The translations under genes were made by a program, and so were the position numbers. The notes under the pieces were generated by a model. It was not told the origin of the DNA and did not search any database. It saw nothing but the letters and a program-made list of their open reading frames with translations. Of a DNA stretch of 58,642 nucleotides, positions 1 to 58,642 are shown in pieces. How positions within the stretch are numbered: position 1 is the first letter of the stretch; each line of letters begins with the position of its first letter. The stretch is from the NCBI GenBank assembly GCA_964620515.1, contig CAZUHG010000001.1:1-58642 (forward strand). Reading direction: 5' to 3'. Origin of the DNA: an uncultured Candidatus Bathyarchaeia archaeon. GTDB lineage: Archaea > Thermoproteota > Bathyarchaeia > Bathyarchaeales > Bathycorpusculaceae.

Positions 1-155
1 ACTTAACGGAAACTAGAAAGTAAACAAGTAGATTGTTGGTAAACAAAATCCTTGTTTGAGAATTTAATGAGTATTGAAAGTGATACAAAAAGTTTAAAAG
101 TGTTAATGCTCCATCATAATTAGGGTACTTCAGTGTTTTATACGAGGGAAAACGA

Positions 156-1175
156 ATGGAAAAAGCTCGTATAGCTGCAGGTGCTTTATTGCTTTCATTA
201 TTGCTGGTTCTGCCTTTAATAGCAATCAATCCTGTTGAAGCTGCATCAGGATGGGATCAGGGAAACTGGGGGCGCTCTGGCGTAATCCATGTATGTGATG
301 CGGGTAACCCCGTTAACAATACGGAGTTGAATTATGTTCAATGGGTTACTGATGAGATTATGACGTGGTGTTTTGAGCCCCAAAGGTTCATTGTAATATG
401 GGGGGGACAGGCGTATGATATGGGACCTGCCTATTCGTACTTCAAGAACTATATGGAGAATTATGAATCATCAACAAGCTACAGCAACGCGCTTGCAGAT
501 GTCACCCGTGGCGAAAATCATGATTGTTATTTTCCCTTTGCAACGTTCCTCTACATTGGACACCATGCATATTATCCCTACGAACCAAAGCATTATGGTC
601 TTCTAGGACACGGAAAAAATTTGCCTTTAACCTCACCAAGCATAGATAAAATTTGGGATTACGATATCTATTATACCGTTAGTAATCTTTATCACCGTTT
701 TGTTTTTCTTTGGGTGTGCAGGAATGGAAATGAAAGGGGAAGCTATCATTCTTCTCCAGATTTGCCAAATGGAATGCCTTATTGCTGGACACATGGAGCG
801 ATACTTTCAGAAGATGGTTATAATGATCCGGATTATACTGATTATTGCCTCATAAGTTTTGAACAAATGTCACCGATGATTTGCGAATATTTAGACCCAA
901 CAATAACACCGCTTCGACATAAACATTGGTTAGCATATTTCTATTACGCAGCACTAGAATACCAGAACGGTTGCTCGATAAATCTCGCATTGGATCGTGC
1001 GTCAATATGGTGCAATTATACGTATGGTTTTACTCAAACCAAACTCTACAATGGCGGCTTGCAATGGTATCCTGGTGGTGGGGGTTTTCCCGCCACGTGG
1101 AATTGGAGTAAAATGCGTATATATGGTGACGGAACGATGAATGTGCCGGGAGATCTTGTGTATGTGTACCAATAA
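156..1175 (+). CDS. secreted hypothetical protein, Trp/Tyr/Cys-rich; possible His/Cys (clan-CD-like) peptidase fold
   Basis: 339-aa ORF with the signal peptide MEKARIAAGALLLSLLLVLPLIAINPVEAAS. A hydrophobic strand followed by His (TFLYIGHH) and a hydrophobic strand followed by Cys (RFVFLWVCRNG) lie about 50 aa apart. No family was recognised with certainty. Confidence 0.6.
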   Translation: MEKARIAAGALLLSLLLVLPLIAINPVEAASGWDQGNWGRSGVIHVCDAGNPVNNTELNYVQWVTDEIMTWCFEPQRFIVIWGGQAYDMGPAYSYFKNYMENYESSTSYSNALADVTRGENHDCYFPFATFLYIGHHAYYPYEPKHYGLLGHGKNLPLTSPSIDKIWDYDIYYTVSNLYHRFVFLWVCRNGNERGSYHSSPDLPNGMPYCWTHGAILSEDGYNDPDYTDYCLISFEQMSPMICEYLDPTITPLRHKHWLAYFYYAALEYQNGCSINLALDRASIWCNYTYGFTQTKLYNGGLQWYPGGGGFPATWNWSKMRIYGDGTMNVPGDLVYVYQ

Positions 1176-1194
1176 GACAAAATCCGTAGCCATA

Positions 1195-2253
1195 TTGAAA
1201 AAGTTCAGCATTTTTATGGTAGCGTTACCACTATTTTTTTCATTAGTATTTATGCAAGTGCCTGAGGTAGCTGCAACTGAAACATCAGAAGAGGGTTTAT
1301 CGTTCCTGAGAAATGTGGCAAGGCTGGACATGGACAAGTATACTGTAATGGGAAATAGTGGTGGTGATTTGTCTCTAGGCATGCAAAGCATAAGCTACAC
1401 TCTTGTATCTGGAGAAAGTAGCTTGAGCGTACTCTATACGGTCGATAAAGGATATATCGTGTTCATCTTTTATCCAGAACAAGGTATGCCTCTTTTTGTT
1501 GATACAGAAGATAATGTTGTTGAGGAAGCAAAAAGCATTCTTGAAAGGTATGAAGCTAACTATAACGTTTCTTACGTGCAGGAAATGCGTAGCTCGCTTG
1601 ACATGTTTGCGTCTTTGGGGAATTCGCTGATAAACGTTACAAGAGTAATGGGCGATATAACTATGGAGGTTTCTGTCACGGTAACTAGTGGCATGAGCAA
1701 AATTGAGCAGATTACTTGGAGCAGGGCAGTAAACGGCATTTATAATCGTCATGATCTCGTATCGCTTAGGTTTAGGAATGGTGTTTTGAATTTGTTCTGT
1801 GATAGTTGGAATCGCTATGAGATAGGCAGCGCCAGCGTCAACGTGAATGAAGCGCAAGCTATAAGCATTGCACAAGAGGAGGCTAAGAAGACTTGGTGGA
1901 CTTCAGGCAACGTTACAGTGTCAAACGTGAAAGTTGTGGATGAATCTATTCTTACGGAGCTATATTTTGCGCCAAGAGAGGAGAAGCTTTACCCGTTCTG
2001 GGTCATCCGCATGGGGTTGGACAAGGTTTATCCTGGCGGGGTAACTTCGCTTACGGTGGTGATCAGGGCTGATACGGGTCAGCCAGAGGGAACTTCTGCA
2101 AATTCAGGTTACGGAGATGGCTCTACTCAACAATCAACCCCGCAAGACATGCTGCTACCAATAATTGCGGCGGTTTCAGCAACTTTGCTTACCACGATTG
2201 TATTGGCGTTGCTCGTTGCTAGAAGAAGAAAAAGAAAGCAGGAAACCGTTTAG
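1195..2253 (+). CDS. secreted, C-terminally membrane-anchored protein with a PepSY-like domain
   Basis: The ORF track gives 1141..2253. An in-frame TTG at 1195 gives a proper signal peptide (MKKFSIFMVALPLFFSLVFMQVPEVAA). The segment VNVNEAQAISIAQEEAKK...LTVVIRADTGQPEG resembles PepSY. The C-terminus is a TM helix followed by RRRKRK. Confidence 0.6.
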   Translation: MKKFSIFMVALPLFFSLVFMQVPEVAATETSEEGLSFLRNVARLDMDKYTVMGNSGGDLSLGMQSISYTLVSGESSLSVLYTVDKGYIVFIFYPEQGMPLFVDTEDNVVEEAKSILERYEANYNVSYVQEMRSSLDMFASLGNSLINVTRVMGDITMEVSVTVTSGMSKIEQITWSRAVNGIYNRHDLVSLRFRNGVLNLFCDSWNRYEIGSASVNVNEAQAISIAQEEAKKTWWTSGNVTVSNVKVVDESILTELYFAPREEKLYPFWVIRMGLDKVYPGGVTSLTVVIRADTGQPEGTSANSGYGDGSTQQSTPQDMLLPIIAAVSATLLTTIVLALLVARRRKRKQETV

Positions 2254-2316
2254 TCACCAGTTTTCGACAAAAACAGTTTGAAAGGGAAAATAAACTAGAA
2301 AATAGGAAGTGACGTT

Positions 2317-2637
2317 TTACCCGAATAGGGCGCCTAAACCTTCGAGCGCTGCGTCTTCTTTAGCTTTATCCTCTTCAACTTTCTTCTTCTTGTCTTCCTC
2401 TTTCGGCTTTTGCTCTGCGGCTGGCGCAGCTGCTGCTGGCGCTGGCGCGGCAGCCATCATTGTCGGAGCAGCCTTTATCGCCTCGTCAATGTTGACTTCG
2501 CTTAAAGAAGCTACTAGCGCTTTCACTTGTACTGCGTCAACGGTTATTCCTGCCGCTGTCAAAACGTTTGTCACGTTTTCTTCGTTAATTTCTTTTCCTG
2601 CCTTATGAAGAAGCATCGCGGCGTAAACATTTTCCAT
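2317..2637 (-). CDS. rpl12: 50S ribosomal stalk protein P1 (L12)
   Basis: MENVYAAMLLHKAGKEINEENV..., an Ala/Pro hinge, an acidic/lysine tail and the terminal EGLGALFG. The start is placed at the ATG at 2637 rather than the ORF-track start at 2658. Confidence 0.92.
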   Translation of the reverse strand: MENVYAAMLLHKAGKEINEENVTNVLTAAGITVDAVQVKALVASLSEVNIDEAIKAAPTMMAAAPAPAAAAPAAEQKPKEEDKKKKVEEDKAKEDAALEGLGALFG

Positions 2638-2818
2638 ACTTTTCACCTCGTCATCCAACTATTTTAACTTTTTCAGTTGATACAGCCCTTTCCCCTTAAA
2701 GGGGAACAAGCTAATACTTAAACCTAGGCATCGCCTACGGCGTTTTTCTTGCCGTTTAGAAGAATGCCCAAACGCTTAAGAACTTTTCGTCGTTCATACA
2801 GTTTGATTGTTCACTCCA

Positions 2819-2866
2819 CGTTTCAACCTTTATAAAAGGGAGGGGGGTAGTCACCGCAGAGCACAG
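2819..2866 (-). promoter_or_regulatory. C-rich + TATA promoter-like module (shared with 43431..43476)
   Basis: The minus strand reads ..CTCTGCGGTGACTACCCCCCTCCCTTTTATAAAGGTTGAAACG. It is about 80% identical by eye to the module upstream of the radical SAM gene at 43354. It lies about 190 nt upstream of rpl12. Confidence 0.35.
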
Positions 2867-2876
2867 AAGGCTTAAA

Positions 2877-3728
2877 CTATTTTCTGAAGCTTACAGCAGC
2901 GTATCCAACCACGCTGGAATAGTCGCCAGTTACATCTCCACTGCTCTTATAACAAAGCAGTTTCGCTTCTTTTGCGCCTAACCCTTTCGCAGCAGCAATC
3001 ACCGAGGCTATTGGACCATAACCGCAGGCGGTTACGTTTTGCTTTTCAATAACGGAGTAGAACCGCTTTTCATCCATAGCTTCCACAGCTTTAAGCGTTG
3101 CCAAGTCTTTTGCAGCTGCGTTTCCCTGTGGCTCGTAATGAGTCATGTCCGATGACGCTATAACCACCGCGTTTCTGCTGGCTAAAGCTTCGACCAAAGC
3201 CTTTCCAACTTCCACAGCAGACAATAAATCCTGCAGCTGGAAACATATTGGCACGAACCTGAACTCAGAGCCATAAAGGTATTGCAGAAAAGGCAGCTGA
3301 ACCTCAATTGAATGTTCAAAACGGTGCGCAAGCTCATCCACATCTACAAGACTTGTTTCCTGCATTATACGGTTAGCTGTTTCCCCATCAATTTCCACGT
3401 CACCCAGAGGTGTACGCCAAAATCCTTCATTCATCAACGCCAAAGCGCTGCCATAACCAGTGTGGTTTGGTCCCAGAATTACAACTGTATCTGGCTTTCC
3501 ATCTGAAGCTAATTCATAATAGGCGTTGGCTGCCACGGGACCAGAATATTCATAACCTGCATGGGGACAAACGAGACCAAGTATTTCTCTTGACCCGTTT
3601 TTATTGACTTTTGGATGCTTTTTTGGACCAAGCTCATGGAGGAAACAGTTTTCAATCTGCGCCTTTAGTGATTCGGCGTTTCCTTCGTAGAAGGTTCCCG
3701 CAACACGTGGATGCCGAATCTTCGCCAT
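2877..3728 (-). CDS. MEMO1-family protein (AmmeMemoRadiSam system protein B-like)
   Basis: MAKIRHPRVAGTFYEGNAESL..., CPHAGYEYSGPVAA, ILGPNHTG, HSIEVQLPFLQ and SSDMTHY. An internal ATG at 3728 avoids overlap with rps2. Confidence 0.85.
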   Translation of the reverse strand: MAKIRHPRVAGTFYEGNAESLKAQIENCFLHELGPKKHPKVNKNGSREILGLVCPHAGYEYSGPVAANAYYELASDGKPDTVVILGPNHTGYGSALALMNEGFWRTPLGDVEIDGETANRIMQETSLVDVDELAHRFEHSIEVQLPFLQYLYGSEFRFVPICFQLQDLLSAVEVGKALVEALASRNAVVIASSDMTHYEPQGNAAAKDLATLKAVEAMDEKRFYSVIEKQNVTACGYGPIASVIAAAKGLGAKEAKLLCYKSSGDVTGDYSSVVGYAAVSFRK

Positions 3729-3732
3729 CGGT

Positions 3733-4422
3733 TTAGTCTTCCTCTTCGTCATCCCTTGAGAGTTTGGCTTCAAAATTTTCAATTGTCGCTGCTGGGTCTT
3801 TGTCGGCTGCTAGTTCGCCTCTTTCGCGGAGGATTTGTCTTGCCAATAGCCAGAATATCACAGCTAATGCGCGTCTGCCCTTGTTGTTTGTTGGAATAAC
3901 CAAGTCTACTCCAGCGAACTCGTTGTCAGTGCTGCATAACGCTACTATCGGTATTCCTGCTTTAGCGGCTTCTTTGACGGCTTGAGCGTCTGCTCGTGGG
4001 TCGGAAACAATTATCACTTCAGGGTCGATGCGGCTTGAATATTGAGGATTTGATAAGAGCCCTGGGATGAATCGACCTATTATGGGTGTAGTGCCTGTTA
4101 TCTCGCAGAATTTCTGCGCTGGTTCGTGTGCATAAAGTCTGCTTGTTGCTACTGCTATTTTTGCGGGTTCGAAGCGTGCCAAGAATTTTGCGGCGATTCT
4201 TATGCGTTCATCAGTTTTTTTAACGTCTAAAACAAACAATCCGTCTGGTCTGACGCGGTATATGAAGGGTTCCATGTCGCTGGTTTTCATTCTTGTTCCA
4301 ATGTGTATTCCCGCTGACAACAATGTGTCACGCGGTAACAAGAGTTCCTCTGTTGGTGGTGTTTCCTGTTCCTTTTCTGGTTCAGTTTCTGATGGGGTTT
4401 CTTTAATTTCATCTTCTGCCAT
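3733..4422 (-). CDS. rps2: 30S ribosomal protein S2 (uS2)
   Basis: LLSAGIHIGTRMKTSDMEPFIYRVRPDGLFVLDVKKTDERIRIAAKFL...VSDPRADAQAVKEA..GIPIVALCSTDN. It has an acidic N-terminal extension and an acidic C-terminal tail. Confidence 0.93.
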   Translation of the reverse strand: MAEDEIKETPSETEPEKEQETPPTEELLLPRDTLLSAGIHIGTRMKTSDMEPFIYRVRPDGLFVLDVKKTDERIRIAAKFLARFEPAKIAVATSRLYAHEPAQKFCEITGTTPIIGRFIPGLLSNPQYSSRIDPEVIIVSDPRADAQAVKEAAKAGIPIVALCSTDNEFAGVDLVIPTNNKGRRALAVIFWLLARQILRERGELAADKDPAATIENFEAKLSRDDEEED

Positions 4423-4434
4423 TTTCTTTTCTCC

Positions 4435-5688
4435 TTAATGTGTTTTTAAATTAGCCATTTTGGCTTTATTTCCTAAGAAATGTTCAATTCTTACTAACTC
4501 GTTTATTTTCGCGATACGTGCGCCTTCCACAATTCCAGTTTTTATTATTGGGCATTTAAACGCTACAGCCAAGTGGGCTATGTGCCAATCACATGTGTCG
4601 CCGGAACGATGTGACATTACCGTGGTGTATCCGTGTCTTTGGGCGTTTTCGATTGTTTCCGCTGCGTCTGTGAGCGTGCCGATCTGGTTGACTTTAATTA
4701 TAATCGCGTTCGCCGCATCAAGTGCTATTCCCTGGTTTAATCGTTCGGTGCTGGTTGTGAACAAGTCGTCACCGCAAATCAAACAGTTCTTAGCTTTCTT
4801 GGTGAGTTCAGCAAAGCTTTCAAAGTCTTCCTCATGGAAGGGATCTTCCACGTAAGCAAGATGGTACTTTTCAATCAGGTCTAAAAGATAATCGAGCTGC
4901 TTGGCGGTATCGCGTTTTTTATCTTCACTCGCGTAAATGTACTTCTTTTCTTTTTCATTCCATAACGAGGATGCAGCAACATCAATGCCGAAATCGCACT
5001 CAAAATCTAACTCGTTGCCTACTTCTTCACACGCTTTGGCTATGACTTCGAAAGCGTCTATGTTTCCAATGTGAGCAATCCATGCTCCTTCGGAGCTTTT
5101 TCCGCCGTTGAAGAGTTTCTCTTTCTTCTTCAGGATTTCGCCTATTTTTTTGTGGATTTGAGCGTTTGCTGTCGCGGCTTCTAGAAATGTTTCAGCGCCA
5201 TGGGGAAGCGCCAAGAATTCTTGGATGTCTGGAGCTTTTCCACGAGCGTGCTGTCCTCCACTTATAGAGTTTCCAAGCGGGTACGGAAGCGTGTTAGCGT
5301 TGTTTCCGCCTAGGAACTGGAATAGTAGGAGGCTGTGAGAGTTTGCCGCTGCTTCCGCGTTGGCTAGCGAAATTGCAAAAGCGGTGTTTCCGCCTATAAC
5401 CTTAAAGTTTGCTGTGCCATCAATCTCATGAAGCGTGCTGTCAATTTCCTCTTGAAAATCAGAGTTTAAACCAGCAATTTCAGGCGCTATCAACTCATCA
5501 ATCTTTTTCAACGCTTGATCTACACCACCTTGCGGATAATAGAGCACTTCAGCTTTACCGCGACTTTTCCCCGACGGAGCAGAAGCTCTTCCGAAACCAG
5601 AAGTTGTCACGACATCAACTTCTATAGTTTCTTCCCCACGACTGTTGAATACCTTTCTGGCGATGAGATCTTCAATGATTGACGACAC
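4435..5688 (-). CDS. eno: enolase (phosphopyruvate hydratase)
   Basis: 417-aa ORF with FNSRGEETIEVDV, GASAPSGKSRG, DVAASS, IKVNQIGTLTD and SHRSGDT. The start codon is GTG, preceded by GAGGT. Confidence 0.95.
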   Translation of the reverse strand: MSSIIEDLIARKVFNSRGEETIEVDVVTTSGFGRASAPSGKSRGKAEVLYYPQGGVDQALKKIDELIAPEIAGLNSDFQEEIDSTLHEIDGTANFKVIGGNTAFAISLANAEAAANSHSLLLFQFLGGNNANTLPYPLGNSISGGQHARGKAPDIQEFLALPHGAETFLEAATANAQIHKKIGEILKKKEKLFNGGKSSEGAWIAHIGNIDAFEVIAKACEEVGNELDFECDFGIDVAASSLWNEKEKKYIYASEDKKRDTAKQLDYLLDLIEKYHLAYVEDPFHEEDFESFAELTKKAKNCLICGDDLFTTSTERLNQGIALDAANAIIIKVNQIGTLTDAAETIENAQRHGYTTVMSHRSGDTCDWHIAHLAVAFKCPIIKTGIVEGARIAKINELVRIEHFLGNKAKMANLKTH

Positions 5689-5775
5689 GCCGTTTACCTC
5701 AAGCGCTATAACTTTTGTTTAGCTCTTATTTACTCTTTCGGAAAAGAGCAGCGCTAATCTTATGCGTGGAAAAAA

Positions 5776-5797
5776 CTATACCCACCTTATTTAAAGG
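5776..5797 (+). promoter_or_regulatory. C-rich + TATA-like box preceding repeat copy A
   Basis: CTATACCCACCTTATTTAAAGG, similar to CTATAGCCCCCTATTTAAAG at 19292..19311. Confidence 0.3.
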
Positions 5798-5817
5798 AGC
5801 TATAGCGCTGAGTCGAA

Positions 5818-5925
5818 GCGTTTTCAACATGTTATTGGTTGCGGGAAACGCCAATAGTGACCTCCCCTCTATAGGTTTCTGCATGCTATTTCTATTAGGA
5901 TCCAAATAGGCGGCAAATAGGTTTG
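5818..5925 (+). repeat. 108-bp intergenic element, diverged copy A
   Basis: By eye it aligns to 19313..19420. The shared core is TTGGTTGCGG.AA..CGCCAATAGTG..CTCCCC...TCTGCATG.TATTTCT.TTAGG..GGCGGCAA, with one 8-9 nt insertion. Confidence 0.7.
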
Positions 5926-6017
5926 TCAAGATTTCTTGACTAAGGTTTAAGCGGGTTAGTCAAGAAAGTTTGACTAAAAAACTGTGGTTCCGGCCTGTTT
6001 AGTCAAGAAACCTTGAC
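5925..6017. promoter_or_regulatory. three tandem 16-bp palindromic operator-like sites, GTCAAG-N4-CTTGAC
   Basis: GTCAAGATTTCTTGAC at 5925-5940, GTCAAGAAAGTTTGAC at 5959-5974 (one mismatch) and GTCAAGAAACCTTGAC at 6002-6017. Start-to-start spacing is 34 and 43 bp. The last site ends 38 bp before the ATG at 6055. Confidence 0.6.
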
Positions 6018-6054
6018 AAAAACGCTTTAATCACGGAAACAGCCTGAATATTTA

Positions 6055-7173
6055 ATGGTGAAAAGCGTGCTTGAAACTGCAAAGAAAACGCGAAGACCGC
6101 GAGTTTTCCTCGCAATTTCATTACTGATTTCCATCGTAGCCTTAGGAAGCTTTGCCGCCTGCGCAGTGTCACCCATCAGCATACCGCTCGAAGTAAAAGA
6201 ACCCCTCGAAATACTGAATTACCCATCAGGCTTCAGCCTTTACCCAGGAGAAACCGCAACCTTCGAAATAACCGTCCAGAACCACGCGCCTATAACCTAT
6301 TTTGTGCAGTTTGATTTCCGCTTGAACGACACGGAATATCAGGATAGATACGTTACTTTCAGCAACCACAACTACAGCATAGTGCCTGGAACACAGAACC
6401 TGTCCGCGTGGCTGACAATAGCGCCAACAGCTCCACCCGCAAACCTAATGATAACCGTGAGCCGCAAAACAGACACGCCGTCTCCGGCACCGTACAATGA
6501 GTCAGAGCTGAATCCAAGTTTGAAGCTTATGGGAGCTGGAGCTAGATGGGCTGCTGGCAATGGCAAAAAAGTATTGTACATCAACAATAAAGACAACTGG
6601 GATGCTCACCATCTGACTGATGGTGCATATTGGGAGTGGGGAGTCTCTGGAGCCGTATTCGAATATCGCCGTTCAATGATGCTTAGCGCATTAGAACAAT
6701 CAGGTCTCGAGGTGGTATGCGCTGGCGATATTCCAAGCGATTTAAGCGGTTATGACCTTGTGGTGCTTGAGGCGTACTATGCGATTGAACCACGCCACGA
6801 ACCGCTCATAAGACAATACGTTTTTAATGGCGGTGGCTTAGTTCTCAGGTCTGGCACTGTATGCTTTCTCACAACCTACAGCAAAAGCCTAAGCCCAGGC
6901 GTAAATTTTACTGCGATACCAGACTGGTTAGGTTGCAGAGAATACGTGAACACAGGCGGAACTGCAAGAGTTACTCAAGATAAGCCGTTTGGAACCCAAC
7001 TTTTGAACGGCGATACCGTATGTTTCGTAGCGGGACGTGGCGCTGCCGGATTTGCAGGCTTGGATTCTGACGCAAAAGCTATAGCACTTTGGGACTCAGG
7101 CGCAATCTTTTCGTTCACCCATGAATATGGCAACGGACGAATTTACTATCAAGTCCATTGGCAAGGCGAATAA
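6055..7173 (+). CDS. membrane-anchored extracytoplasmic hypothetical protein (Ig-like domain plus a possible ThuA/GATase1-like domain)
   Basis: 372-aa ORF with an N-terminal signal anchor (RVFLAISLLISIVALGSFAACAV). A beta-rich segment YPGETATFEITVQNHAP follows. The C-terminal DLVVLEAYYAIEP...FNGGGLVL pattern gave no firm family assignment. Confidence 0.6.
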   Translation: MVKSVLETAKKTRRPRVFLAISLLISIVALGSFAACAVSPISIPLEVKEPLEILNYPSGFSLYPGETATFEITVQNHAPITYFVQFDFRLNDTEYQDRYVTFSNHNYSIVPGTQNLSAWLTIAPTAPPANLMITVSRKTDTPSPAPYNESELNPSLKLMGAGARWAAGNGKKVLYINNKDNWDAHHLTDGAYWEWGVSGAVFEYRRSMMLSALEQSGLEVVCAGDIPSDLSGYDLVVLEAYYAIEPRHEPLIRQYVFNGGGLVLRSGTVCFLTTYSKSLSPGVNFTAIPDWLGCREYVNTGGTARVTQDKPFGTQLLNGDTVCFVAGRGAAGFAGLDSDAKAIALWDSGAIFSFTHEYGNGRIYYQVHWQGE

Positions 7174-7192
7174 ACTGGATATAGAACAGCAG

Positions 7193-8638
7193 TCATCGAG
7201 TCACATGGTCCACTATGTTGCCTTCAGAATCCACCAGTCGCACTTCCAATGGCATTTGTCCGACGGCGTGGGTTGCGCAGCTTAGGCACGGGTCAAACGC
7301 ACGTATGACCGCTTCAACCCTGTTCAGCATCCCTTCCTGCAACTGCTTCGCCTTCACGTACTTCTTAGCAACCTGCGTCACCGCCTTGTTGTAAGCGAGG
7401 TTGTTGTGTTCCGTGGCGATTATCATGTTAGCCCACACAATCATGCCTTGTGGGTCAACAGCGTAATGGTGAATCAACGTGCCCCGCGGAGCCTCAGCCA
7501 CACCAATGCCTTCATCGTTGTTGACGAAAGCTTTGGAGCTGACGCGTTCAGAAAGGGTGTCTGGGTCTTCAAGAATCTCTTTCACGCCTTCAAGACAGAA
7601 AAGAATCTCAATCAGCCGCGCATAGTGATAGTGGAAAGTGCTTTGAACTACGCCGTTTTTGCCGAGCTTCTTGAACTCTTTAAGCTCTTCATCCGCCAAC
7701 GGTGTGCCACAATGCGAAGCTATGTTCAGCCTAGCTAAGGGACCAACCCTGTAAGCTCCGTCAGGATAACCCAGCGGCTTGTAGTACGGAAACTTCATGT
7801 ACGACCACGGCTCAACCGCTTCACCGATGTACTCGTGATAAAGTGCGGGGTCAAGCTGGTCAGCCACCATTCTGCCTTCGGCATCAACTATTCTTATCTT
7901 GCCGTCATAGTGTTCCAGTCCGCCTTTCGCCGTCACCAAACCCAAATAGTAGGTGGGAAAGTTGCCGAAGTTCTGCACTTCCTCTTCCAGCCCAGAAAGG
8001 CAATTCTTGAACAACTTGGTCGTTTTAAATGCAATGTCTAACGCTTCTGGCAGGTTAGAACGTAAGTAGGCAGCGTTTTGCTTTGAGAGAGGCCATTTTC
8101 CGCCGCCGGGAATCACCCAGTCGCTGGAGTGGATTTTTCTACCCGCCACTTTCTCTATGATTTCTTGCCCAAACTTCCGCAGTTTAATGCCCTGCAACGC
8201 CAAGTCAGGCTGCTTCGCTATCAAACCGAAAATGTTTCTCTCCGCTGGGTCGGAGTCCATTCCCAACAGCAGGTCAGGAGCAGAAAGATGGAAGAAGTTC
8301 AGCGCATGCGACTGAATCATCTGCCCCATGTGTATCAGGCGCCGCAGCAGGATGGCGGTTGTCGGCGGGTTCACCCCAACAATCTCGTCGCACGCCTTAG
8401 CCGAAGCCAACAAATGACTAACAGGGCAAATGCCGCATGACCTTGAAGTTATGCTTGGCATCTCGTAAAACGGGCGTCCCTCACAGAACTTCTCGAAACC
8501 TCTAAAATCAACAACGTGGAAACGCGCCTCCTTGACCGTTTGGTCCTTACCTAAGTGAATGGTTACTTTGGCGTGCCCTTCTATCCTCGTAACTGGGCTA
8601 ATCACAATCTCCTTACCCACTTTCGCGCCCTCAACCAT
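7193..8638 (-). CDS. hoxH: [NiFe]-hydrogenase large subunit, group 3d (HoxH-like)
   Basis: [10 protein letters not shown], the N-terminal Ni-binding motif [11 protein letters not shown], and the C-terminal DPCLSCATH followed by a 24-aa extension ([24 protein letters not shown]). Confidence 0.9.
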
Positions 8639-9173
8639 ACTTCGATCTACCCTCCATATTCGGAGCCCTTCCAGCCAACAACTCCGTCAACACATAAGTT
8701 ATCAGCCCAGCAGACGGCGGACAACCTGGAATGAAATAGTCCACCTTAACCACTTCGTGAAGCGGACGCACCTTCTTCAGCAGTTTAGGCACGTCAGTTG
8801 GAATCTGAGCATTCACATAAGAGTCTTCCACGTAAGCCTTTTTCAGAACTGTTTGGTCGCTGTCGCTCCAAGCGTTTCTGAGAGCGGGAACGTTGCCTGT
8901 CACAGCGCAGTCACCAAGCGAAACCAGCACTTTCGTTCTTGCTCTTGCCTGTTTAAGCAGGCTCTGCTGTTCCTCGTTCGCCACTGCGCCCTCAATAAGC
9001 GTTACATCAACGTTGTCAGGAAAGGTCTTTACGTCCACAATCGGGCTGTAAACCACCTGAACTTTCTTAGCCAACTCTATAAGCAGCTCGTCTTGGTCAA
9101 GAAACGACATGTGGCAGCCTGAACAGCCGCTGAGCCAAATCGTTGCCAGCTTGATTTTCTCTACTTTCGCCAT
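8631..9173 (-). CDS. hoxY: [NiFe]-hydrogenase small subunit (HoxY-like, NuoB fold)
   Basis: [19 protein letters not shown]...[16 protein letters not shown]...IPGCPPS. It overlaps hoxH by 8 nt. Confidence 0.88.
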
Positions 9174-9877
9174 TTTCGCTGCCTCCGTTCCATGATAAAC
9201 TCGGCAATATCCTTACGCTTAGTGTGAGATACGGGTTCGCCTTCAATGTAAATGGCGCCTACAGGACAAACCTTCGCGCATTTTCGGCATGAAGTGCAAG
9301 AGCAGGAATTACCCCACTTTTCATCCAAATCCATTATGACCTGCGCGTCTTTTCCTCGCAATTGCAAATCCAATGTGTGAACCCCTTCGATTTCGTCGCA
9401 AACCCTTATGCAGCGCGTGCACAGTATGCACCTGTTTCGATCAATAACCAAGAAGTCATGAGTTGAATCAATCTCGTCTTTAGTCCAGTTGCGCTCGAAC
9501 ATGGTGTGGTCAACCCCCAGCTGATTCGCCAAGCTCTGCAGTTCACAGTGGTCGTTAGCCACGCAGACCGAGCAGACATGCGTTCTCTCGGAGAGAAGCA
9601 ACTGCACAGCCATCTTGCGATACTCCTTAAGCTGATCCGACTTAGTCGTGACCTCCATTCCGGGGCTTACGGGCGTTGCACAAGCTGGAAAGAGTTTTGG
9701 TGAACCACTAATCTCCACTAGGCATAAACGGCATCCGCCGTAACTGGTTAAACCCTCCAAGTTGCAGAGCGTTGGAATGTCGATGCCGTTGTCTTTAGCA
9801 GCTTTCAGAATCATCGTGCCCTCTGGAACCTCGACTTCAACGCCGTCGATTTTCAGCTTAACAGTTAAAACACTCAT
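9161..9877 (-). CDS. hoxU: diaphorase subunit HoxU-like (2Fe-2S plus 4Fe-4S ferredoxin domains, NuoG N-terminus-like)
   Basis: [27 protein letters not shown]....[10 protein letters not shown], plus the Cys clusters [11 protein letters not shown] and [15 protein letters not shown]. Confidence 0.85.
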
Positions 9878-11517
9878 TGTTTACCCTCCTTCTTGAAACA
9901 TTTACCAGCCCGACAAGTCTTCTCCACAATATGCTGAACATACTCATCCTTGAAGTACCGCAGCGTTGTAATAACAGGGTTAGGCGCCGTTTGCCCAAGA
10001 CCGCAGAGGCTCGCATCCCTGATGTAGACACCAGACTTCTCCAACGTTGCTATATCTTCCAGTTTGCCTTCGCCCTGAGTGATCGCGTCAAATATTTCCT
10101 TTATTCTTGCCAGACCCGCCCGGCAAGGAGTACATTTACCACAGGACTCGTCCACACAAAACTCAGTGAAGAACTTCGCCGTGTCCACCATACAGGAACT
10201 GTCATCAAGCACAACGATGCCGCCGGAACCCATTATAGCGCCAACTTTCTTCAGTGACTCATAATCTATCGGCTGCTCCAGAAGAGTTTCGGGGAGGCAT
10301 CCACCCGAAGGACCACCAACCAAGACTGCCTTAAACTTCCTGCCGTCCTGTACGCCTCCGCCTATGTCGAAAACAACTTCTCTAAGAGCGATTCCCATCG
10401 GAACCTCTATCAGCCCTGGGTTGCTGATTTTGCCAGTTAAAGAGAAGCACTTAGTCCCTGTGCATTTAGGTGTGCCAATTTTGGAAAACCATGAGCCGCC
10501 GTTCAAAACAATCAGAGGGATATTCGCTAATGTCTCAACGTTTTGTATAAGCGTAGGTTTTCCCCACAAGCCCGAATTCGCGGGGTACGGCGGGCGCGGG
10601 CGAGGCATAGCTCTTCTGCCTTCAACAGAAGCGAGGATGGCAGTTTCTTCACCAGCCACAAACGCTCCAGCGCCTAACCTGAGTTCAACATTAAATTTGA
10701 AAGGCGTCTCAAGAATGTTGTTGCCTAAAAGAGACATTGACTTCGCCTGAACGATAGCTCTCTGCAAAGTCTGAATCGCCAGCGGATACTCGGCTCTTAT
10801 GTAAATATACCCCTTTTCCGCACCCATTGCGTACGCAGCTATCAGCATGCCTTCGAGAATCGCGTGCGGATCCGCCTCAGCCAACGTCCGATTCGCAAAG
10901 ACGCCAGGATCTCCCTCGTCCAAGTTAGCCACAATGTATTTAGGAGAACCGTGAGCTCTCGCAACAAGACTCCATTTTTGCCCAGTTGGGAAACCCGCGC
11001 CTCCGCGACCTCTCAGACCGCTACCTACCACTTCGTATATAACGCCTTGCGGAGTCATCGTTGCCAAGCATTTAACAAGTGCAGAGTATCCACCCATTGC
11101 AATGTAATCCTGAATTCTGTAAGGGTCTATTTTGCCAGCGTTTCTCAGAACCAAACGCTTTTGCTTCTTAAAAAACGCCTCGTTGCTGTACAGCATTTCT
11201 TTTACTGGCAAACCTAAAACGATGTGGTCCCTAACTATCTCCCGGACTTTTTCGGGGGTGACGTTCTGGTAAAGATAGTCGCCTGGCTCAATCACCACAA
11301 CTGGACCTACCGAGCAAGTGCCTGGACAGCCAGTTCTGGCGACCTTGCACTCTTTTTCAACTCCAAACTCCTTAACCGCATCTTCAAAAGCCTTTAACAC
11401 TCTAAGAGCGCCGAACGGGACGCAGCCGCTGGAACAACACACGTTTATTCGGTACTTGTAGGCTCTTTGAAAATCTACTTCATGTTCAGCAATCGTCTGC
11501 AAGTCAGCGAGTTTCAT
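9874..11517 (-). CDS. hoxF: NAD(P)H-binding FMN/Fe-S diaphorase subunit HoxF-like (NuoF family with an N-terminal thioredoxin-like 2Fe-2S domain)
   Basis: GLRGRGGAGFPTGQKW, NLDEGDPGVFANR and ESCGKCTPCR. The N-terminal region has CCSSGC...CPGTCSVGPVV. There are 4-nt overlaps on both sides. Confidence 0.9.
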   Translation of the reverse strand: MKLADLQTIAEHEVDFQRAYKYRINVCCSSGCVPFGALRVLKAFEDAVKEFGVEKECKVARTGCPGTCSVGPVVVIEPGDYLYQNVTPEKVREIVRDHIVLGLPVKEMLYSNEAFFKKQKRLVLRNAGKIDPYRIQDYIAMGGYSALVKCLATMTPQGVIYEVVGSGLRGRGGAGFPTGQKWSLVARAHGSPKYIVANLDEGDPGVFANRTLAEADPHAILEGMLIAAYAMGAEKGYIYIRAEYPLAIQTLQRAIVQAKSMSLLGNNILETPFKFNVELRLGAGAFVAGEETAILASVEGRRAMPRPRPPYPANSGLWGKPTLIQNVETLANIPLIVLNGGSWFSKIGTPKCTGTKCFSLTGKISNPGLIEVPMGIALREVVFDIGGGVQDGRKFKAVLVGGPSGGCLPETLLEQPIDYESLKKVGAIMGSGGIVVLDDSSCMVDTAKFFTEFCVDESCGKCTPCRAGLARIKEIFDAITQGEGKLEDIATLEKSGVYIRDASLCGLGQTAPNPVITTLRYFKDEYVQHIVEKTCRAGKCFKKEGKQ

Positions 11518-11996
11518 TCCTTTGCACCTCCAAGTACTTTTCTGATTCTTTCTACCACAATTTCTTTTGTTGCCTTGCCAATGACTTCGTCATCAACAAC
11601 TATGGCTGGCGACATGGCACACGCCCCTATGCACCGTGTGACAAACAAGGACAGCTTCCCGTCAGCCGTGGTTTCTCCTCTTTTAACGTTGAATTCACGT
11701 TCAATAGCTTGCATGATTTCTTCAACGCCTTTCACGTAACAAGCCGTTCCAAGGCAGCCTGTAACTATGTGTTCACCTGGCTTTTCCAAGTTAAAAAAGC
11801 TGTAGAAAGTTGCTACTCCGAACACGTGGCTTGGGGGAAGGCGAAGCGATTGGGCAATATCCATCAACAGGTCTTTGTCAAGGTAGCCATAGATTCCTTG
11901 GGCTTTATGAAGTATCTCCAGAAGAGCACTCTCTTGATAGTTGTGTTCTTTCATTGTTTTCTCTAAAAGCATGCGTCGGTTATCATCTTTTGACAA
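11514..11996 (-). CDS. hoxE: 2Fe-2S diaphorase subunit HoxE-like (NuoE family)
   Basis: LLEILHKAQGIYGYL...VATFYSFF...CLGTACYVKG...RCIGACAMSP. Confidence 0.88.
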   Translation of the reverse strand: MSKDDNRRMLLEKTMKEHNYQESALLEILHKAQGIYGYLDKDLLMDIAQSLRLPPSHVFGVATFYSFFNLEKPGEHIVTGCLGTACYVKGVEEIMQAIEREFNVKRGETTADGKLSLFVTRCIGACAMSPAIVVDDEVIGKATKEIVVERIRKVLGGAKE

Positions 11997-12273
11997 AAAT
12001 ATACTCCTCCCACTTTGGCTCCCAATATTTCAAAATCACTAAGACCCTCTCCAGATTACTGAAAAAACGGTTCTATATAAGTTAGAGCCCGCAAAAATTT
12101 TAATTTTGTCCTGAACGCCTCTGTCTGTAGCTTAGCGAAAACATGTTATAGATTATTTAGACGCAAAATAGCCACCATGTTTATTGTTAAATAATTGTTC
12201 TTCCACGGGAAAACAATAAATGTTGCAATAGCACATTAGCTTTCCACAACTCTACCTTTGCTTTAGTAATTTA

Positions 12274-14205
12274 GTGAGAGGGTTAAACGTGCGTATAATC
12301 CTGAAAGAAGACTTTACAAACTTTGTTAATTCACTAATCGAAAATAATTCTTTAAATGTTATTGGCGTTAAGTCGAAAGGCGACAAATTCGTTTTTGGAA
12401 CGTTAGAATCTGCCAGCGAACTACGGCTTGATTATGACGTGACAATGCTCCCCCCAAAAAAGTATTTTTTTCCTCAGCGCGAAACTCTGGTCACCTACAA
12501 CGTGGCTAACGGGTTTTCTGCTAAGGACCCTGCTGATCTTAAGCCTACAGTAATCATTGGAGTTCATCCTTATGACATTGTGGCTTTGCTTCACATGGAT
12601 GAGATATTCAGAGAAACCAAGTCTGACCCATACTACTTTGAAAAGCGAAAAGCATCCATAATAATAGGCGTTAACATCCAAAAAATGTCCAAATGGTGCT
12701 TTGCATCATACATGGGCTGCGCCACAATTGACCATGGCTATGACTTGATGCTAACTGACCTCGGCAACAGGTATGCCATCAGCATCGGCTCGCTGAAGGG
12801 CGAGGCGCTTCTGGAGAAATACGCCAAGAACGTTACAGACGCGTTGGCAAGAGACGTTCAGTTGGTAGGTCAGAAAAAGCAGGAGATAAGTAACATGTCT
12901 CAGCAGAAATTTGATTTCCCAACAGAGCTTATCCCTGAATTGCTAAGCAAGACTTATGAAAAAAGCGGGTTTTGGGAGAGGCATTCCGAGAAGTGTTTAG
13001 CTTGTGGCTCTTGCGTTCTGGTGTGCCCCACGTGCTACTGCTTTGACGTTAAGGATGACCCCCATTTGTCACTTGAGCGCGGCGAGAGAATTAGAACGTG
13101 GGACGGCTGCCTACTAGAAGACTTTGCCAAGGTCGCTTCAGGAGAAAACTTCCGTCAGACGAGACCCACGAGGTACCGGCATAGGTACTTTAAGAAAGGA
13201 AAATACTTGTTCGACCGCTTTGGCTTCGTTTCATGTGTTGGCTGTGGGCGGTGCTCTTCAAACTGTTTGCCTGACATCGCTAATCCCGTCAACCTTTTAA
13301 ACGACATGTACCGTGAAGTCCTCAGCATGGGCGTGCAAATAGCCACGCCAACTGAGCCCGAAGTTAACATTGAAACTGAAGGCAACATAGATTATGTTCC
13401 TAAACTGGCGACTATTATTAATAAAGTGTCTATGACAGCCAATGAGATGTTGTTCGAAATAAAGTTGGATGACGGTTCCACTTTGAATCATAAACCGGGC
13501 CAGTTTGTTCAAGTTTCTGTTTTCGGCGTAGGCGAGGCACCGATTTCTGTGTCGTCATCGCCAACAAAGAAGGGCACGTTCGAACTTTGCGTGCGCAAAA
13601 TAGGAAACGTGACAACTAAGCTACATATGCTTAATGTAGGCGACAAAGTTGGGATCAGAGGTCCGTTTGGAAACGGCTTTGACGCAGAATTCTTGAAGGG
13701 TAGGGACCTTCTGTTTGTTGCAGGCGGTCTTGGTATTGCGCCGTTGCGGTCGTTGTTCAATTACGTTTTGGACAATAGAAAGGATTACGGTCGCGTTGTT
13801 CTTCTCTACGGCTGCAAAGAACCGCGCGAGCTGCTTTTCGGCGACGAATTGGCTGCGTTGGAAAAAAGAGATGATGTGGAATTCAAATCTACGGTTAACT
13901 GGTGCCCTGAAAACGAAATATGGACTGGAAACATAGGCGTGATCACTACGCTTATTCCTCAAGTCAATTTTGATCCAGAAACCACTTACACCATTGTTGT
14001 TGGTCCACCGATTATGTACAAGTTCGTTATAGCAGACCTGAAAAAGCGAAATGTTCCAGATGATCACATAATTCTTTCTCTTGAGCGGAGAATGAAATGC
14101 GGCGTTGGAAAATGCGGTCACTGCCAGATCAACCAGATTTACGTGTGCAGGGACGGCCCAGTGTTTAATTATTCAAAAATTAAGGGCGTACCAGAGGCGT
14201 TATAA
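12274..14205 (+). CDS. sulfhydrogenase-type (group 3b) beta-gamma fusion: 4Fe-4S (HydB/AsrA-like) N-terminal half plus FAD/NAD(P)-binding 2Fe-2S (HydG/AsrB/PyrK-like) C-terminal half
   Basis: The N-terminal half has CLACGSCVLVCPTCYCFD and CVGCGRCSSNCLPDI. The C-terminal half has PGQFVQVSVFGVGEAPISVSS, LLFVAGGLGIAPLRS and CGVGKCGHCQI. It is one uninterrupted 643-aa frame with a GTG start (alternative GTG at 12289). Confidence 0.85.
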   Translation: MRGLNVRIILKEDFTNFVNSLIENNSLNVIGVKSKGDKFVFGTLESASELRLDYDVTMLPPKKYFFPQRETLVTYNVANGFSAKDPADLKPTVIIGVHPYDIVALLHMDEIFRETKSDPYYFEKRKASIIIGVNIQKMSKWCFASYMGCATIDHGYDLMLTDLGNRYAISIGSLKGEALLEKYAKNVTDALARDVQLVGQKKQEISNMSQQKFDFPTELIPELLSKTYEKSGFWERHSEKCLACGSCVLVCPTCYCFDVKDDPHLSLERGERIRTWDGCLLEDFAKVASGENFRQTRPTRYRHRYFKKGKYLFDRFGFVSCVGCGRCSSNCLPDIANPVNLLNDMYREVLSMGVQIATPTEPEVNIETEGNIDYVPKLATIINKVSMTANEMLFEIKLDDGSTLNHKPGQFVQVSVFGVGEAPISVSSSPTKKGTFELCVRKIGNVTTKLHMLNVGDKVGIRGPFGNGFDAEFLKGRDLLFVAGGLGIAPLRSLFNYVLDNRKDYGRVVLLYGCKEPRELLFGDELAALEKRDDVEFKSTVNWCPENEIWTGNIGVITTLIPQVNFDPETTYTIVVGPPIMYKFVIADLKKRNVPDDHIILSLERRMKCGVGKCGHCQINQIYVCRDGPVFNYSKIKGVPEAL

Positions 14206-14945
14206 TGAAGAAACCAAAAGTTGCTTTCTTTGACTTCGCAGGCTGTGAAGGAGACCAGTTGCAAGTCGCAAACTTGGAAGAAGAATTTCTCACCCTTCTG
14301 GGGCAGATTGAAGTTGTGAGTTTCAGAGAAGTCATGAAAGAACACAACGACAACTATGACATAGCCTTCATTGAAGGGTCTTGCACTCGACTTCACGATG
14401 AGACCAGACTGAAACAAATCAGAAGTAATGCGAAGATAGTGGTCGCCATCGGTTCGTGCGCCACAATCGGCGGCATTAACTCTTTGAAAAACTATCAAGA
14501 CTTGGATGAGGTTAGGAGAACTGTATACGGCGACAAAGCCAAGTTGTTCGATACTTATGCAGCGAGACCTATAGATGCTGTAATACCTGTGGACGCTTAC
14601 GTGCACGGATGCCCAATAAACAGAGAGGAATTTCTCCACGTAGTTAAGTCACTTTTGCTGGGAAAGAAGCCAGACATCCCCAACTATCCTGTTTGTGTTG
14701 AATGCAAGAAAAACGAGAATGTCTGCGCGTTTGAAAGAGGCCAATTCTGCGTGGGCCCCGTCACCAGAGCAGGCTGCAACTCCTGCTGCGTCAACGAGGG
14801 CACCATATGCTGGGGATGCCGCGGCTTGGTGGATAATCCGAACGAAAACTCCCAAAAAGAAGTCTTAATCAAATACGGTCTCACAGTCGACGACGCAATA
14901 AACAAGTTTAAATTGTATTTCGGTTGGCAGGAGAAAAAAAGATGA
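14205..14945 (+). CDS. hydD: [NiFe]-hydrogenase small (delta) subunit, group 3b
   Basis: MKKPKVAFFDFAGCEGDQLQ...GSCATIGGIN...HGCPINREE, plus a C-terminal Cys-rich cluster. It joins the preceding gene by a TAATG overlap. Confidence 0.88.
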   Translation: MKKPKVAFFDFAGCEGDQLQVANLEEEFLTLLGQIEVVSFREVMKEHNDNYDIAFIEGSCTRLHDETRLKQIRSNAKIVVAIGSCATIGGINSLKNYQDLDEVRRTVYGDKAKLFDTYAARPIDAVIPVDAYVHGCPINREEFLHVVKSLLLGKKPDIPNYPVCVECKKNENVCAFERGQFCVGPVTRAGCNSCCVNEGTICWGCRGLVDNPNENSQKEVLIKYGLTVDDAINKFKLYFGWQEKKR

Positions 14946-16252
14946 AAGACAAAAACTTTGACGTTGAAGTACACCATGTAACAAGAGTTGAAGGACACGG
15001 AAACATCTACGTCAACGTAAGGAAAGGAACAGTAGAGCACTGTGAATGGAACATCTCCGAAGCGCCACGCTTCTTCGAAGCCATGGTTATAGGGCGCAAA
15101 TGGAGCGAACTGCATCACATAACTTCGCGCATCTGCGGCATCTGCTCCATAGGTCACGCACTTGCATCTTTAAGAGCCACTGAAGCAGCGATGGGCGTAA
15201 CCATAAGCGACCAAGACCTCAAACTGAGAAAAATAGCACTGCACGCAGAGAACATGCAAAGTCACCTTTTACACGTGGGCTTTCTGGTTCTTCCCGACCT
15301 GATGGACGTTGGTTCAGTGATTCCGCTTGCGTCTTCTAATCCGGAAGAACTCAAAACCGTGTTGCGCTTGCACAGACTGGCAAATGAAATGTCCAACTTG
15401 GTCTGCGGTAGGACAACGCACCCTCAAAGGCTGCTGCCAGGCGGTTTCTCCAAGATTCCCTCTATGAAGGAACTAAACGAGCTCAGAGAAAAGCTAAAGG
15501 CATCTGTTCCAGACTTGCAAGCCGTCGCGAAATTGCTCCAGAGTTTAGCGCCGAAGATACCTGATTTTGTTAGGGAAACCGAGTTCATCGCGCTAACTAA
15601 ACCTGATGAGTATGCGCTTTACGATGGAAAAATCGGCTCCACAGACACAGGCGCTGCACCAGCAAGCGAGTACCTTTCATTCACTAACGAGTACATAGTT
15701 CCTCAGTCTACGGCGAAACGGGCAAAGCACGTTCGAGACTCGTACATGGTCGGCGCCCTCGCTAGGCTTAACATTAACTACGACCTGCTGTCTCCATTGG
15801 CAAAGAAGACCGCTGAAATGTTCCACCTAAAGCCAGTATGCCATAACCCATTCATGAATAGTATTGCGCAGTTAGTGGAAGTGGTTCACAGCGTGGAAGA
15901 TTCAATTAGGCTTATTAACGAGCTTGAAGCGGCAGGTTTGAAGAGCCAGCCAGACTACAATAACCCAGAAGTGAAAGTCAAAGCAGGTCGAGGCGTCGGC
16001 GGAGTTGAAGTTCCCAGAGGTATACTGTTCCACGATTACACGTATAACGAGAAAGGCATCTGCATAAAAGCCAACTGCGTTATTCCAACGAACCAGAACC
16101 ACGGCAACATCGAGTTAGACATGAAATCTTTAGTGCCTAAAATCATAGATAAGACGCCGAAGGAGATTGAGCTGACCTTAGAAATGCTAGTGCGCGCTTA
16201 TGACCCCTGCATCTCCTGCTCAACACACGCTGTTAAAGTACACTTCGTTTAG
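14942..16252 (+). CDS. hydA: [NiFe]-hydrogenase large (alpha) subunit, group 3b
   Basis: VTRVEGHGNIYV, SRICGICSIGH and the C-terminal DPCISCSTHAVKVHFV. The ATG at 14942 forms an ATGA overlap with the hydD stop; the ORF track starts at the TTG at 14924. Confidence 0.9.
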   Translation: MKDKNFDVEVHHVTRVEGHGNIYVNVRKGTVEHCEWNISEAPRFFEAMVIGRKWSELHHITSRICGICSIGHALASLRATEAAMGVTISDQDLKLRKIALHAENMQSHLLHVGFLVLPDLMDVGSVIPLASSNPEELKTVLRLHRLANEMSNLVCGRTTHPQRLLPGGFSKIPSMKELNELREKLKASVPDLQAVAKLLQSLAPKIPDFVRETEFIALTKPDEYALYDGKIGSTDTGAAPASEYLSFTNEYIVPQSTAKRAKHVRDSYMVGALARLNINYDLLSPLAKKTAEMFHLKPVCHNPFMNSIAQLVEVVHSVEDSIRLINELEAAGLKSQPDYNNPEVKVKAGRGVGGVEVPRGILFHDYTYNEKGICIKANCVIPTNQNHGNIELDMKSLVPKIIDKTPKEIELTLEMLVRAYDPCISCSTHAVKVHFV

Positions 16253-16302
16253 CGCCGCTTAGGTTTAACTTCAAAACAACGGAAAACGCTAAGAACTGCC
16301 CT

Positions 16303-19128
16303 CTACAGCGAGGTTACTTCCGCTTCTGGTTGGGCACCCTTTCCCAGTTTTTCTTTTTCTGGAGAAAGCCTCTTTTTCTTGTCTGCTTCAGGCGGCGGTT
16401 CTGGGTTTTTAGATTCAGGGCATTTTTCGCTGGGCATTTCCTCTTTGAGGTCAAGAACTCCTTTCACTGTGCCGTCGCTTAAATATTCAAGTTTGAAGCC
16501 CATCTTCTTTGTCAGGTTTAAGGCTCTCCGGTTGTCAGGAAGCATTATGGCGTAGACGGTTTCGACGCTCATCTCTTTGGCTATTTCAAGCACGTGATCC
16601 ACCACTTTGGTTCCCAAGCCTTGCCCTTGCCATTGGTCGCCGATTATGAAAGCAAGTTCCCCAGTTTTCCCGTCAGGCTCAATACTTAACCTTCCCACGC
16701 CCAAGATTCTTTTACGGCTTTCTTCACTGAGTTCCGCCACTATGGCGATTTCGCGGTCGTAGTCGATGTTGCAGTAGCGAACGCGCACCTCATGCGGAGT
16801 GTCCTTGAGCAACTGGAAGAACCTGTAGCGTATGGCCTCTTCAGAGAAGCTTTGGAACATTTCCAGCCACATGGGCTCGTCTTCAGGCTTTATGGGTCTT
16901 AACAGCACTTCCTGTCCGTTCTTAAGCTTCCACTGCGTCTCGTACTTCTTCGGGTACGGGCTTATCACCAAGTGCTCGTGAGGTTCAAACTTTTTGAAAA
17001 CCTTGCTCTTGTCAACTGTTATCCTTGCATCGAGAATGCAGGCTTCCTTCTCGTTTATCAGGAGAGGGTTTACGTCGATTTCCTTTATCTGCGGGAAGTC
17101 TACGAGCAACTGCGAGAACAGCACCATTGTTTCTTCTAGAAGCTTGAGGTTAACTGGCGGCACGTTTCTGTAGCCTTTCAGAAGCTGGTAGACTTTGGTT
17201 TCTTCCATCATTCTCCTGATAAGCGTAGTATTTAACGGCGGCAGCCCAATTGAGTAGTCTTTGAAGAGCTCGACGCCTACGCCGCCCATGCCGAAAAGGA
17301 TTACCGGACCGAACAGCGGGTCAGTTTTTCCCCCTATTATGATCTCGCAGCCTTTCCGGCTTATCATGGGCTGAACGGTGACGCCGAGTATCTGGGCTTT
17401 CGGGCTATGCTTTTTTGCCCGATGCATAATGATGTCAAATGCTTGTTTGACATCGGTGTCAGAGTTCAGGTCAAGCATTACGCCTCCAGTTTCGGTTTTG
17501 TGGGTTATCTGTGGAGAAAGAATTTTGAGAACCACAGGATAGCCAATCTGATGGGCGAAGGCAACAGCTTCTTCTGCGGTGGTGGCTACCTCAGTTTTTA
17601 CAACTGGAAAATCGTAGTAGTCTAGAACTCTTTTTGCTTCGTCTTCAGTCAACAGTTCACGTTCTTCCATCGCCGCGTTTCTAAGTATAGCCATTATCGG
17701 CCGTTTAGGTTGCGTAGCGTCTACTGGACGCTCCTCAGGCGTCTCGTAAAGGAGTTCAACGTTGCGCTGGTACTGGTACATGTACATGTACGTTTTAATC
17801 GCGTTTTCAGGTGTTGAGTAAGTTGGAATGTTGTTTGCGTTGAGGATGCTGTTTGCCTCTTGCACTGCACCGTAACCCATGAAACTGGTCAATATAGTCT
17901 TGTTCTGGTATGCTTTACTCCTAACGAGTTCTACGATGGTTTTGGCTACTTCAACCGCTTTTGAAACTGCTTGCTGAGTGAAGATGATAAGTACGCCGTC
18001 AATGTTCTCGTCGTTCAAGCAAGCTTCAACCGCAGTTTTATACTGTTCAGCCCCAGCGTCTCCGAGCACATCAATGGGGTTGCCTCTGCTCCAGAAAGGC
18101 GGTAGAACACTGTTAAGGGCATCCATGGTTTTTCGGCTTAGTTTAGCAAGTTTGCCGCCCTTCGCGATTAGGGCGTCGGTTGCCATGACTCCTGGACCAC
18201 CAGCGTTCGTGATCACCGCCAAGTTAGGTCCACGCGGCAACGGTTGAGTTCCTAAAACTTCAGCGGCGTTGAAGAGGTCTTCGATTTCTTCCACTCGGAC
18301 TATGCCAGCGCGTTTGAATGCTGCGTTGTAAATGGCGTCTTCGCCTGAAAGCGAGCCAGTGTGGGATGCGGCTGCTTTTGCGCTTTCGCTGAATTTGCCT
18401 GCTTTGACAACTATTATGGGTTTGGTTCGTGCGAAGTGTCTGGCGGCGCTCATGAATTTGCGTGCTTCTGTTATGCCTTCCACGTACATGAGTATGCTTT
18501 TGGTTTGGGGGTCAGTGCCGAAGTAGTCTATGAGGTCTCCGAAGTCCACATCGATCATGGAGCCTACTGAGACGAAGTTGCTGAAGCCTATGTTTTCATG
18601 TATCGCCCAATCCAAGATTGCTGAGCCTAAAGCGCCGCTTTGGGAGATGAAAGCTACTTTGCCAGGTTTCGGCATTTTATCCACGAATGTGGCGTTCAGG
18701 TTTATTCTGGGACGGATTATGCCTATGCAGTTTGGTCCGATTACTCTCATGCCGTACTTCTTTTTTACTTCCAGAATTTTTTCTTCTAGAGCTTTGCCTT
18801 CTGCGCCAGTTTCTTTGAAGCCTGCTGAAACGATTATCGCGCCTTTTACTCCTGCGTGTCCACATTCTTCCATTACGTCTGGAACAGTTTTTGCTGGTGT
18901 TGCAATCATGGCTAAGTCAACGGTTTCAGGAATCTGTTCCATTTTCTGGTAGGTTTTTATGCCGAGAACTTCTGGGTTACGTATGTTAACGAGGTAAATT
19001 TTTCCCGTGTAGCCTAACTCGGTGAAGTTTTTCACTATTGCGTATCCAACTGAGCCTTCCTTGTCGCTGGCACCGATTATGGCTACGCTTTTTGGGTTGA
19101 AAATCTTGTCAAGGTTTAAAGTAACCAT
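16303..19128 (-). CDS. bifunctional ADP-forming acetyl-CoA synthetase-like (alpha+beta fused) / GNAT N-acetyltransferase (Pat-like architecture)
   Basis: A CoA-binding N-terminus (KSVAIIGASDKEGSVGY), SQSGALG, a His loop (AASHTGSLSG), an ATP-grasp region, then a GNAT domain (FIIGDQWQGQGLGTKVVDHVLEIAKE). The tail is low-complexity and Pro/Lys/Glu-rich. The ATG at 19128 is preferred over the TTG at 19167. Confidence 0.85.
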   Translation of the reverse strand: MVTLNLDKIFNPKSVAIIGASDKEGSVGYAIVKNFTELGYTGKIYLVNIRNPEVLGIKTYQKMEQIPETVDLAMIATPAKTVPDVMEECGHAGVKGAIIVSAGFKETGAEGKALEEKILEVKKKYGMRVIGPNCIGIIRPRINLNATFVDKMPKPGKVAFISQSGALGSAILDWAIHENIGFSNFVSVGSMIDVDFGDLIDYFGTDPQTKSILMYVEGITEARKFMSAARHFARTKPIIVVKAGKFSESAKAAASHTGSLSGEDAIYNAAFKRAGIVRVEEIEDLFNAAEVLGTQPLPRGPNLAVITNAGGPGVMATDALIAKGGKLAKLSRKTMDALNSVLPPFWSRGNPIDVLGDAGAEQYKTAVEACLNDENIDGVLIIFTQQAVSKAVEVAKTIVELVRSKAYQNKTILTSFMGYGAVQEANSILNANNIPTYSTPENAIKTYMYMYQYQRNVELLYETPEERPVDATQPKRPIMAILRNAAMEERELLTEDEAKRVLDYYDFPVVKTEVATTAEEAVAFAHQIGYPVVLKILSPQITHKTETGGVMLDLNSDTDVKQAFDIIMHRAKKHSPKAQILGVTVQPMISRKGCEIIIGGKTDPLFGPVILFGMGGVGVELFKDYSIGLPPLNTTLIRRMMEETKVYQLLKGYRNVPPVNLKLLEETMVLFSQLLVDFPQIKEIDVNPLLINEKEACILDARITVDKSKVFKKFEPHEHLVISPYPKKYETQWKLKNGQEVLLRPIKPEDEPMWLEMFQSFSEEAIRYRFFQLLKDTPHEVRVRYCNIDYDREIAIVAELSEESRKRILGVGRLSIEPDGKTGELAFIIGDQWQGQGLGTKVVDHVLEIAKEMSVETVYAIMLPDNRRALNLTKKMGFKLEYLSDGTVKGVLDLKEEMPSEKCPESKNPEPPPEADKKKRLSPEKEKLGKGAQPEAEVTSL

Positions 19129-19291
19129 TGGGGTAACCTCTTCAGTTAAAGGGTCGTAGAGTTGCAAAATTAAAAGTTTATGTATTCTTCTTCACTTTTC
19201 CATCGAAAACTTGGGCTTAAACAGAAAAACTGTGGCATATCGAGTTTTCAAGTGTGGCTGGAACCTGCGTGAACTGATGCGCGATTTTTGT

Positions 19292-19311
19292 CTATAGCCC
19301 CCTATTTAAAG
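19292..19311 (+). promoter_or_regulatory. C-rich + TATA-like box preceding repeat copy B
   Basis: CTATAGCCCCCTATTTAAAG, immediately 5' of the 108-bp element. Confidence 0.3.
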
Positions 19312-19312
19312 C

Positions 19313-19420
19313 GCCTGTTTTCATCATGCTTTTGGTTGCGGAAAGCGCCAATAGTGGTCTCCCCTTATGGGTCTCTGCATGTTATTTCTGTTAGGCGGCA
19401 ATTATGATGGGTTTGGCGTT
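19313..19420 (+). repeat. 108-bp intergenic element, copy B
   Basis: It matches the reverse complement of 43477..43584 with a single mismatch (G at 19406 versus the partner base at 43491), by manual alignment. Identity ends abruptly at both ends. Confidence 0.9.
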
Positions 19421-19600
19421 AAGTTGCAGGCGAATTCAAATTTGGCTAAACAAGTGTCTCCAACAAAAAAGCCGAATGTCCAGAAGAATAGACCTGATAA
19501 TTCTATACTGAGTTAAGCAAAAAGCGATTTTCGTTTTTGGTCTAATAACGAGGTATTAAATATTGAAGCGAGAAGAGTTTATATAAGGAAGCGCAAAATC

Positions 19601-20710
19601 ATGGGTGAAGAGAATTTTGATGAAGACAGGCAACAAGCCGAGGTTTTTGATGCGCTGAGTCATCCAACGCGCATAATTATTCTGAAGGTTTTAAGTGAGG
19701 GTCCTTTGGGTTTTGCTGACTTGAAGAAGAAACTGGGCATTGAGAGTAGCGGGCACCTTCAACATCACATAAACAAGCTGAACGGGTTGATGAAAACGGA
19801 TAATTATGGAAAGTACACCTTGTCAGATCAAGGCAAGGATGCTCTGCACAGCGTTGAAACCATAGAAAGCGTAGCTGGATCTAAAACACACGAAAAAGAG
19901 AAGGCGCACACCTCTATGAGAAGTGTCGTTTTGAAGTCGGCGATAGTGGTTCTTGTTCTGCTCTTAGCTCTTAGTTTAACGCTTGCAGCGTTTGAGTATA
20001 ACAACGTATTGTCTTTGCAGAGTGAAATTAACCAACGCGACAACGTAATAATTGATCGTGACACACTAATTACTCAACTTGACACGGCGATTCATTTAGC
20101 AGAGTCAAGACTAAACCTGAAACCGCCAAGTGAAAATCAATACCTAACAACACTTCCAGACCAGAACGATGAAGAGACAGCCACAAAAATTTTCTCAAGT
20201 TCCACGGCTGCAGGCTACCACTATTTGCCCGCTTACCCGTTTAAAGCTCCACTTAACGGCAGTTCCCTAAGAGCATTTGAACTGACTGAAAACAGGTCTA
20301 TTGTGCTGTCATTTTGGGGATGGACGTTCGATGCTGGAGGACTGATGACGGGAAGCTACGAGTACGGAATCTGGACTGGAGAACCAGTTCTGATTATCGC
20401 AGTCACAATTAGAAACGATTACACATCTGCGGACCTTGACGCGCCCCTTGGCAACAGAACAGGCAGCTATGTTTCATCCATCAATTTGGCTGTAAGGCTC
20501 TATAGTCGCAACGGCAGCATTATCCAAACTTTAGAACCAGAGATTACTCGAGCGAATACAGCAAGTTCTCGGACAGCAATTGGAGGTGCCCCGTTCCTTT
20601 TGGGCAGTGGTCAAACGAAACAAGTCATATTTTACCTGTCGCCTTCTGCCACAGACATTGACATTGTTGACCACTACAAAATTTATGTCTCGTCCATATC
20701 AGCTTATTGA
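19601..20710 (+). CDS. membrane-tethered winged-helix (ArsR-type) transcription regulator with a large extracytoplasmic domain
   Basis: N-terminal FDALSHPTRIIILKVLSEGPLGFADLKKKLGIESSGHLQHHINKL, a single TM helix (VVLKSAIVVLVLLLALSLTLAAF), then about 230 aa of unassigned beta-rich sequence. Confidence 0.75.
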   Translation: MGEENFDEDRQQAEVFDALSHPTRIIILKVLSEGPLGFADLKKKLGIESSGHLQHHINKLNGLMKTDNYGKYTLSDQGKDALHSVETIESVAGSKTHEKEKAHTSMRSVVLKSAIVVLVLLLALSLTLAAFEYNNVLSLQSEINQRDNVIIDRDTLITQLDTAIHLAESRLNLKPPSENQYLTTLPDQNDEETATKIFSSSTAAGYHYLPAYPFKAPLNGSSLRAFELTENRSIVLSFWGWTFDAGGLMTGSYEYGIWTGEPVLIIAVTIRNDYTSADLDAPLGNRTGSYVSSINLAVRLYSRNGSIIQTLEPEITRANTASSRTAIGGAPFLLGSGQTKQVIFYLSPSATDIDIVDHYKIYVSSISAY

Positions 20711-20736
20711 AGCTATAATTTGAACCATAGAGCGTA

Positions 20737-22731
20737 CTAGTAGATCACTCTGATGATCCAAGCATTATCTTCATTAAATGCAAGCTCGTAATGAGGACTT
20801 TGCAGGAATAGAGTTGTATTATAATTGTTTCTCCATTCTGCAACTTGAGCGCTATAGGCAGCGCTGAGATATATGTATGAGACATTGTATTTCTGTAAAA
20901 TAGCCAGAGCCTCTGCTGAGTTAGGATCGTTTGTGATGATAAGGCTTTCATCTTGCCTTGTAAACATAATATCTGTCCACCCAATTTCGGATATGCTTAA
21001 TAATGGCATAAGAATGCGTCTGTGGCTGACTGTAGGTATCCAAATACTTCGAGTTCCAATCCAATGGTCATTAAAGATTACAACATCTTCTGGCGTGTTG
21101 TTTGAAAGCCACATCATTGCATTATAATCAGCGGTAGGCATTCGTTCCAGTTGAAGACCGTTCAAGTCCCTGTTAATTTCAGAATTCCCTAATACCGTCG
21201 TTGCTCCCAGAATAGCTGTGAATAAAAGAAGAAATGCAATAAGTATGAAGTGTGCTTTGGTTTTGATAACTTTACGTGAAGAATTTTGAAGGCGTTTTTT
21301 CAAGAAGTCATAAGCTTTAACAAAACCAAGTCCCGCTAGAACAGCCAGAGGCAATGATAACGTGGGATGGAGAAAGGACCCTGCTTGAAGATAATACCAA
21401 CCTGGAAATTGAATTTTGACTATTTCATTTAACATTAAGAGGAATATGCTGAGAAACCATGCTAGAAGAAAGCTACCCCTTCTCCTCCTAATGAAAATAG
21501 TGAGCAAAACGGCAATACCGAAAAGAAGCAGCAAGTAGCCATAATATACAAAGTTTGTTAAGCCCATTTCGTTTTGAAGTGAATACCTACTAAACCATAA
21601 TACAAGCGCTTCATATTCCCTTGTTGGAACCTGCGTCATTAGCCTATTTAAGATATTTAAAACCCAAGGTAACGAGAATACAAGTCCCGTACTAATGATT
21701 GCTACGGCTCCAAAAAGACTTTCTTTTCTATGCTTGGAAAAGATCAAGCCAAATAAAAAGAACAGAATAACAAAAAATGCGGCAGTGATGAATGCGACAC
21801 TGTAGACTATGAATAAACTTGCTAATGTAATGCCTGCTAGTAATAGCAGTTTACGTTTTCCAGTAATTGAATAAAGATATGAAAAAAGTATCAGATTCAA
21901 AGTTAATGCCACCCCAACAAGTGCTGGAATTCTACCGTTGTTTATCATTTGATAGAAACCACCTGAGAGCACAGCGGAGAAAGCTGCTGAGCAAAGTGCA
22001 ATTCTATTGTCATTAAACACTTTACGTGTGAGGACAAATATTTGGCCGTGTACTACAGCGAAGAATGTTGAAAAAAGAGTTATAAGAACTGTCATGGTGC
22101 ATAAGGGGTCTATGAGAGAGAGGAAAGCTAGAACTGAAGGGTATCCTGGCGGATAGGTGAAGGATGATTGTTCGGGAAAGTATGGTGCCCACGATTGGGG
22201 AATTTTACCCTGCTGAGTGATCATAGTCGCGACCAAAGCTGGGGAAGCTGGGTCATCGCCAATAGGAAGTAAAATTCCATTCGTTGGGAATGGAATCGAT
22301 ATCAGAACAATTGAAATAACAATGAAAAGCATCAGGACAAAAAATGTAGATGGCGCGATAGATGACTTGAAACTTGTTTTCTTCAGTCCACCTCGTTTCC
22401 ACGAATATGCTAGCAAAGGAACCGATAGCAAAAGCACAGACATGATGACTGTTAGTTCATTTATTGGTACATTTAATAAGGATAAATAAAGCGTCATCAA
22501 CGATACGAACGCTATTCCAATTATGGGGGATAGAATTAGTTTTTCTAAGAAGTCAAATTCTTCTGACGTTGTCACTTGTAGAATTGAGAAACCGGGCAGA
22601 AATAAAACGAATAAGACCGTGCCTGTGAGCGATAGAGCATACACACCTCCAACTAGAAATAAAACAACTATTAGAAAAATACCAACAGCTATAGGTGTAA
22701 ACTTTGGAATTTGCTGATTCCGAAGATGCAT
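20737..22731 (-). CDS. large polytopic membrane protein, possibly a GT-C-fold glycosyltransferase (PMT/ArnT/STT3-like)
   Basis: More than 12 predicted TM helices followed by a soluble C-terminal domain of about 150 aa (..KYNVSYIYLSAAY..). No WWDYG motif was seen. The ORF-track start is a GTG at 22791; the ATG at 22731 (MHLRNQQIPKF) is preferred. Confidence 0.5.
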   Translation of the reverse strand: MHLRNQQIPKFTPIAVGIFLIVVLFLVGGVYALSLTGTVLFVLFLPGFSILQVTTSEEFDFLEKLILSPIIGIAFVSLMTLYLSLLNVPINELTVIMSVLLLSVPLLAYSWKRGGLKKTSFKSSIAPSTFFVLMLFIVISIVLISIPFPTNGILLPIGDDPASPALVATMITQQGKIPQSWAPYFPEQSSFTYPPGYPSVLAFLSLIDPLCTMTVLITLFSTFFAVVHGQIFVLTRKVFNDNRIALCSAAFSAVLSGGFYQMINNGRIPALVGVALTLNLILFSYLYSITGKRKLLLLAGITLASLFIVYSVAFITAAFFVILFFLFGLIFSKHRKESLFGAVAIISTGLVFSLPWVLNILNRLMTQVPTREYEALVLWFSRYSLQNEMGLTNFVYYGYLLLLFGIAVLLTIFIRRRRGSFLLAWFLSIFLLMLNEIVKIQFPGWYYLQAGSFLHPTLSLPLAVLAGLGFVKAYDFLKKRLQNSSRKVIKTKAHFILIAFLLLFTAILGATTVLGNSEINRDLNGLQLERMPTADYNAMMWLSNNTPEDVVIFNDHWIGTRSIWIPTVSHRRILMPLLSISEIGWTDIMFTRQDESLIITNDPNSAEALAILQKYNVSYIYLSAAYSAQVAEWRNNYNTTLFLQSPHYELAFNEDNAWIIRVIY

Positions 22732-23015
22732 CGAGAGTGCCTCTACGCCTTCTACCGTGAATAATTTACATTCTACAAGAGCAGTTAACACTTAAATTTT
22801 TCCCAAGTGTTACCAATGCTATCCGATTTGTGTGTATTCGTTAAACCTGGTAGGGCGCGCGCGAACTTGCCAACGGTTATGGGAGAGAAATAGTCTGTGT
22901 TTTGCCATTCTTAATTCGGTGTATTGTAGATGGCAACCTTTTAATTCCGTAGCCGCAATAGCCTAAAAACGAGTTAACCAACATAGAACAAAAAATTCTA
23001 AGAGGAGACAAATGT

Positions 23016-23696
23016 ATGATAGTTTTTGAAAAACCTGGACCCGTAAACACCAAGGAAGTGGTGGAGATTTGCAAGGCTGCTTCTTCGAGGGCGGATTACG
23101 TGGTTGTGGCGTCTGTCACTGGTGATAGCGCCTTAAAAGTTGCTGAGAAAATTAAAAACCGAAAAATAGTTTGCGTCACTTGTCCGCAGGGCATGTATTG
23201 GCAAGTGAACGAGATGCAGGGTGGCTTGTTTGAGGAAATTCCTGAACTGGCAACGAGACGGGATGAATTTCTGAAGAAAGGACTTGAAAGGGTGCCGATG
23301 AACGTCACCGAAGAAAATTGCCTAAAGCTGAACGAACTTGGCGTCGAAATTGTGCGGGGGACCATCCCGCTCTTTGGACCCACCTTCTCCATGAGGCTGC
23401 ACCTGCACAAAACCACTTCGCTGGACGTTATCGCGAAAACGCTGGAGCTAATCTCCACGGGAACGCTGGTGTGCTTAGAAAGCGTTTTAATGGCAACCGA
23501 CGCCGGAGCAATTCCCGAAGACAAACGCGTCCTCGCTTGCGCGGGAACCGAAATGGGACTCGACACCGCGTGGATCATGCGAAGTTGCGCCTCTGCAAAC
23601 ATGTTTCACCCCTTCAAAGGCTTCAGATTCATAGAATTACTGGCAAAGCCCGGCGTTGCACTGGTTCCAAACCTAAACGTAAGATACATACGATAA
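23016..23696 (+). CDS. pyruvate kinase C-terminal (alpha/beta) domain-like protein
   Basis: NTKEVVEICKAASSRADYVVVASVTGDSALKVAEKIKNRKIVCVT matches the PK_C-type pattern. The assignment is from memory of that pattern only. Confidence 0.5.
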   Translation: MIVFEKPGPVNTKEVVEICKAASSRADYVVVASVTGDSALKVAEKIKNRKIVCVTCPQGMYWQVNEMQGGLFEEIPELATRRDEFLKKGLERVPMNVTEENCLKLNELGVEIVRGTIPLFGPTFSMRLHLHKTTSLDVIAKTLELISTGTLVCLESVLMATDAGAIPEDKRVLACAGTEMGLDTAWIMRSCASANMFHPFKGFRFIELLAKPGVALVPNLNVRYIR

Positions 23697-23776
23697 TGTC
23701 AACGGCACCATTACAGAATAAAACGGACAAACTTTCAAGGCAACCTTTTAATCTAAACTCGGCACTTACCTAAAGG

Positions 23777-25546
23777 TTGGTAAAATTGAACAACGAAGCA
23801 AAATGCGACAAATTCACAGCAGTTAACGAGTTAGCCCGACGAAGAGGCTTCTTTTGGCAGTCGTACGAGATTTACGGCGGCGTAGGCGGCTTCGTAACCT
23901 ACGGACCCCTAGGCGCGAAGCTAAAGCAAAACATCGAAGCCAAACTCCGCGAACTTTTCGTCACTAAACTGGGCGTTCTCGAAATAGAGTCATCCGTAAT
24001 CACGCCATGCAGAGTCTTCGAAGCGTCAGGTCACGTTAACCACTTCAAGGAGCCCATGGTTGAATGCTCCAAGTGCAACAAGCGGTTCCGCGCAGACCAT
24101 TTACTTGAGGAATACGCGAAATTAAGTTCCACTGAAGCTGAACAAATGAGCCTAGAAGAGATTCAAGCGGCAATCGAGAAAAACGCGATTACTTGCCCTG
24201 AATGCGGCGGTACTTTCGACCCACCGCAGCAGTTCTTAACAATGTTCGAAACCACGATAGGACCATACTCGGGCGCCACGGGCTACGGCAGACCCGAAGC
24301 CGCACAAGGCATATTCGTCGAATTCAACCGTCTCTACGCGGCGGCACGCGAGAAACTTCCCTTCGGCGTCATCCAGATAGGACACGCTCTAAGAAACGAA
24401 ATCTCGCCGAGACAAGGCTTAATTCGCCTCCGCGAGTTCACCATCGCCGACTTGGAATTCTTCTTCGACCCCGAAGAGCCAGATTGCAACTTGCTGAAAG
24501 ACGTAGAAAAAGAAACTCTGCGGTTGTACCTCGCTCCAGAAAGGCAAGCAGGCACTGAAAAAATAATTGAAGTAACCGTCAAAGACGCCGTGGCAAAAAA
24601 GATAATCCGCTCCGAGTGGCAAGCCTTCTTCATGGTAATGGCGAAAAAGCTCCTAACGGAAATCGGTGTGCCCGCGGAAAACCAGCGCTTCATCGAGAAA
24701 CTCCCATGGGAAAAAGCCCACTACGCCACACAATGCTTTGATCAGGAAGTGTACGTTGACCGCTGGGGCTGGATAGAAGTCTCAGGACACGCCTACCGCA
24801 CCGATTACGACTTAAGCTGCCACATGAAAGCCAGCGGCACAGACTTCCGCGTCTACAAAGAATACCCAACACCCATAGAGGAAGAACAGCTTGTTGCGAA
24901 GCCCATAATGGCAAAGCTTGGACCCGCGTTCAAAGGGAAAGCAGCAAAAGTCGCAGCACTCCTCACAGAAGCGCCCGCGGACACAATTGCAGCCGCACTC
25001 GAAAAAAACGGCTACTACATGGTTGAAAACTGCAAGATTTTGCCAGAGCACGTAGACATCAGCCTTCAAAAAACTGTTGTTCGAGGCAAACGTTTCATCC
25101 CGCACGTTGTCGAACCCAGCTTCGGCTCCGACCGCCTATTCTATGTAGCACTGGAATACGCTTACCGCGTGAAGAACGACCGTGTCCTAATGAGCTTCCC
25201 TCGAGGCATCGCACCGACGCAGATGGGCGTTTACCCGCTGGTAAGCAAGGATGGCATAGCAGAAAAAGCGCGGGAAGTCCATCAGCAGCTCTTAAACGAA
25301 GGCTTCGCAGCGGAATTTGACGAAACAGGCAGCATAGGCAGAAGATATGCTCGCGCTGACGAAGCAGGCGTGCCCTTAGGCATAACAGTAGACTACGACA
25401 CGCTGAAAGATGTCACGGTTACCATCCGCGACCGCGACTCGTGGCAGCAAGTCCGCACCGCAATCAAGGACTTACCTGAACTCTTGCACAAGTATTTCCA
25501 AGGAAAACTAAACTTTGAAGATTTAGGCACTTTACTTTCGGTTTAA
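23777..25546 (+). CDS. glyS: glycine--tRNA ligase (archaeal/eukaryotic alpha2 type)
   Basis: RRGFFWQSYEIYGGVGGFVTYGPLGAKLKQNI, a Zn-ribbon-like CSKC..CPEC insertion, FRNEISPRQGLIRLREF, SFGSDR, and an anticodon-binding C-terminus. The start codon is TTG. Confidence 0.93.
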   Translation: MVKLNNEAKCDKFTAVNELARRRGFFWQSYEIYGGVGGFVTYGPLGAKLKQNIEAKLRELFVTKLGVLEIESSVITPCRVFEASGHVNHFKEPMVECSKCNKRFRADHLLEEYAKLSSTEAEQMSLEEIQAAIEKNAITCPECGGTFDPPQQFLTMFETTIGPYSGATGYGRPEAAQGIFVEFNRLYAAAREKLPFGVIQIGHALRNEISPRQGLIRLREFTIADLEFFFDPEEPDCNLLKDVEKETLRLYLAPERQAGTEKIIEVTVKDAVAKKIIRSEWQAFFMVMAKKLLTEIGVPAENQRFIEKLPWEKAHYATQCFDQEVYVDRWGWIEVSGHAYRTDYDLSCHMKASGTDFRVYKEYPTPIEEEQLVAKPIMAKLGPAFKGKAAKVAALLTEAPADTIAAALEKNGYYMVENCKILPEHVDISLQKTVVRGKRFIPHVVEPSFGSDRLFYVALEYAYRVKNDRVLMSFPRGIAPTQMGVYPLVSKDGIAEKAREVHQQLLNEGFAAEFDETGSIGRRYARADEAGVPLGITVDYDTLKDVTVTIRDRDSWQQVRTAIKDLPELLHKYFQGKLNFEDLGTLLSV

Positions 25547-25622
25547 GTCGTTAGCTTTTTTAATACACTTGCAATACTACATGTTAGAACGATCAGCGAT
25601 TTAATGAGGGGCGAAAACAAGT

Positions 25623-26282
25623 TTGGTACTTCCAGCAGAAACAGAACAACGCGTAAAACGCAGAGCCTTAAGCGCATGCCAAGACAACCTGCGCAAAGTC
25701 GTAGATGTAACTCGAAAAATCCCTCAAATGGTTGAGAACTTTTCGAAAGGCGACAAAGAAACAGCTAGACAGCTTTTCAGCGAAATCAGAAAAGGAGAGG
25801 AAGAAGTCGTCAAAGCGAGGCGCATGGTTTCTCAAGAGCTAGCCGAGATAGGCGCCATTCTGATAAGCAGAGAAGATTATCTGAGGTTCACAAACTTGTC
25901 AAGTGAGATCGCGGATTTTTCCGAAGGAATCGCTTACTATTTTATTGAAATTATCGAGCATAACTGGAACGTGCCAAGCGACATAAAGAAGGATTTATTG
26001 ACGCTTTCCGAGGCTGTTTTTGACGCGGTGCTTAAGCTAAGAGAAACAATGATGGTTCTGAGCTATGGTTCAGCCAAAACCCTGGAAAAAGCTAAAGACG
26101 TTGAAATGGCCGAAAGAACCGTGGACGACCTCTACCGAGCACTCTTAATAAAAGTCCTCAGCAGCAAACTTGACCTCCCCGTCCTTCTGCTTATGCGAGA
26201 CATACTTCAACTTCTAGAAAATTCTGCTGACAAGGCCGAAGACGCCGCGGACACCGCACGCGTACTTTCGTTCATAATGTGA
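25623..26282 (+). CDS. DUF47 / PhoU-like family protein
   Basis: All-helical 219-aa protein with VDDLYRALL and ADKAEDAADT motifs typical of DUF47. The start codon is TTG. Confidence 0.65.
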   Translation: MVLPAETEQRVKRRALSACQDNLRKVVDVTRKIPQMVENFSKGDKETARQLFSEIRKGEEEVVKARRMVSQELAEIGAILISREDYLRFTNLSSEIADFSEGIAYYFIEIIEHNWNVPSDIKKDLLTLSEAVFDAVLKLRETMMVLSYGSAKTLEKAKDVEMAERTVDDLYRALLIKVLSSKLDLPVLLLMRDILQLLENSADKAEDAADTARVLSFIM

Positions 26283-26302
26283 CAGAGAGCGCGAAAACTT
26301 TC

Positions 26303-26857
26303 ATGGCTAAAATCAAAGTCGAATTAATTGAAAATTTCCTCGTAGTCTGGGACCCCGCAGAAGGCTCGCAGCTGTACAAAACAGGGTTTTACGGCAAACC
26401 GCTTGGAATCCCAAAGCCAAAAATTCCCGAGTTCAAAGTCCCCTTACTCTTAGATTTGATGGAAGGTCTATACCTAGTTGAGAAGAACAAGATAACGATT
26501 TACGAAGGCTCAGCAAAGCGCAAAGTCGGGCTCAAGACGCTCCAGCAAAAAACTAAGCAGTTATACGACGAGTTTGAAGAGAAATACGCTGTTTACCGAG
26601 ATTTGCGAGACAGCGGCTTGATTGTGACGCCGGGCATAAAGTTCGGCTGCGATTTTGCAGTTTACAAGTATGGTCCAGGCGTTGAGCACGCGCCGTACAT
26701 GGTTTCCGTGAAGAAGGCAGGCGCGGATATTTCAGCGACTGAAATCGTCAAAGCGGGACGACTGGCAACAACTGTGAGGAAACGTTTCATAATTGCCGTG
26801 CCAGACTTGGCTGCGGAGAAAACGAAATATTTGATTTTCAAGTGGTTTAAGGCTTAG
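26303..26857 (+). CDS. endA: tRNA-splicing endonuclease (tRNA-intron lyase)
   Basis: YRDLRDSGLIVTPGIKFGCDFAVYKYGPGVEHAPYMVSV...AGRLATTVRKRFIIAV. An alternative GTG start at 26279 overlaps the upstream stop codon. Confidence 0.9.
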   Translation: MAKIKVELIENFLVVWDPAEGSQLYKTGFYGKPLGIPKPKIPEFKVPLLLDLMEGLYLVEKNKITIYEGSAKRKVGLKTLQQKTKQLYDEFEEKYAVYRDLRDSGLIVTPGIKFGCDFAVYKYGPGVEHAPYMVSVKKAGADISATEIVKAGRLATTVRKRFIIAVPDLAAEKTKYLIFKWFKA

Positions 26858-28149
26858 CTTGACATTAAGATTTGGTGTTGAAATTCGCCTCTAACACGCT
26901 GATGCGGATAAATTCTTGTCGCCGTTAGGCTGCAGCCTTCCTCTACTGTAACATCATCGGCAACAACCGAAACCGTGTTTATTTTCGTCTGTTTTCGACC
27001 GCTCGAAAGGATTGTTGAGTGCCTGCCGATTATGCTGTCCTGAACTTCGGCTTTTTCTCCGATTATGACTCTGTCCAAAACCGCCGAGTTCTCTATGGTG
27101 GCGCCTTTACCGATTCTTGTAAAGTTGTCTATGCAGGAGTTAACTATTCGCGCTCCATCGTCGATTTGGCAGTGTCTGCCGATGAGCACGGCGCCTTCAA
27201 TCTCTATCCGCCCTTGCTTGATTTTATTAATAATTTCCTGTCTTCTTTGCTCTGAATCGTTGCTTTCTCCCTGAACCCATATTTGCTGTTTTCCGCTGAT
27301 TTTTCCGCCGAAATCCGTCAGCATGCTGAAGCCTCCGTGAAGCAGTTTCTTCATGGCTTCCAAATAGTTCTTGGGAGTGCCCACGTCAAACCAGTTTCCC
27401 TTTAACGTGTAACCGTACACTGGGTGTCCTGTTTGTGTCAAGTATGGTATGAAGTCGTAACCGAAATCTAACCTGTGTTTCTCCTCAATTATCTGCTTGA
27501 CCCCTTTCTCCTTGAAAACCTTCTTTATTTCTGGCGAAAGCACGTATAAGCCAGTATTTGCAAGATTGCTGGGAGCGTCTTTGGGCAGGGGTTTCTCGAC
27601 GAACTGGCGGATGCGGCTGTTCTTGTCGATGTCAGCGATGCCTAAGCCTTCAACGTTCTCTACTTCCCTAAGCACTATAGTCATCAGTGCGCCTTTTTCT
27701 CGGTGAAATTGCAGGAGATTTTTCACGTTGATTTCGAAAACGTTGTCACCTTGCACCGCGAAGACTGGATAATCAATGTCGTAATACTCCATGTTAATTC
27801 TTGCAGAGTCAGCGCTTCCAAGGTCATCTACGTTAGGCTGGTATTTTATGTGAACCCGCGGTTTGATGTTATACCGCACGGAGAAGCCGTAGCCTGACTC
27901 AAAATAGTCGTACAGGTCCCTGTAGTTCGTGTAGCCTTTAACTCCGAAGATGAAGTTGCGGATGCCTTGGCGGGCAAGAGACAAGAGCGAGAACTCCACC
28001 AATGGCCGGTTTAGCAGCCTGAGAGCGGCTTTGCTTGTTTCTGCTGTGAGTGGCAGAAGGCGCGTTGCTTTTCCGCCTACTGGAATTATCACTCTTAGTC
28101 TGTCTGGGCTGTAGTTGTCGCCCACTAAAGGAGCGTAGTTGTTGCTCAC
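26854..28149 (-). CDS. sugar-1-phosphate nucleotidyltransferase with a C-terminal left-handed beta-helix domain
   Basis: VIIPVGGKATRLLPLT..SKAALRLLNRPL, followed by hexapeptide-like repeats near the C-terminus (IGKGATIENSAVLDRVIIGEKAEVQDSIIG). Confidence 0.85.
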   Translation of the reverse strand: MSNNYAPLVGDNYSPDRLRVIIPVGGKATRLLPLTAETSKAALRLLNRPLVEFSLLSLARQGIRNFIFGVKGYTNYRDLYDYFESGYGFSVRYNIKPRVHIKYQPNVDDLGSADSARINMEYYDIDYPVFAVQGDNVFEINVKNLLQFHREKGALMTIVLREVENVEGLGIADIDKNSRIRQFVEKPLPKDAPSNLANTGLYVLSPEIKKVFKEKGVKQIIEEKHRLDFGYDFIPYLTQTGHPVYGYTLKGNWFDVGTPKNYLEAMKKLLHGGFSMLTDFGGKISGKQQIWVQGESNDSEQRRQEIINKIKQGRIEIEGAVLIGRHCQIDDGARIVNSCIDNFTRIGKGATIENSAVLDRVIIGEKAEVQDSIIGRHSTILSSGRKQTKINTVSVVADDVTVEEGCSLTATRIYPHQRVRGEFQHQILMSS

Positions 28150-28243
28150 AAGATTTCACCATAAAGATTGTTAATTATGAGTTTTGGGGGCGTATTAATG
28201 TTTTTTAATCTACACTATAGATTGAATGGTAATATTGTGAAAG

Positions 28244-28684
28244 TCAGGTCCTTTTGAAAGTTGGCAGCCTTACGATGTGGATGCTGACTGCTATTGCTAT
28301 TGCTACCATGATTAACTGCATGGGTAGAACAAGCTGTGCTGGCAAGAGGCGGTGCAAGATGAAAACTGTCGAGAAACTTATTGTTATCCAGAGCACGGTT
28401 AGGGCGGTGATTTTGGTTTTCATTGGTAGGCCCTTGCCTTCTTTGTAGTTTCGTATGTATTCTCCGAACCATTTGTTGTTTAGTAGCCACTTGTACATTC
28501 TCTCAGAGCTTTTGCAATAGCAAGCCGCGGCAGCCAAAAGAAAAGGTGTGGTTGGCAAGATGGGCAATACTGTGCCGATGGCGCCTAGCACCACGCAAAT
28601 TGTACCCGCAATAAACCACAATGTCTTCACGAGTTTATGTCCCTGCTTTTTGCATGTTGCTGCAAAGGTTTTCTTTTCTTCCAT
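28244..28684 (-). CDS. YbaN/DUF454 family inner-membrane protein
   Basis: GAIGTVLPILPTTPFLLAAAACYCKSSERMYKWLLNNKWFGEYIRNY. Confidence 0.8.
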   Translation of the reverse strand: MEEKKTFAATCKKQGHKLVKTLWFIAGTICVVLGAIGTVLPILPTTPFLLAAAACYCKSSERMYKWLLNNKWFGEYIRNYKEGKGLPMKTKITALTVLWITISFSTVFILHRLLPAQLVLPMQLIMVAIAIAVSIHIVRLPTFKRT

Positions 28685-28826
28685 GCCTGCTTCCTTCGCT
28701 ACTCTTCCTGCTGCTATCTTAAAAATTGTGCGCTTGACGACAGAAGAAACACCAGTTTTCCTGCTCTAAAGGAGAATTTTATAACTTGGTCAAAGCTAAT
28801 GCTTCTCTAACAAAGGTTTGATTTCA

Positions 28827-29678
28827 ATGGGGAAAGTAAGCGGCTTCGTACGGCTAATGCGACCAATCAACTGTGCAATGATGGGTTTCGCAGTGTTTGT
28901 TGGCGCGGTTCTGGCGCATCCCCAGTTCTCCAACTTTGACGGGTTGGGCATTCTGTACGGTTTCGCCACTGGTTTTATGCTAACAGCCGCATCCATGACC
29001 ATAAACGATTACTACGATCGGGCAATTGACGCCATAAACGAGCCGTCTCGCCCCATTCCAAGCGGCTTGGTAAGCGCACGGCAAGCTTTGGTTTTCGTTT
29101 TTGTTCTTTCAGTGGTAGGTTTTGTCTTCGCTTACCTTACGAGCATTCTCTGTTTGATTGTTGCGATTATCTCTTGGGTCGTTATGGTGGCGTATGTTAC
29201 GGTTGGAAAACGTAGCGGTTTGCCCGGAAACTTCCTTGTCAGCACGTGCGTGGCTATCCCCTTCATCTACGGCAGCATAATCGTTCTTAGCGACGTTCCG
29301 TTGAGTGTTCTGCTGTTTACGCTAATGGCGTTCCTTTCCAACACTGGCAGAGAAATCACCAAAGGCATCGTCGATGTGAAAGGCGATAAGGCTGAAGGCA
29401 TTAAGACGCTGGCTGTGCGTTATGGAGAGAGAACCGCCGCTGTTGCCGCCGCTGTGTTTTACCTGTTGGCTGTTTCTCTAACTCCGCTTCCTTTGTATTT
29501 AGGCATAGTTTCTTTCTGGTTCATACCGTTCGTTTTAGTAACCGACATTGGGTTTGCGGTTTCCTCGTTCCTTCTACTCAAGGATTATTCTCGGGAAAAC
29601 GCGCGGAAAATCAAGAAACTGGTTCTGTTATGGTTTATTCTTGGCTTGTTAGCATATGTTTTTGGCGTTTTTAGGTGA
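28827..29678 (+). CDS. UbiA-family prenyltransferase, digeranylgeranylglyceryl phosphate (DGGGP) synthase-like
   Basis: RLMRPINCAMMG..., the Asp-rich motif NDYYDRAIDAINEPSRPIPSG, and a second motif KGIVDVKGDKAEGIKTL. About 8 TM helices. Confidence 0.85.
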   Translation: MGKVSGFVRLMRPINCAMMGFAVFVGAVLAHPQFSNFDGLGILYGFATGFMLTAASMTINDYYDRAIDAINEPSRPIPSGLVSARQALVFVFVLSVVGFVFAYLTSILCLIVAIISWVVMVAYVTVGKRSGLPGNFLVSTCVAIPFIYGSIIVLSDVPLSVLLFTLMAFLSNTGREITKGIVDVKGDKAEGIKTLAVRYGERTAAVAAAVFYLLAVSLTPLPLYLGIVSFWFIPFVLVTDIGFAVSSFLLLKDYSRENARKIKKLVLLWFILGLLAYVFGVFR

Positions 29679-29682
29679 GCCT

Positions 29683-30405
29683 ATGTTTGACAGCGAAATC
29701 GTCACCAATGTGGCGCTGCTAATCCTGTGTTACATTTACATTTTGCTAATAATCCTAATTTCAGGAAAAATAGAAAGCGTTCTCCATATTTCGCGTAAAT
29801 CTTCCCGGAAATTCTTGCACTCAATGATTGGCAATTTGCCTTTCATAATTCCTTTCTTTTCCTACAATTCTTTTCCGCTGAATTTTCCGTTTTTTGTTGC
29901 GGCGCCATTCATACTTGTGACTTTTCTTGCTTCGCCTTACTCACCTTCAAAGCGTGTTTACGAAAAAATGAAGGGGTTGTCAGGTATAACTGAGGAAGGA
30001 CACCAGCTAGGTCTTGTTTTCTACGCTGTGTCGTACACTCTTTTTGCGTTGTTCTTTTCTGCCAAACCTTACGTTATTGCCGCTGGAGTTTTACCTATGG
30101 CTTATGGCGATGCTTCTGCTGCTTTGATAGGAGAAAAATACGGAAGTAGGCACTACCGCATTTTTGCAAAGAAAAGCCTCGAGGGCTCAATCGCTATGTT
30201 CCTTGCGAGTTTCATCAGTTTCGCTGTTAGCTTGCTGTTTTTTTCCGTATGGTACGCATTTCCAATTTTACATGTAATGTTAGCTGCGTTGGGGGTTGCT
30301 TTCGTAGCTGCTTTAGCTGAAAGCCTCTCACCTTTAGGATTTGATAACATCACGGTTCCAATTCTAAGTGCTTTGACATTTTTGATTTTAAGCGGGGGCG
30401 TTTAA
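29683..30405 (+). CDS. polyprenol/dolichol kinase-family (CTP-dependent, CdsA-related) membrane protein
   Basis: PMAYGDASAALIGEKYGSRHYRIFAKKSLEGSIAMF. The gene is polytopic and lies 5 nt after the stop of the prenyltransferase gene. Confidence 0.7.
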   Translation: MFDSEIVTNVALLILCYIYILLIILISGKIESVLHISRKSSRKFLHSMIGNLPFIIPFFSYNSFPLNFPFFVAAPFILVTFLASPYSPSKRVYEKMKGLSGITEEGHQLGLVFYAVSYTLFALFFSAKPYVIAAGVLPMAYGDASAALIGEKYGSRHYRIFAKKSLEGSIAMFLASFISFAVSLLFFSVWYAFPILHVMLAALGVAFVAALAESLSPLGFDNITVPILSALTFLILSGGV

Positions 30406-30409
30406 CACA

Positions 30410-30976
30410 GTGTTCATAATCATCGATGGATTGGATGCCTCTGGAAAAAGCACGCAAGCCCTTCAACTTTTCAAGTTTTTCACTACAAAAGGGAAAACTG
30501 TTTGTCTTCGTTTTCACCCATCAGATGATAATTTTTTCGGCGTTAAAGCAAAACAGTTTCTGTATTCAAAAGGAAAAAGTGCACATTTTGCTTCAGCACT
30601 GTTTTACATGGCAGATGTAATTCGTTCAATTCTTCTCTACGCTTGGCAAAAGTATGACCACGTAATTTTTGTACGCTATTTAATGGGCACAGCGTATTTG
30701 CCTTCTCCAGTGCATAGAGTCGCCTACCATTTTTTCGCTCTTTTAGTGCCGAAATCTGATGCCATGTTTTTTCTGGATATTACTCCCCGTGAAGCTTACA
30801 GAAGAATACGTCGAACACGTGAAAACCAAGAGATGTTCGAGAGCATAAATGAACTCAGAAAAGTTAGGGTAAAGGGGCTTTCATTGGCGTTGATTGGCAA
30901 GTGGAGGATTATTGACGCTAACAGGTCAGTAGAAGAAGTTGAAATGGAAATCCTGAAACTGCTTGGAATGTCTTGA
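30410..30976 (+). CDS. thymidylate kinase-like P-loop kinase
   Basis: The P-loop MFIIIDGLDASGKSTQA and an (D)RY-like FVRYLMGTAY. The sequence is divergent. The GTG start lies 5 nt after the upstream stop. Confidence 0.55.
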   Translation: MFIIIDGLDASGKSTQALQLFKFFTTKGKTVCLRFHPSDDNFFGVKAKQFLYSKGKSAHFASALFYMADVIRSILLYAWQKYDHVIFVRYLMGTAYLPSPVHRVAYHFFALLVPKSDAMFFLDITPREAYRRIRRTRENQEMFESINELRKVRVKGLSLALIGKWRIIDANRSVEEVEMEILKLLGMS

Positions 30977-31213
30977 TTTTTGCAATTTTGGCGTTTCAAA
31001 TTTTTTCAGCGAATATAGGCTGCAACTTGTTTTGTTTGTTTCAGTATAGCTTACATATTCTTGTCTATTATCCGCTATTCACTTAGTGTGATCTTTAATT
31101 GTAAATTGCATCTTAGATGTGACTATGGTGCCTGATGTATATATCTGCATGTTTCCCGCATGTTAACAATACATAATACGTTCAACGTGGCTTTTGCATG
31201 TGAGGATACTAAC

Positions 31214-31867
31214 ATGTCTGAACGTTTTGCTAAGAAATGGGAAAGCAGAAGAGACGAAACATCATTTGTCGATACCATACGCTCAACAGTCAATCCGCCG
31301 CCACCGCTGAAGCCACGCATGGACCACGCCATCAGACGCTTGGACCTGCAAATCAACAAGTTAGACCAAGCCAATGAAAGGTTCAGTCAAAAAGACAGGG
31401 CGCTTTTTGGCAAAATAGTTGATGCATACGCGAAACATGATGCTGCGCACGCCAATATTTACGCCAACGAGTTGGCTGAGGTTCGCAAAATGGAAAAGCT
31501 GGTCATGAATGCGAGACTGGCACTTGATCAGGTGCAGCTTAGACTGCGGACAGTTACAGAATTCGGAGATATCGTATCCACGCTGGGACCAGTCATAGGC
31601 GTATTGCGCTCAGTCAACGTAGGGCTTGTGGGCGTTATACCTGAAGCGGAAAATGAACTTGGAGACATAAGCAACATGCTAAGCGGTTTGATGTTTGACG
31701 CTGGACAAAGTTCTGGGTTTAGCCTCAACTTTAACTCGGTGAACGAGGACACAGCTAAAATCCTTGATGAAGCAGCAACGGTTGCGGAGCAGAAAATCAG
31801 CGCTAACTTTCCAGACTTGCCTCCGGGGCTCTCAACGAACGTTGCAAGAGGAAAAAGCACCAACTGA
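31214..31867 (+). CDS. cdvB: ESCRT-III / Snf7-family protein (CdvB-like), lacking a C-terminal winged-helix domain
   Basis: KDRALFGKIVDAYAKHDAAHANIYANELAEVRKMEKLVMNARLALDQVQLRLRTV...VIPEAENELGDI...EDTAKILDEAATVAEQKISANFPDLPPG follows the crenarchaeal CdvB core as I remember it. Confidence 0.7.
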   Translation: MSERFAKKWESRRDETSFVDTIRSTVNPPPPLKPRMDHAIRRLDLQINKLDQANERFSQKDRALFGKIVDAYAKHDAAHANIYANELAEVRKMEKLVMNARLALDQVQLRLRTVTEFGDIVSTLGPVIGVLRSVNVGLVGVIPEAENELGDISNMLSGLMFDAGQSSGFSLNFNSVNEDTAKILDEAATVAEQKISANFPDLPPGLSTNVARGKSTN

Positions 31868-31883
31868 AAACACTCTGAAACCC

Positions 31884-31929
31884 TTTTTTTCATCCACACG
31901 TTCCCCTCTTTATTTTTTCAGTGTTTTTT
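31884..31929 (+). terminator. oligo-T terminator tract downstream of the cdvB-like gene
   Basis: Three T runs (T7 at 31884-31890, T6 at 31913-31918, T6 at 31924-31929) lie within 60 nt of the stop codon. Confidence 0.45.
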
Positions 31930-32102
31930 CCCAAAATTAAAGCACTATGATAGTCACTACGCGCAACGTTAACCACGCTTGATGTCTGTTCTAAGACTTG
32001 AACTAAAGAGAATGAAGCAAGTTTGAGTGATAACAAAGACATTTTTAACGCGGAAAGGCAAATATCACAAAAAAGGATAAGGGGATTTGGTGTTTGCAGG
32101 TT

Positions 32103-32912
32103 TTAGAGTGTGTAGTTTTTTGCTAAGCTGGTTTTTGGATGCTTCCGCAGCCAATAGACGCCAACAGCAACTGCAACAGATGATAGCAGCATAACAAACA
32201 CGATGCTAAAGCCCTCTGGATATGGGTCTTGGGAAAAAGTCGAGACTACTCCCCAAGTGTCTGGGACGTCTGCGCTGCCTGGTGCCCATGATCGCCATCC
32301 CGCTGCGGGGTTGCTCGCGTCGTAATATGCAATTCTAAATGCGTTTGGCGGCTGACCAACTACTAAAGTGCCTGTTTGCTTGTCGTTTATTTTGAATTCT
32401 GTGATCCAGTGGGGTGTGCTGTTCCATGGAGAAGCGCTTATCGAGTTAGCCCATGAGACTTCGCCTGCTGGCAGGGTGATTTCGCTCCAGCCTGTTCCAT
32501 TTCCTTGATACGCTTTCATTGTGGTGTGTCCAAGGATTTCTATCTTGAAATGGGCGGCCGCGGGAGCAGCGCCTCCGCTGTTGGCGGGGTCTAAGCAAAA
32601 TTGCCATATGTCTCCGGCGTCGTTGGTGTTGTCATCGAAAACTTCGGTAAGGAACAGCATAGCATAATTGGGAGAGACGGTGGTATCCATTTTGTATTTG
32701 CATCCAGCTGTGTAAGTGTTAGACATGTTCATCCTTGGGGCGTCGGTCCATTCGGCTGCAACAGTCCAATTTCCATCAACGGTGACGGTGGTGCTAGCCC
32801 AGTATTCTAGTATTGAGTAAGCTGAGTTGCCTGCCGTGGCTGTTCCTGCGGTTACTATCAGCATACTGCAAAGCAGAAGTATTGAAAAAGCAACATTTAC
32901 AATTTTCTTCAT
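32103..32912 (-). CDS. secreted surface protein (CBM9/DOMON-like N-terminal pattern) with a C-terminal TM anchor, paralog 1
   Basis: Signal peptide MKKIVNVAFSILLLCSMLIVTAGTATA, then TVDGNWTVAAEWTDAP. The C-terminus is PYPEGFSIVFVMLLSSVAVAVGVYWLRKHPK. Confidence 0.75.
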   Translation of the reverse strand: MKKIVNVAFSILLLCSMLIVTAGTATAGNSAYSILEYWASTTVTVDGNWTVAAEWTDAPRMNMSNTYTAGCKYKMDTTVSPNYAMLFLTEVFDDNTNDAGDIWQFCLDPANSGGAAPAAAHFKIEILGHTTMKAYQGNGTGWSEITLPAGEVSWANSISASPWNSTPHWITEFKINDKQTGTLVVGQPPNAFRIAYYDASNPAAGWRSWAPGSADVPDTWGVVSTFSQDPYPEGFSIVFVMLLSSVAVAVGVYWLRKHPKTSLAKNYTL

Positions 32913-33026
32913 TCTTCTTTAATCTCCTTTAAGGATTATACTTATTCTTCGCAGTGACCTTAAAAATTTTGCTATACGACAGCCCATGCGACACCTGATT
33001 GGAAAACCAAAATTTAATGCAAAAAC

Positions 33027-33062
33027 GTGAAAAGAACAAAAACGTTCCAACAATTGTACTAA
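33027..33062 (+). pseudogene. relic of the 5' end of the wHTH regulator gene, carried along by the tandem duplication
   Basis: GTGAAAAGAACAAAAACGTTCCAACAATTGTACTAA aligns with ATGATAAGAACAAAGCGTTCCAACAATTGGACTTATAAG at 34112 and stops after 11 codons. Confidence 0.45.
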
Positions 33063-33154
33063 AAAGAATAAAGTAAACTTGCGTGGTAACAGAGGCAAAC
33101 TTTGAAGCGGAAAGGCAAACATAAAAAAAGAGGGAGATTTGGCGCTTGCAGATT

Positions 33155-33949
33155 TCAGAGCGTGTTTTTTGCTAAACTGTAGCGTTCGGTTTTTGGGCGT
33201 TTCCGTAGCCAATAGAAGCCAACGGCAACCGCAACAGTTGACAGTAGCGCAACGAATACGATGTTAAAGGCTTCTGGCCATGGGTCTTGTGAATAAGTCG
33301 GAATTAATCCCCACTGATCTGGAACGTCCGCACTGCCTGGTGCCCACGCATGCCATGTAGCCTTGCTCGCGTCGTAAGCCGCAAGTCTCATACCAGTTGG
33401 TGGAGCATTGGCAACTGTTATTGAGCCGCCTGTCTTTACATCAGATATCTCTACAATCCAGTGAGGTGTGCTGTTCAATGGAGAGGCGCTTATCGAGTTA
33501 GCCCAAGACACTTCGCTCGGATCGGCGATTTCAGTCCAGCCTGCTCCATTTCCCTGATACGCTTTCAAGGTGGTGTGTCCTGTGATTTCTATTTTGAAAT
33601 CGCCGGCCTGAGGAGCAGTGCCTCCGCCGTTGCTATCGTCGAGGCAAATTTGCCATATGTCTCCGGCGTCGTTGGTGTTGTCATCGAAAACTTCGATTAT
33701 CCACTGGCAGGAAAATGTGTCATAATCCATCTTGTATTTGCCTACAGCAGTGGCTGACATGTTTATCTTGGGAGCGTCGGTCCATTCGTTTGCAGAGGTC
33801 CAGTTTCCATCAACGGTTGCTGGAGTGACAGCCCAATACTCCAGCACTGAGTAAGCTGCATTGCCTGCCATGGCGGTTTCTACGCTTACTAGCAATAGTG
33901 GACTGCATAATGCCAGTATACAGAAAGCCGCAAAAAGGATTTTCTTCAT
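33155..33949 (-). CDS. secreted surface protein (CBM9/DOMON-like N-terminal pattern) with a C-terminal TM anchor, paralog 2
   Basis: Signal peptide MKKILFAAFCILALCSPLLLVSVETAMA, then TVDGNWTSANEWTDAP. The C-terminus is PWPEAFNIVFVALLSTVAVAVGFYWLRKRPK. It is collinear with 32103..32912. Confidence 0.75.
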   Translation of the reverse strand: MKKILFAAFCILALCSPLLLVSVETAMAGNAAYSVLEYWAVTPATVDGNWTSANEWTDAPKINMSATAVGKYKMDYDTFSCQWIIEVFDDNTNDAGDIWQICLDDSNGGGTAPQAGDFKIEITGHTTLKAYQGNGAGWTEIADPSEVSWANSISASPLNSTPHWIVEISDVKTGGSITVANAPPTGMRLAAYDASKATWHAWAPGSADVPDQWGLIPTYSQDPWPEAFNIVFVALLSTVAVAVGFYWLRKRPKTERYSLAKNTL

Positions 33950-34111
33950 TCTTTTCTACTCTCCTTTAGTGGCTAACTTATTATTCGATTCAGTAGCTTA
34001 AAAAATTTTGCTATATAGCAGCCTATACAATGCCTGATTTACAATTTGAAAGAGAAATACGCGTATAAACTTGCATACACTTTAGAATTAAACCAGAATT
34101 TAACGCAAAAC

Positions 34112-34639
34112 ATGATAAGAACAAAGCGTTCCAACAATTGGACTTATAAGTTGTTGTTGGGCAGTATTATCTGTGAGGCGGCTTACTTATTGAACGCGGT
34201 CGATGAGACAAAGCTTGAATACTCCCTTCGCGGCAAAGCATGGAAAGTCTACTGGTTCCTGCTTAAAACTGGCAATCCTGTTAGCGTGCGAGAAGTCCAG
34301 CGTGCCTTGCGCTTCAGCAGCCCAAGCGTAGCGCACCACCATCTTGAACAGCTGCACGATTTGGGTTTGGTTGAGAAACAGGAAATCGGCGGACACTATA
34401 TACTAGTGGGCGAAGTGAAAATCGGCGTGCTCCGCCACTACGTGAAACTGGGCAAACTGCTGTTTCCAAGATACTTCTTCTACGCAGTTTTCTCCACCGT
34501 TTTCTACGCAGCTTACCTGCTTTTCCTAACACATGACTGGCTCATGCGTGAGAACCTGTTCATCGCCGTGTTCGGAGCCATAGTTTGCGCAGTTTTCTGG
34601 TATGAAGCGTACCGCGTGTGGACTATGCGACCGTTCTAA
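34112..34639 (+). CDS. membrane-associated winged-helix DNA-binding protein (wHTH followed by two C-terminal TM helices)
   Basis: KVYWFLLKTGNPVSVREVQRALRFSSPSVAHHHLEQLHDLGLVEK, then FPRYFFYAVFSTVFYAAYLLFL and LFIAVFGAIVCAVFWY. The ATG at 34112 is preferred because the track start at 34046 lies in duplicated non-coding flank. Confidence 0.65.
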   Translation: MIRTKRSNNWTYKLLLGSIICEAAYLLNAVDETKLEYSLRGKAWKVYWFLLKTGNPVSVREVQRALRFSSPSVAHHHLEQLHDLGLVEKQEIGGHYILVGEVKIGVLRHYVKLGKLLFPRYFFYAVFSTVFYAAYLLFLTHDWLMRENLFIAVFGAIVCAVFWYEAYRVWTMRPF

Positions 34640-34702
34640 AAACTGGAACAAGGTGTTCTACGGCTTAGGATAATATCAAACGGCACCATACGCTTATAGC
34701 AG

Positions 34703-36664
34703 GTGAATATAGTGGTTCAGAAAGAAATCAGTAAAAAAACTCGCGTTTACGGAACAGTTGCAACTCTCTCAGCCATAGTACTGGTCGCTTTAATCTACGT
34801 TTACGGTTCAACACCAGGCGTGTTCACGCCCGACACGTTGCCGGAAACTTCGCCAATGAAACAATTCACATCCTACAATGAACTCAAAACCTTCTTAGCC
34901 ACAAACACCCAAGGCGGCTCCACTTATTATGGCGGCGGTCCTCTGGACTCCCAAGTCTTCGGAGCTTCACGTCAGGCAATAGACGCCGCAGTGCCTGCCG
35001 CTGAAGGTACAGGAGACTACAGTAACTCTTATTCAAAAACTAACATTCAGGTTGAAGGAGTTGACGAAGCCGACATCGTGAAAACAGACGGCAAATACAT
35101 CTACGTCGCAACCAACAATAACTTTCAGTCAGCAAGCCAAAACAACGTGTACATCGTGAAAGCGGACCCGCAAGACCCGCGTGTAATCGCAAAGATACCT
35201 CTCGGCAACAGCACGTACATAGCAGGCTTGTTCCTAAGCGAAGACAGCAGTAAACTAGTGGTTATCGGAAGCCAATACCAACTCTACGCGTATGAAGCTG
35301 CGGCGCGATCTGAAGACGCAATGATCTATCCCTACTACAGCAACGTCAACACTTTCTTGAGCGTCTATGACGTTTCTGAGAAAGCCATCCCTGTGCTAGC
35401 GCGGAACCTCACCTTAAATGGCAGCTACTTCAACTCCCGAATGATCGGCAACTACGTGTACGCCGTTGTCAGCCAACCCACCTACTTCATCAACAACAAT
35501 GTTGTTCTTCCGCAAATTTACGAAGACACAGAAGCCTTCGAGATTGAGCCGACGAGAATCTACTATGCTGATGCGGTGGAACCAACTTACTTTACTTTCA
35601 CTACGTTCATCGGACTCAACATAATGGACGACGCGCAAGAGCCGACTAACATGACGGTTATGATGGGTGGCACAAGCAACATGTACGTTTCCTTGGGCAA
35701 CATCTACGTGACTTACCCGACATGGAGTGAACAGGGACAATACACGTCAATTTACAGAGTACACGTAAACGGCAGCAAAGTGGATTTTGAAGCAAAAGGC
35801 AACGTAGCAGGCTACGTGCTTAACCAGTACTCAATGGACGAATACAACGGGTACTTCAGGTTAGCCACCACTTCACAGAAGAACCAGACGCAGCAGAACA
35901 ATGTTTACGTGCTTGACATGGACCTGAACATAACGGGCAAAGTGGAAAACCTTGCCAAAGATGAAAGAATATACTCAGCCAGATTCATGGGCGACAAATG
36001 CTACCTCGTCACATTCCGCCAAGTAGACCCGTTCTTTGTGCTGGATATGAGCAACCCTGCAGAACCCAAAGTCGCGGGCGAACTCAAGATTCCAGGATAC
36101 TCAAGCTACCTGCATCCTTACGATGAGAACCACGTGATAGGTTTGGGCAAAGAGGGTAACTTCGTGAAACTTTCTCTGTTCGACGTTTCAAACGTATACG
36201 CGCCGACGGAAATAGCCAAATTTGTCGTAGATGGCGACTACACTGACCCTGCGGCGTATGATAACAGCACTGGTTGGCCAACGAACCTGTTTGACTATAC
36301 TGACTCTGAGGCATTGAACGATCCGAAGGCGTTTCTGTTCGACGATCAGAAAGATGGTCTTCTGGTCATTCCAATGTCGACACTCAAGTACGGTGAAATT
36401 GTCGGCGAGGACACCACCTATTGGGGACAAACAGGATACTGGCAAGGTGCATACGTTTTCAAAGTAGCCACAAGCGGCTTCACGCTGAGGGGCGGCATAA
36501 CACACCAAGAAAACTTCAGTCCGCAATACTACGGCTACGACTACAACATGTGGGTGCACAGAGCGCTTTACATCGACAACACGCTTTACACGGTGTCCAA
36601 CGCGAAAGTCCTGCTCAACAACTTAGACACGCTGACGTTGATAACAGAAGTAAACCTGAGTTAA
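34703..36664 (+). CDS. secreted beta-propeller domain protein (COG4880 / Beta_propel family)
   Basis: N-terminal signal anchor, VEGVDEADIVKTDGKYIYV, and the hallmark FRQVDPFFVLDMSNPAEPKVAGELKIPGYSSYLHPYDENHVIGLG. The start codon is GTG. Confidence 0.85.
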   Translation: MNIVVQKEISKKTRVYGTVATLSAIVLVALIYVYGSTPGVFTPDTLPETSPMKQFTSYNELKTFLATNTQGGSTYYGGGPLDSQVFGASRQAIDAAVPAAEGTGDYSNSYSKTNIQVEGVDEADIVKTDGKYIYVATNNNFQSASQNNVYIVKADPQDPRVIAKIPLGNSTYIAGLFLSEDSSKLVVIGSQYQLYAYEAAARSEDAMIYPYYSNVNTFLSVYDVSEKAIPVLARNLTLNGSYFNSRMIGNYVYAVVSQPTYFINNNVVLPQIYEDTEAFEIEPTRIYYADAVEPTYFTFTTFIGLNIMDDAQEPTNMTVMMGGTSNMYVSLGNIYVTYPTWSEQGQYTSIYRVHVNGSKVDFEAKGNVAGYVLNQYSMDEYNGYFRLATTSQKNQTQQNNVYVLDMDLNITGKVENLAKDERIYSARFMGDKCYLVTFRQVDPFFVLDMSNPAEPKVAGELKIPGYSSYLHPYDENHVIGLGKEGNFVKLSLFDVSNVYAPTEIAKFVVDGDYTDPAAYDNSTGWPTNLFDYTDSEALNDPKAFLFDDQKDGLLVIPMSTLKYGEIVGEDTTYWGQTGYWQGAYVFKVATSGFTLRGGITHQENFSPQYYGYDYNMWVHRALYIDNTLYTVSNAKVLLNNLDTLTLITEVNLS

Positions 36665-36690
36665 CAACCCTTTTTTCTTTAATTTTTATT

Positions 36691-38055
36691 CTATTCTGGT
36701 TCTATGTGAACCGTAACAACCGCGTCCGCAAAATACTCAGCTATTTCCTTCTCCAACTGCGATGCAACCTCATGAGCCTCCGTTAAAGGAACATGCTTCG
36801 TGAAGCAGCAGTCTATGTTTATGTACCGTTTACCATCAGCCGCGTAAGTCACTGTTCTCTTCAAGCGCAAACTGGCTTTAACTTTCTTCGCCAACCTGCG
36901 AATCAGCTTTTTAAGTTCATCCTCATCTATCTCAGTCGCATGCTTTTCAACGCCGTACGGTTCAACGTGCACGGTCACGTTCTCAAGTTGCTTGATTTCC
37001 GCGTGCATTCTGTTCTCGATTGTCTCAGCGATTTCATGCGCTTCCGCCACTGACAGCTTCGGGTCCACGTACGCGTGCAACGTGATGTAGAGTTTTCCGC
37101 GTGCATAAACAGTTACGATGTCGTGTACTTCTTTCACATTTTCCACGGTTGCCAGCTTCTCAACAAGCTGCTCCACTTTGGTTTCTTCCTCTGAGGGTTC
37201 TATGTGAATTGTTGCGTCAACGTTTCCAAAGGTTTTCTTCAAGTCATCCTCGATACTCGAAGCTAATGCATGTGCCTCTTCTAAGCTCATCAAGCTTGAA
37301 ACTTGCACCGTGCATTCGGCGAAGATTTTTGAGCCTACTTTTCGCACTTTGAGGTTTCGGCAATTAAGAATTCCGTCATGGGCAAGCACTGCTTTTCTGG
37401 TTTTTTGAACAAGCTCTTTCGACGCTGTGTCGCTTAGCTCCATTATGCTGCTTCTGACGAGTCTGATGCTCATGTAGCTGAGCAGAATGCCAAGCACTAT
37501 AGACGAGATTGAATCGCCTTGGTAGAATCCGATGTTGGCTAAGCCGAATCCGAGAAAGGCAATTGCTGTTGAGCTTAAGTCTGCTAGCGCATGGTAAAAT
37601 CCTGCTTTAACGGTGCTGCTTTCGCTGTGCGTTGCTTTTCTGAAGATGAACATTCTGAGGATGTCTATGCAGAAGGTATAGCCTATAGCAAAGAACCCTG
37701 CGAGCCCCAAGCCAGTGTTCACGCCTCCGCCCTGAGTCAGTTTTGAGACAGCTTCATAAATCACGAGAATGCCAACGCCTATGAGCACGATGCCGCCTGT
37801 CAACCCGCCTATGGGCTCAAACTTCTCGTGCCCATAAGTGTGCTCCTCATCTGGCGGCTTAAGCGCCTGTTTAGTCGCCACAAAAAGCATAACGCTTGTT
37901 ATAACGTCAAGCGATGCGTGTAAGCCGTCACTGAGAATAGCTAAACTGTTAACGACCAAGCCCAAGATGACTTCTACTATTACCACAGTTGCGATTGCAA
38001 CAGCAGAAATTTTCAGGACTCTGAGCTTGTAGTCGTCTTCTGGACGTTCTGGCAT
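36691..38055 (-). CDS. cation diffusion facilitator (CDF) transporter with three tandem cytoplasmic C-terminal domains
   Basis: The TM domain has SLAILSDGLHASLDVITS and HTYGHEKFEPIGG. Three repeats follow, ending ATIHIEPSE, VTVHVEPYG and VTVHIEPE, each with an xEAHxxA helix. The ATG at 38055 is preferred over two upstream TTG codons. Confidence 0.85.
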   Translation of the reverse strand: MPERPEDDYKLRVLKISAVAIATVVIVEVILGLVVNSLAILSDGLHASLDVITSVMLFVATKQALKPPDEEHTYGHEKFEPIGGLTGGIVLIGVGILVIYEAVSKLTQGGGVNTGLGLAGFFAIGYTFCIDILRMFIFRKATHSESSTVKAGFYHALADLSSTAIAFLGFGLANIGFYQGDSISSIVLGILLSYMSIRLVRSSIMELSDTASKELVQKTRKAVLAHDGILNCRNLKVRKVGSKIFAECTVQVSSLMSLEEAHALASSIEDDLKKTFGNVDATIHIEPSEEETKVEQLVEKLATVENVKEVHDIVTVYARGKLYITLHAYVDPKLSVAEAHEIAETIENRMHAEIKQLENVTVHVEPYGVEKHATEIDEDELKKLIRRLAKKVKASLRLKRTVTYAADGKRYINIDCCFTKHVPLTEAHEVASQLEKEIAEYFADAVVTVHIEPE

Positions 38056-38288
38056 CAACAATCAGCTTATATGCTCGAAGCAAGGGCGATTTAAGAGTTA
38101 CGGGCAGCAATCAACCATCCAACTTTCAAAAAGCTTCTTAATCGGGGTTATCTGCTGCACATTCCCGACATGATTCTCTTCGTGAACGCCAACATTCAGG
38201 GTTTCTGAACCCGCTGTTAAAGAAGTTTAAAATAATAATCGATAGCCATTTAGGTTTGAAAACAATAGTAGAGAGAAGTTGATGCGGA

Positions 38289-39572
38289 ATGGCTTTGGTG
38301 AAAATTCGCGAAGTCCTTGACGGATGCTATGAAGATAAGAAAGTTACAATTAGAGGCTGGGTTTACCGCAAAAGAGAAGGGAAAGAGCTAATTTTCCTGT
38401 TGGTGCGGGACTCGACGGGTTTCATCCAGTGCACCGTCAAGAAAAACGGCGCTGCGTGGAGCGAAGCAGAACGCCTAACAATTGAATCTTCCTTAACGCT
38501 TGAGGGCACAGCTAAACCTGACAAGCGCGCGCCAGGAGGCTACGAAATCGCCGCTGAATCCATCGCCGTTATCGGCTTAGCTGAACTTTTCCCGATAACC
38601 AAAGACCAAAGCGAGCAGTTCATCCGCGATGTCCGCCACCTCTGGCTACGCAGCCGCCGGATGAACCTGGTGATGAAGATTCGAGCGGACGTTCTGGAAT
38701 TCACCCGTGACTTCTTTAAGAAGCAAGAGTTCACAGAGGTTTCTCCGCCCATGTTTATTTCTGCCGCTGTTGAGGGCGGCTCAACCCTTTTCGGCTTGAA
38801 ATATTTTGACCAGAACCTCTATTTGACGCAGAGTTCCCAGCTTTACCTTGAAATTCTGATTTATTCGTTGGAGAAGGTCTACTGTATCGCACCGTCGTTT
38901 CGCGCTGAAAAGAGTCGAACAATACGGCATTTGACGGAGTACTGGCACATCGAAGGTGAATGGCCCTTCGCTGACATGAATGACTTGATGCGTTTTGAAG
39001 AGGAGCTTATGGCTTATATCTGCCAGCAAACCGCTGAAAAATGCAAACCTGAACTTGAAGAGTTAGGCGTTGATGTTTCCAAGCTGGCTTCGGTTAAAAC
39101 TCCGTTTCCGAAAATGACGTATGCTGAGGCGGTTGAGTTTCTCCGCAAGAAGGGCGCGAAGGTGAAGTGGGGCGACGACTTAGGCTACGATGACGAAAAG
39201 CTTTTGGCGGAAGAGTTTGGTAAACCGTTCTTCGTTTATGATTATCCAACTGCTATCAAAGCGTTTTACTGCAAAACGCACCGTGACCGCCCTGAAGTTG
39301 CCATGTCCGTGGATATGATGGTGCCCCGAATAGGCGAGGTTTCCACGGGCGGCGCCAGAGAAGACGACAAAGAAGTGCTGATTAAACGGATTAAAGAGAT
39401 GGGGTTGAAGGCAGAGGATTACGAGTGGTACTTGGACCTCAGGCGTTACGGCACTGTACCGCATGTAGGTTTCGGCATGGGTTTGGAGAGGCTACTGGCT
39501 TGGATGCTTGACTTGGAAAACATTATTGATGCTATTCCGTTTCCGAGAACAACCCGAAGGTTCTATCCATAA
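38289..39572 (+). CDS. asnS: asparagine--tRNA ligase
   Basis: IRGWVYRKREGKELIFLLVRDSTGFIQ, KRAPGGYEI, AAVEGGSTLFGLKYFDQNLYLTQSSQLYLE, PSFRAEKSRTIRHLTEYWHIE, YEWYLDLRRYGTVPHVGFGMGLERL and FPRTTRRFYP closely follow archaeal AsnRS as I remember it. Confidence 0.88.
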   Translation: MALVKIREVLDGCYEDKKVTIRGWVYRKREGKELIFLLVRDSTGFIQCTVKKNGAAWSEAERLTIESSLTLEGTAKPDKRAPGGYEIAAESIAVIGLAELFPITKDQSEQFIRDVRHLWLRSRRMNLVMKIRADVLEFTRDFFKKQEFTEVSPPMFISAAVEGGSTLFGLKYFDQNLYLTQSSQLYLEILIYSLEKVYCIAPSFRAEKSRTIRHLTEYWHIEGEWPFADMNDLMRFEEELMAYICQQTAEKCKPELEELGVDVSKLASVKTPFPKMTYAEAVEFLRKKGAKVKWGDDLGYDDEKLLAEEFGKPFFVYDYPTAIKAFYCKTHRDRPEVAMSVDMMVPRIGEVSTGGAREDDKEVLIKRIKEMGLKAEDYEWYLDLRRYGTVPHVGFGMGLERLLAWMLDLENIIDAIPFPRTTRRFYP

Positions 39573-39634
39573 CAGTATTCCTCATTCTAAAACAGTCTAC
39601 CGTGAACACTTAACCCGCGCTCTTGCATGTGCTG

Positions 39635-41008
39635 TTATAGCTCTAAAATCGTGTTTATTTTTCGCATAACCCGCTTCATACTGCGCCGATTTATTTGGTT
39701 GTTTTCAATACCGTTCCATAACTGCAACATTAGCCCTTCTTTTAGGCAACTTCGCATTTCTTCTTCGGGAATGGGCAGTTTTAAAGGCAAATTTTTGTTT
39801 TCGGAAATAATGTTATGTCTCACTGCGATATCGTGAAGTTTAGAACCTATGATGGGGTTAGTAATAGACCAAGATATGTAAGTTACTAATTTATCCTTCA
39901 AAAGTTGTTTAATAGTGCTTAGAGTTTGGCACACTTCTGCAGTTGTTTCGTATTTCAGCGCTCCGTTTTCTTCCCAAGCGTTATACAACATAAAGAAGCC
40001 ATAGACCTTAATTTTATGTTTCTTCAGAATATTCAATGTGCGCATGGTGTCTTCGAACGTGATCATTTTGTTAATGCCTTTTAAAACCCTGTTGTTAACT
40101 GATTCTATGCCAATGTGCACGAGCCAGCAATTAATCGCTTTCAGCTCTTCAGCGAGTTTCTCAGTAACCTTATCTGCTCTAAGATTGCATTGGAAATATA
40201 AATCTTTCAAATTCAACTTTTCAATTTCTTCGCAGACAGAAACCGCCCAGTCAACATCGGCATTAAAGGTGTCGCATCTAATGTAAATCTCTCTAACACC
40301 CCTATCGTGTAGATACTTAACTTCTTCAGCAATGTTCTGAGGTGAACGCAATCTAACCCAAGGCTTCTTCAGCCTCCACACAGGAATGCTGCAGAAAGTA
40401 CAGGCGCAGGGGCAGCCTCTTGCCGGTAAAACGTAAGCAAAAGGATACTTCTTCCTAACAGGTCCATCGTATTTTGTGAAGTCTATTATGTCCCATGCAG
40501 GCAGAAAGTTTATGTCCTCAATCAACCTGCGCAGCTGATTGGAATGGATACTTCCCAACTTATCCTGATAGGCTATGCCCTCTACGCTAGATAGCTCCTT
40601 GTTTTCCTGAAGAGCTTTCAGAAGTTCTACAAACGTTTCTTCTCCTTCACCGATAACACAAATATCCGTTTCAGAATTAGCGAATACGTCGTTTGAATCA
40701 AAAGTTGGATGGGGTCCTCCAGCCACAACTAAAACACTAGGCAGCACTTGTTTAACGTGGTTTATCACTTCAAACGCCAATGCTTTTTTTGGTGTAGTAA
40801 AAGAAACCCCGTAAACGTCTGGTTTTAACCTTTTAATTTCAGCTAAATGCTGTTCTAGATTTAAAAATGGTTCTAAATAATGAAATTCAACGTTGGGCAC
40901 TCTGTTTCGTGCATAGGAAATCATGTATAAAATGCCAAGATTAGGTGACTCTGTCACGGCTTCGCCTTCCAAATGCGCCATCGGTACGTCAGCGAAGACA
41001 ACTTTCAC
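39635..41008 (-). CDS. B12-binding-domain radical SAM protein (class B), copy 1
   Basis: An N-terminal Rossmann-like B12-binding region (VLVVAGGPHPTF, DICVIGEGEETFVELL), a CxxxCxxC cluster (ARGCPCACTFCSIP) and an HIGIESVN motif. The start codon is GTG. Confidence 0.85.
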   Translation of the reverse strand: MKVVFADVPMAHLEGEAVTESPNLGILYMISYARNRVPNVEFHYLEPFLNLEQHLAEIKRLKPDVYGVSFTTPKKALAFEVINHVKQVLPSVLVVAGGPHPTFDSNDVFANSETDICVIGEGEETFVELLKALQENKELSSVEGIAYQDKLGSIHSNQLRRLIEDINFLPAWDIIDFTKYDGPVRKKYPFAYVLPARGCPCACTFCSIPVWRLKKPWVRLRSPQNIAEEVKYLHDRGVREIYIRCDTFNADVDWAVSVCEEIEKLNLKDLYFQCNLRADKVTEKLAEELKAINCWLVHIGIESVNNRVLKGINKMITFEDTMRTLNILKKHKIKVYGFFMLYNAWEENGALKYETTAEVCQTLSTIKQLLKDKLVTYISWSITNPIIGSKLHDIAVRHNIISENKNLPLKLPIPEEEMRSCLKEGLMLQLWNGIENNQINRRSMKRVMRKINTILEL

Positions 41009-41148
41009 TTACTTGCATCCTCGTTTCTGCGGGTACCATGATAATTACTGCGCGTTAACATATCCTTTTCGCTTAAGCGTTTCTTGAAGCACTTAGCAGC
41101 GCCAAAAGGGCTACCGTTTACTTCAGAAAAAATCTTCTTTGCATCAAG

Positions 41149-41850
41149 TTACGTGTGTCCTGTGAAAGCCTCAAGCCTCAGCTGAGTTTGTGGCAACCCT
41201 AAGTCTTTGACGAGCTTTTCCATTGCCTGCACCATTGGAGGAGGACCGCACGCGTAGAACCCTCGTTCCTTGTAGTCAAGCACTTCTTTTTTCAACATTT
41301 CCGCGTTAATCACTCCTGTGGCGCCTTTCCAAGCGTTGCTGGCTTCGCTGAGTATGAAAACCACTTTGAGATTCTTGTTTTGCTTCTCCATCTCTTCCAG
41401 CTCTTTTTTGAAAACTATATCGCTTTCGCTTCGGTTGCCATAAAGCAAAGTAATCTTGGCAGTTAAGCGCATGTCTGTGCAGTACTTGCAAATGCTCCTA
41501 AACGGGGTTATCCCGATCCCTCCAGCAAGCAGGACTATTTTTTCGTTTTCGCCCTCAAAAGTGAACTTGCCATAAGGCGCGTCTATCGTTGCCCAATCGC
41601 CCACTTTAAATGTCCTTAAAGCGGTTGAGAATTCGCTGTCTGTGAGTTTTTTAGTGAACTCAATGTGCTCTTTTTCCGTCGGGCTACTGGATAAGCTGAA
41701 CGGTTTGGTCAGTGTCTTCCCGCTGGATTTTAGTGTTGCAAACAAATACTGTCCTGGTTTGTAGCTTAAGGTTGTTGGTCTTGGGAATCTAAAAGTTGTC
41801 ACGTTGTAGGTGTGCGGTATAATCTCCTTCACGTAAGTTTCGAACTTCAT
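41149..41850 (-). CDS. FNR-family FAD/NAD(P)-binding oxidoreductase (flavin reductase module, no Fe-S domain)
   Basis: YNVTTFRFPRP..YKPGQYLFATL, KPFSLSSSP (RxYS-like FAD motif), and VLLAGGIGITPFRS (NAD(P) motif), ending in ..LEAFTGHT. The ATG at 41850 is preferred; an alternative TTG is at 41874. Confidence 0.8.
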   Translation of the reverse strand: MKFETYVKEIIPHTYNVTTFRFPRPTTLSYKPGQYLFATLKSSGKTLTKPFSLSSSPTEKEHIEFTKKLTDSEFSTALRTFKVGDWATIDAPYGKFTFEGENEKIVLLAGGIGITPFRSICKYCTDMRLTAKITLLYGNRSESDIVFKKELEEMEKQNKNLKVVFILSEASNAWKGATGVINAEMLKKEVLDYKERGFYACGPPPMVQAMEKLVKDLGLPQTQLRLEAFTGHT

Positions 41851-41920
41851 AAAAATCTCTCTCTTTTCAGGCAAACTTCAGTTAGTGTTTTACGGGTACA
41901 TCTATAAAATTGTATCGTGG

Positions 41921-43354
41921 CTAGGCTACGCTGTTCGCTGCTTCCCTGATTTCGCCTAGTCGACTCAGATTGCTCACTAAGACATTCATCCGATACATGC
42001 TTTTCAAAGTTTGCACAGCCTGCTTCACTAAAAAGTTTGGGCGACAGACATGCTGATAAAAGGCGTTATGCATGATTTGCATTATTTCGTCACGGGCAAC
42101 CCTTGCATAAGGGTACACTTCAGAAACGGCAACGCCCTTCTCCCACAATTTCTCTGGGTCTATGAAGCCTTTAGCTACAAACTCGTTCCAAATGTCGTTG
42201 CCAGGGTGAGCGCCAAGTATGTTGAATTGCGGGAGGTCTATGGGAACCTGCTGAGCAAAATTTATTGTGTTCCAAATCTCCTCGCGAGTTTCATCTGGAG
42301 CGCCAACTATGAAAGACCCGGCGATAACATCCACTCCAGCTTTCTTGGCTGTTTTCACGGCGGTTTCTGACTGCTCAGGGGTAATTCTCTTGTTGTAGTA
42401 GTTTAGGATTCGCTGGTTGGCGCTTTCGATGCCTAAATAGAGGACTTTGCAGCCTGCCTGCACCATTTCACGCAGCATACCGTAGGAGCAAATGTCGACT
42501 CTTCCTTCACATATCCACTCTAAGTCAAGTTTCTCTTTTCTTATGCCTCTGCAGATTTCTATCACTCTTTTCGGGTTCATGGTGAAGGCGTCATCCACGA
42601 AAATGAGTTGCTTGTACCCTTCGCTGGCTAACAACTGCAGTTCCTCCACAGTGTTTTTGGCTGATCTTGGCCGCCACCTTTTTTTGGCAAGTTCCGTGCA
42701 GCTACAAAATCTGCAGCCGTAAACGCAGCCGCGAGAGGTGACGATGCTTGTGAACTTTTTTGGCGCGATGTTTGCTCCTGCAACTACGCAGTGATATTCT
42801 ACGTTGAGCAGTTTGCGGTCTGGAAAAGGCAGGGAATCTAAGTCCTGAATTAACTGCTGATCAGGCGTAGAGACCATTTTTCCTTCATTTCTGAAGTTGA
42901 TTCCCCGAATTTTCTTCAGGTCCTCTCCGTTTTTCAGGCAGTTTGCCAGTGCCACAACGGTTTTTTCGCCTTCGCCGCGGGCGACTATGTCAACGGAAGA
43001 GTATTTCCTAAGAATTCGCTCTGCGTTGAATGTAGCGTGATGGTTACCGAAAACTGTAGTGACCTCTGGGTTTTTCTCTTTCACTTTATTGCTTATCAGC
43101 CCCGCGGTCTGACCTGAACTAGTAAGCGTTGAGAAACCCAGCACGTCAGGGTTTTCTTTCTCCACCCAACGCACGGTTTCTTCCACCGTAAAGCCTAGCG
43201 CAGGCTGATCCAACACTGAAACTTCAACACCTATTTTCTTGAGGACCGCCGCTAAATACAAGATGTTTAAAGGTGGAAACGCGGCGATGGATTTTCTGCC
43301 TTCCCGTTCATCAATGCCTTCGTTGGGACTTGCGCTGATAAACGAGAACTTCAT
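41921..43354 (-). CDS. B12-binding-domain radical SAM protein (class B), copy 2
   Basis: An N-terminal B12-binding-like region (VTTVFGNHHATF, DIVARGEGEKTVVALA), a cluster motif SRGCVYGCRFCSCT, and LGIESANQ. Confidence 0.85.
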   Translation of the reverse strand: MKFSFISASPNEGIDEREGRKSIAAFPPLNILYLAAVLKKIGVEVSVLDQPALGFTVEETVRWVEKENPDVLGFSTLTSSGQTAGLISNKVKEKNPEVTTVFGNHHATFNAERILRKYSSVDIVARGEGEKTVVALANCLKNGEDLKKIRGINFRNEGKMVSTPDQQLIQDLDSLPFPDRKLLNVEYHCVVAGANIAPKKFTSIVTSRGCVYGCRFCSCTELAKKRWRPRSAKNTVEELQLLASEGYKQLIFVDDAFTMNPKRVIEICRGIRKEKLDLEWICEGRVDICSYGMLREMVQAGCKVLYLGIESANQRILNYYNKRITPEQSETAVKTAKKAGVDVIAGSFIVGAPDETREEIWNTINFAQQVPIDLPQFNILGAHPGNDIWNEFVAKGFIDPEKLWEKGVAVSEVYPYARVARDEIMQIMHNAFYQHVCRPNFLVKQAVQTLKSMYRMNVLVSNLSRLGEIREAANSVA

Positions 43355-43430
43355 ATAAGCACTTCGTTTTGCTTATTCATCTGAATCTGCACATAAATTT
43401 TTAGATAATCTCAAACTGCAGTTCATTTAG

Positions 43431-43476
43431 CGTTTCAACCTATTTATAAGGGAGGGGGTGCTCTCGCAGAGAAGCA
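43431..43476 (-). promoter_or_regulatory. C-rich + TATA promoter-like module (shared with 2819..2866)
   Basis: The minus strand reads CTCTGCGAGAGCACCCCCTCCCTTATAAATAGGTTGAAACG, about 85-95 nt upstream of the radical SAM ATG at 43354. It directly abuts repeat copy C. Confidence 0.4.
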
Positions 43477-43584
43477 AACGCCAAACCCATAATAATTGCC
43501 GCCTAACAGAAATAACATGCAGAGACCCATAAGGGGAGACCACTATTGGCGCTTTCCGCAACCAAAAGCATGATGAAAACAGGC
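43477..43584 (-). repeat. 108-bp intergenic element, copy C (inverted relative to copy B)
   Basis: Its reverse complement equals 19313..19420 except for one base, by manual alignment. Confidence 0.9.
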
Positions 43585-43716
43585 ATTGGAAAGTTGAGGC
43601 CCAATTGCATACTTAATGGTATTAGGCTCCCGTAGAGCATGCTATTCTGTCCAGAGAATATTTATATTAGGCTTAATGATTTTACTGCAAGGAAAAACCG
43701 TAAGGAAACAGGCATC

Positions 43717-44181
43717 TTGACAACTCCCTATGACGTTCCAGCATTACAGTTCATCGAAAAACTAGCTAAATACCTGAAAGAGAACGTTGATGAAGTGCAA
43801 CCTCCAGCATGGGCAAGCCTTGCTAAAACTGGCGCTCATGTGGAAAAGCAACCGCAAAACCCTAATTGGTGGTACATACGTAGCGCTTCGATACTGCGTA
43901 AGGTCTACATTCACGGTCCCATAGGCATAGAAAAACTGCGCGCCGACTACGGAGGAAGAAAAGATTTCGGCGTCAAACCTGAGCACGTGGTGAAAGCTGG
44001 TGGAAGCAACATCAGAAAAGTCCTGCAGCAGCTAGAAGCAGCAGGTTTAGTTCAAACGGCACGCCCTCAGGGAAGAACAATGACTCCAAAAGGGCGAAAA
44101 CTTCTTCAGGAAGTAGCTGAGGACCTGCAGAAAGAGTTAGCGAAAGCGGTTCCTGAACTCAGGAAATATCAAGGCGAATAA
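43717..44181 (+). CDS. rps19e: 30S ribosomal protein S19e
   Basis: (M)TTPYDVPALQFIEKLAKYLKEN...WWYIRSASILRKVYIHGPIGIEKLRADYGG.... A TTG at 43717 gives the canonical N-terminus. The ORF-track start at 43639 adds 26 atypical residues. A TATA-like AATATTTATATTAGG lies at about 43657-43671. Confidence 0.9.
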   Translation: MTTPYDVPALQFIEKLAKYLKENVDEVQPPAWASLAKTGAHVEKQPQNPNWWYIRSASILRKVYIHGPIGIEKLRADYGGRKDFGVKPEHVVKAGGSNIRKVLQQLEAAGLVQTARPQGRTMTPKGRKLLQEVAEDLQKELAKAVPELRKYQGE

Positions 44182-44184
44182 GTG

Positions 44185-44514
44185 ATGGCGGATGAAGAGC
44201 TTGAGGAGATTCGCAGAAGAAAACTTTTAGCTATGCAGCAAAGAATGACTGATGAACAAAAGCAAGTTCAAGCAGAACAACAGTTAGAAGCACAGAAGCA
44301 GGCGTTGCTGAGGCAGATACTTTCGCCTGAAGCTAGGCAAAGGCTGACCAACTTGAAAATGATTAAGCCAGAATTCACTGAGCAACTGGAGCTTCAGCTG
44401 ATACAGTTGGCGCAAGCAGACAAATTGCCCATACCATTGTCGGATGCTAAACTGAAACAAATATTAATCCAGCTTCAATCTCGGAAGCGAGATATTAAAA
44501 TTAGAAGGATATGA
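44185..44514 (+). CDS. PDCD5-like double-stranded DNA-binding protein
   Basis: [15 protein letters not shown]...[29 protein letters not shown]. It sits in its conserved position after rps19e. Confidence 0.85.
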
Positions 44515-44516
44515 AT

Positions 44517-44675
44517 ATGGCACGAGTTAAACCTCCAGCTAAAAAGCGCAGGTTAGCTAAAGCTAATAAGGAGAAGAAGGCTGTTCCAACTTGGGTTATA
44601 GTGCGGACTGATGGGAAAGTTAGGACGAACCCTAAACGAAGAAGAAATTGGAGAACACGAAAAATAAAGGCATAG
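44517..44675 (+). CDS. rpl39e: 50S ribosomal protein L39e
   Basis: This gene is not in the ORF track because it is under 60 aa. Manual translation gives [52 protein letters not shown]. It sits in the conserved position before rpl31e. Confidence 0.9.
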
Positions 44676-44690
44676 GAGAGTTAGAAGCCA

Positions 44691-45212
44691 ATGGAAAAAG
44701 AAGCCAAAGAGGAAGAAGTTTCTGGAGAAGCACAGGTTGACGAAAAAGTAGCCGACGCAGACGTTAACGAAGAAAAAGCTGCTGACGAAATAGAAGAACT
44801 TTTGGCGGAAGAAGAAACCGCAGAGGAAACTGTTGAGGCTGAAGAGGAAGCTGCGCCAGCGGAAGAAGAGGAAGAAGCTAAACCTTCCAAAAAGAAGAAG
44901 GAAGAAGACGAAGACATTGTTGAAGAAAGGATTTATACGATTCCGTTGGGGAGGGCGTTGGTTAGGCCGCCTAAGAAAAGGGCTCCTCGGGCTATGCAGC
45001 TCATTAAAGCATTCATAACTAAACATATGAAGTTGGAAATGCGTGTTGAAGCGGAGGAGGAAAAGGGGGAATTGCCCCAGCTTGTTATAAGCAATGATGT
45101 TAACGAGAAAGTTTGGGGCAGAGGCATAGAGAAGCCTCCGCGGAAGATCAGGGTGCGCGCAGCTAAAGACAGAGAGGGCAATGTTACGCTTTATTTGGCT
45201 GAAGGCGAATGA
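44691..45212 (+). CDS. rpl31e: 50S ribosomal protein L31e with a long acidic N-terminal extension
   Basis: The core is ERIYTIPLGRALVRPPKKRAPRAMQLIKAFITKH...NEKVWGRGIEKPPRKIRVRAAKD. About 78 Glu/Ala-rich residues precede it. GGAGAG lies 10 nt upstream of the ATG. Confidence 0.88.
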   Translation: MEKEAKEEEVSGEAQVDEKVADADVNEEKAADEIEELLAEEETAEETVEAEEEAAPAEEEEEAKPSKKKKEEDEDIVEERIYTIPLGRALVRPPKKRAPRAMQLIKAFITKHMKLEMRVEAEEEKGELPQLVISNDVNEKVWGRGIEKPPRKIRVRAAKDREGNVTLYLAEGE

Positions 45213-45215
45213 TCC

Positions 45216-45896
45216 TTGGCCGTTTACTTGTCCAGCATTGTTGGAAGCGCAAGCATAGGCGTTTACTCGCTTGCCAATGATAAAATTGTTATAATTCCGA
45301 AAATGGTTCCACTGGAAAAAGCTGAGAGAACAGCTGAATGGCTGAAAGTGAAACTCGTTCACACTTCTATTGGCGGTTCTGTGCTGGCTGGTGCATTGGC
45401 TTATGCAAACTCCAATGGAATTCTGCTTCCAAACTCAGTCAGAGACGAAGAACTGGCTGCAATTAAATCGTCGTTTGAGGGTAACGTTGCGATAATGGAG
45501 ACGAAAAAGACGGCTTACGGTAACTTGGTCTTAGCTAACGATAACGGCGCGGTTGTTGATCCGCGCTTCAAGGAGCCTGAAATCAGGCAAATCGCCGACA
45601 CGTTGGGTGTTGAGGCGATTCCAAGCGAGATTGCGGGGTTGCCCTATGTTGGGTCGTTGGCTGTGGCTACAAACAAAGGCGTTTTGGCTCATCCGTTGTT
45701 GAAAGACGAGGAAAGAAAAATTCTGGAAAGCGTTTTCAAAGTTCCCGTTGACGTTGGCACGATCAACTGTGGAATACCTTACGTGGGCACTGGCTTAATA
45801 GGCAACAGGCATGCTGCTGTAGCTGGTTCTTTGACTACGGGACCCGAGATGTTTATAATTGGGAATGCACTGGATGTTGTGCAGGAAGATGAGTAA
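45216..45896 (+). CDS. eif6: translation initiation factor 6 (aIF6)
   Basis: GSASIGVYSLANDKIVIIP... with the pentameric repeat pattern (SIGGSVLAG..NSNGILLP; GNLVLANDNGAVV; GSLAVATNKGVLAHP). The start codon is TTG. Confidence 0.9.
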   Translation: MAVYLSSIVGSASIGVYSLANDKIVIIPKMVPLEKAERTAEWLKVKLVHTSIGGSVLAGALAYANSNGILLPNSVRDEELAAIKSSFEGNVAIMETKKTAYGNLVLANDNGAVVDPRFKEPEIRQIADTLGVEAIPSEIAGLPYVGSLAVATNKGVLAHPLLKDEERKILESVFKVPVDVGTINCGIPYVGTGLIGNRHAAVAGSLTTGPEMFIIGNALDVVQEDE

Positions 45897-46125
45897 ATTG
45901 AAAGTTTTCAGAGTAACCGGCGAGATCAACAAGCCCAAGTTGAAGACGCCATTTGCAAAAGAAGTGGTGGTTGCTAAACCTGAGCATGCTGTTGAGAAGG
46001 TCTACGCGGAAATCGGCAGCAAACACCGCGTTAAAAGGCACCATATCAAAATATTGAAGGTTGAAGAGGTCTCGCTTGACGAGATTGAGAATCCTATTTT
46101 GAAGAAAATAGTTGCTGGGGAATAA
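45889..46125 (+). CDS. rplX: 50S ribosomal protein LX (L18Ae/L20A family)
   Basis: MSKLKVFRVTGEINKPKLKTPFAKEVVVAKPEHAVEKVYAEIGSKHRVKRHHIKI. The start overlaps the end of eif6. Confidence 0.85.
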   Translation: MSKLKVFRVTGEINKPKLKTPFAKEVVVAKPEHAVEKVYAEIGSKHRVKRHHIKILKVEEVSLDEIENPILKKIVAGE

Positions 46126-46129
46126 GCCA

Positions 46130-46570
46130 GTGGCGAACATAAGCAAAGAGGAAGAAGAGCTTCGCAAGCTCAGCGTTGAAATGCGCTTTTTAGAGCAGAC
46201 CGCCGAAACCCTGCAGCAGCGGATTAGCATGATGAACGCGGCTATGACGGATTTGACTTACGCTAGTATGACTTTGGAGGACGTAGAAAATGAAAAAGAG
46301 AATGCGGAACTTCTTGTTCCAATAGGCGGCAGTTCCTACATCAAAGTGAAGCTGGCAAACACTGACAAGGTGGTTGTCGGCATGGGCGCAGGCGTATCAA
46401 TTGAGAAGACGCTGCCAGAGGCGAAGGCAATAGTCAAAGAGCGACTAGATGAGTTAGAGAAGGCTATGGCGGCAGCGCAACAGCAGTTTGCCCAAGTTGC
46501 CGACCGAATTAACGCGGATAGAAACAGACTCGAAAGTTTACTTGCCATAGTGAGAGAAGGGAAAGCTTAA
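46130..46570 (+). CDS. pfdA: prefoldin alpha subunit
   Basis: A coiled-coil / beta-hairpin / coiled-coil layout: LLVPIGGSSYIKVKLANTDKVVVGMGAGVSIEKTLPEAKAIVKERLDEL. The GTG start at 46130 is preferred; the track TTG is at 46112. Confidence 0.85.
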   Translation: MANISKEEEELRKLSVEMRFLEQTAETLQQRISMMNAAMTDLTYASMTLEDVENEKENAELLVPIGGSSYIKVKLANTDKVVVGMGAGVSIEKTLPEAKAIVKERLDELEKAMAAAQQQFAQVADRINADRNRLESLLAIVREGKA

Positions 46571-46574
46571 AGCG

Positions 46575-47480
46575 ATGTTTGAGAAGCTCAAGTCGGGCTT
46601 TAAAGGGCTCGTAACCAAGGTTACAACAACTGAGCTTAAAGCTGAAAACCTGAATCCCATCCTTTCTGATTTTAAGATGAGCCTCGCGGAAAACGATGTT
46701 GCGTTTCCGGTGGCAGATCGAATATGTGATGAACTTGAAAAACGTTTAGCTGGCATGCAGGTTAAGCGTTTGGAAGACCGCAAGAAACTTGTGGAAGAAA
46801 ACCTGCGGCAAGTGCTCTTGGATGTGATGCTTACAAACAACAAAATTGACCTGCTGAAAAAAGCTGAGGAGAAACGCAAAACAGGCGAGCCGTACACTCT
46901 GCTTTTTGTGGGCATAAACGGCACGGGAAAAACGACAACCATAGCCAAAGTCGCACAGTATCTTCGAGATAAAGGCTATTCGGTAGTGCTTGCTGGCAGC
47001 GACACTTACCGCGCGGGTTCTATTGAGCAGTTGGAAGAGCACGCTCGCCGCTTGGGCATGCGCATGATCAAGCACAAGTACGGTGCGGATCCTGCGGCTG
47101 TGGCGTATGACGCGATAAGCCACGCTAAAGCGCACGGCGTAAACGTTGTTTTGATTGACACTGCTGGCAGGATGCAGACGAACCAGAACTTGATGAACGA
47201 GCTTGCTAAGGTGAAGCGGGTTGTAGCTCCTGACTTGACGGTTTTAACTTTGGATTCGCTTATTGGTAACGACGCGGTTATGCAGGCTGAAGAGTTCCAC
47301 AAGTCCATAGGTGTTGACGCGACGATTTTGACGAAGGTGGATGCGGACGTGAAAGGCGGCTCAGCCCTGAGCGTGACTTATGTGACGCAGAAGCCGATAC
47401 TGTTCATCGGCGTGGGGCAGACGTATAAGGACTTGGAACTGTTTAATCCAGAAAAATTCGTCCAAATGATCCTAAGATGA
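46575..47480 (+). CDS. ftsY: signal recognition particle receptor FtsY
   Basis: The NG domain has LLFVGINGTGKTTTIAK, DTYRAGSIEQL, DTAGRMQTN, TKVDADVKGG and GVGQTYKDL. Confidence 0.93.
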   Translation: MFEKLKSGFKGLVTKVTTTELKAENLNPILSDFKMSLAENDVAFPVADRICDELEKRLAGMQVKRLEDRKKLVEENLRQVLLDVMLTNNKIDLLKKAEEKRKTGEPYTLLFVGINGTGKTTTIAKVAQYLRDKGYSVVLAGSDTYRAGSIEQLEEHARRLGMRMIKHKYGADPAAVAYDAISHAKAHGVNVVLIDTAGRMQTNQNLMNELAKVKRVVAPDLTVLTLDSLIGNDAVMQAEEFHKSIGVDATILTKVDADVKGGSALSVTYVTQKPILFIGVGQTYKDLELFNPEKFVQMILR

Positions 47481-47545
47481 ACACTTCCTGAATTTTGGGC
47501 GCTATTTGCTTTTTTGTTGAATCTCTGGATTCGCGCGTATGGCTG

Positions 47546-48040
47546 CTAATAGGTTTTTCCTAGCATCACGAAGGCTACAACGCCGCCTATGCAAGCTAGC
47601 ACAATTATTAGGACCATGAAGAGCATTTGCGGCATCCCCAAAATGTAGTGAGTAATTTCATAGTCTAAGGTTACCCGTAGCTCTTCTGTTTGATCAGTGT
47701 TATCGAAGTGCAACACGTGCTCACCTTCAGCGTCGCAGATAAAACTGTAACTGAAATCGCCCGTCCCGCTGAAGTTTCTCACGGTGGCGTTTGGAAAACT
47801 TATGGAAAACTGCAGGGCTCTAACGTTTCCTCCAACTAACCTGTATTGTATCAAAACACGGTCTTCAACAACGAGATTTATTGGATAAATCTCTTCCTCC
47901 CCAGCTTGCACTACAATGCTAGCTGGTATCGCTTGACCAAACCCCACGAGAACGCCAATCAACGCTAAAATAATAAGAACATACACGGGTGATTTTCTAA
48001 GATTTGGCATTGCAATTGTACTTGTCGCGTTTAAGTCCAT
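47546..48040 (-). CDS. small type-I membrane protein with an emp24/p24 GOLD-like domain pattern
   Basis: A signal anchor comes first. Then VVQAGEEEIYPINL..RVLIQYRLVGGNVRALQFSISFPNA...GTGDFSYSFICDAEGEHVLHFDNT..LRVTLDYEI, followed by a TM helix and a short GKTY tail. Alternative starts are at 48010 and 48118. Confidence 0.55.
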   Translation of the reverse strand: MDLNATSTIAMPNLRKSPVYVLIILALIGVLVGFGQAIPASIVVQAGEEEIYPINLVVEDRVLIQYRLVGGNVRALQFSISFPNATVRNFSGTGDFSYSFICDAEGEHVLHFDNTDQTEELRVTLDYEITHYILGMPQMLFMVLIIVLACIGGVVAFVMLGKTY

Positions 48041-48163
48041 AACTTTTATGAATTTGCGATTCAGAAACGGAATATCAATCGGAACACTGCTGCATTTGCG
48101 AGCCAAATCGCAGCGCAAAATTTACAAAGCCGCCAGCACATTTAGGTTTAGGAGAATCCTATC

Positions 48164-48382
48164 GTGACATGCTACTTCAGACATCTTGAAGACGTTTTCA
48201 AGAAAGCAGGTATAGAAGTCAACCATGACAATAAAGTTGAACTTGACAGATTAATCCACGACATAGTCGGCGTGAAATACAAGAATTGCCCAGTTGCTTG
48301 GAGACAGATTAAAACTCGGTTAGCACAAGACGAAGCAGGTTTTGTTTCAAAGCTAAGAGAGGAATGGAACAGGCGAGAGTAG
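48164..48382 (+). CDS. small hypothetical protein (72 aa)
   Basis: GTG-start ORF with a non-repetitive, charged helical sequence. No family was recognised. Confidence 0.4.
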   Translation: MTCYFRHLEDVFKKAGIEVNHDNKVELDRLIHDIVGVKYKNCPVAWRQIKTRLAQDEAGFVSKLREEWNRRE

Positions 48383-48450
48383 TCAGTACCGTATTTTTTA
48401 ACAAAGGCTGAAAAGCACAAAGCGAGGGAACAGGCATATACAAGCGATTA

Positions 48451-48852
48451 ATGGTTTTTTCTGACGGTGGCGCTAGAGGTAACCCTGGACCAGCCGCCGC
48501 GGCTTTCATAGTTCTATCGGAAACTGGTCAAGTCTTAACGACGAATTCGCGTTATCTGGGCTTGCGCACTAACAATCAAGCTGAATATGAAGCGTTGATA
48601 GCGGCGCTGCAATTTGCGGCAACAGTTAACGCTGAAGAAGTTACTTGCCACCTTGACAGCGAACTAGTCACCAAGCAGCTTACTGGAGAATACGCCGTGA
48701 AAAACTCGGAGCTGAGAAAATTGTGGAGCAAAGTCAGGGAATTAAACAAGTGCTTCAAAAAAGTCCGTTTCATAAGTGTGCCCAGAACTAACATTCAAAT
48801 TCAAAAGGCAGACGCACTTGTAAATGAAACATTAGACGAAAAAAACAGATAG
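48451..48852 (+). CDS. rnhA: ribonuclease HI (type 1 RNase H, short archaeal form)
   Basis: MVFSDGGARGNPGPAAAAFIV...TNNQAEYEALIAAL...HLDSELVTKQL...KADALVNE; the DEDD catalytic positions are present. Confidence 0.85.
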   Translation: MVFSDGGARGNPGPAAAAFIVLSETGQVLTTNSRYLGLRTNNQAEYEALIAALQFAATVNAEEVTCHLDSELVTKQLTGEYAVKNSELRKLWSKVRELNKCFKKVRFISVPRTNIQIQKADALVNETLDEKNR

Positions 48853-48873
48853 CGTCTGGATGGAAGAAGCCAC

Positions 48874-49263
48874 ATGTTTGTTCACACTAGCATCCGTACA
48901 AGTAATATGGATCGATCAATCGACTTTTACACTAGACTTCTGGGTCTCACGCTTGTGAGTCGGCGAGAGATACCGCAGAATAACGCTGAGATTGCTTTTC
49001 TCAGAGACCCGCAAGCCAGAGGCGCCACGCTTGAATTGACTTTCTACCGTAACCAGAGAAAGTTCAGTCAACCAGACTACGAGGATCGCGTGTTTGATCA
49101 TCTTGCCTTCGAAGTAATGGACATGAAAAAGACAATTGAGGCTATGAGAAAAGAAAAGGTCACGATAACTGACGAGCCATTCAAGCTTAGCCCGACAAGC
49201 TCAACGATAGCGTTTGTGGAAGACCCTGACGGAACACTTATTGAACTGATTGAAAAACCGTGA
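48874..49263 (+). CDS. VOC-family protein (glyoxalase I-like)
   Basis: HTSIRTSNMDRSIDFYTRLLGL...LELTF...DHLAFEV.D....IAFVEDPDGTLIELIE. Confidence 0.8.
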   Translation: MFVHTSIRTSNMDRSIDFYTRLLGLTLVSRREIPQNNAEIAFLRDPQARGATLELTFYRNQRKFSQPDYEDRVFDHLAFEVMDMKKTIEAMRKEKVTITDEPFKLSPTSSTIAFVEDPDGTLIELIEKP

Positions 49264-49388
49264 ATGCGGAAAAGTAAATTAACGCAGGTAACAGCATAAC
49301 AGACTGGTGCACATCCACGAGCAATATACAGGGTCCTGTCACTTATAGAGGCAGAAGCCTCGGCATTGTCACTCTGACCATAGCTCAA

Positions 49389-49745
49389 TTGCTGATTGGA
49401 GTCATTCATGTTTTTTCTGGGCTGTGGTTCCTGACCGCAGGCGCTTTAGCTGGTTCCATTCTATCCGCACAATTTCCACTGATTTACAGCATATACACGT
49501 TGGTTTTTGGACTGCTAACTCTCGTTTTTACTGTTGGAATTTGGTTAGGCAACAGTTGGGGTTGGATAGGCACAGTCGCCGTTTCCATTTTTGTTATTGC
49601 CGCGGATGCCTTAGCACTTCTGAATTTACCCAGCATCCCTGGCATTCCACAATTTGCGGGGGCAGCTGAAATTATGTACAGTCTCATTGTCTTGCTTTAT
49701 CTGTCGCAATCTCACGTTAGAATCAAATACAAAATATCTAAATGA
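49389..49745 (+). CDS. small polytopic membrane protein (N-terminus uncertain)
   Basis: 3-4 TM helices. The open frame extends up to 49278, and the first helix appears to begin upstream of the TTG at 49389. Confidence 0.55.
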   Translation: MLIGVIHVFSGLWFLTAGALAGSILSAQFPLIYSIYTLVFGLLTLVFTVGIWLGNSWGWIGTVAVSIFVIAADALALLNLPSIPGIPQFAGAAEIMYSLIVLLYLSQSHVRIKYKISK

Positions 49746-50037
49746 AACACGCTGCACCAAGGGAGGGTTAGCGTGTCACAAACGGTAGCTTCAAATGATA
49801 TTTTCCATTTTTCTTCGATTATTTAGCTATATAGTAGTACGAAAAATATTTATGAGTTATACGTAAAGTCTGACAGGGTTTGAAGGGTAGCGATGTAGTT
49901 AATGATGACAGACGCCTTCAATCAAAAGTTGCGAGTAAAACGCCTTGATGCCACGGTTAAGGTTACGTTCTTCATCGTAGAGCATCAGGTACAACTGGAG
50001 GAGAAATAGCACGTATCGGCGCAAAGTCTCAGATGCT

Positions 50038-51672
50038 TTGAACGCGTTGTCCTCGAAGAAAGCGCCAAAATACGCCACCTACCTCACCGCAATAGTAGTG
50101 TTCCTCGCGTTAATTCTGTTGCCGCCCATCATCGGAATTTTCACAAAAATCGACACTATTCAACAAGTTTTTAATCAGCCGCTACTGATGGATCGAGCGC
50201 TTAGTGCCGTGGCAAATTCTTTCATCATTGCGCTGGTGGTTTCTATGTTGGATGTTGTGGCGGGTGTTCCCTTAGCTTGGCTTATTACTCGAGGAAAATC
50301 AAGGTGGCTAAACATTCTTGACACTTTGGCGGATATACCGTTTATCGTGCCGACGGCGGCGCTTGGCTATTCGCTGCTGCTTTTCTGGAATGGACCTGAA
50401 GGGTTGTCTGCCCTTTTTGGCGGTTCACTGATTTCTCCAGGCTGGCTGCTTATCGCTTTGCTACATTTCACTTTTTCATTTCCAATCGTAGTTCGAGTTA
50501 TGGTTGGAGCGCTACTTGACTACAAAATGGAGTTTGAGCGGGCATCCAGAACCTTAGGCGCAGCACCTTTCACGGCGGTTCGAACAGTCACGTTCCCGAT
50601 ACTTAGACCTGCACTGATAGCATCGTACATTCTTTCGTTTGCCCGTTCTCTTTCGGAAACAGGAGCCACATTCATCGTTGCAGGATTATTTGAAAACGGT
50701 CCAGTTTTTCTTCAAAATGTGAAAAACGAGTTTTCAGTTTCGAATCCAGCTCTCTACGAAGGCGCCACTGTGTTCGCAAGCTTAATCCTGATAGTAATTT
50801 CGATTTCAATTTTTGCTTTGATCCGTGTTTACGGTTCGAAGTTGCGATTGCCAATCAAGGGGATTTGGCCTAGCTTCGAGAGAAAACTGAGTTACAAAAA
50901 AGCCGCAACCTCAAGAAACAGCATCGCGCTGATAGTTTTCTTTATTATAGTTTTGGTTCCGTCCTTGTTTGTGGCTTTGCCGGCATTCCAAGCGTTGTTT
51001 AACGGCACCATTTCAGATGCGGTTTCAGGTTCAGGCGTGTGGAGTAATTACTGGCAAAGTTTGCTTGTTTCATACCTGCTAGCTGGAATTGTTACTTTGC
51101 TTAGTTTTGTGATTGGGTTGCCGATGGCTATACTGATTGCCAGAAAAAGATTCGGCAAGTTTACTTCAACACTGTTTGATGTTCTAGTTAACATTCCATT
51201 AATAGTGCCGTCAATAGCGCTAGGTGTTTCCTTGAAGTTTTTCTGGCAGAGTTTTGCGTTCATCCCTGAATTCCTTCTCTTAATTTTTGCTCATTTGGCT
51301 ATCACTTACCCGTATTTTGTAAGGTCTATGTCGGCAGCGTTCGAGCGGATAAGTCTCGACATGGAGGAAGCCGCGAGAACATTGGGGGCTAAGCCTTTCG
51401 GCGTGTTCAGAACGATAATGTTGCCGTTGACGAAGTACTCGATTCTTTCAGGAGCTATAATGGTTTTCACCAGAAGCGTAAGCGAAACCGGCGCAACCTT
51501 GGCTGTGGTAACAACACTGCAAACAGCGCCTGTTGTTATCGTTAACTGGGTAAAGCAGGTTGTTCCAACTACTCCATCGGAAATTGGACTCGGCTGCGGC
51601 ATCCTGATACTGTTATCTTTCGTAATTTTGCTTGTGCTAAGGCTTCTAACCAGAGGAAAAGGAAGATACTGA
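50038..51672 (+). CDS. ABC transporter permease, fused double permease (FbpB/ThiP-like, about 12 TM)
   Basis: Two EAA-loop-containing halves (ERASRTLGAAPFTAVRTVTFPILRPAL and EEAARTLGAKPFGVFRTIMLPLTKYSI). The start codon is TTG. Confidence 0.85.
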   Translation: MNALSSKKAPKYATYLTAIVVFLALILLPPIIGIFTKIDTIQQVFNQPLLMDRALSAVANSFIIALVVSMLDVVAGVPLAWLITRGKSRWLNILDTLADIPFIVPTAALGYSLLLFWNGPEGLSALFGGSLISPGWLLIALLHFTFSFPIVVRVMVGALLDYKMEFERASRTLGAAPFTAVRTVTFPILRPALIASYILSFARSLSETGATFIVAGLFENGPVFLQNVKNEFSVSNPALYEGATVFASLILIVISISIFALIRVYGSKLRLPIKGIWPSFERKLSYKKAATSRNSIALIVFFIIVLVPSLFVALPAFQALFNGTISDAVSGSGVWSNYWQSLLVSYLLAGIVTLLSFVIGLPMAILIARKRFGKFTSTLFDVLVNIPLIVPSIALGVSLKFFWQSFAFIPEFLLLIFAHLAITYPYFVRSMSAAFERISLDMEEAARTLGAKPFGVFRTIMLPLTKYSILSGAIMVFTRSVSETGATLAVVTTLQTAPVVIVNWVKQVVPTTPSEIGLGCGILILLSFVILLVLRLLTRGKGRY

Positions 51673-51728
51673 TATGGCAGTTTATAACTTTCATAATCAT
51701 AGTATACGTCTGAAGAGAGGCTTCATTA

Positions 51729-52829
51729 ATGCCTGATGTCCGCGTAGTTAACTTAACAAAGAAGTTCGGAGACATAACCGCATTAGACAACGTTAACCTA
51801 GTAATCCACGACAAAGAATACTTCTCCTTGCTGGGACCAAGCGGCTGTGGAAAAACCACCCTGCTGAGGCTGATAGCTGGGTTAATTGAACCCACCAGCG
51901 GCGAAATCTACATCGGAGAAAGGCGAGTGGACGATGTGCCGCCAGAAGACAGGGAGATCGGCTTTGTCTTTCAAACCTTTGCCCTGTTTCCACACTTGAC
52001 CGTTTGGGATAACGTGAACTATGGTCCCAGAGTTAAGAACTTTGACCCTAAGGCGTCAGGCACCATAGTTGAAGAAGTGCTTGAGATGGTTAAGCTTCAT
52101 GAACGTTTAGACGCATATCCCAACGAGTTAAGCGGCGGAATGATGCAGCGAATAGCAGTAGCTCGAGCATTAGCTGCTGGAGCAAAGATTTTGCTTTTGG
52201 ATGAACCGTTGGGGCAGTTGGACGCAAAAGTTAGAAACGAAATTAGATACGAAATGAGAAGAATGGCTAAGGACTTGAACCTGACCGCTATCCATGTTAC
52301 CCATGATCAAGCTGAAGCCATGTCGATTTCGGATAGAATTGCAGTTATGAAGAAGGGAAAAATCGTGCAGGTGGGGACGCCGCAGGAGCTTTACATGAAC
52401 CCAAACAGCCTGTTCGTCGCGCATTTCATTGGAGAATCAAACTTTCTGGAAGGCTCGGTTGCGAACGCCACCAATGGCGAGTTAGTGATAGAACTCCGCG
52501 GCGGAGTTAAAGTCCACGCTTTTGGCAAAGGTGTAAAGAAGGGAGAGAGGGCAATTGTAGTAGTGAGACCTGAAGTATTCGTAGTTGAGCACAAAGAAAA
52601 ACGGGGCGGAAACGTGCTCAGGGGCGTAGTGGGAAAAATCACGTTTGAAGGCACTTTCATAAGATATGTGATTAAGCTTGAGAGTGAGGATTCAGTGGTG
52701 GTGATTAAGCCCTCTTTAACCGAGAAATGGTTTAACGTGGGAGCAAGCATAACGCTAAGCTTTGAGCCAGAAAAAGCGCATGTCTTTCCGTATCCTGAAG
52801 CGGGATTAATTGACGAAATATCAGTTTGA
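51729..52829 (+). CDS. ABC transporter ATP-binding protein (PotA/FbpC/CysA-like with a C-terminal TOBE-type domain)
   Basis: Walker A GPSGCGKTT, Q-loop, signature LSGGMMQR, Walker B ILLLDEPLGQLD and H-loop VTHDQ. Confidence 0.9.
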   Translation: MPDVRVVNLTKKFGDITALDNVNLVIHDKEYFSLLGPSGCGKTTLLRLIAGLIEPTSGEIYIGERRVDDVPPEDREIGFVFQTFALFPHLTVWDNVNYGPRVKNFDPKASGTIVEEVLEMVKLHERLDAYPNELSGGMMQRIAVARALAAGAKILLLDEPLGQLDAKVRNEIRYEMRRMAKDLNLTAIHVTHDQAEAMSISDRIAVMKKGKIVQVGTPQELYMNPNSLFVAHFIGESNFLEGSVANATNGELVIELRGGVKVHAFGKGVKKGERAIVVVRPEVFVVEHKEKRGGNVLRGVVGKITFEGTFIRYVIKLESEDSVVVIKPSLTEKWFNVGASITLSFEPEKAHVFPYPEAGLIDEISV

Positions 52830-52843
52830 CAGCTATGACCTTT

Positions 52844-53296
52844 TTAGTATAAAAGTCCGCGTTTTTTTCTTTCTCTTTCTTCCTCGAAGTTTTCGCTTAG
52901 CTCTTCGTCTTCGTCAAATGCGGTTACCGTAATTGTGTCATCGTCTTTTTCTTGTTTCTCTTCAGAAGCATTGACTGTTTCTTTCATGACTTCCTCATTT
53001 TCAGTATTTTCACTTGTAGCCGTAGCTTCTTTTTGGAGGATGCCAGCCGTTGACGATTTCTCTAATTGTGTTTCCAACAAGCTAATTTTAGACTGCAGTT
53101 GATTTATCGCCTCTTGTTTTGCGGCATTTTTGTTCTTTAATTCCTGAATTGCTACTTTCTCGCTGAGTACTTTTGAGCGCGTCTCTAGTTGTTTTAGTTC
53201 TTCGTCCAAGTCGCGTGCTTCTTCTTCCAATCGTGCTTTTTCATTTTGTAAGTGTTCAATTTCGATTGGTTTACTCATTTTTGTGTCACGTTCCAT
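52844..53296 (-). CDS. acidic coiled-coil hypothetical protein
   Basis: 150-aa ORF with heptad-like LQNEKARLEEEARDLDEELKQLETRSKVL... and an acidic tail. It is divergent from the che operon. An alternative start is at 53278. Confidence 0.5.
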   Translation of the reverse strand: MERDTKMSKPIEIEHLQNEKARLEEEARDLDEELKQLETRSKVLSEKVAIQELKNKNAAKQEAINQLQSKISLLETQLEKSSTAGILQKEATATSENTENEEVMKETVNASEEKQEKDDDTITVTAFDEDEELSENFEEERERKKRGLLY

Positions 53297-53306
53297 GAGC
53301 GCAACG

Positions 53307-53370
53307 TATCGGATTTCTTACGATATTATTTAGCGGTTAGTCCGGTTTCGGAATATTACGAAATCCGATA
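53307..53370. promoter_or_regulatory. inverted repeat in the che upstream region
   Basis: TATCGGATTTC (53307-53317) and GAAATCCGATA (53360-53370) form perfect 11-bp arms, with partial extension (..ACGATATT / AATATTACG). Confidence 0.4.
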
Positions 53371-53683
53371 TACTACGTTTTCCGAGTTATATGCTGAGTT
53401 ACAAGATAAGTTTTACGAAAAGACGCTATATATTGAGAGTTCAACCGCTGAAAACCTTTTTACACATACTGATTTTACGTCATTTTTGCTCTCCAAATAC
53501 ACTTCTGTTGGTGTAAACGTGTTTCGTTGGGAATGATATCAGTTTGGAAGAGACTTTGGTGAGTTTGAAATGTAGACGTCCTTGTAGTGTTGTGCGCGAG
53601 TACGTATAATCGTATATATTAATACACAATACTTTTATATTTAGAATCAGAGTTAAAAAAGAGTATATGCGAGGCGAAATGAT

Positions 53684-54052
53684 ATGGGAACAGTTCTCGT
53701 AGTAGATGATGCCAAATTCATGAGAGCAGTGCTCACAAAAATAATCGCAGAGTCAGGCCATGAAGTAATAGCAGAAGCGTCCAACGGAGACGAAGCCATA
53801 CAACAATTCCAACAAGCAAAACCCGATTTAGTGCTGATGGACATAGTCATGCCACCAGGACCAAAAGCGAAGGACGGTATCGAAGCTCTCAAGCAGATAG
53901 TGATAACGAATCCAACAGCAAAAATCGTGATGGTCAGCTCTTATGGCCAACAAGCATTGATAGCTGAGGCCCTTAAAGCTGGCGCCAAAGATTTCATTGT
54001 GAAACCATTCCAACCTCAGAAAGTAATGGAAGCGCTCGCCAAGTATTGTTGA
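53684..54052 (+). CDS. cheY: chemotaxis response regulator CheY
   Basis: VLVVDDAKFMR...DLVLMDIVMP...IVMVSS...DFIVKPF; it is a receiver domain only. Confidence 0.9.
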   Translation: MGTVLVVDDAKFMRAVLTKIIAESGHEVIAEASNGDEAIQQFQQAKPDLVLMDIVMPPGPKAKDGIEALKQIVITNPTAKIVMVSSYGQQALIAEALKAGAKDFIVKPFQPQKVMEALAKYC

Positions 54053-54062
54053 GGCGCATCCA

Positions 54063-54692
54063 TTGCCGACTAATCTGTTAGATTCCACAGATGTAAGAGT
54101 GGAAAAGACAGTTCCTTTAGTCGACATCATAAAACTGCAAAAACTGAGCACTCAACCGAACTCGCGCGCACAGATTGCAACAGAATGCATAACATACCCT
54201 CAAATGAACCCAAACATCGAAGAGGTGCGGGTAGCCATGGCAGAGATGAGAGTCGAAAGCAAACCAATTGAACTAGTTACAAGCGTTGGATCATGTGTAG
54301 CCATTTGCCTATACGATTCAACAAGTAGGTGTGGGGGATTAGCTCATATAATGCTTCCGAACTCCGCCATCGCTCCGCAAGACTTTCCTCCAGGCAAATT
54401 CGCCGACACTGCAATCCCTGTTTTAGCAAACGCTGTGCGAGAAATCAGCGGAAAAGAAGCACGCCTCTCTGCAAAAATAGCTGGTGGCGCCAACATATTC
54501 AAGCTTGAGAGCAGCAATGGTCCGACCATTGGTGAAAAGAACATTGAAGCCGTCAAGATGGCGCTGAAAGCCACCAGAATCAAGTTGGTTGCTGAGGATG
54601 TTGGAGGTTCGTATGGACGTAGAATCACCTTCAACATTGGAAATGGCGCCGTAGCTATTCGATTTTCCAACGGAGAGATTAAGAGATTATGA
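54063..54692 (+). CDS. cheD: chemoreceptor glutamine deamidase CheD
   Basis: LVTSVGSCVAICLYDSTSRCGGLAHIMLPNS...GGANIF...IGEKNIEAVK..L....I.LVAEDVGGSYGRRITF. The TTG start gives an N-terminal extension of about 45 aa; an alternative ATG is at 54204. Confidence 0.88.
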   Translation: MPTNLLDSTDVRVEKTVPLVDIIKLQKLSTQPNSRAQIATECITYPQMNPNIEEVRVAMAEMRVESKPIELVTSVGSCVAICLYDSTSRCGGLAHIMLPNSAIAPQDFPPGKFADTAIPVLANAVREISGKEARLSAKIAGGANIFKLESSNGPTIGEKNIEAVKMALKATRIKLVAEDVGGSYGRRITFNIGNGAVAIRFSNGEIKRL

Positions 54693-55420
54693 AAAGAAAA
54701 ATCAAGAACAAACCAAATACAGCGGCAGAAAAGAAGGATTTAGGGATATTTTTGGAGCTTGGCAGCATCGGAGCAGGGCATGCTGCAACTTCCTTGTCGG
54801 AGATTCTTAAGCAGCAAATAACGATAGATATACCGCGAATCAGCACTGTTCCCCCTAACATTCTGCCAAAGTTCTATCACGATCACAATATGCCAGCAAC
54901 CGCGGTTTACATACACCTTGTGGGAAAATTAGAATGCCACTTTCTATTTATTTTTGAAATGCCTGAATTAAAAGAAATTACGACCATGATGACAAAGAAT
55001 CTTTTCGCCGAAGAAAGCGTATCTTACATGGAATCATCTGCGATAGAAGAACTTGGCAATATTCTAATCGGGTCATTTCTTACCGCGATTTCCGATTTCA
55101 CAGGGATAAACCTTATTTCAACACCGCCTCTACTCGTAGGCGCTCCCTTTGACTCTATAATTAGCGATTTCGTAATAAAATTAGCATCAACCTCGGGTGA
55201 AGCACTAGTTTTTGATGCTTGCTTCAAGCGTGCAGGCGGTTATTATGCACCTGCGCAACTCATGATATTTCCAAGCCCTGAACTGCGAGAGTTACTGATA
55301 CGCAAATCTAATGAAATTATCGATGAAGAAACTAAAAGCAATGATGTTGAACTGATTTGCGCTGAAAACCTGCCAAACGAAACTGAGGGCATTGCAAAGT
55401 CGCAGAAAACATCAAAGTAG
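54689..55420 (+). CDS. cheC: CheC-family protein (CheY-P phosphatase family), paralog 1
   Basis: LELGSIGAGHAATSLSEIL...IP and SSAIEELGNILIGSFLTAISDFTG...TPP. The second active-site motif S-x3-E-x2-N is intact. Confidence 0.85.
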   Translation: MKRKIKNKPNTAAEKKDLGIFLELGSIGAGHAATSLSEILKQQITIDIPRISTVPPNILPKFYHDHNMPATAVYIHLVGKLECHFLFIFEMPELKEITTMMTKNLFAEESVSYMESSAIEELGNILIGSFLTAISDFTGINLISTPPLLVGAPFDSIISDFVIKLASTSGEALVFDACFKRAGGYYAPAQLMIFPSPELRELLIRKSNEIIDEETKSNDVELICAENLPNETEGIAKSQKTSK

Positions 55421-55431
55421 TTGGTGAATGA

Positions 55432-56091
55432 ATGATGAACTCTAAAAAAAACTTCACTGACCTTGACATACTACTTGAAATTGGAAGTATGGGCGCTGGA
55501 CATGCGACCACAACCCTCTCACAGGTTCTGCATGAACCCATAAAAATTGACGTGCCAAGGGTCCACATTTCGCCGCCTCACCTTGTTCCGAGAATTTATG
55601 CGAAACATGACACGATTGTCGCTGCCGTTTTCATAAAGCTGAGGAGCACTGCGGACTGTGACCTTATGCTGATTTTCGAGGAAGAAGAAGCCAAGAAAAT
55701 CGCCGAGTTAATGATTAACGATGTAGTGGACGGTGAAGTCACCTCAGAAATGGTGATGTCTGCGATAGAAGAAATGGGATCTATAGTGCTGTGCGCCTTC
55801 CTCAACGCCATGGCAGATTTTACGCTTACTAAGCTTGTTTCAACCCCGCCGCAACTAATTATCGATTCCTTTGACGCGATCATCGACAGTCTTCTAATTA
55901 AGCAGGCGCTCTGCGCAGAGGTTGCAGTGATTTTTGACGCCCGCTTCAAACGAAACAACAGTTCAGCAGAAGGGTTCCTCATAACTTTTCCCAGTTATAA
56001 GCTTCAGAGGATGCTTGCCAAAAAAGGAAAAGAATGGTTGGACAATGAAAGCTCAGAGAAAAAAGATGTACTGCCCACTTTGATGGGATGA
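55432..56091 (+). CDS. cheC: CheC-family protein, paralog 2 (both active-site Asn replaced by Ser)
   Basis: DLDILLEIGSMGAGHATTTLSQVL...VP and MSAIEEMGSIVLCAFLNAMADFT...TPP. Confidence 0.8.
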   Translation: MMNSKKNFTDLDILLEIGSMGAGHATTTLSQVLHEPIKIDVPRVHISPPHLVPRIYAKHDTIVAAVFIKLRSTADCDLMLIFEEEEAKKIAELMINDVVDGEVTSEMVMSAIEEMGSIVLCAFLNAMADFTLTKLVSTPPQLIIDSFDAIIDSLLIKQALCAEVAVIFDARFKRNNSSAEGFLITFPSYKLQRMLAKKGKEWLDNESSEKKDVLPTLMG

Positions 56092-56124
56092 AATTTGGAA
56101 ACGTGAAGGCACGAACGTGAGAAA

Positions 56125-57084
56125 ATGGAAATCACACAAGTCAAGCAAAACATGAGGAAACCGGGTGAGACGATGTCAATTGAAGACTTCCTTGAGAATG
56201 TAGCTTACCAAAAACTGATAAAGTTGCTGCATGAGACGGTTGGGCTTGACTGTAATTGTTACCGCGAAGAATATCTCAAAAGGCGACTTGCTGTTCGATT
56301 AAGGGCGACTGACACCAACACTTACCGCTGTTATGTACGGTACTTGAAGAAAAACCCAGCCGAGTACAATCTTTTTCTTAATAATTTGACAATTAACTAC
56401 ACTTCGTTTTTCAGAGATAGCGATGTGTACGCTTACCTTGAAAAAAACATTCTCCCAAAACTTTTCAAGTCTACTGAAGTTAGAATCTGGAGCGCAGGCT
56501 GCGCGACAGGTGAAGAGCCGTACTCATTGGCTATTTTGATTCATAGATTGCTCGGTAAAGAGTTGTCAAATCATCAGGTCACGATTTTCGCCTCAGATCT
56601 TGACGAGGATGCTTTGGCTAAAGCTTTAAAGGGCGAGTACAACAAAAAACAGCTGAAAGGTCTTGAATACTCGTTAATTAACAAGTATTTTTCGAGCAAC
56701 GGCGAGTCGTACCGAGTGAAAGATTTCGTTAGACCGCTGATTCGTTTTGAAAAGCATGACTTGATGAAGACTGCTTTGCATAATGGCTTAGATCTAATAC
56801 TTTGCAGGAATGTTATGATATTTTTCGCAAAGGAAAGCCAACAGCAAATTCACATGCACTTCTGGAACGCGCTGCGAGAAGGGGGCTATCTTGTAACTGG
56901 AAAATCTGAGATGCTAAGCGGTGAACCAAGTACGAAATTTTCGTGTGTCAATGTTACTTGCCGCGTTTATCAAAAGTCGCTGGCAAACGTCGGTCATAGA
57001 TCGTTCTACGATTTAGGTGTAGCGAAAAAAGACACACTTAATCTAAATAGTCCAGTTAGGGGGCAATGGATAGTTGTACAGTAG
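56125..57084 (+). CDS. cheR: chemotaxis protein methyltransferase CheR
   Basis: TSFFRDSDVYAYLEKNILPKL...VRIWSAGCATGEEPYSLAILI...DLILCRNVMIFF. Confidence 0.9.
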   Translation: MEITQVKQNMRKPGETMSIEDFLENVAYQKLIKLLHETVGLDCNCYREEYLKRRLAVRLRATDTNTYRCYVRYLKKNPAEYNLFLNNLTINYTSFFRDSDVYAYLEKNILPKLFKSTEVRIWSAGCATGEEPYSLAILIHRLLGKELSNHQVTIFASDLDEDALAKALKGEYNKKQLKGLEYSLINKYFSSNGESYRVKDFVRPLIRFEKHDLMKTALHNGLDLILCRNVMIFFAKESQQQIHMHFWNALREGGYLVTGKSEMLSGEPSTKFSCVNVTCRVYQKSLANVGHRSFYDLGVAKKDTLNLNSPVRGQWIVVQ

Positions 57085-58642
57085 TGAATTCGAACAGCCT
57101 TGGAAGAGCGTCACATGCTCTGAAGAGCAAGGTGAGTGGTCGTTTGACAGTAGATACTAACCAGTATAGAGAAGTATTCATCGAAGAGGCAAAAGAACAC
57201 ATTGGTGCACTTACAAAATCACTATTAACGCTGGAGAAAGACCGCCAAAACATAGAAATTGTCAACATGCTTTTCCGGTCAGCCCACACCCTTAAAGGTT
57301 CTTCGGGCATGATGGGTTACAAAGATCTTCAAGAGCTCACCCATGCTATGGAGGACATCTTTGATGACATGCGGAAGGGTAGCAAACCTTCAAGCAATCT
57401 AATCAGTGTTCTTCTTGAATGTGTAGATGCACTCTCGGCGAAGTTAGACAACATACAGAACATGGTTGAAAAAGAAATTGATGTTGCAGGTTTCACACAG
57501 AAGCTTCAGGAAGCAACTGAACTTCCTCCGCCTGAAGAACCAAAAGAAACGCAGGTTCCACCCACGGAAACTATTGAAACCACCGCCATAGAACTCGATG
57601 AAACTGAAAAAGAAGCGATATTAAAGGCTGAAAGCTGTGGTGAGCACTTTTATTTCGTAGGTCTGAAGTTTAGCAGAGACTGCGCCTTCAAAAGTGTCAG
57701 ATCAATCTTGGTTCTAAGCAAGATTTCCGAATTGGCAGAAATAATCAGGACACAGCCCGACCAAACAGAACTTGAAGCCTTCAAAGAGGAAAAGCTTGAC
57801 TTCGGATTGGAGATAGCGATCACCAGCAAATTTGAAGCGGCTGAAATTGAAAAATGCGTCCGCCAAGTTTGCGAGATAGAAAGCGTGCGCGTTGCTCGCT
57901 TCAGCCCTACTGTACCGCAGAAAGAAAAAGTTGAAACAGCAATTGAAACAGAAACAGTGGTTGAAGCCGAAGTAAGAGACGAAATGAAAGACAGAATAGA
58001 AGCTGAACCAGAAATAGAAGATGAAGCAGCAGCTGAAATAGAAATTAAGGCTTATGCTGCAGGTTCAGCAGAGACTCAACAGGAGGTGCCTCAGGTAGCT
58101 GTGCTTGAAGAGCCAGAAGAAACAGAGCAGCTGCCTATGGAAACTGCTGAAAGCACCACCGTAGAACCCGCTGAAGCGCCCGTAGAACCTCGTTCTGATG
58201 AGCAGAGTGGCCAGGTGACTGAAGCGGCAAAGCTGTTTGCTGAAGTGCGTGCTGCTCAGACTGTTAGGGTGAAATTTGAGCAGCTTGACAAAATAATGAA
58301 TTTAGTTGGCGAGCTAGTCATCAACAAAATTGCTTTGCTCCAAGTGACCTCGGACAATAGAAACGGAGAGGCAAAACGCATTGCTGGAAACATTGACCGT
58401 CTCACATCCGACCTTCATGACCTCGTAATGAAAGTGCGAATGGTTCCAGTGAGTCAAATCTTTGATAGATTTCCAAGGTTGGTAAGAGACCTTTCAATGC
58501 AGAAAGCTAAACAAATTGACCTCGTAATGGAAGGAAGAGACATTGAAATTGATCGAACGGTGCTAGATGAAGTTGGAGAGCCACTGATACATCTGCTCAG
58601 AAACAGCATTGACCATGGAATAGAAACACCTGACGAAAGAAA
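57066..58642 (+). CDS. cheA: chemotaxis histidine kinase CheA (3'-truncated by the window end)
   Basis: The frame was translated manually from the ATG at 57066 to the window end with no stop. It has the HPt motif FRSAHTLKGSSGMMG, a dimerisation region (VRVKFEQLDKIMNLVGELVINK) and the start of the kinase N-box (EPLIHLLRNSIDHGIETPDERK). It overlaps the cheR end by 19 nt and is absent from the ORF track because it has no stop. Confidence 0.9.
   Translation, partial: MDSCTVVNSNSLGRASHALKSKVSGRLTVDTNQYREVFIEEAKEHIGALTKSLLTLEKDRQNIEIVNMLFRSAHTLKGSSGMMGYKDLQELTHAMEDIFDDMRKGSKPSSNLISVLLECVDALSAKLDNIQNMVEKEIDVAGFTQKLQEATELPPPEEPKETQVPPTETIETTAIELDETEKEAILKAESCGEHFYFVGLKFSRDCAFKSVRSILVLSKISELAEIIRTQPDQTELEAFKEEKLDFGLEIAITSKFEAAEIEKCVRQVCEIESVRVARFSPTVPQKEKVETAIETETVVEAEVRDEMKDRIEAEPEIEDEAAAEIEIKAYAAGSAETQQEVPQVAVLEEPEETEQLPMETAESTTVEPAEAPVEPRSDEQSGQVTEAAKLFAEVRAAQTVRVKFEQLDKIMNLVGELVINKIALLQVTSDNRNGEAKRIAGNIDRLTSDLHDLVMKVRMVPVSQIFDRFPRLVRDLSMQKAKQIDLVMEGRDIEIDRTVLDEVGEPLIHLLRNSIDHGIETPDER

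Follow-up and report, generated by a model that had tools for sequence, protein, structure and literature searches.

Background

Several described systems share features with the element reported here. REP/BIME, ERIC, SM of Sulfolobus and MJRE of Methanocaldococcus, the latter two classed as MITEs, are families of short repeated intergenic sequences that occur at many loci and serve as substrates for ectopic recombination. RNA-seq studies of Methanosarcina, Haloferax, Sulfolobus and the Thermococcales have listed archaeal intergenic small-RNA (sRNA) genes with a BRE/TATA promoter of their own. The box C/D and H/ACA guide sRNAs are encoded by many paralogous small genes, some of them in arrays, in which conserved boxes flank a variable segment. 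Finally, the genes of rRNAs, tRNAs and sRNAs may evolve in concert through gene conversion, so that a paralogue is far closer to a given copy than is the orthologue from the same locus.

Hardly any of the abundant Bathyarchaeia have been cultured, and our literature search found no paper on their non-coding RNAs or promoter types. Here we analyse a 108-bp element in a 58,642-nucleotide stretch of DNA from an uncultured Candidatus Bathyarchaeia archaeon (hereafter the window). The window is archaeal by content (ribosomal protein S19e, DUF7347), and the annotations of close relatives read Candidatus Bathyarchaeota or Bathyarchaeia. Like the REP/BIME-type families, the element is short, intergenic and repeated; it differs from them in occupying orthologous loci, in lacking terminal inverted repeats and target-site duplications, and in following a promoter-like block of fixed orientation. 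Like the archaeal intergenic sRNA genes, it is about 100 nt long, intergenic, non-coding, lineage-specific and preceded by a promoter-like box of its own. In contrast to these genes, the family is multi-copy, forms tandem pairs and has an unusually long conserved promoter cassette. With the guide sRNAs the element shares conserved boxes around a variable segment and many, partly tandem, paralogues; it has neither the pair of an RUGAUGA C box and a CUGA D box nor an ACA box, and its length and layout do not fit. The parallel to concerted evolution is close in one respect: one copy is 99% identical to a paralogue and about 73% identical to its orthologues. However, the tract is only 108 bp long, the two paralogues are inverted and 24 kb apart, and the 5′ junction is non-homologous, unlike in conversion of the rRNA type.

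We consider it highly probable (about 0.85) that the element belongs to a clade-specific, non-coding family linked to a promoter-like block, and that the near-identity of two of its copies arose by gene conversion at an ancestral locus. At present the element is a solid annotation lead and not a surprise.

Copies, distribution and anatomy of the family

Three copies were found in the window. Copy A (19313-19420, + strand; nhmmer E=1.6e-28 with the family profile) matches the reverse complement of copy B (43477-43584, - strand) at 107/108 positions in a pairwise count, in agreement with the first-pass annotation, which had described an inverted pair with a single mismatch. A repeat search of the window likewise returned 19313-19420 and 43477-43584 as arms of 108 nt, 99% complementary. 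The identity stops abruptly at both ends. The 24 kb between the two copies are ordinary chromosome, with tRNA synthetases and transporters, and contain no recombinase or transposase. The diverged third copy that had been proposed near position 5818 is also real. This copy C spans about 5818-5930 (+) and is of an "ATCCAAA" subtype. Its first 49 nt are 86% identical to the pair, and it can be aligned throughout with insertions of 1 nt and of 6 to 10 nt. It carries an internal duplication of about 10 nt near 5900-5921. It is orthologous to the second unit of a tandem pair in the related locus L002 (L002 741-948 versus window 5818-6033, 80% identity). Two search patterns, a core of 25 nt and a gapped one of 63 nt, matched exactly copies A, B and C in the window, where shuffled sequences predict no match.

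Beyond the window, a strict 24-mer matched two contigs of the GTDB representative MAG JAFGNM01, each with two head-to-tail units, and gave one chance match within a bacterial gene. The gapped pattern matched seven JGI metagenome contigs and no viral contig. A profile search of the fetched loci added copies 5′ of the S19e gene in L028 and L029-L033. Next to the enolase-S2-Memo genes, 17 related loci yielded no copy, the only signals being the two weak candidates in L011 and L012 described below. A profile of the longest open frame matched 40 called ORFs from metagenomes, which lie across further copies, several of them tandem. Taken together, the copies in the window (at least three in 58 kb), the MAG, the metagenomes and the S19e loci establish a multi-copy family, of which 14 distinct DNA copies were recovered with the related contigs and compared, A and B among them. 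As far as the sampling shows, the family is confined to a narrow clade of Bathyarchaeia.

The units are single or arranged in head-to-tail pairs. Their bodies are about 90-105 nt long and the paralogues are about 72-85% identical to one another. The aligned copies share five invariant blocks, TTGGTTG(C/T)GGAAA, CGCCAAT, CTATAGGTTTCTGCA, CTATTAGG and CCAAATATGCTGG. Between these blocks are a C-rich stretch that gains or loses single nucleotides from copy to copy, a hypervariable segment of 8-9 nt that differs in nearly every paralogue, and a variable 3-nt spot. Two weak candidate homologues (nhmmer E 0.02-0.25) were seen at orthologous positions in L011 (1886-1971, +) and L012 (18310-18248, -), just 5′ of the promoter of an ArgZ/saccharopine-dehydrogenase-like gene. 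Given these candidates, the strict searches may underestimate the age and divergence of the family.

A promoter-like block upstream of the copies

The DNA flanking the copies had been described as unrelated, with no other non-coding sequence duplicated at that level in the window. Both statements require correction, as a conserved promoter-like block (P-block) lies directly upstream of both copy A and copy C and recurs elsewhere in the window. Its consensus, TGTGCTCTGCGAGACTATAGCCCCCTTATATAAAG-ACTGAAGCATAGGTTGAAC, comprises a C-rich stretch, a TATA-like box and ..TTGAAC/TTTCAAC. The whole cassette is about 55 nt long, and more than 25 matches were found in L002-L027. The P-block of copy A (19275-19312, +; ..GTCTATAGCCCCCTATTTAAAGC) contains the C-rich stretch and the TATA-like box (E=3.9e-4 with the nhmmer profile), and that of copy C (..CTATACCCACCTTATTTAAAGG) lies at 5758-5797, + (E=1e-6). 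5′ of copy B there is a possible degenerate remnant, recognized by eye only. Two further P-blocks are not followed by an element in the window. One is a full block at 43439-43474 (-), which begins 3 nt past the 3′ end of copy B and is located 5′ of a B12-radical SAM gene (E=1.7e-4). The other, at 2827-2867 (-), lies directly past the Memo stop codon, and orthologous blocks are present in L002, L011, L013, L025 and L026; in L002 it precedes the two tandem units.

Most copies sit behind a P-block, always on the same strand: this is the case for copies A and C, L005/L009, L007, L008, L010 and the L002 pair. P-blocks also occur at many element-free places in these genomes, often 70-300 nt from the next ORF or facing a convergent gene. 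The one past Memo can fire only forward, since the opposite direction would be antisense to Memo. The TATA box is separated from the body by 5-8 nt in copy A, L007, L008 and L010, and by 20-26 nt in copy C, L004 and L005. The archaeal TATA box is usually centred near -26, a geometry that predicts a transcription start at or just before the body. Judged by consensus only, the P-block has the orientation and distance expected for the promoter of an independent small-RNA gene; the S19e-locus copies carry degenerate TATA boxes. The sequence preceding the TATA-like box is C-rich in the P-block, whereas it is purine-rich in the promoters of S19e, tRNA and gene 19601.

These data bear on the suggestion that the element acts in cis on the gene downstream, as a 5′ leader or riboswitch. 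A rule in the first-pass annotation had each copy co-oriented with a gene beginning 120-180 nt after it. The rule holds within the window, where all three copies point at such a gene, and breaks down in the relatives, where the next gene is convergent at five loci (L001, L006, L007, L008 and L029). Furthermore, TATA-like boxes intervene directly 5′ of genes 19601 and 43354, and a full P-block follows copy B. The genes downstream of the copies are unrelated to each other, and even where the window and L002 have both the element and the adjacent palindromes in common (see below), the downstream genes are different. There is also no Rfam match. The downstream genes' apparent TATA boxes of their own, together with the convergent neighbours in relatives, thus leave the leader reading unsupported, and we regard it as very improbable.

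Probable gene conversion at the copy B locus

In L028 and in L029-L033, a family member is found upstream of S19e in the same position and orientation as copy B. The flanking ribosomal-protein genes of these relatives are 86-88% identical to those of the window. Orthologues of B lie at L028 234-134 and L029 9876-9774, both on the - strand. The L028 and L029 copies are 84% identical to each other (92/109) and the S19e-locus copies form a distinct subtype, with bodies conserved despite their poor TATA boxes. Copy B matches these orthologues at only 79/108 and 80/109 positions (about 73%), in contrast to 107/108 for its paralogue A. In an alignment of the locus, the flanks of B on either side have orthologous sequence in L029, as has the 5′ flank in L028, and between them lies a body of the A type. 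The ancestral 5′ flank (43585-43640, -) can be aligned with L028 and L029 and not with A; by eye it contains the possible degenerate P-block with a poor TATA box (CCATTAAGTATG) mentioned above, where nhmmer reported none. The 5′ junction between flank and body is imprecise and non-homologous, with about 13 extra nucleotides.

The comparison of 73% identity to orthologues at its own site with 99% identity to paralogue A suggests that B was overwritten by A-type sequence. We infer that B is an old copy replaced through gene conversion or an equivalent templated patch, with A or an A-like copy as donor. Recent copying or gene conversion had both been proposed for the pair, and the ancestral status of the locus favours conversion. 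Therefore, the near-identity of A and B would represent concerted evolution, in which the S19e-upstream copy received an A-type sequence with an imprecise 5′ junction. If this is true, the two 108-bp paralogues, inverted and 24 kb apart, are a clean case of gene conversion. The genes to the left of the L029 copy, examined for signs of an A/B inversion, lack homologues in the window.

The same locus argues against a MITE-like miniature element recently inserted at 43477-43584. Such an element would be short, intergenic and multi-copy, as this one is, and the A/B identity ends abruptly; the ends of A and B also form an imperfect inverted repeat. However, the B site already holds a family member in L028 and L029-L033 and no empty site was seen. 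Judged by this orthologous occupancy, B is not a new insertion. Neither target-site duplications, of which the first-pass annotation had seen no obvious case, nor other flanking direct repeats occur at A, B or C. No transposase is encoded in the window between A and B, and viral contigs have no matches. As for the inverted repeat, pairing between the ends CAACAT and ATGCTG is seen in 75% of cells in the alignment, with the centre most commonly mismatched, and paired ends are absent in copy C, L010 and L001_1, so that no terminal inverted repeat is conserved across the family. A miniature mobile element, which had been among the initial candidates, is accordingly unsupported and very improbable.

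Coding potential

A further possibility is that the element encodes a peptide. A leaderless micro-ORF of about 26-30 aa would read M-L-L-V-A-E-N-A-N-S/T-D-L-P-P-I-G-F-C-xxx-L-L-G-S-K-Y, and could be a precursor peptide. The frame is open through IGFC in 8/14 DNA copies, and behind a full P-block the usual TATA spacing would place +1 at the A of a conserved CATG. The called ORFs have DLPPIGFCxxxLLGSKY in common. Part of the variation is purely silent (Leu CTC/CTA/CTG, Gly GGA/GGG/GGC, Ser TCC versus AGC), L029 and L028 differ by an in-frame 3-nt indel, and B12-radical SAM genes are nearby. On the other hand, 1-nt indels or premature stops interrupt the frame in 6/14 copies, including A and B, and the nucleotides downstream of these lesions are nevertheless conserved. 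The start codon is missing in L010 and in the whole S19e-locus subtype, and the stops range from codon 14 to beyond codon 57. The pN/pS ratio of 0.72 is not significant (column-shuffle p 0.26), the numbers of variable sites at the three codon positions are 11/10/11, and the reverse strand is likewise open across the core. The called ORFs have arbitrary N- and C-terminal extensions.

Broken frames, missing starts, scattered stops and the non-significant pN/pS led us to reject a micro-ORF as the main source of constraint, and a translated peptide is unlikely. The conservation is independent of frame, and the dominant constraint, as judged from these comparisons, is at the nucleotide level. The element is probably non-coding, and the 40 called ORFs over family copies appear to be spurious.

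A predicted small-RNA family and its DNA-level rival

The combination of a promoter-like block and non-coding constraint is what leads us to rank first, though tentatively and with less than even confidence, a lineage-specific family of small-RNA genes. A small-RNA family was also among the first proposals for this element; the BRE/TATA-like block and the non-coding constraint speak for it, while a fold, as detailed below, could not be demonstrated. Each unit would be a small-RNA gene behind a P-block, transcribed from the beginning of the body or from slightly before it. The predicted RNA would contain the invariant blocks UUGGUUGYGGAAA, CGCCAAU, CUAUAGGUUUCUGCA, CUAUUAGG and CCAAAUAUGCUGG, separated by the C-rich stretch of variable length and the hypervariable segment of 8-9 nt. 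Both transcription of the unit and action of its product at the RNA level are predicted here from sequence features. If the prediction holds, this is a lineage-specific small-RNA family without representation in Rfam, and its P-block would define an extended, highly conserved promoter cassette marking a distinct class of transcription unit.

In single-sequence folding of either strand, MFE z-scores were about 0, no better than shuffles, and the covariation term of RNAalifold was slightly unfavourable. The long hairpin proposed by RNAalifold (UGCGGAAA/UUUCUGCA plus AUAG/CUAU) was rejected: it shows no compensatory changes, 3/6 changes are disruptive, and variants derived from the called peptides (VVKS, SVFH and others) disrupt its 5′ strand. 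A second hairpin, GUGACCU/AGGUUUC, fits A and B, where four substitutions all keep G.U or G-C pairing, a hint of a + strand RNA, and was discarded as it fails in L028 and L029. Another such hint is a palindrome in copy C that retains its pairing via G.U. A helix formed by the element's ends had been noted as CAUCAU/AUGAUG. It is strong in A and B only; elsewhere the corresponding CAACAU/AUGCUG helix has a central A.C mismatch or is absent. The mismatch is repaired in A/B (U-A), L005 (G-C) and L008 (A-U), which also hints at a + strand RNA, yet in spite of such double changes it is the usual state, and the terminal helix was not retained as a candidate. In the two hand-built structures, 86-88% of cells pair, which is not above shuffles, with two-sided changes at 2 pairs only. 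Thus neither folding, RNAalifold nor the comparison of two hand-built structures with shuffles demonstrated a conserved secondary structure. No consistent oligo-T terminator follows the body. Further points against small-RNA genes are the S19e-locus bodies, conserved behind poor TATA boxes, and the C-rich sequence before the TATA-like box, where other genes here have a purine-rich BRE.

Comparison with known RNAs was uniformly negative, in agreement with the initial impression that the element bears no tRNA, C/D-box or other known ncRNA signature. With Rfam 15 at gathering thresholds there was no match anywhere in the window and none at the element in 10 related loci, and a relaxed scan of L006, L008 and L010 also found nothing on it. 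The best relaxed match on copy A was SNORA2, with 18.6 bits against a gathering threshold of 70 (E=0.45). ARAGORN and the Rfam tRNA model found no tRNA in the window and none at the element in related loci. No RUGAUGA is present on the + strand of the family consensus, AUGAUGA on the reverse strand occurs in A and B only, and CUGA or GUGA is found once, internally. The + strand of copy A has no ACA, and the SNORA2 match is far below threshold, so an H/ACA RNA is not indicated either.

The main rival to small-RNA genes is a DNA-level cassette derived from promoters, which we consider doubtful but worth serious attention. In this reading the body arose as an internal duplication of promoter-proximal sequence, has since diverged, and binds TBP/TFB or a transcription factor; it would work within a compound or bidirectional promoter region and not by way of an RNA. 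Several observations are consistent with this possibility. First, the body is similar to the P-block both at its centre (GTGACCTaCCCCCTATAGG, compared with GGTGACTACCCCC..TATAAAGG) and at its start (GGTTTCAACATGCTATTGG, compared with GGTTTCTGCA-N8-CTATTAGG); only L005 and L010 give a significant local alignment, and this internal-repeat signal is weak overall, as 3/5 copies score no better than shuffles. Second, primary sequence is conserved with little covariation, and the S19e-locus bodies have been kept although their TATA boxes are poor. Third, CCTATAGG within the body is a perfect palindrome. Fourth, at 9/13 loci the neighbouring gene is divergent and lies back-to-back with the unit, at times with the P-block 70-110 nt from its start (several loci). 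However, the second units of tandems have no TATA box of their own, and for several substitutions G.U pairing is preserved on just one of the strands.

GTCAAG-N4-CTTGAC palindromes, which often follow the copies, also agree with a DNA-level role. Three such 16-bp palindromes are located after copy C (5925-5940, 5959-5974 and 6002-6017, +), and they are conserved with L002 (about 843-940), where the downstream genes differ and the last palindrome abuts the downstream TATA box. A degenerate palindrome follows the L008 copy (L008 about 800-815), and peptide matches ending in ..YDGLSRN or ..YAGLPRN reveal the same element-palindrome junction in further copies. The palindromes are probably transcription-factor operators of the downstream promoter.

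To return to the small-RNA genes, a more specific and decidedly speculative version would have them encode scaffolded guide-like RNAs. The hypervariable segment of 8-9 nt would be presented on a scaffold consisting of UUGGUUGYGGAAA.., CUAUAGGUUUCUGCA, CUAUUAGG and CCAAAUAUGCUGG, in single or tandem precursors. These would be expressed from a promoter class with a C-rich BRE, perhaps recognized by an alternative TFB, and would program a Bathyarchaeial RNP to different nucleic-acid targets. We think this quite improbable.

Genomic neighbourhood and synteny breaks

The window and L029 are syntenic precisely as far as the 3′ edge of the element (blastn synteny from window position 43471). A second site of interest is the enolase / ribosomal protein S2 / Memo trio (window 2877-5688, -), which is intact in related genomes and has different neighbours in almost every one of them; the neighbours differ among the window, L011, L012, L014, L015, L025 and L026. 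In the window, the trio lies between a P-block and copy C, the latter with a P-block of its own. The end of the L029 synteny and the changed neighbours of the trio place P-blocks or copies at rearrangement breakpoints. As these lie beside conserved ribosomal-protein clusters, they may shape genome rearrangement in the clade.

Some other features of these loci were recorded as well. Two B12-binding radical SAM genes (39635-41008 and 41921-43354, both -) adjoin copy B, with a ferredoxin-reductase-like gene (41149-41874) between them. In L005, the first ~38 nt of tRNA-Thr and the 35 nt upstream of it occur a second time, 1.3 kb upstream of the complete gene (about 2745-2705 and 1450-1375, both -). 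The two tRNA-Thr copies bracket a wHTH ORF (2013-2621), an arrangement that looks like a small element integrated in a tRNA gene. Directly downstream of the tandem pair in L001, the segment 3045-4648 contains a DnaQ-like exonuclease ORF and a putative HNH-like ORF (motifs recognized by eye), which may be a mobile or viral remnant. Finally, the window contains a tandem duplication of about 1.05 kb at 32044-34150. Its paralogous ORFs (32103-32912 and 33155-33949, both -) have no Pfam match and are 77-92% identical, including their upstream non-coding parts.

Follow-up and report, generated by a model that had tools for sequence, protein, structure and literature searches.

Do two class-B radical SAM genes that flank a flavoprotein gene in an uncultured Bathyarchaeia archaeon form a functional module? 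The preliminary description of this locus read the flavoprotein as a dedicated, built-in reductase that renders a three-gene module self-sufficient. The window, i.e., the whole stretch of 58,642 nucleotides that was analyzed, belongs to an archaeon that occurs in wastewater and anaerobic-digester metagenomes. The ORFs of rSAM1, FNR, and rSAM2 are all present on its minus strand, next to an asparaginyl-tRNA synthetase gene:

38289..39572, plus strand: asnS (asparaginyl-tRNA synthetase), the convergent flank of the three genes
39635..41008, minus strand: rSAM2, a 457-aa class-B radical SAM protein with a GTG start (ORF, Pfam)
41149..41850, minus strand: FNR, a 233-aa FNR-superfamily flavoprotein with FAD_binding_6 and NAD_binding_1 domains (Pfam)
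41921..43354, minus strand: rSAM1, a 477-aa class-B radical SAM protein with B12-binding and radical SAM domains (ORF, Pfam)

ORF and Pfam analyses bear out the gene content and domain architectures described before, two class-B radical SAM enzymes with an FNR-like protein between them. The 140-nt gap between FNR and rSAM2 also stands, but the 46-nt gap given for rSAM1 and FNR stems from a 241-aa TTG-extended ORF; the spacer is 70 nt with the conserved ATG (MKFETYVKEI..., 233 aa), the start common to all homologues. The comparison covered ~130 related loci; counts centered on rSAM1 refer to 61 informative contigs and those centered on FNR to 20 Bathyarchaeia species genomes, and asnS served as an internal control for nonfunctional synteny.

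Two radical SAM families and a two-domain flavoprotein

Both radical SAM proteins match PF02310 and PF04055 above gathering scores (81 and 92 bits for rSAM1, 68 and 80 bits for rSAM2). The CxxxCxxC motif of rSAM1 (C210/C214/C217) is invariant in 13 orthologues, and that of rSAM2 is C199/C203/C206. According to the preliminary description, placement of both proteins inside well-characterized families would have counted against a module, but neither belongs to one, all NCBIfam scores being far below the curated cut-offs. The top match of rSAM1 is HpnJ (TIGR03471) with 219.8 bits against a cut-off of 577.6, and its scores are 183.7 bits for BchE (TIGR02026; cut-off 481), 100 bits for the MCR glutamine C-methyltransferase MgmA (TIGR04014; cut-off 360), and 105 bits for the AprD4 family (cut-off 500). 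The HpnJ and BchE profiles align to rSAM1 nearly full-length. For rSAM2, the top match is BchE (124.6 bits, cut-off 481), with 118.5 bits for HpnJ (cut-off 577.6) and 97 bits for MgmA (cut-off 360). rSAM1 and rSAM2 share 29% identity across 366 residues, which makes “paralog-like but clearly diverged” a fair description, and they are members of different families.

Homologues of rSAM1 form >120 clusters with 68 to 97% identity. The orthogroup is confined to Bathyarchaeia and has a sharp edge, identity dropping from 58% to 44% or less; the gene is single-copy, with a conservation close to that of asnS. An AF2 model of rSAM1 of moderate quality (pLDDT 70.5) matched AprD4, OxsB, TsrM, MgmA, CysS, and TokK in Foldseek searches (E values of 1e-14 to 1e-17, TM scores of ~0.55 to 0.66). 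The model, which covers rSAM1, displays the three-domain fold of the solved class-B members, the best solved-structure match being AprD4 (6fd2), an enzyme that has a B12-binding domain yet does not use B12. By sequence, rSAM1 is a putative cobalamin-type radical SAM enzyme, and rSAM2 is a putative enzyme of the same type from another Bathyarchaeial class-B family.

In the flavoprotein, the two Pfam domains (PF00970, FAD_binding_6, 45 bits; PF00175, NAD_binding_1, 88 bits) fill all 233 residues with no Cys-cluster motif, in agreement with the earlier observation that an Fe−S domain is lacking. Pfam and the orthologue alignment revealed no fused Fe−S, heme, or flavodoxin domain. The motifs GGIGITP, CGPPxM, SSSPxE, and EFTKK are invariant across 14 orthologues; the three residues before SSSPxE are K-[PH]-[FL], only the Lys being nearly invariant. 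These are the features of a plain two-domain FNR-superfamily protein (GGxGxxP, CGPxxM, and the flavin-binding xxFSxSS). Among solved structures, NADH-cytochrome b5 reductases (2eix, eukaryotic, 89 bits) and Fre (1qfj) come closest, and E. coli Fpr (1fdr) is also among the matches. Scores against the Fre (99 bits, cut-off 230), Fpr (41 bits, cut-off 390), and PyrK (74 bits, cut-off 224) models all lie below the cut-offs, and the C-terminal 2Fe-2S domain of PyrK is missing. FNR homologues form >120 clusters at identities of at least 72%, and the orthologues of Methanolobus, Methanomethylovorans, and ANME-1 are 48 to 59% identical. The FNR protein most likely belongs to the stand-alone NAD(P)H:acceptor oxidoreductases of cytochrome-b5-reductase/Fre type; it is conserved and presumably has a housekeeping role.

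Distribution of the pair and the trio

rSAM1 is followed by FNR in 32 of the 61 informative contigs and occurs without it in 29. Linkage was found in 22 of 23 contigs with an rSAM1 identity of at least 80%, in 3 of 5 at 70 to 80%, and in 7 of 33 at 60 to 70%. In a neighbor-joining tree of rSAM1, a single clade with four losses holds all linked loci, and thus the rSAM1-FNR adjacency seems to go back to a single ancestral event. Linkage to FNR never occurs in the other large clade (~27 informative loci). Outside the linked clade, rSAM1 contexts are many and unrelated (pyrC, pyrI/pyrB, CBS proteins, FeoB). In two unlinked loci (L100 and L102), a gene for a 2x[4Fe-4S] ferredoxin-domain protein lies directly upstream of rSAM1. 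The adjacency reaches down to 66% identity for rSAM1 and 58% for FNR, and the spacer stays short (55 to 82 nt) across this deep divergence. The short spacer is an observation at odds with a view of separate genes, as is the possibility of read-through transcription from rSAM1 into FNR.

Seen from FNR, rSAM1 lies upstream in 8 of the 20 Bathyarchaeia species genomes and not in the other 12. In most Bathyarchaeia loci, FNR and asnS converge, irrespective of an rSAM1 gene ahead of FNR. Within 6 kb of FNR, B12 radical SAM genes were absent from 19 euryarchaeal loci (17 Methanosarcinales and 2 ANME-1) and from two loci of uncertain assignment, labeled only “Thermoproteota archaeon” and “archaeon.” In these loci, FNR shares an operon with genes for an FMN reductase and the archaeoflavoprotein AfpA (TIGR02699, 262 bits, above the cut-off) or is followed by a UbiA prenyltransferase gene. 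FNR and rSAM1 do not go together wherever either is found: FNR has no rSAM1 upstream in 12 of 20 genomes and in 21 of 21 other archaeal loci, and rSAM1 occurs without FNR in 29 of 61 contigs.

The complete rSAM1-FNR-rSAM2 trio is present in 3 of the 61 contigs and in L045 and L046, i.e., in five contigs whose proteins are at least 84% identical. Outside very close relatives, the trio is therefore not conserved as neighbors, an outcome that the preliminary description had named as evidence against its reading. The interval from FNR to asnS lacks rSAM2 in every one of the 20 species genomes and in 58 of 61 contigs, and rSAM2 is a lineage-specific insertion at this position. Its nearest relatives in other contexts lie by GT4 glycosyltransferase genes or carB, those at 56 to 57% identity adjoining the former.

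Genes for B12 radical SAM proteins are rare, with ~4 extra paralogues in 575 kb of sampled Bathyarchaeial DNA. A third class-B gene is present beyond asnS in L007, L045, and L053. Together with rSAM1 and rSAM2, it brings the class-B genes acquired separately within ~6 kb of FNR in this lineage to three, which speaks against a view of separate genes and is not easily accounted for by chance insertion.

Promoter-like boxes and the 108-nt element

The intergenic features of the locus are as follows:

41051..41072, minus strand: conserved BRE/TATA-like block GCGAAAAGGATATGTTAACGCG upstream of rSAM2, at about -45 to -65
41127..41132, minus strand: T6 run, a candidate archaeal oligo-T terminator, 17 nt past the FNR stop codon
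41901..41910, minus strand: TATA-like box of the FNR gene, ATTTTATAGA, within the 70-nt rSAM1-FNR spacer
43392..43406, minus strand: BRE/TATA-like box of rSAM1, ATCTAAAAATTTATG, 52 nt upstream of the ATG
43477..43584, minus strand: copy C of a dispersed, ~108-nt noncoding element, co-directional with rSAM1

With up to three mismatches, 49 of 87 rSAM1 loci have the ATCTAAAAATTTATG box around positions -50 to -57. In rSAM1 orthologues of at least 82% identity, the box is nearly invariant, regardless of the upstream gene; the promoter-like module reported upstream of rSAM1 is thus confirmed. FNR has the boxes GATTTTATAGG, GTTTAATGG, and GTTCTAATG 40 to 60 nt upstream of its ATG in Bathyarchaeia loci with and without rSAM1 upstream. 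The trio loci (L045, L046, and L055-L057) all have almost the same GCGAAAAGGATATGTTAACGCG block, the rest of the FNR-rSAM2 spacer being variable in length (~110 to 220 nt) and sequence. All three kinds of box are putative promoters. Oligo-T runs act as terminators in archaea, and by this analogy the T6 run is a candidate terminator of FNR.

Copy C, present as described before, is 99% identical to positions 19313-19420, which are in inverted orientation; a third copy (5820-5899) is 85% identical. The element family is present upstream of rSAM1 in L007, L013, L053, L052/L078, L056, L057, L005, and L066, and as a dispersed repeat it occurs elsewhere too, including upstream of unrelated genes. Homology of the window to its trio relative L045 stops at 43438.

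Probable separate genes, possible shared pathways, and known systems

The reading as a dedicated three-gene module is weakly supported: the trio is narrow, the pair has a single origin, FNR occurs without rSAM1, the genes have their own boxes, and no carrier is encoded. No small ferredoxin or flavodoxin gene was found in the trio or in the annotated ORF set of the window, so that a reductase is encoded here but no low-potential carrier to complete the electron path. The three-gene arrangement appears recent and is probably not a self-sufficient enzyme module. Most likely, the locus comprises three separate transcription units, two for orphan class-B radical SAM enzymes and one for a general NAD(P)H oxidoreductase. 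On balance, we favor three separately promoted genes that share a neighborhood in one Bathyarchaeia lineage and form no obligate module.

Under the separate-genes reading, the FNR protein would transfer hydride from NAD(P)H to FAD and then single electrons to a diffusible partner encoded elsewhere. The ancestral position of its gene would be convergent with asnS; rSAM1 would have arrived just upstream of the FNR promoter in one ancestor and stayed by vertical descent, and rSAM2, its promoter block included, would have entered the FNR-asnS interval in the narrow subclade of the window only. We infer that FNR has a housekeeping role. The two radical SAM enzymes would each presumably start with reduction of the [4Fe-4S] cluster, generate a 5'-deoxyadenosyl radical by SAM cleavage, and use cobalamin for methyl transfer or rearrangement. 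The substrates of rSAM1 and rSAM2 are probably different.

A weakened form of the original hypothesis, considered unlikely, is that FNR supplies rSAM1 with NAD(P)H-derived electrons under physiological conditions and in time also came to serve rSAM2 and the neighboring third class-B enzyme. Electrons would travel through reduced free flavin to cob(III)/cob(II)alamin, as with Fre, or by way of a carrier of the ferredoxin or flavodoxin kind whose gene lies elsewhere, and the clustering would reflect selection for co-inheritance despite a promoter for each gene. In E. coli, the Fpr-flavodoxin pair activates both radical SAM enzymes and the cobalamin of MetH, and Fre reduces cob(III)alamin. Besides these activities, the rSAM1-FNR adjacency, which a deep clade has kept at a constantly short distance, the three independent class-B acquisitions around FNR, and the ferredoxin-domain gene beside the unlinked rSAM1 of L100 and L102 are consistent with such a role. 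However, the adjacency has a single phylogenetic origin, and FNR is equally conserved where rSAM1 lies elsewhere and in archaea devoid of rSAM1. The FNR gene also keeps its own promoter-like box in either setting, a mediator gene is lacking, and we know of no precedent for direct electron transfer from an FNR to a radical SAM enzyme. Gene order carries little functional signal here, since the convergent FNR/asnS synteny is wider still and plainly nonfunctional.

It is improbable that rSAM1 and rSAM2 modify a common substrate in two consecutive steps, such as C-methylations, or a methylation and a ring reaction, of an ether lipid or cofactor of archaea, in the manner of Gms/Gmm or GrsA/GrsB. 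The two genes are close and on the same strand, and Bathyarchaeota were reported to have many paralogues of the GMGT methylase Gmm, with a “Gmm2” clade and several copies per genome (PMC11214058). HpnJ, the top profile of rSAM1, was grouped with MoeK5 and Fom3 in a published sequence-similarity network (PMC9204698), and Gmm was reported to be 31% identical to MoeK5 (PMC11214058). These points are outweighed by the rarity with which rSAM2 accompanies rSAM1 (3 of 61 contigs), the GT4 or carB surroundings of its closest relatives, the 29% identity and separate promoter-like boxes of the two genes, and the lack of an adjacent lipid-biosynthesis gene, the sole UbiA-family gene lying ~10 kb off in a generally syntenic stretch.

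A RiPP maturation locus, with a 22-codon ORF inside the 108-nt element as the precursor gene, is disfavored as very improbable. It would fit the matches of rSAM1 to the RiPP enzyme ApyD (172 bits) and to TIGR03975 (117 bits) and a SPASM radical SAM gene ~5 kb away in close relatives. However, both scores fall far short of the cut-offs (750 and 282), frameshifts separate the versions of the small ORF in the copies of the element, a dispersed repeat that also precedes unrelated genes, and rSAM1 is a single-copy gene with asnS-like conservation and varied housekeeping contexts.

Among known systems, the main HpnJ/BchE/MoeK5/Fom3 cluster (COG1032) shares with the window enzymes an N-terminal Rossmann-type B12-binding domain, a CxxxCxxC barrel, and a C-terminal helical domain. 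It differs in that the window proteins score 2.5- to 4-fold under every curated cut-off and have an archaeal host, the rSAM1 orthogroup being restricted to Bathyarchaeia; no hopanoid, bacteriochlorophyll, or antibiotic pathway genes were found near the window genes. Gmm and GrsA/GrsB are likewise archaeal B12-binding radical SAM enzymes and act on ether lipids (PMC11214058, PMC13459092). Compared by gene context, they differ in that no gms-, tes-, or grs-like neighbors turned up in the window or in the other loci inspected. The part of the Gmm preprint supplement that was covered contains none of six accessions looked up for relatives of rSAM1 and rSAM2.

Like FNR, E. coli Fpr (with flavodoxin) and Fre have a two-domain FAD/NAD(P)H fold, and they deliver electrons to radical SAM clusters and cobalamin. 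FNR differs from both in its scores below the cut-offs of their models, its lack of a partner carrier gene, and its nearest structures, the eukaryotic b5 reductases. AprD4 and AprD3 are a radical SAM diol dehydratase and an NADPH-dependent reductase that acts on the AprD4 product. This system, which contains the top structural match of rSAM1, also pairs a radical SAM enzyme with a nicotinamide-dependent reductase, but AprD3 is a dehydrogenase that reduces a product and not an electron donor of the FNR type. The FMN-reductase/FNR/AfpA operon of Methanolobus has no radical SAM gene, the partners being flavoproteins and a multiheme cytochrome with a flavodiiron protein nearby, and its FNR orthologue is 48 to 54% identical to that of the window and keeps all of the motifs.

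Three genes and their families

The three minus-strand ORFs of the preliminary description were all recovered: two genes for B12-binding (class-B) radical SAM proteins, rSAM1 and rSAM2, with the gene for the flavoprotein FNR between them.

Genes of the region and their flanks
43639-44181, divergent flank: ribosomal protein S19e
41921-43354, minus strand: rSAM1, ORF of 477 aa
41149-41874, minus strand: FNR, ORF of 241 aa from TTG, or 233 aa from the ATG at 41850
39635-41008, minus strand: rSAM2, ORF of 457 aa, GTG start
38289-39572, convergent flank: asnS

The gap of 140 nt before rSAM2 was confirmed, while the 46 nt given for the other gap was not; because the 233-aa homologues of FNR all start MKFET..., translation begins at the ATG, which leaves 70 nt between rSAM1 and FNR. 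Homologue names and sequencing run metadata identify the host as an uncultured Bathyarchaeia archaeon of wastewater or anaerobic-digester communities.

Both outer proteins possess the B12-binding and radical SAM domains (Pfam PF02310 and PF04055) and a CxxxCxxC motif. Sequence relatives of solved structure are AprD4, OxsB, MgmA (9ccb; PMC11796369), TokK, and CysS, and the fold of rSAM1 in an AlphaFold model (pLDDT 70.5) resembles these same structures. By architecture and motif, and for rSAM1 by predicted fold as well, the two proteins fit the class-B definition. They are clearly diverged from each other, as had been described, with 29% identity over 366 residues.

The nearest NCBIfam profiles of rSAM1 are HpnJ (220 bits versus a cut-off of 578), BchE (184 versus 481), and ApyD (172 versus 750); those of rSAM2 are BchE (125 bits), HpnJ (118 bits), and the MJ_1487 family (103 versus 251). 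Both proteins score below the curated cut-offs of all NCBIfam families, fail membership of HpnJ, BchE, MgmA, ApyD, PhpK, HpnR, and others, and fall in no characterized family. They are new, uncharacterized members of known enzyme kinds.

The rSAM1 orthogroup comprises more than 120 clusters at 68 to 97% identity, Bathyarchaeial wherever named. Its edge is sharp: among the representatives of a 50%-identity clustered library, one has 58% identity and the next at most 44%. Beyond it, the best 10 representatives (40 to 58%) are environmental proteins and one protein of a Lokiarchaeota metagenome-assembled genome. rSAM1 and asnS are conserved to a similar degree from locus to locus (e.g., 68% versus 76% and 91% versus 90%). 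In a published sequence network, HpnJ is grouped with MoeK5 and Fom3 (PMC9204698), and the archaeal GMGT methylase Gmm is reportedly 31% identical to MoeK5 (PMC11214058). Since HpnJ groups with MoeK5 and Fom3 and Gmm resembles MoeK5, rSAM1 may sit in this loosely defined HpnJ/MoeK5/Fom3/Gmm set. Several “Gmm2” paralogues were reported in Bathyarchaeota (PMC11214058); six accessions from among the relatives of rSAM1 and rSAM2 do not occur in the covered portion of that preprint's supplement. Butanetriol tetraethers are lipids inferred for Bathyarchaeia (PMC11868695), and lipid radical SAM enzymes were reviewed in 2026 (PMC13459092) in a paper that has no section on an enzyme making butanetriol tetraethers and contains neither “butanetriol” nor “Bathyarchae.” rSAM1 is a speculative candidate for such an enzyme.

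FNR is a plain two-domain enzyme of the FNR superfamily. Pfam matches are limited to FAD_binding_6 (PF00970) and NAD_binding_1 (PF00175), in agreement with the described lack of an Fe−S domain, and no cysteine cluster was found in an alignment of 14 orthologues, in which GGIGITP, CGPPxM, SSSPxE, and EFTKK are invariant. Among solved structures, it is closest to NADH-cytochrome b5 reductases (2eix, 89 bits), NqrF FAD domains, and Fre; it scores below the curated cut-offs for Fre, Fpr, and PyrK. Identity with PyrK, considered because rSAM1 lies near pyr genes elsewhere, was ruled out by that score and by the lack of the PyrK Fe−S domain.

Gene neighborhoods in related genomes

A scan of metagenome contigs centered on rSAM1 yielded 80 loci, of which 61 extend far enough downstream to be informative. 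FNR comes next after rSAM1 in 32 of the 61: in 22 of 23 contigs with rSAM1 identity of at least 80%, in 3 of 5 at 70 to 80%, and in 7 of 33 at 60 to 70%. The spacer is 55 to 82 nt except at L068 and L071 (536 nt) and at L050 and L051, where the tblastn match to FNR starts inside the gene and an ATG lies ~75 nt past the rSAM1 stop (numbers with L denote loci of relatives compared with the window). In a neighbor-joining tree of 84 rSAM1 sequences, the FNR-linked loci are confined to a single clade, which also holds four unlinked loci, and a second large clade (~27 informative loci) is never FNR linked. The adjacency therefore looks like a single ancestral rearrangement, inherited vertically.

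The contexts of rSAM1 in the unlinked clade are several and unrelated. One consists of three CBS-domain genes upstream and genes for dihydroorotase (pyrC; TIGR00857, 393 bits) and a Mut7-C protein downstream; others include an upstream radical SAM gene with pyrI and pyrB nearby, FeoB, and a ferredoxin-domain gene. No consistent substitute redox partner accompanies rSAM1 where FNR is absent. The sole alternative redox neighbor seen is a 163-aa 2×[4Fe−4S] ferredoxin-domain protein, encoded directly upstream of and codirectionally with rSAM1 at two FNR-unlinked loci (L100, 4431-4922; L102, 1830-2321). Pyrimidine-biosynthesis genes recur near radical SAM genes at L099, L106, L112, and L126, at L085, L091, L100, and L102, and at L047 and L130: outside the FNR-linked clade, rSAM1 is directly upstream of dihydroorotase or a few genes from pyrI/pyrB, and rSAM2 relatives at 67 to 69% identity lie beside carB. 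This recurrent nearness may be plain synteny.

A second scan, centered on FNR and using one genome per GTDB species, covered 41 loci. In the 20 Bathyarchaeia genomes, FNR is almost always convergent with asnS; rSAM1 immediately precedes it in just 8 of them, and rSAM2 occurs at none of these loci. The reductase had been called dedicated to the radical SAM genes, a description that neither this ratio nor that of the contig scan upholds. Orthologues at 48 to 59% identity occur in Methanolobus, Methanomethylovorans, other Methanosarcinaceae, and ANME-1 (Methanophagales), and no B12 radical SAM gene was found within 6 kb of them in the methanogen and ANME-1 loci scanned. In Methanolobus, the orthologue overlaps an upstream gene for an NADPH-dependent FMN reductase and is followed by that for the archaeoflavoprotein AfpA (TIGR02699, 262 bits versus a cut-off of 192), with a multiheme cytochrome and a flavodiiron protein nearby; in ANME-1, a UbiA-family prenyltransferase gene follows. 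The Methanolobus bombayensis locus (L032, 3708-7267) and 16 other Methanosarcinales loci share a conserved cluster in the order multiheme cytochrome c, FMN reductase, FNR orthologue, and AfpA, in which the orthologue's start overlaps the preceding stop and inositol-3-phosphate synthase is also encoded nearby. This cluster may form an NAD(P)H-to-AfpA electron chain.

The convergent FNR/asnS pair is conserved more widely than rSAM1-FNR, and asnS and the genes for a beta-propeller protein, a LexA-like protein, and UbiA are syntenic between the window and a relative at 69%. The FNR/asnS synteny is plainly nonfunctional, and because this functionally unrelated pair is the more widely kept, gene order here is weak evidence of function.

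The full trio is present in only 3 of the 61 contigs; look-up of an 86% rSAM2 relative gave two further trio contigs. Its conservation as a set of neighbors was thus not borne out beyond very close relatives: on comparative sequence evidence, the three-gene arrangement is recent and lineage specific, not a conserved system. The relatives of rSAM2 at 82 to 89% identity are the trio loci themselves. A large group at 55 to 57% is divergent from a GT4 glycosyltransferase gene in glycosyltransferase-rich regions of three independent Bathyarchaeia genomes, which hints at a glycoconjugate substrate for those proteins. Because its relatives keep other neighbors (carB or the GT4 gene), rSAM2 is best read as a lineage-specific insertion from a family otherwise associated elsewhere. 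A third class-B gene lies just beyond asnS in close relatives; its product (478 aa; HpnJ, 258 bits) is 33% identical to rSAM1. The genes that follow it there encode a PQQ beta-propeller protein of 798 aa and a SPASM radical SAM protein; the window has a cation-efflux gene at its position.

Class-B genes at loci of relatives
L049 4704-7389, L131 3696-6386, L132 3722-6392: rSAM2-family gene and GT4 glycosyltransferase gene, divergent, ~160 nt apart
L045 8935-13374, L007 8282-9592, L053 8782-10092: third class-B radical SAM region

Transcription signals and the dispersed element

Promoter-like and terminator-side features of the window
43392-43406, minus strand: rSAM1 box ATCTAAAAATTTATG, at −52
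41901-41910, minus strand: FNR box ATTTTATAGA, −60 to −51, within the rSAM1-FNR spacer
41127-41132, minus strand: T6 run after the FNR stop
about 41059-41069, minus strand: rSAM2 box

The rSAM1 box is almost invariant in orthologues of at least 82% identity, whatever the upstream gene, and is recognizable in the other clade as AAAAGTTTAT. Equivalent FNR boxes stand at the same distance from the ATG in genomes without rSAM1 upstream, and we explain the short, constant rSAM1-FNR spacer by retention of the predicted FNR promoter. Before rSAM2, the block GCGAAAAGGATATGTTAACGCG is conserved in all trio loci, with a remaining spacer of ~110 to ~220 nt. These signals suggest three transcription units. 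A search of sequencing runs matched the region in DNA metagenomes only and in no RNA run.

A noncoding family of ~100 to 130 nt, dispersed in Bathyarchaeia, has one copy 5′ of rSAM1.

Copies of the dispersed element
5820-5899, plus strand; 19313-19420, plus strand; 43477-43584, minus strand: window
L007 4167-4378, L013 4268-4385, L053 4766-4884, L001 10923-11024, L012 (3 copies), L008/L079: relatives

The window copies each lie 120 to 180 nt upstream of a codirectional gene. These genes encode a protein of unknown function (372 aa), a DUF7347 protein (369 aa), and rSAM1; the element is often, not exclusively, upstream of rSAM1 in relatives. The copies of L007, L013, and L053 and two of the window (5820 and 19313) have a TATA-like box of their own, CCCCCTTATTTAAAG, in front of them. 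No Rfam match was found at gathering score or at E values up to 1, folding energy does not differ from that of shuffled sequences (z −0.3 and −0.2), and a small ORF considered as a RiPP precursor is frameshifted between copies. The element may be a small-RNA gene or MITE-like. Synteny breaks there (43438-43584): homology with the trio relative L045 (84.7% nt over 38219-43438) ends just before the copy, and L045 has S17e, ThiS, and SAM hydroxide adenosyltransferase genes, not S19e, upstream of rSAM1. In a ~96%-identical strain (DNA metagenome run X3), a contig has 1502 nt where the window has 98 nt (43478-43575) of the element. The two 108-nt copies that face opposite ways were also considered as sites of an inversion; the loose ends in run X1, likewise a digester metagenome, are simply contigs of the other copy and hence no evidence of an inverted form.

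Elsewhere in the window, a ~1.05-kb tandem duplication (32103-34039; 72 to 92% nt identity in blocks) encodes paralogous ORFs of 269 and 264 aa without Pfam match. A second FNR-like module (7193-16252) contains a 643-aa fusion (12274-14205) of 4Fe−4S dicluster, FAD_binding_6, NAD_binding_1, and PyrK-type Fe−S domains, next to two NiFe-hydrogenase large-subunit genes and one for a Nuo51-like flavoprotein, and is a predicted sulfhydrogenase-like or NAD(P)-coupled hydrogenase region.

The flavoprotein as a possible electron donor

We consider it probable that the three are independent genes in a lineage-specific neighborhood. Coupling of FNR, as electron donor, to its radical SAM neighbors seems unlikely: the rSAM1-FNR adjacency has a single origin, FNR is independent of rSAM1 in distribution and predicted promoter and has quite different neighbors in methanogens, and a mediator gene is absent from module and window. 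A literature search for radical SAM enzymes with an FNR-type partner found none, and no class-B enzyme whose gene is linked to that of an FNR partner came to light. In favor of coupling, the Bathyarchaeial DNA sampled holds few class-B genes (~4 additional paralogues in 575 kb), and yet three, rSAM1, rSAM2, and the one beyond asnS in L007, L045, and L053, lie within ~6 kb of FNR in the lineage; at only 29 to 33% identity, they are not tandem duplicates.

A more specific proposal, which we regard as quite improbable, is that FNR is a physiological NAD(P)H-driven activator of class-B enzymes, whose genes were for this reason repeatedly recruited beside it, with rSAM1 as a core lipid or cofactor modifier. 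FNR would then pass electrons to cob(II)/cob(III)alamin, to the [4Fe−4S] cluster, or to both, directly or via free flavin, and rSAM1 would be a candidate methylase for the butanetriol/pentanetriol tetraethers inferred for the group. That rSAM1 and rSAM2, no more alike than either is to generic class-B enzymes, share one pathway is very doubtful, and a peptide-maturation locus is highly improbable.

As the evidence stands, a sharply bounded, highly conserved, Bathyarchaeia-specific rSAM1 orthogroup is now defined, well suited to heterologous expression combined with lipidomics or metabolomics, and the FNR/asnS synteny is a useful warning, for this group, not to infer function from gene order. 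Known systems also count in favor of coupling: in E. coli, flavodoxin together with an FNR-type reductase activates both radical SAM enzymes and cobalamin, and cob(III)alamin is a substrate of reduction by Fre. If FNR did supply electrons to its radical SAM neighbors, it would be a natural NAD(P)H-dependent activation system with genetic linkage to cobalamin-dependent radical SAM enzymes, the first of its kind, and would be of practical help in reconstituting these notoriously difficult proteins.
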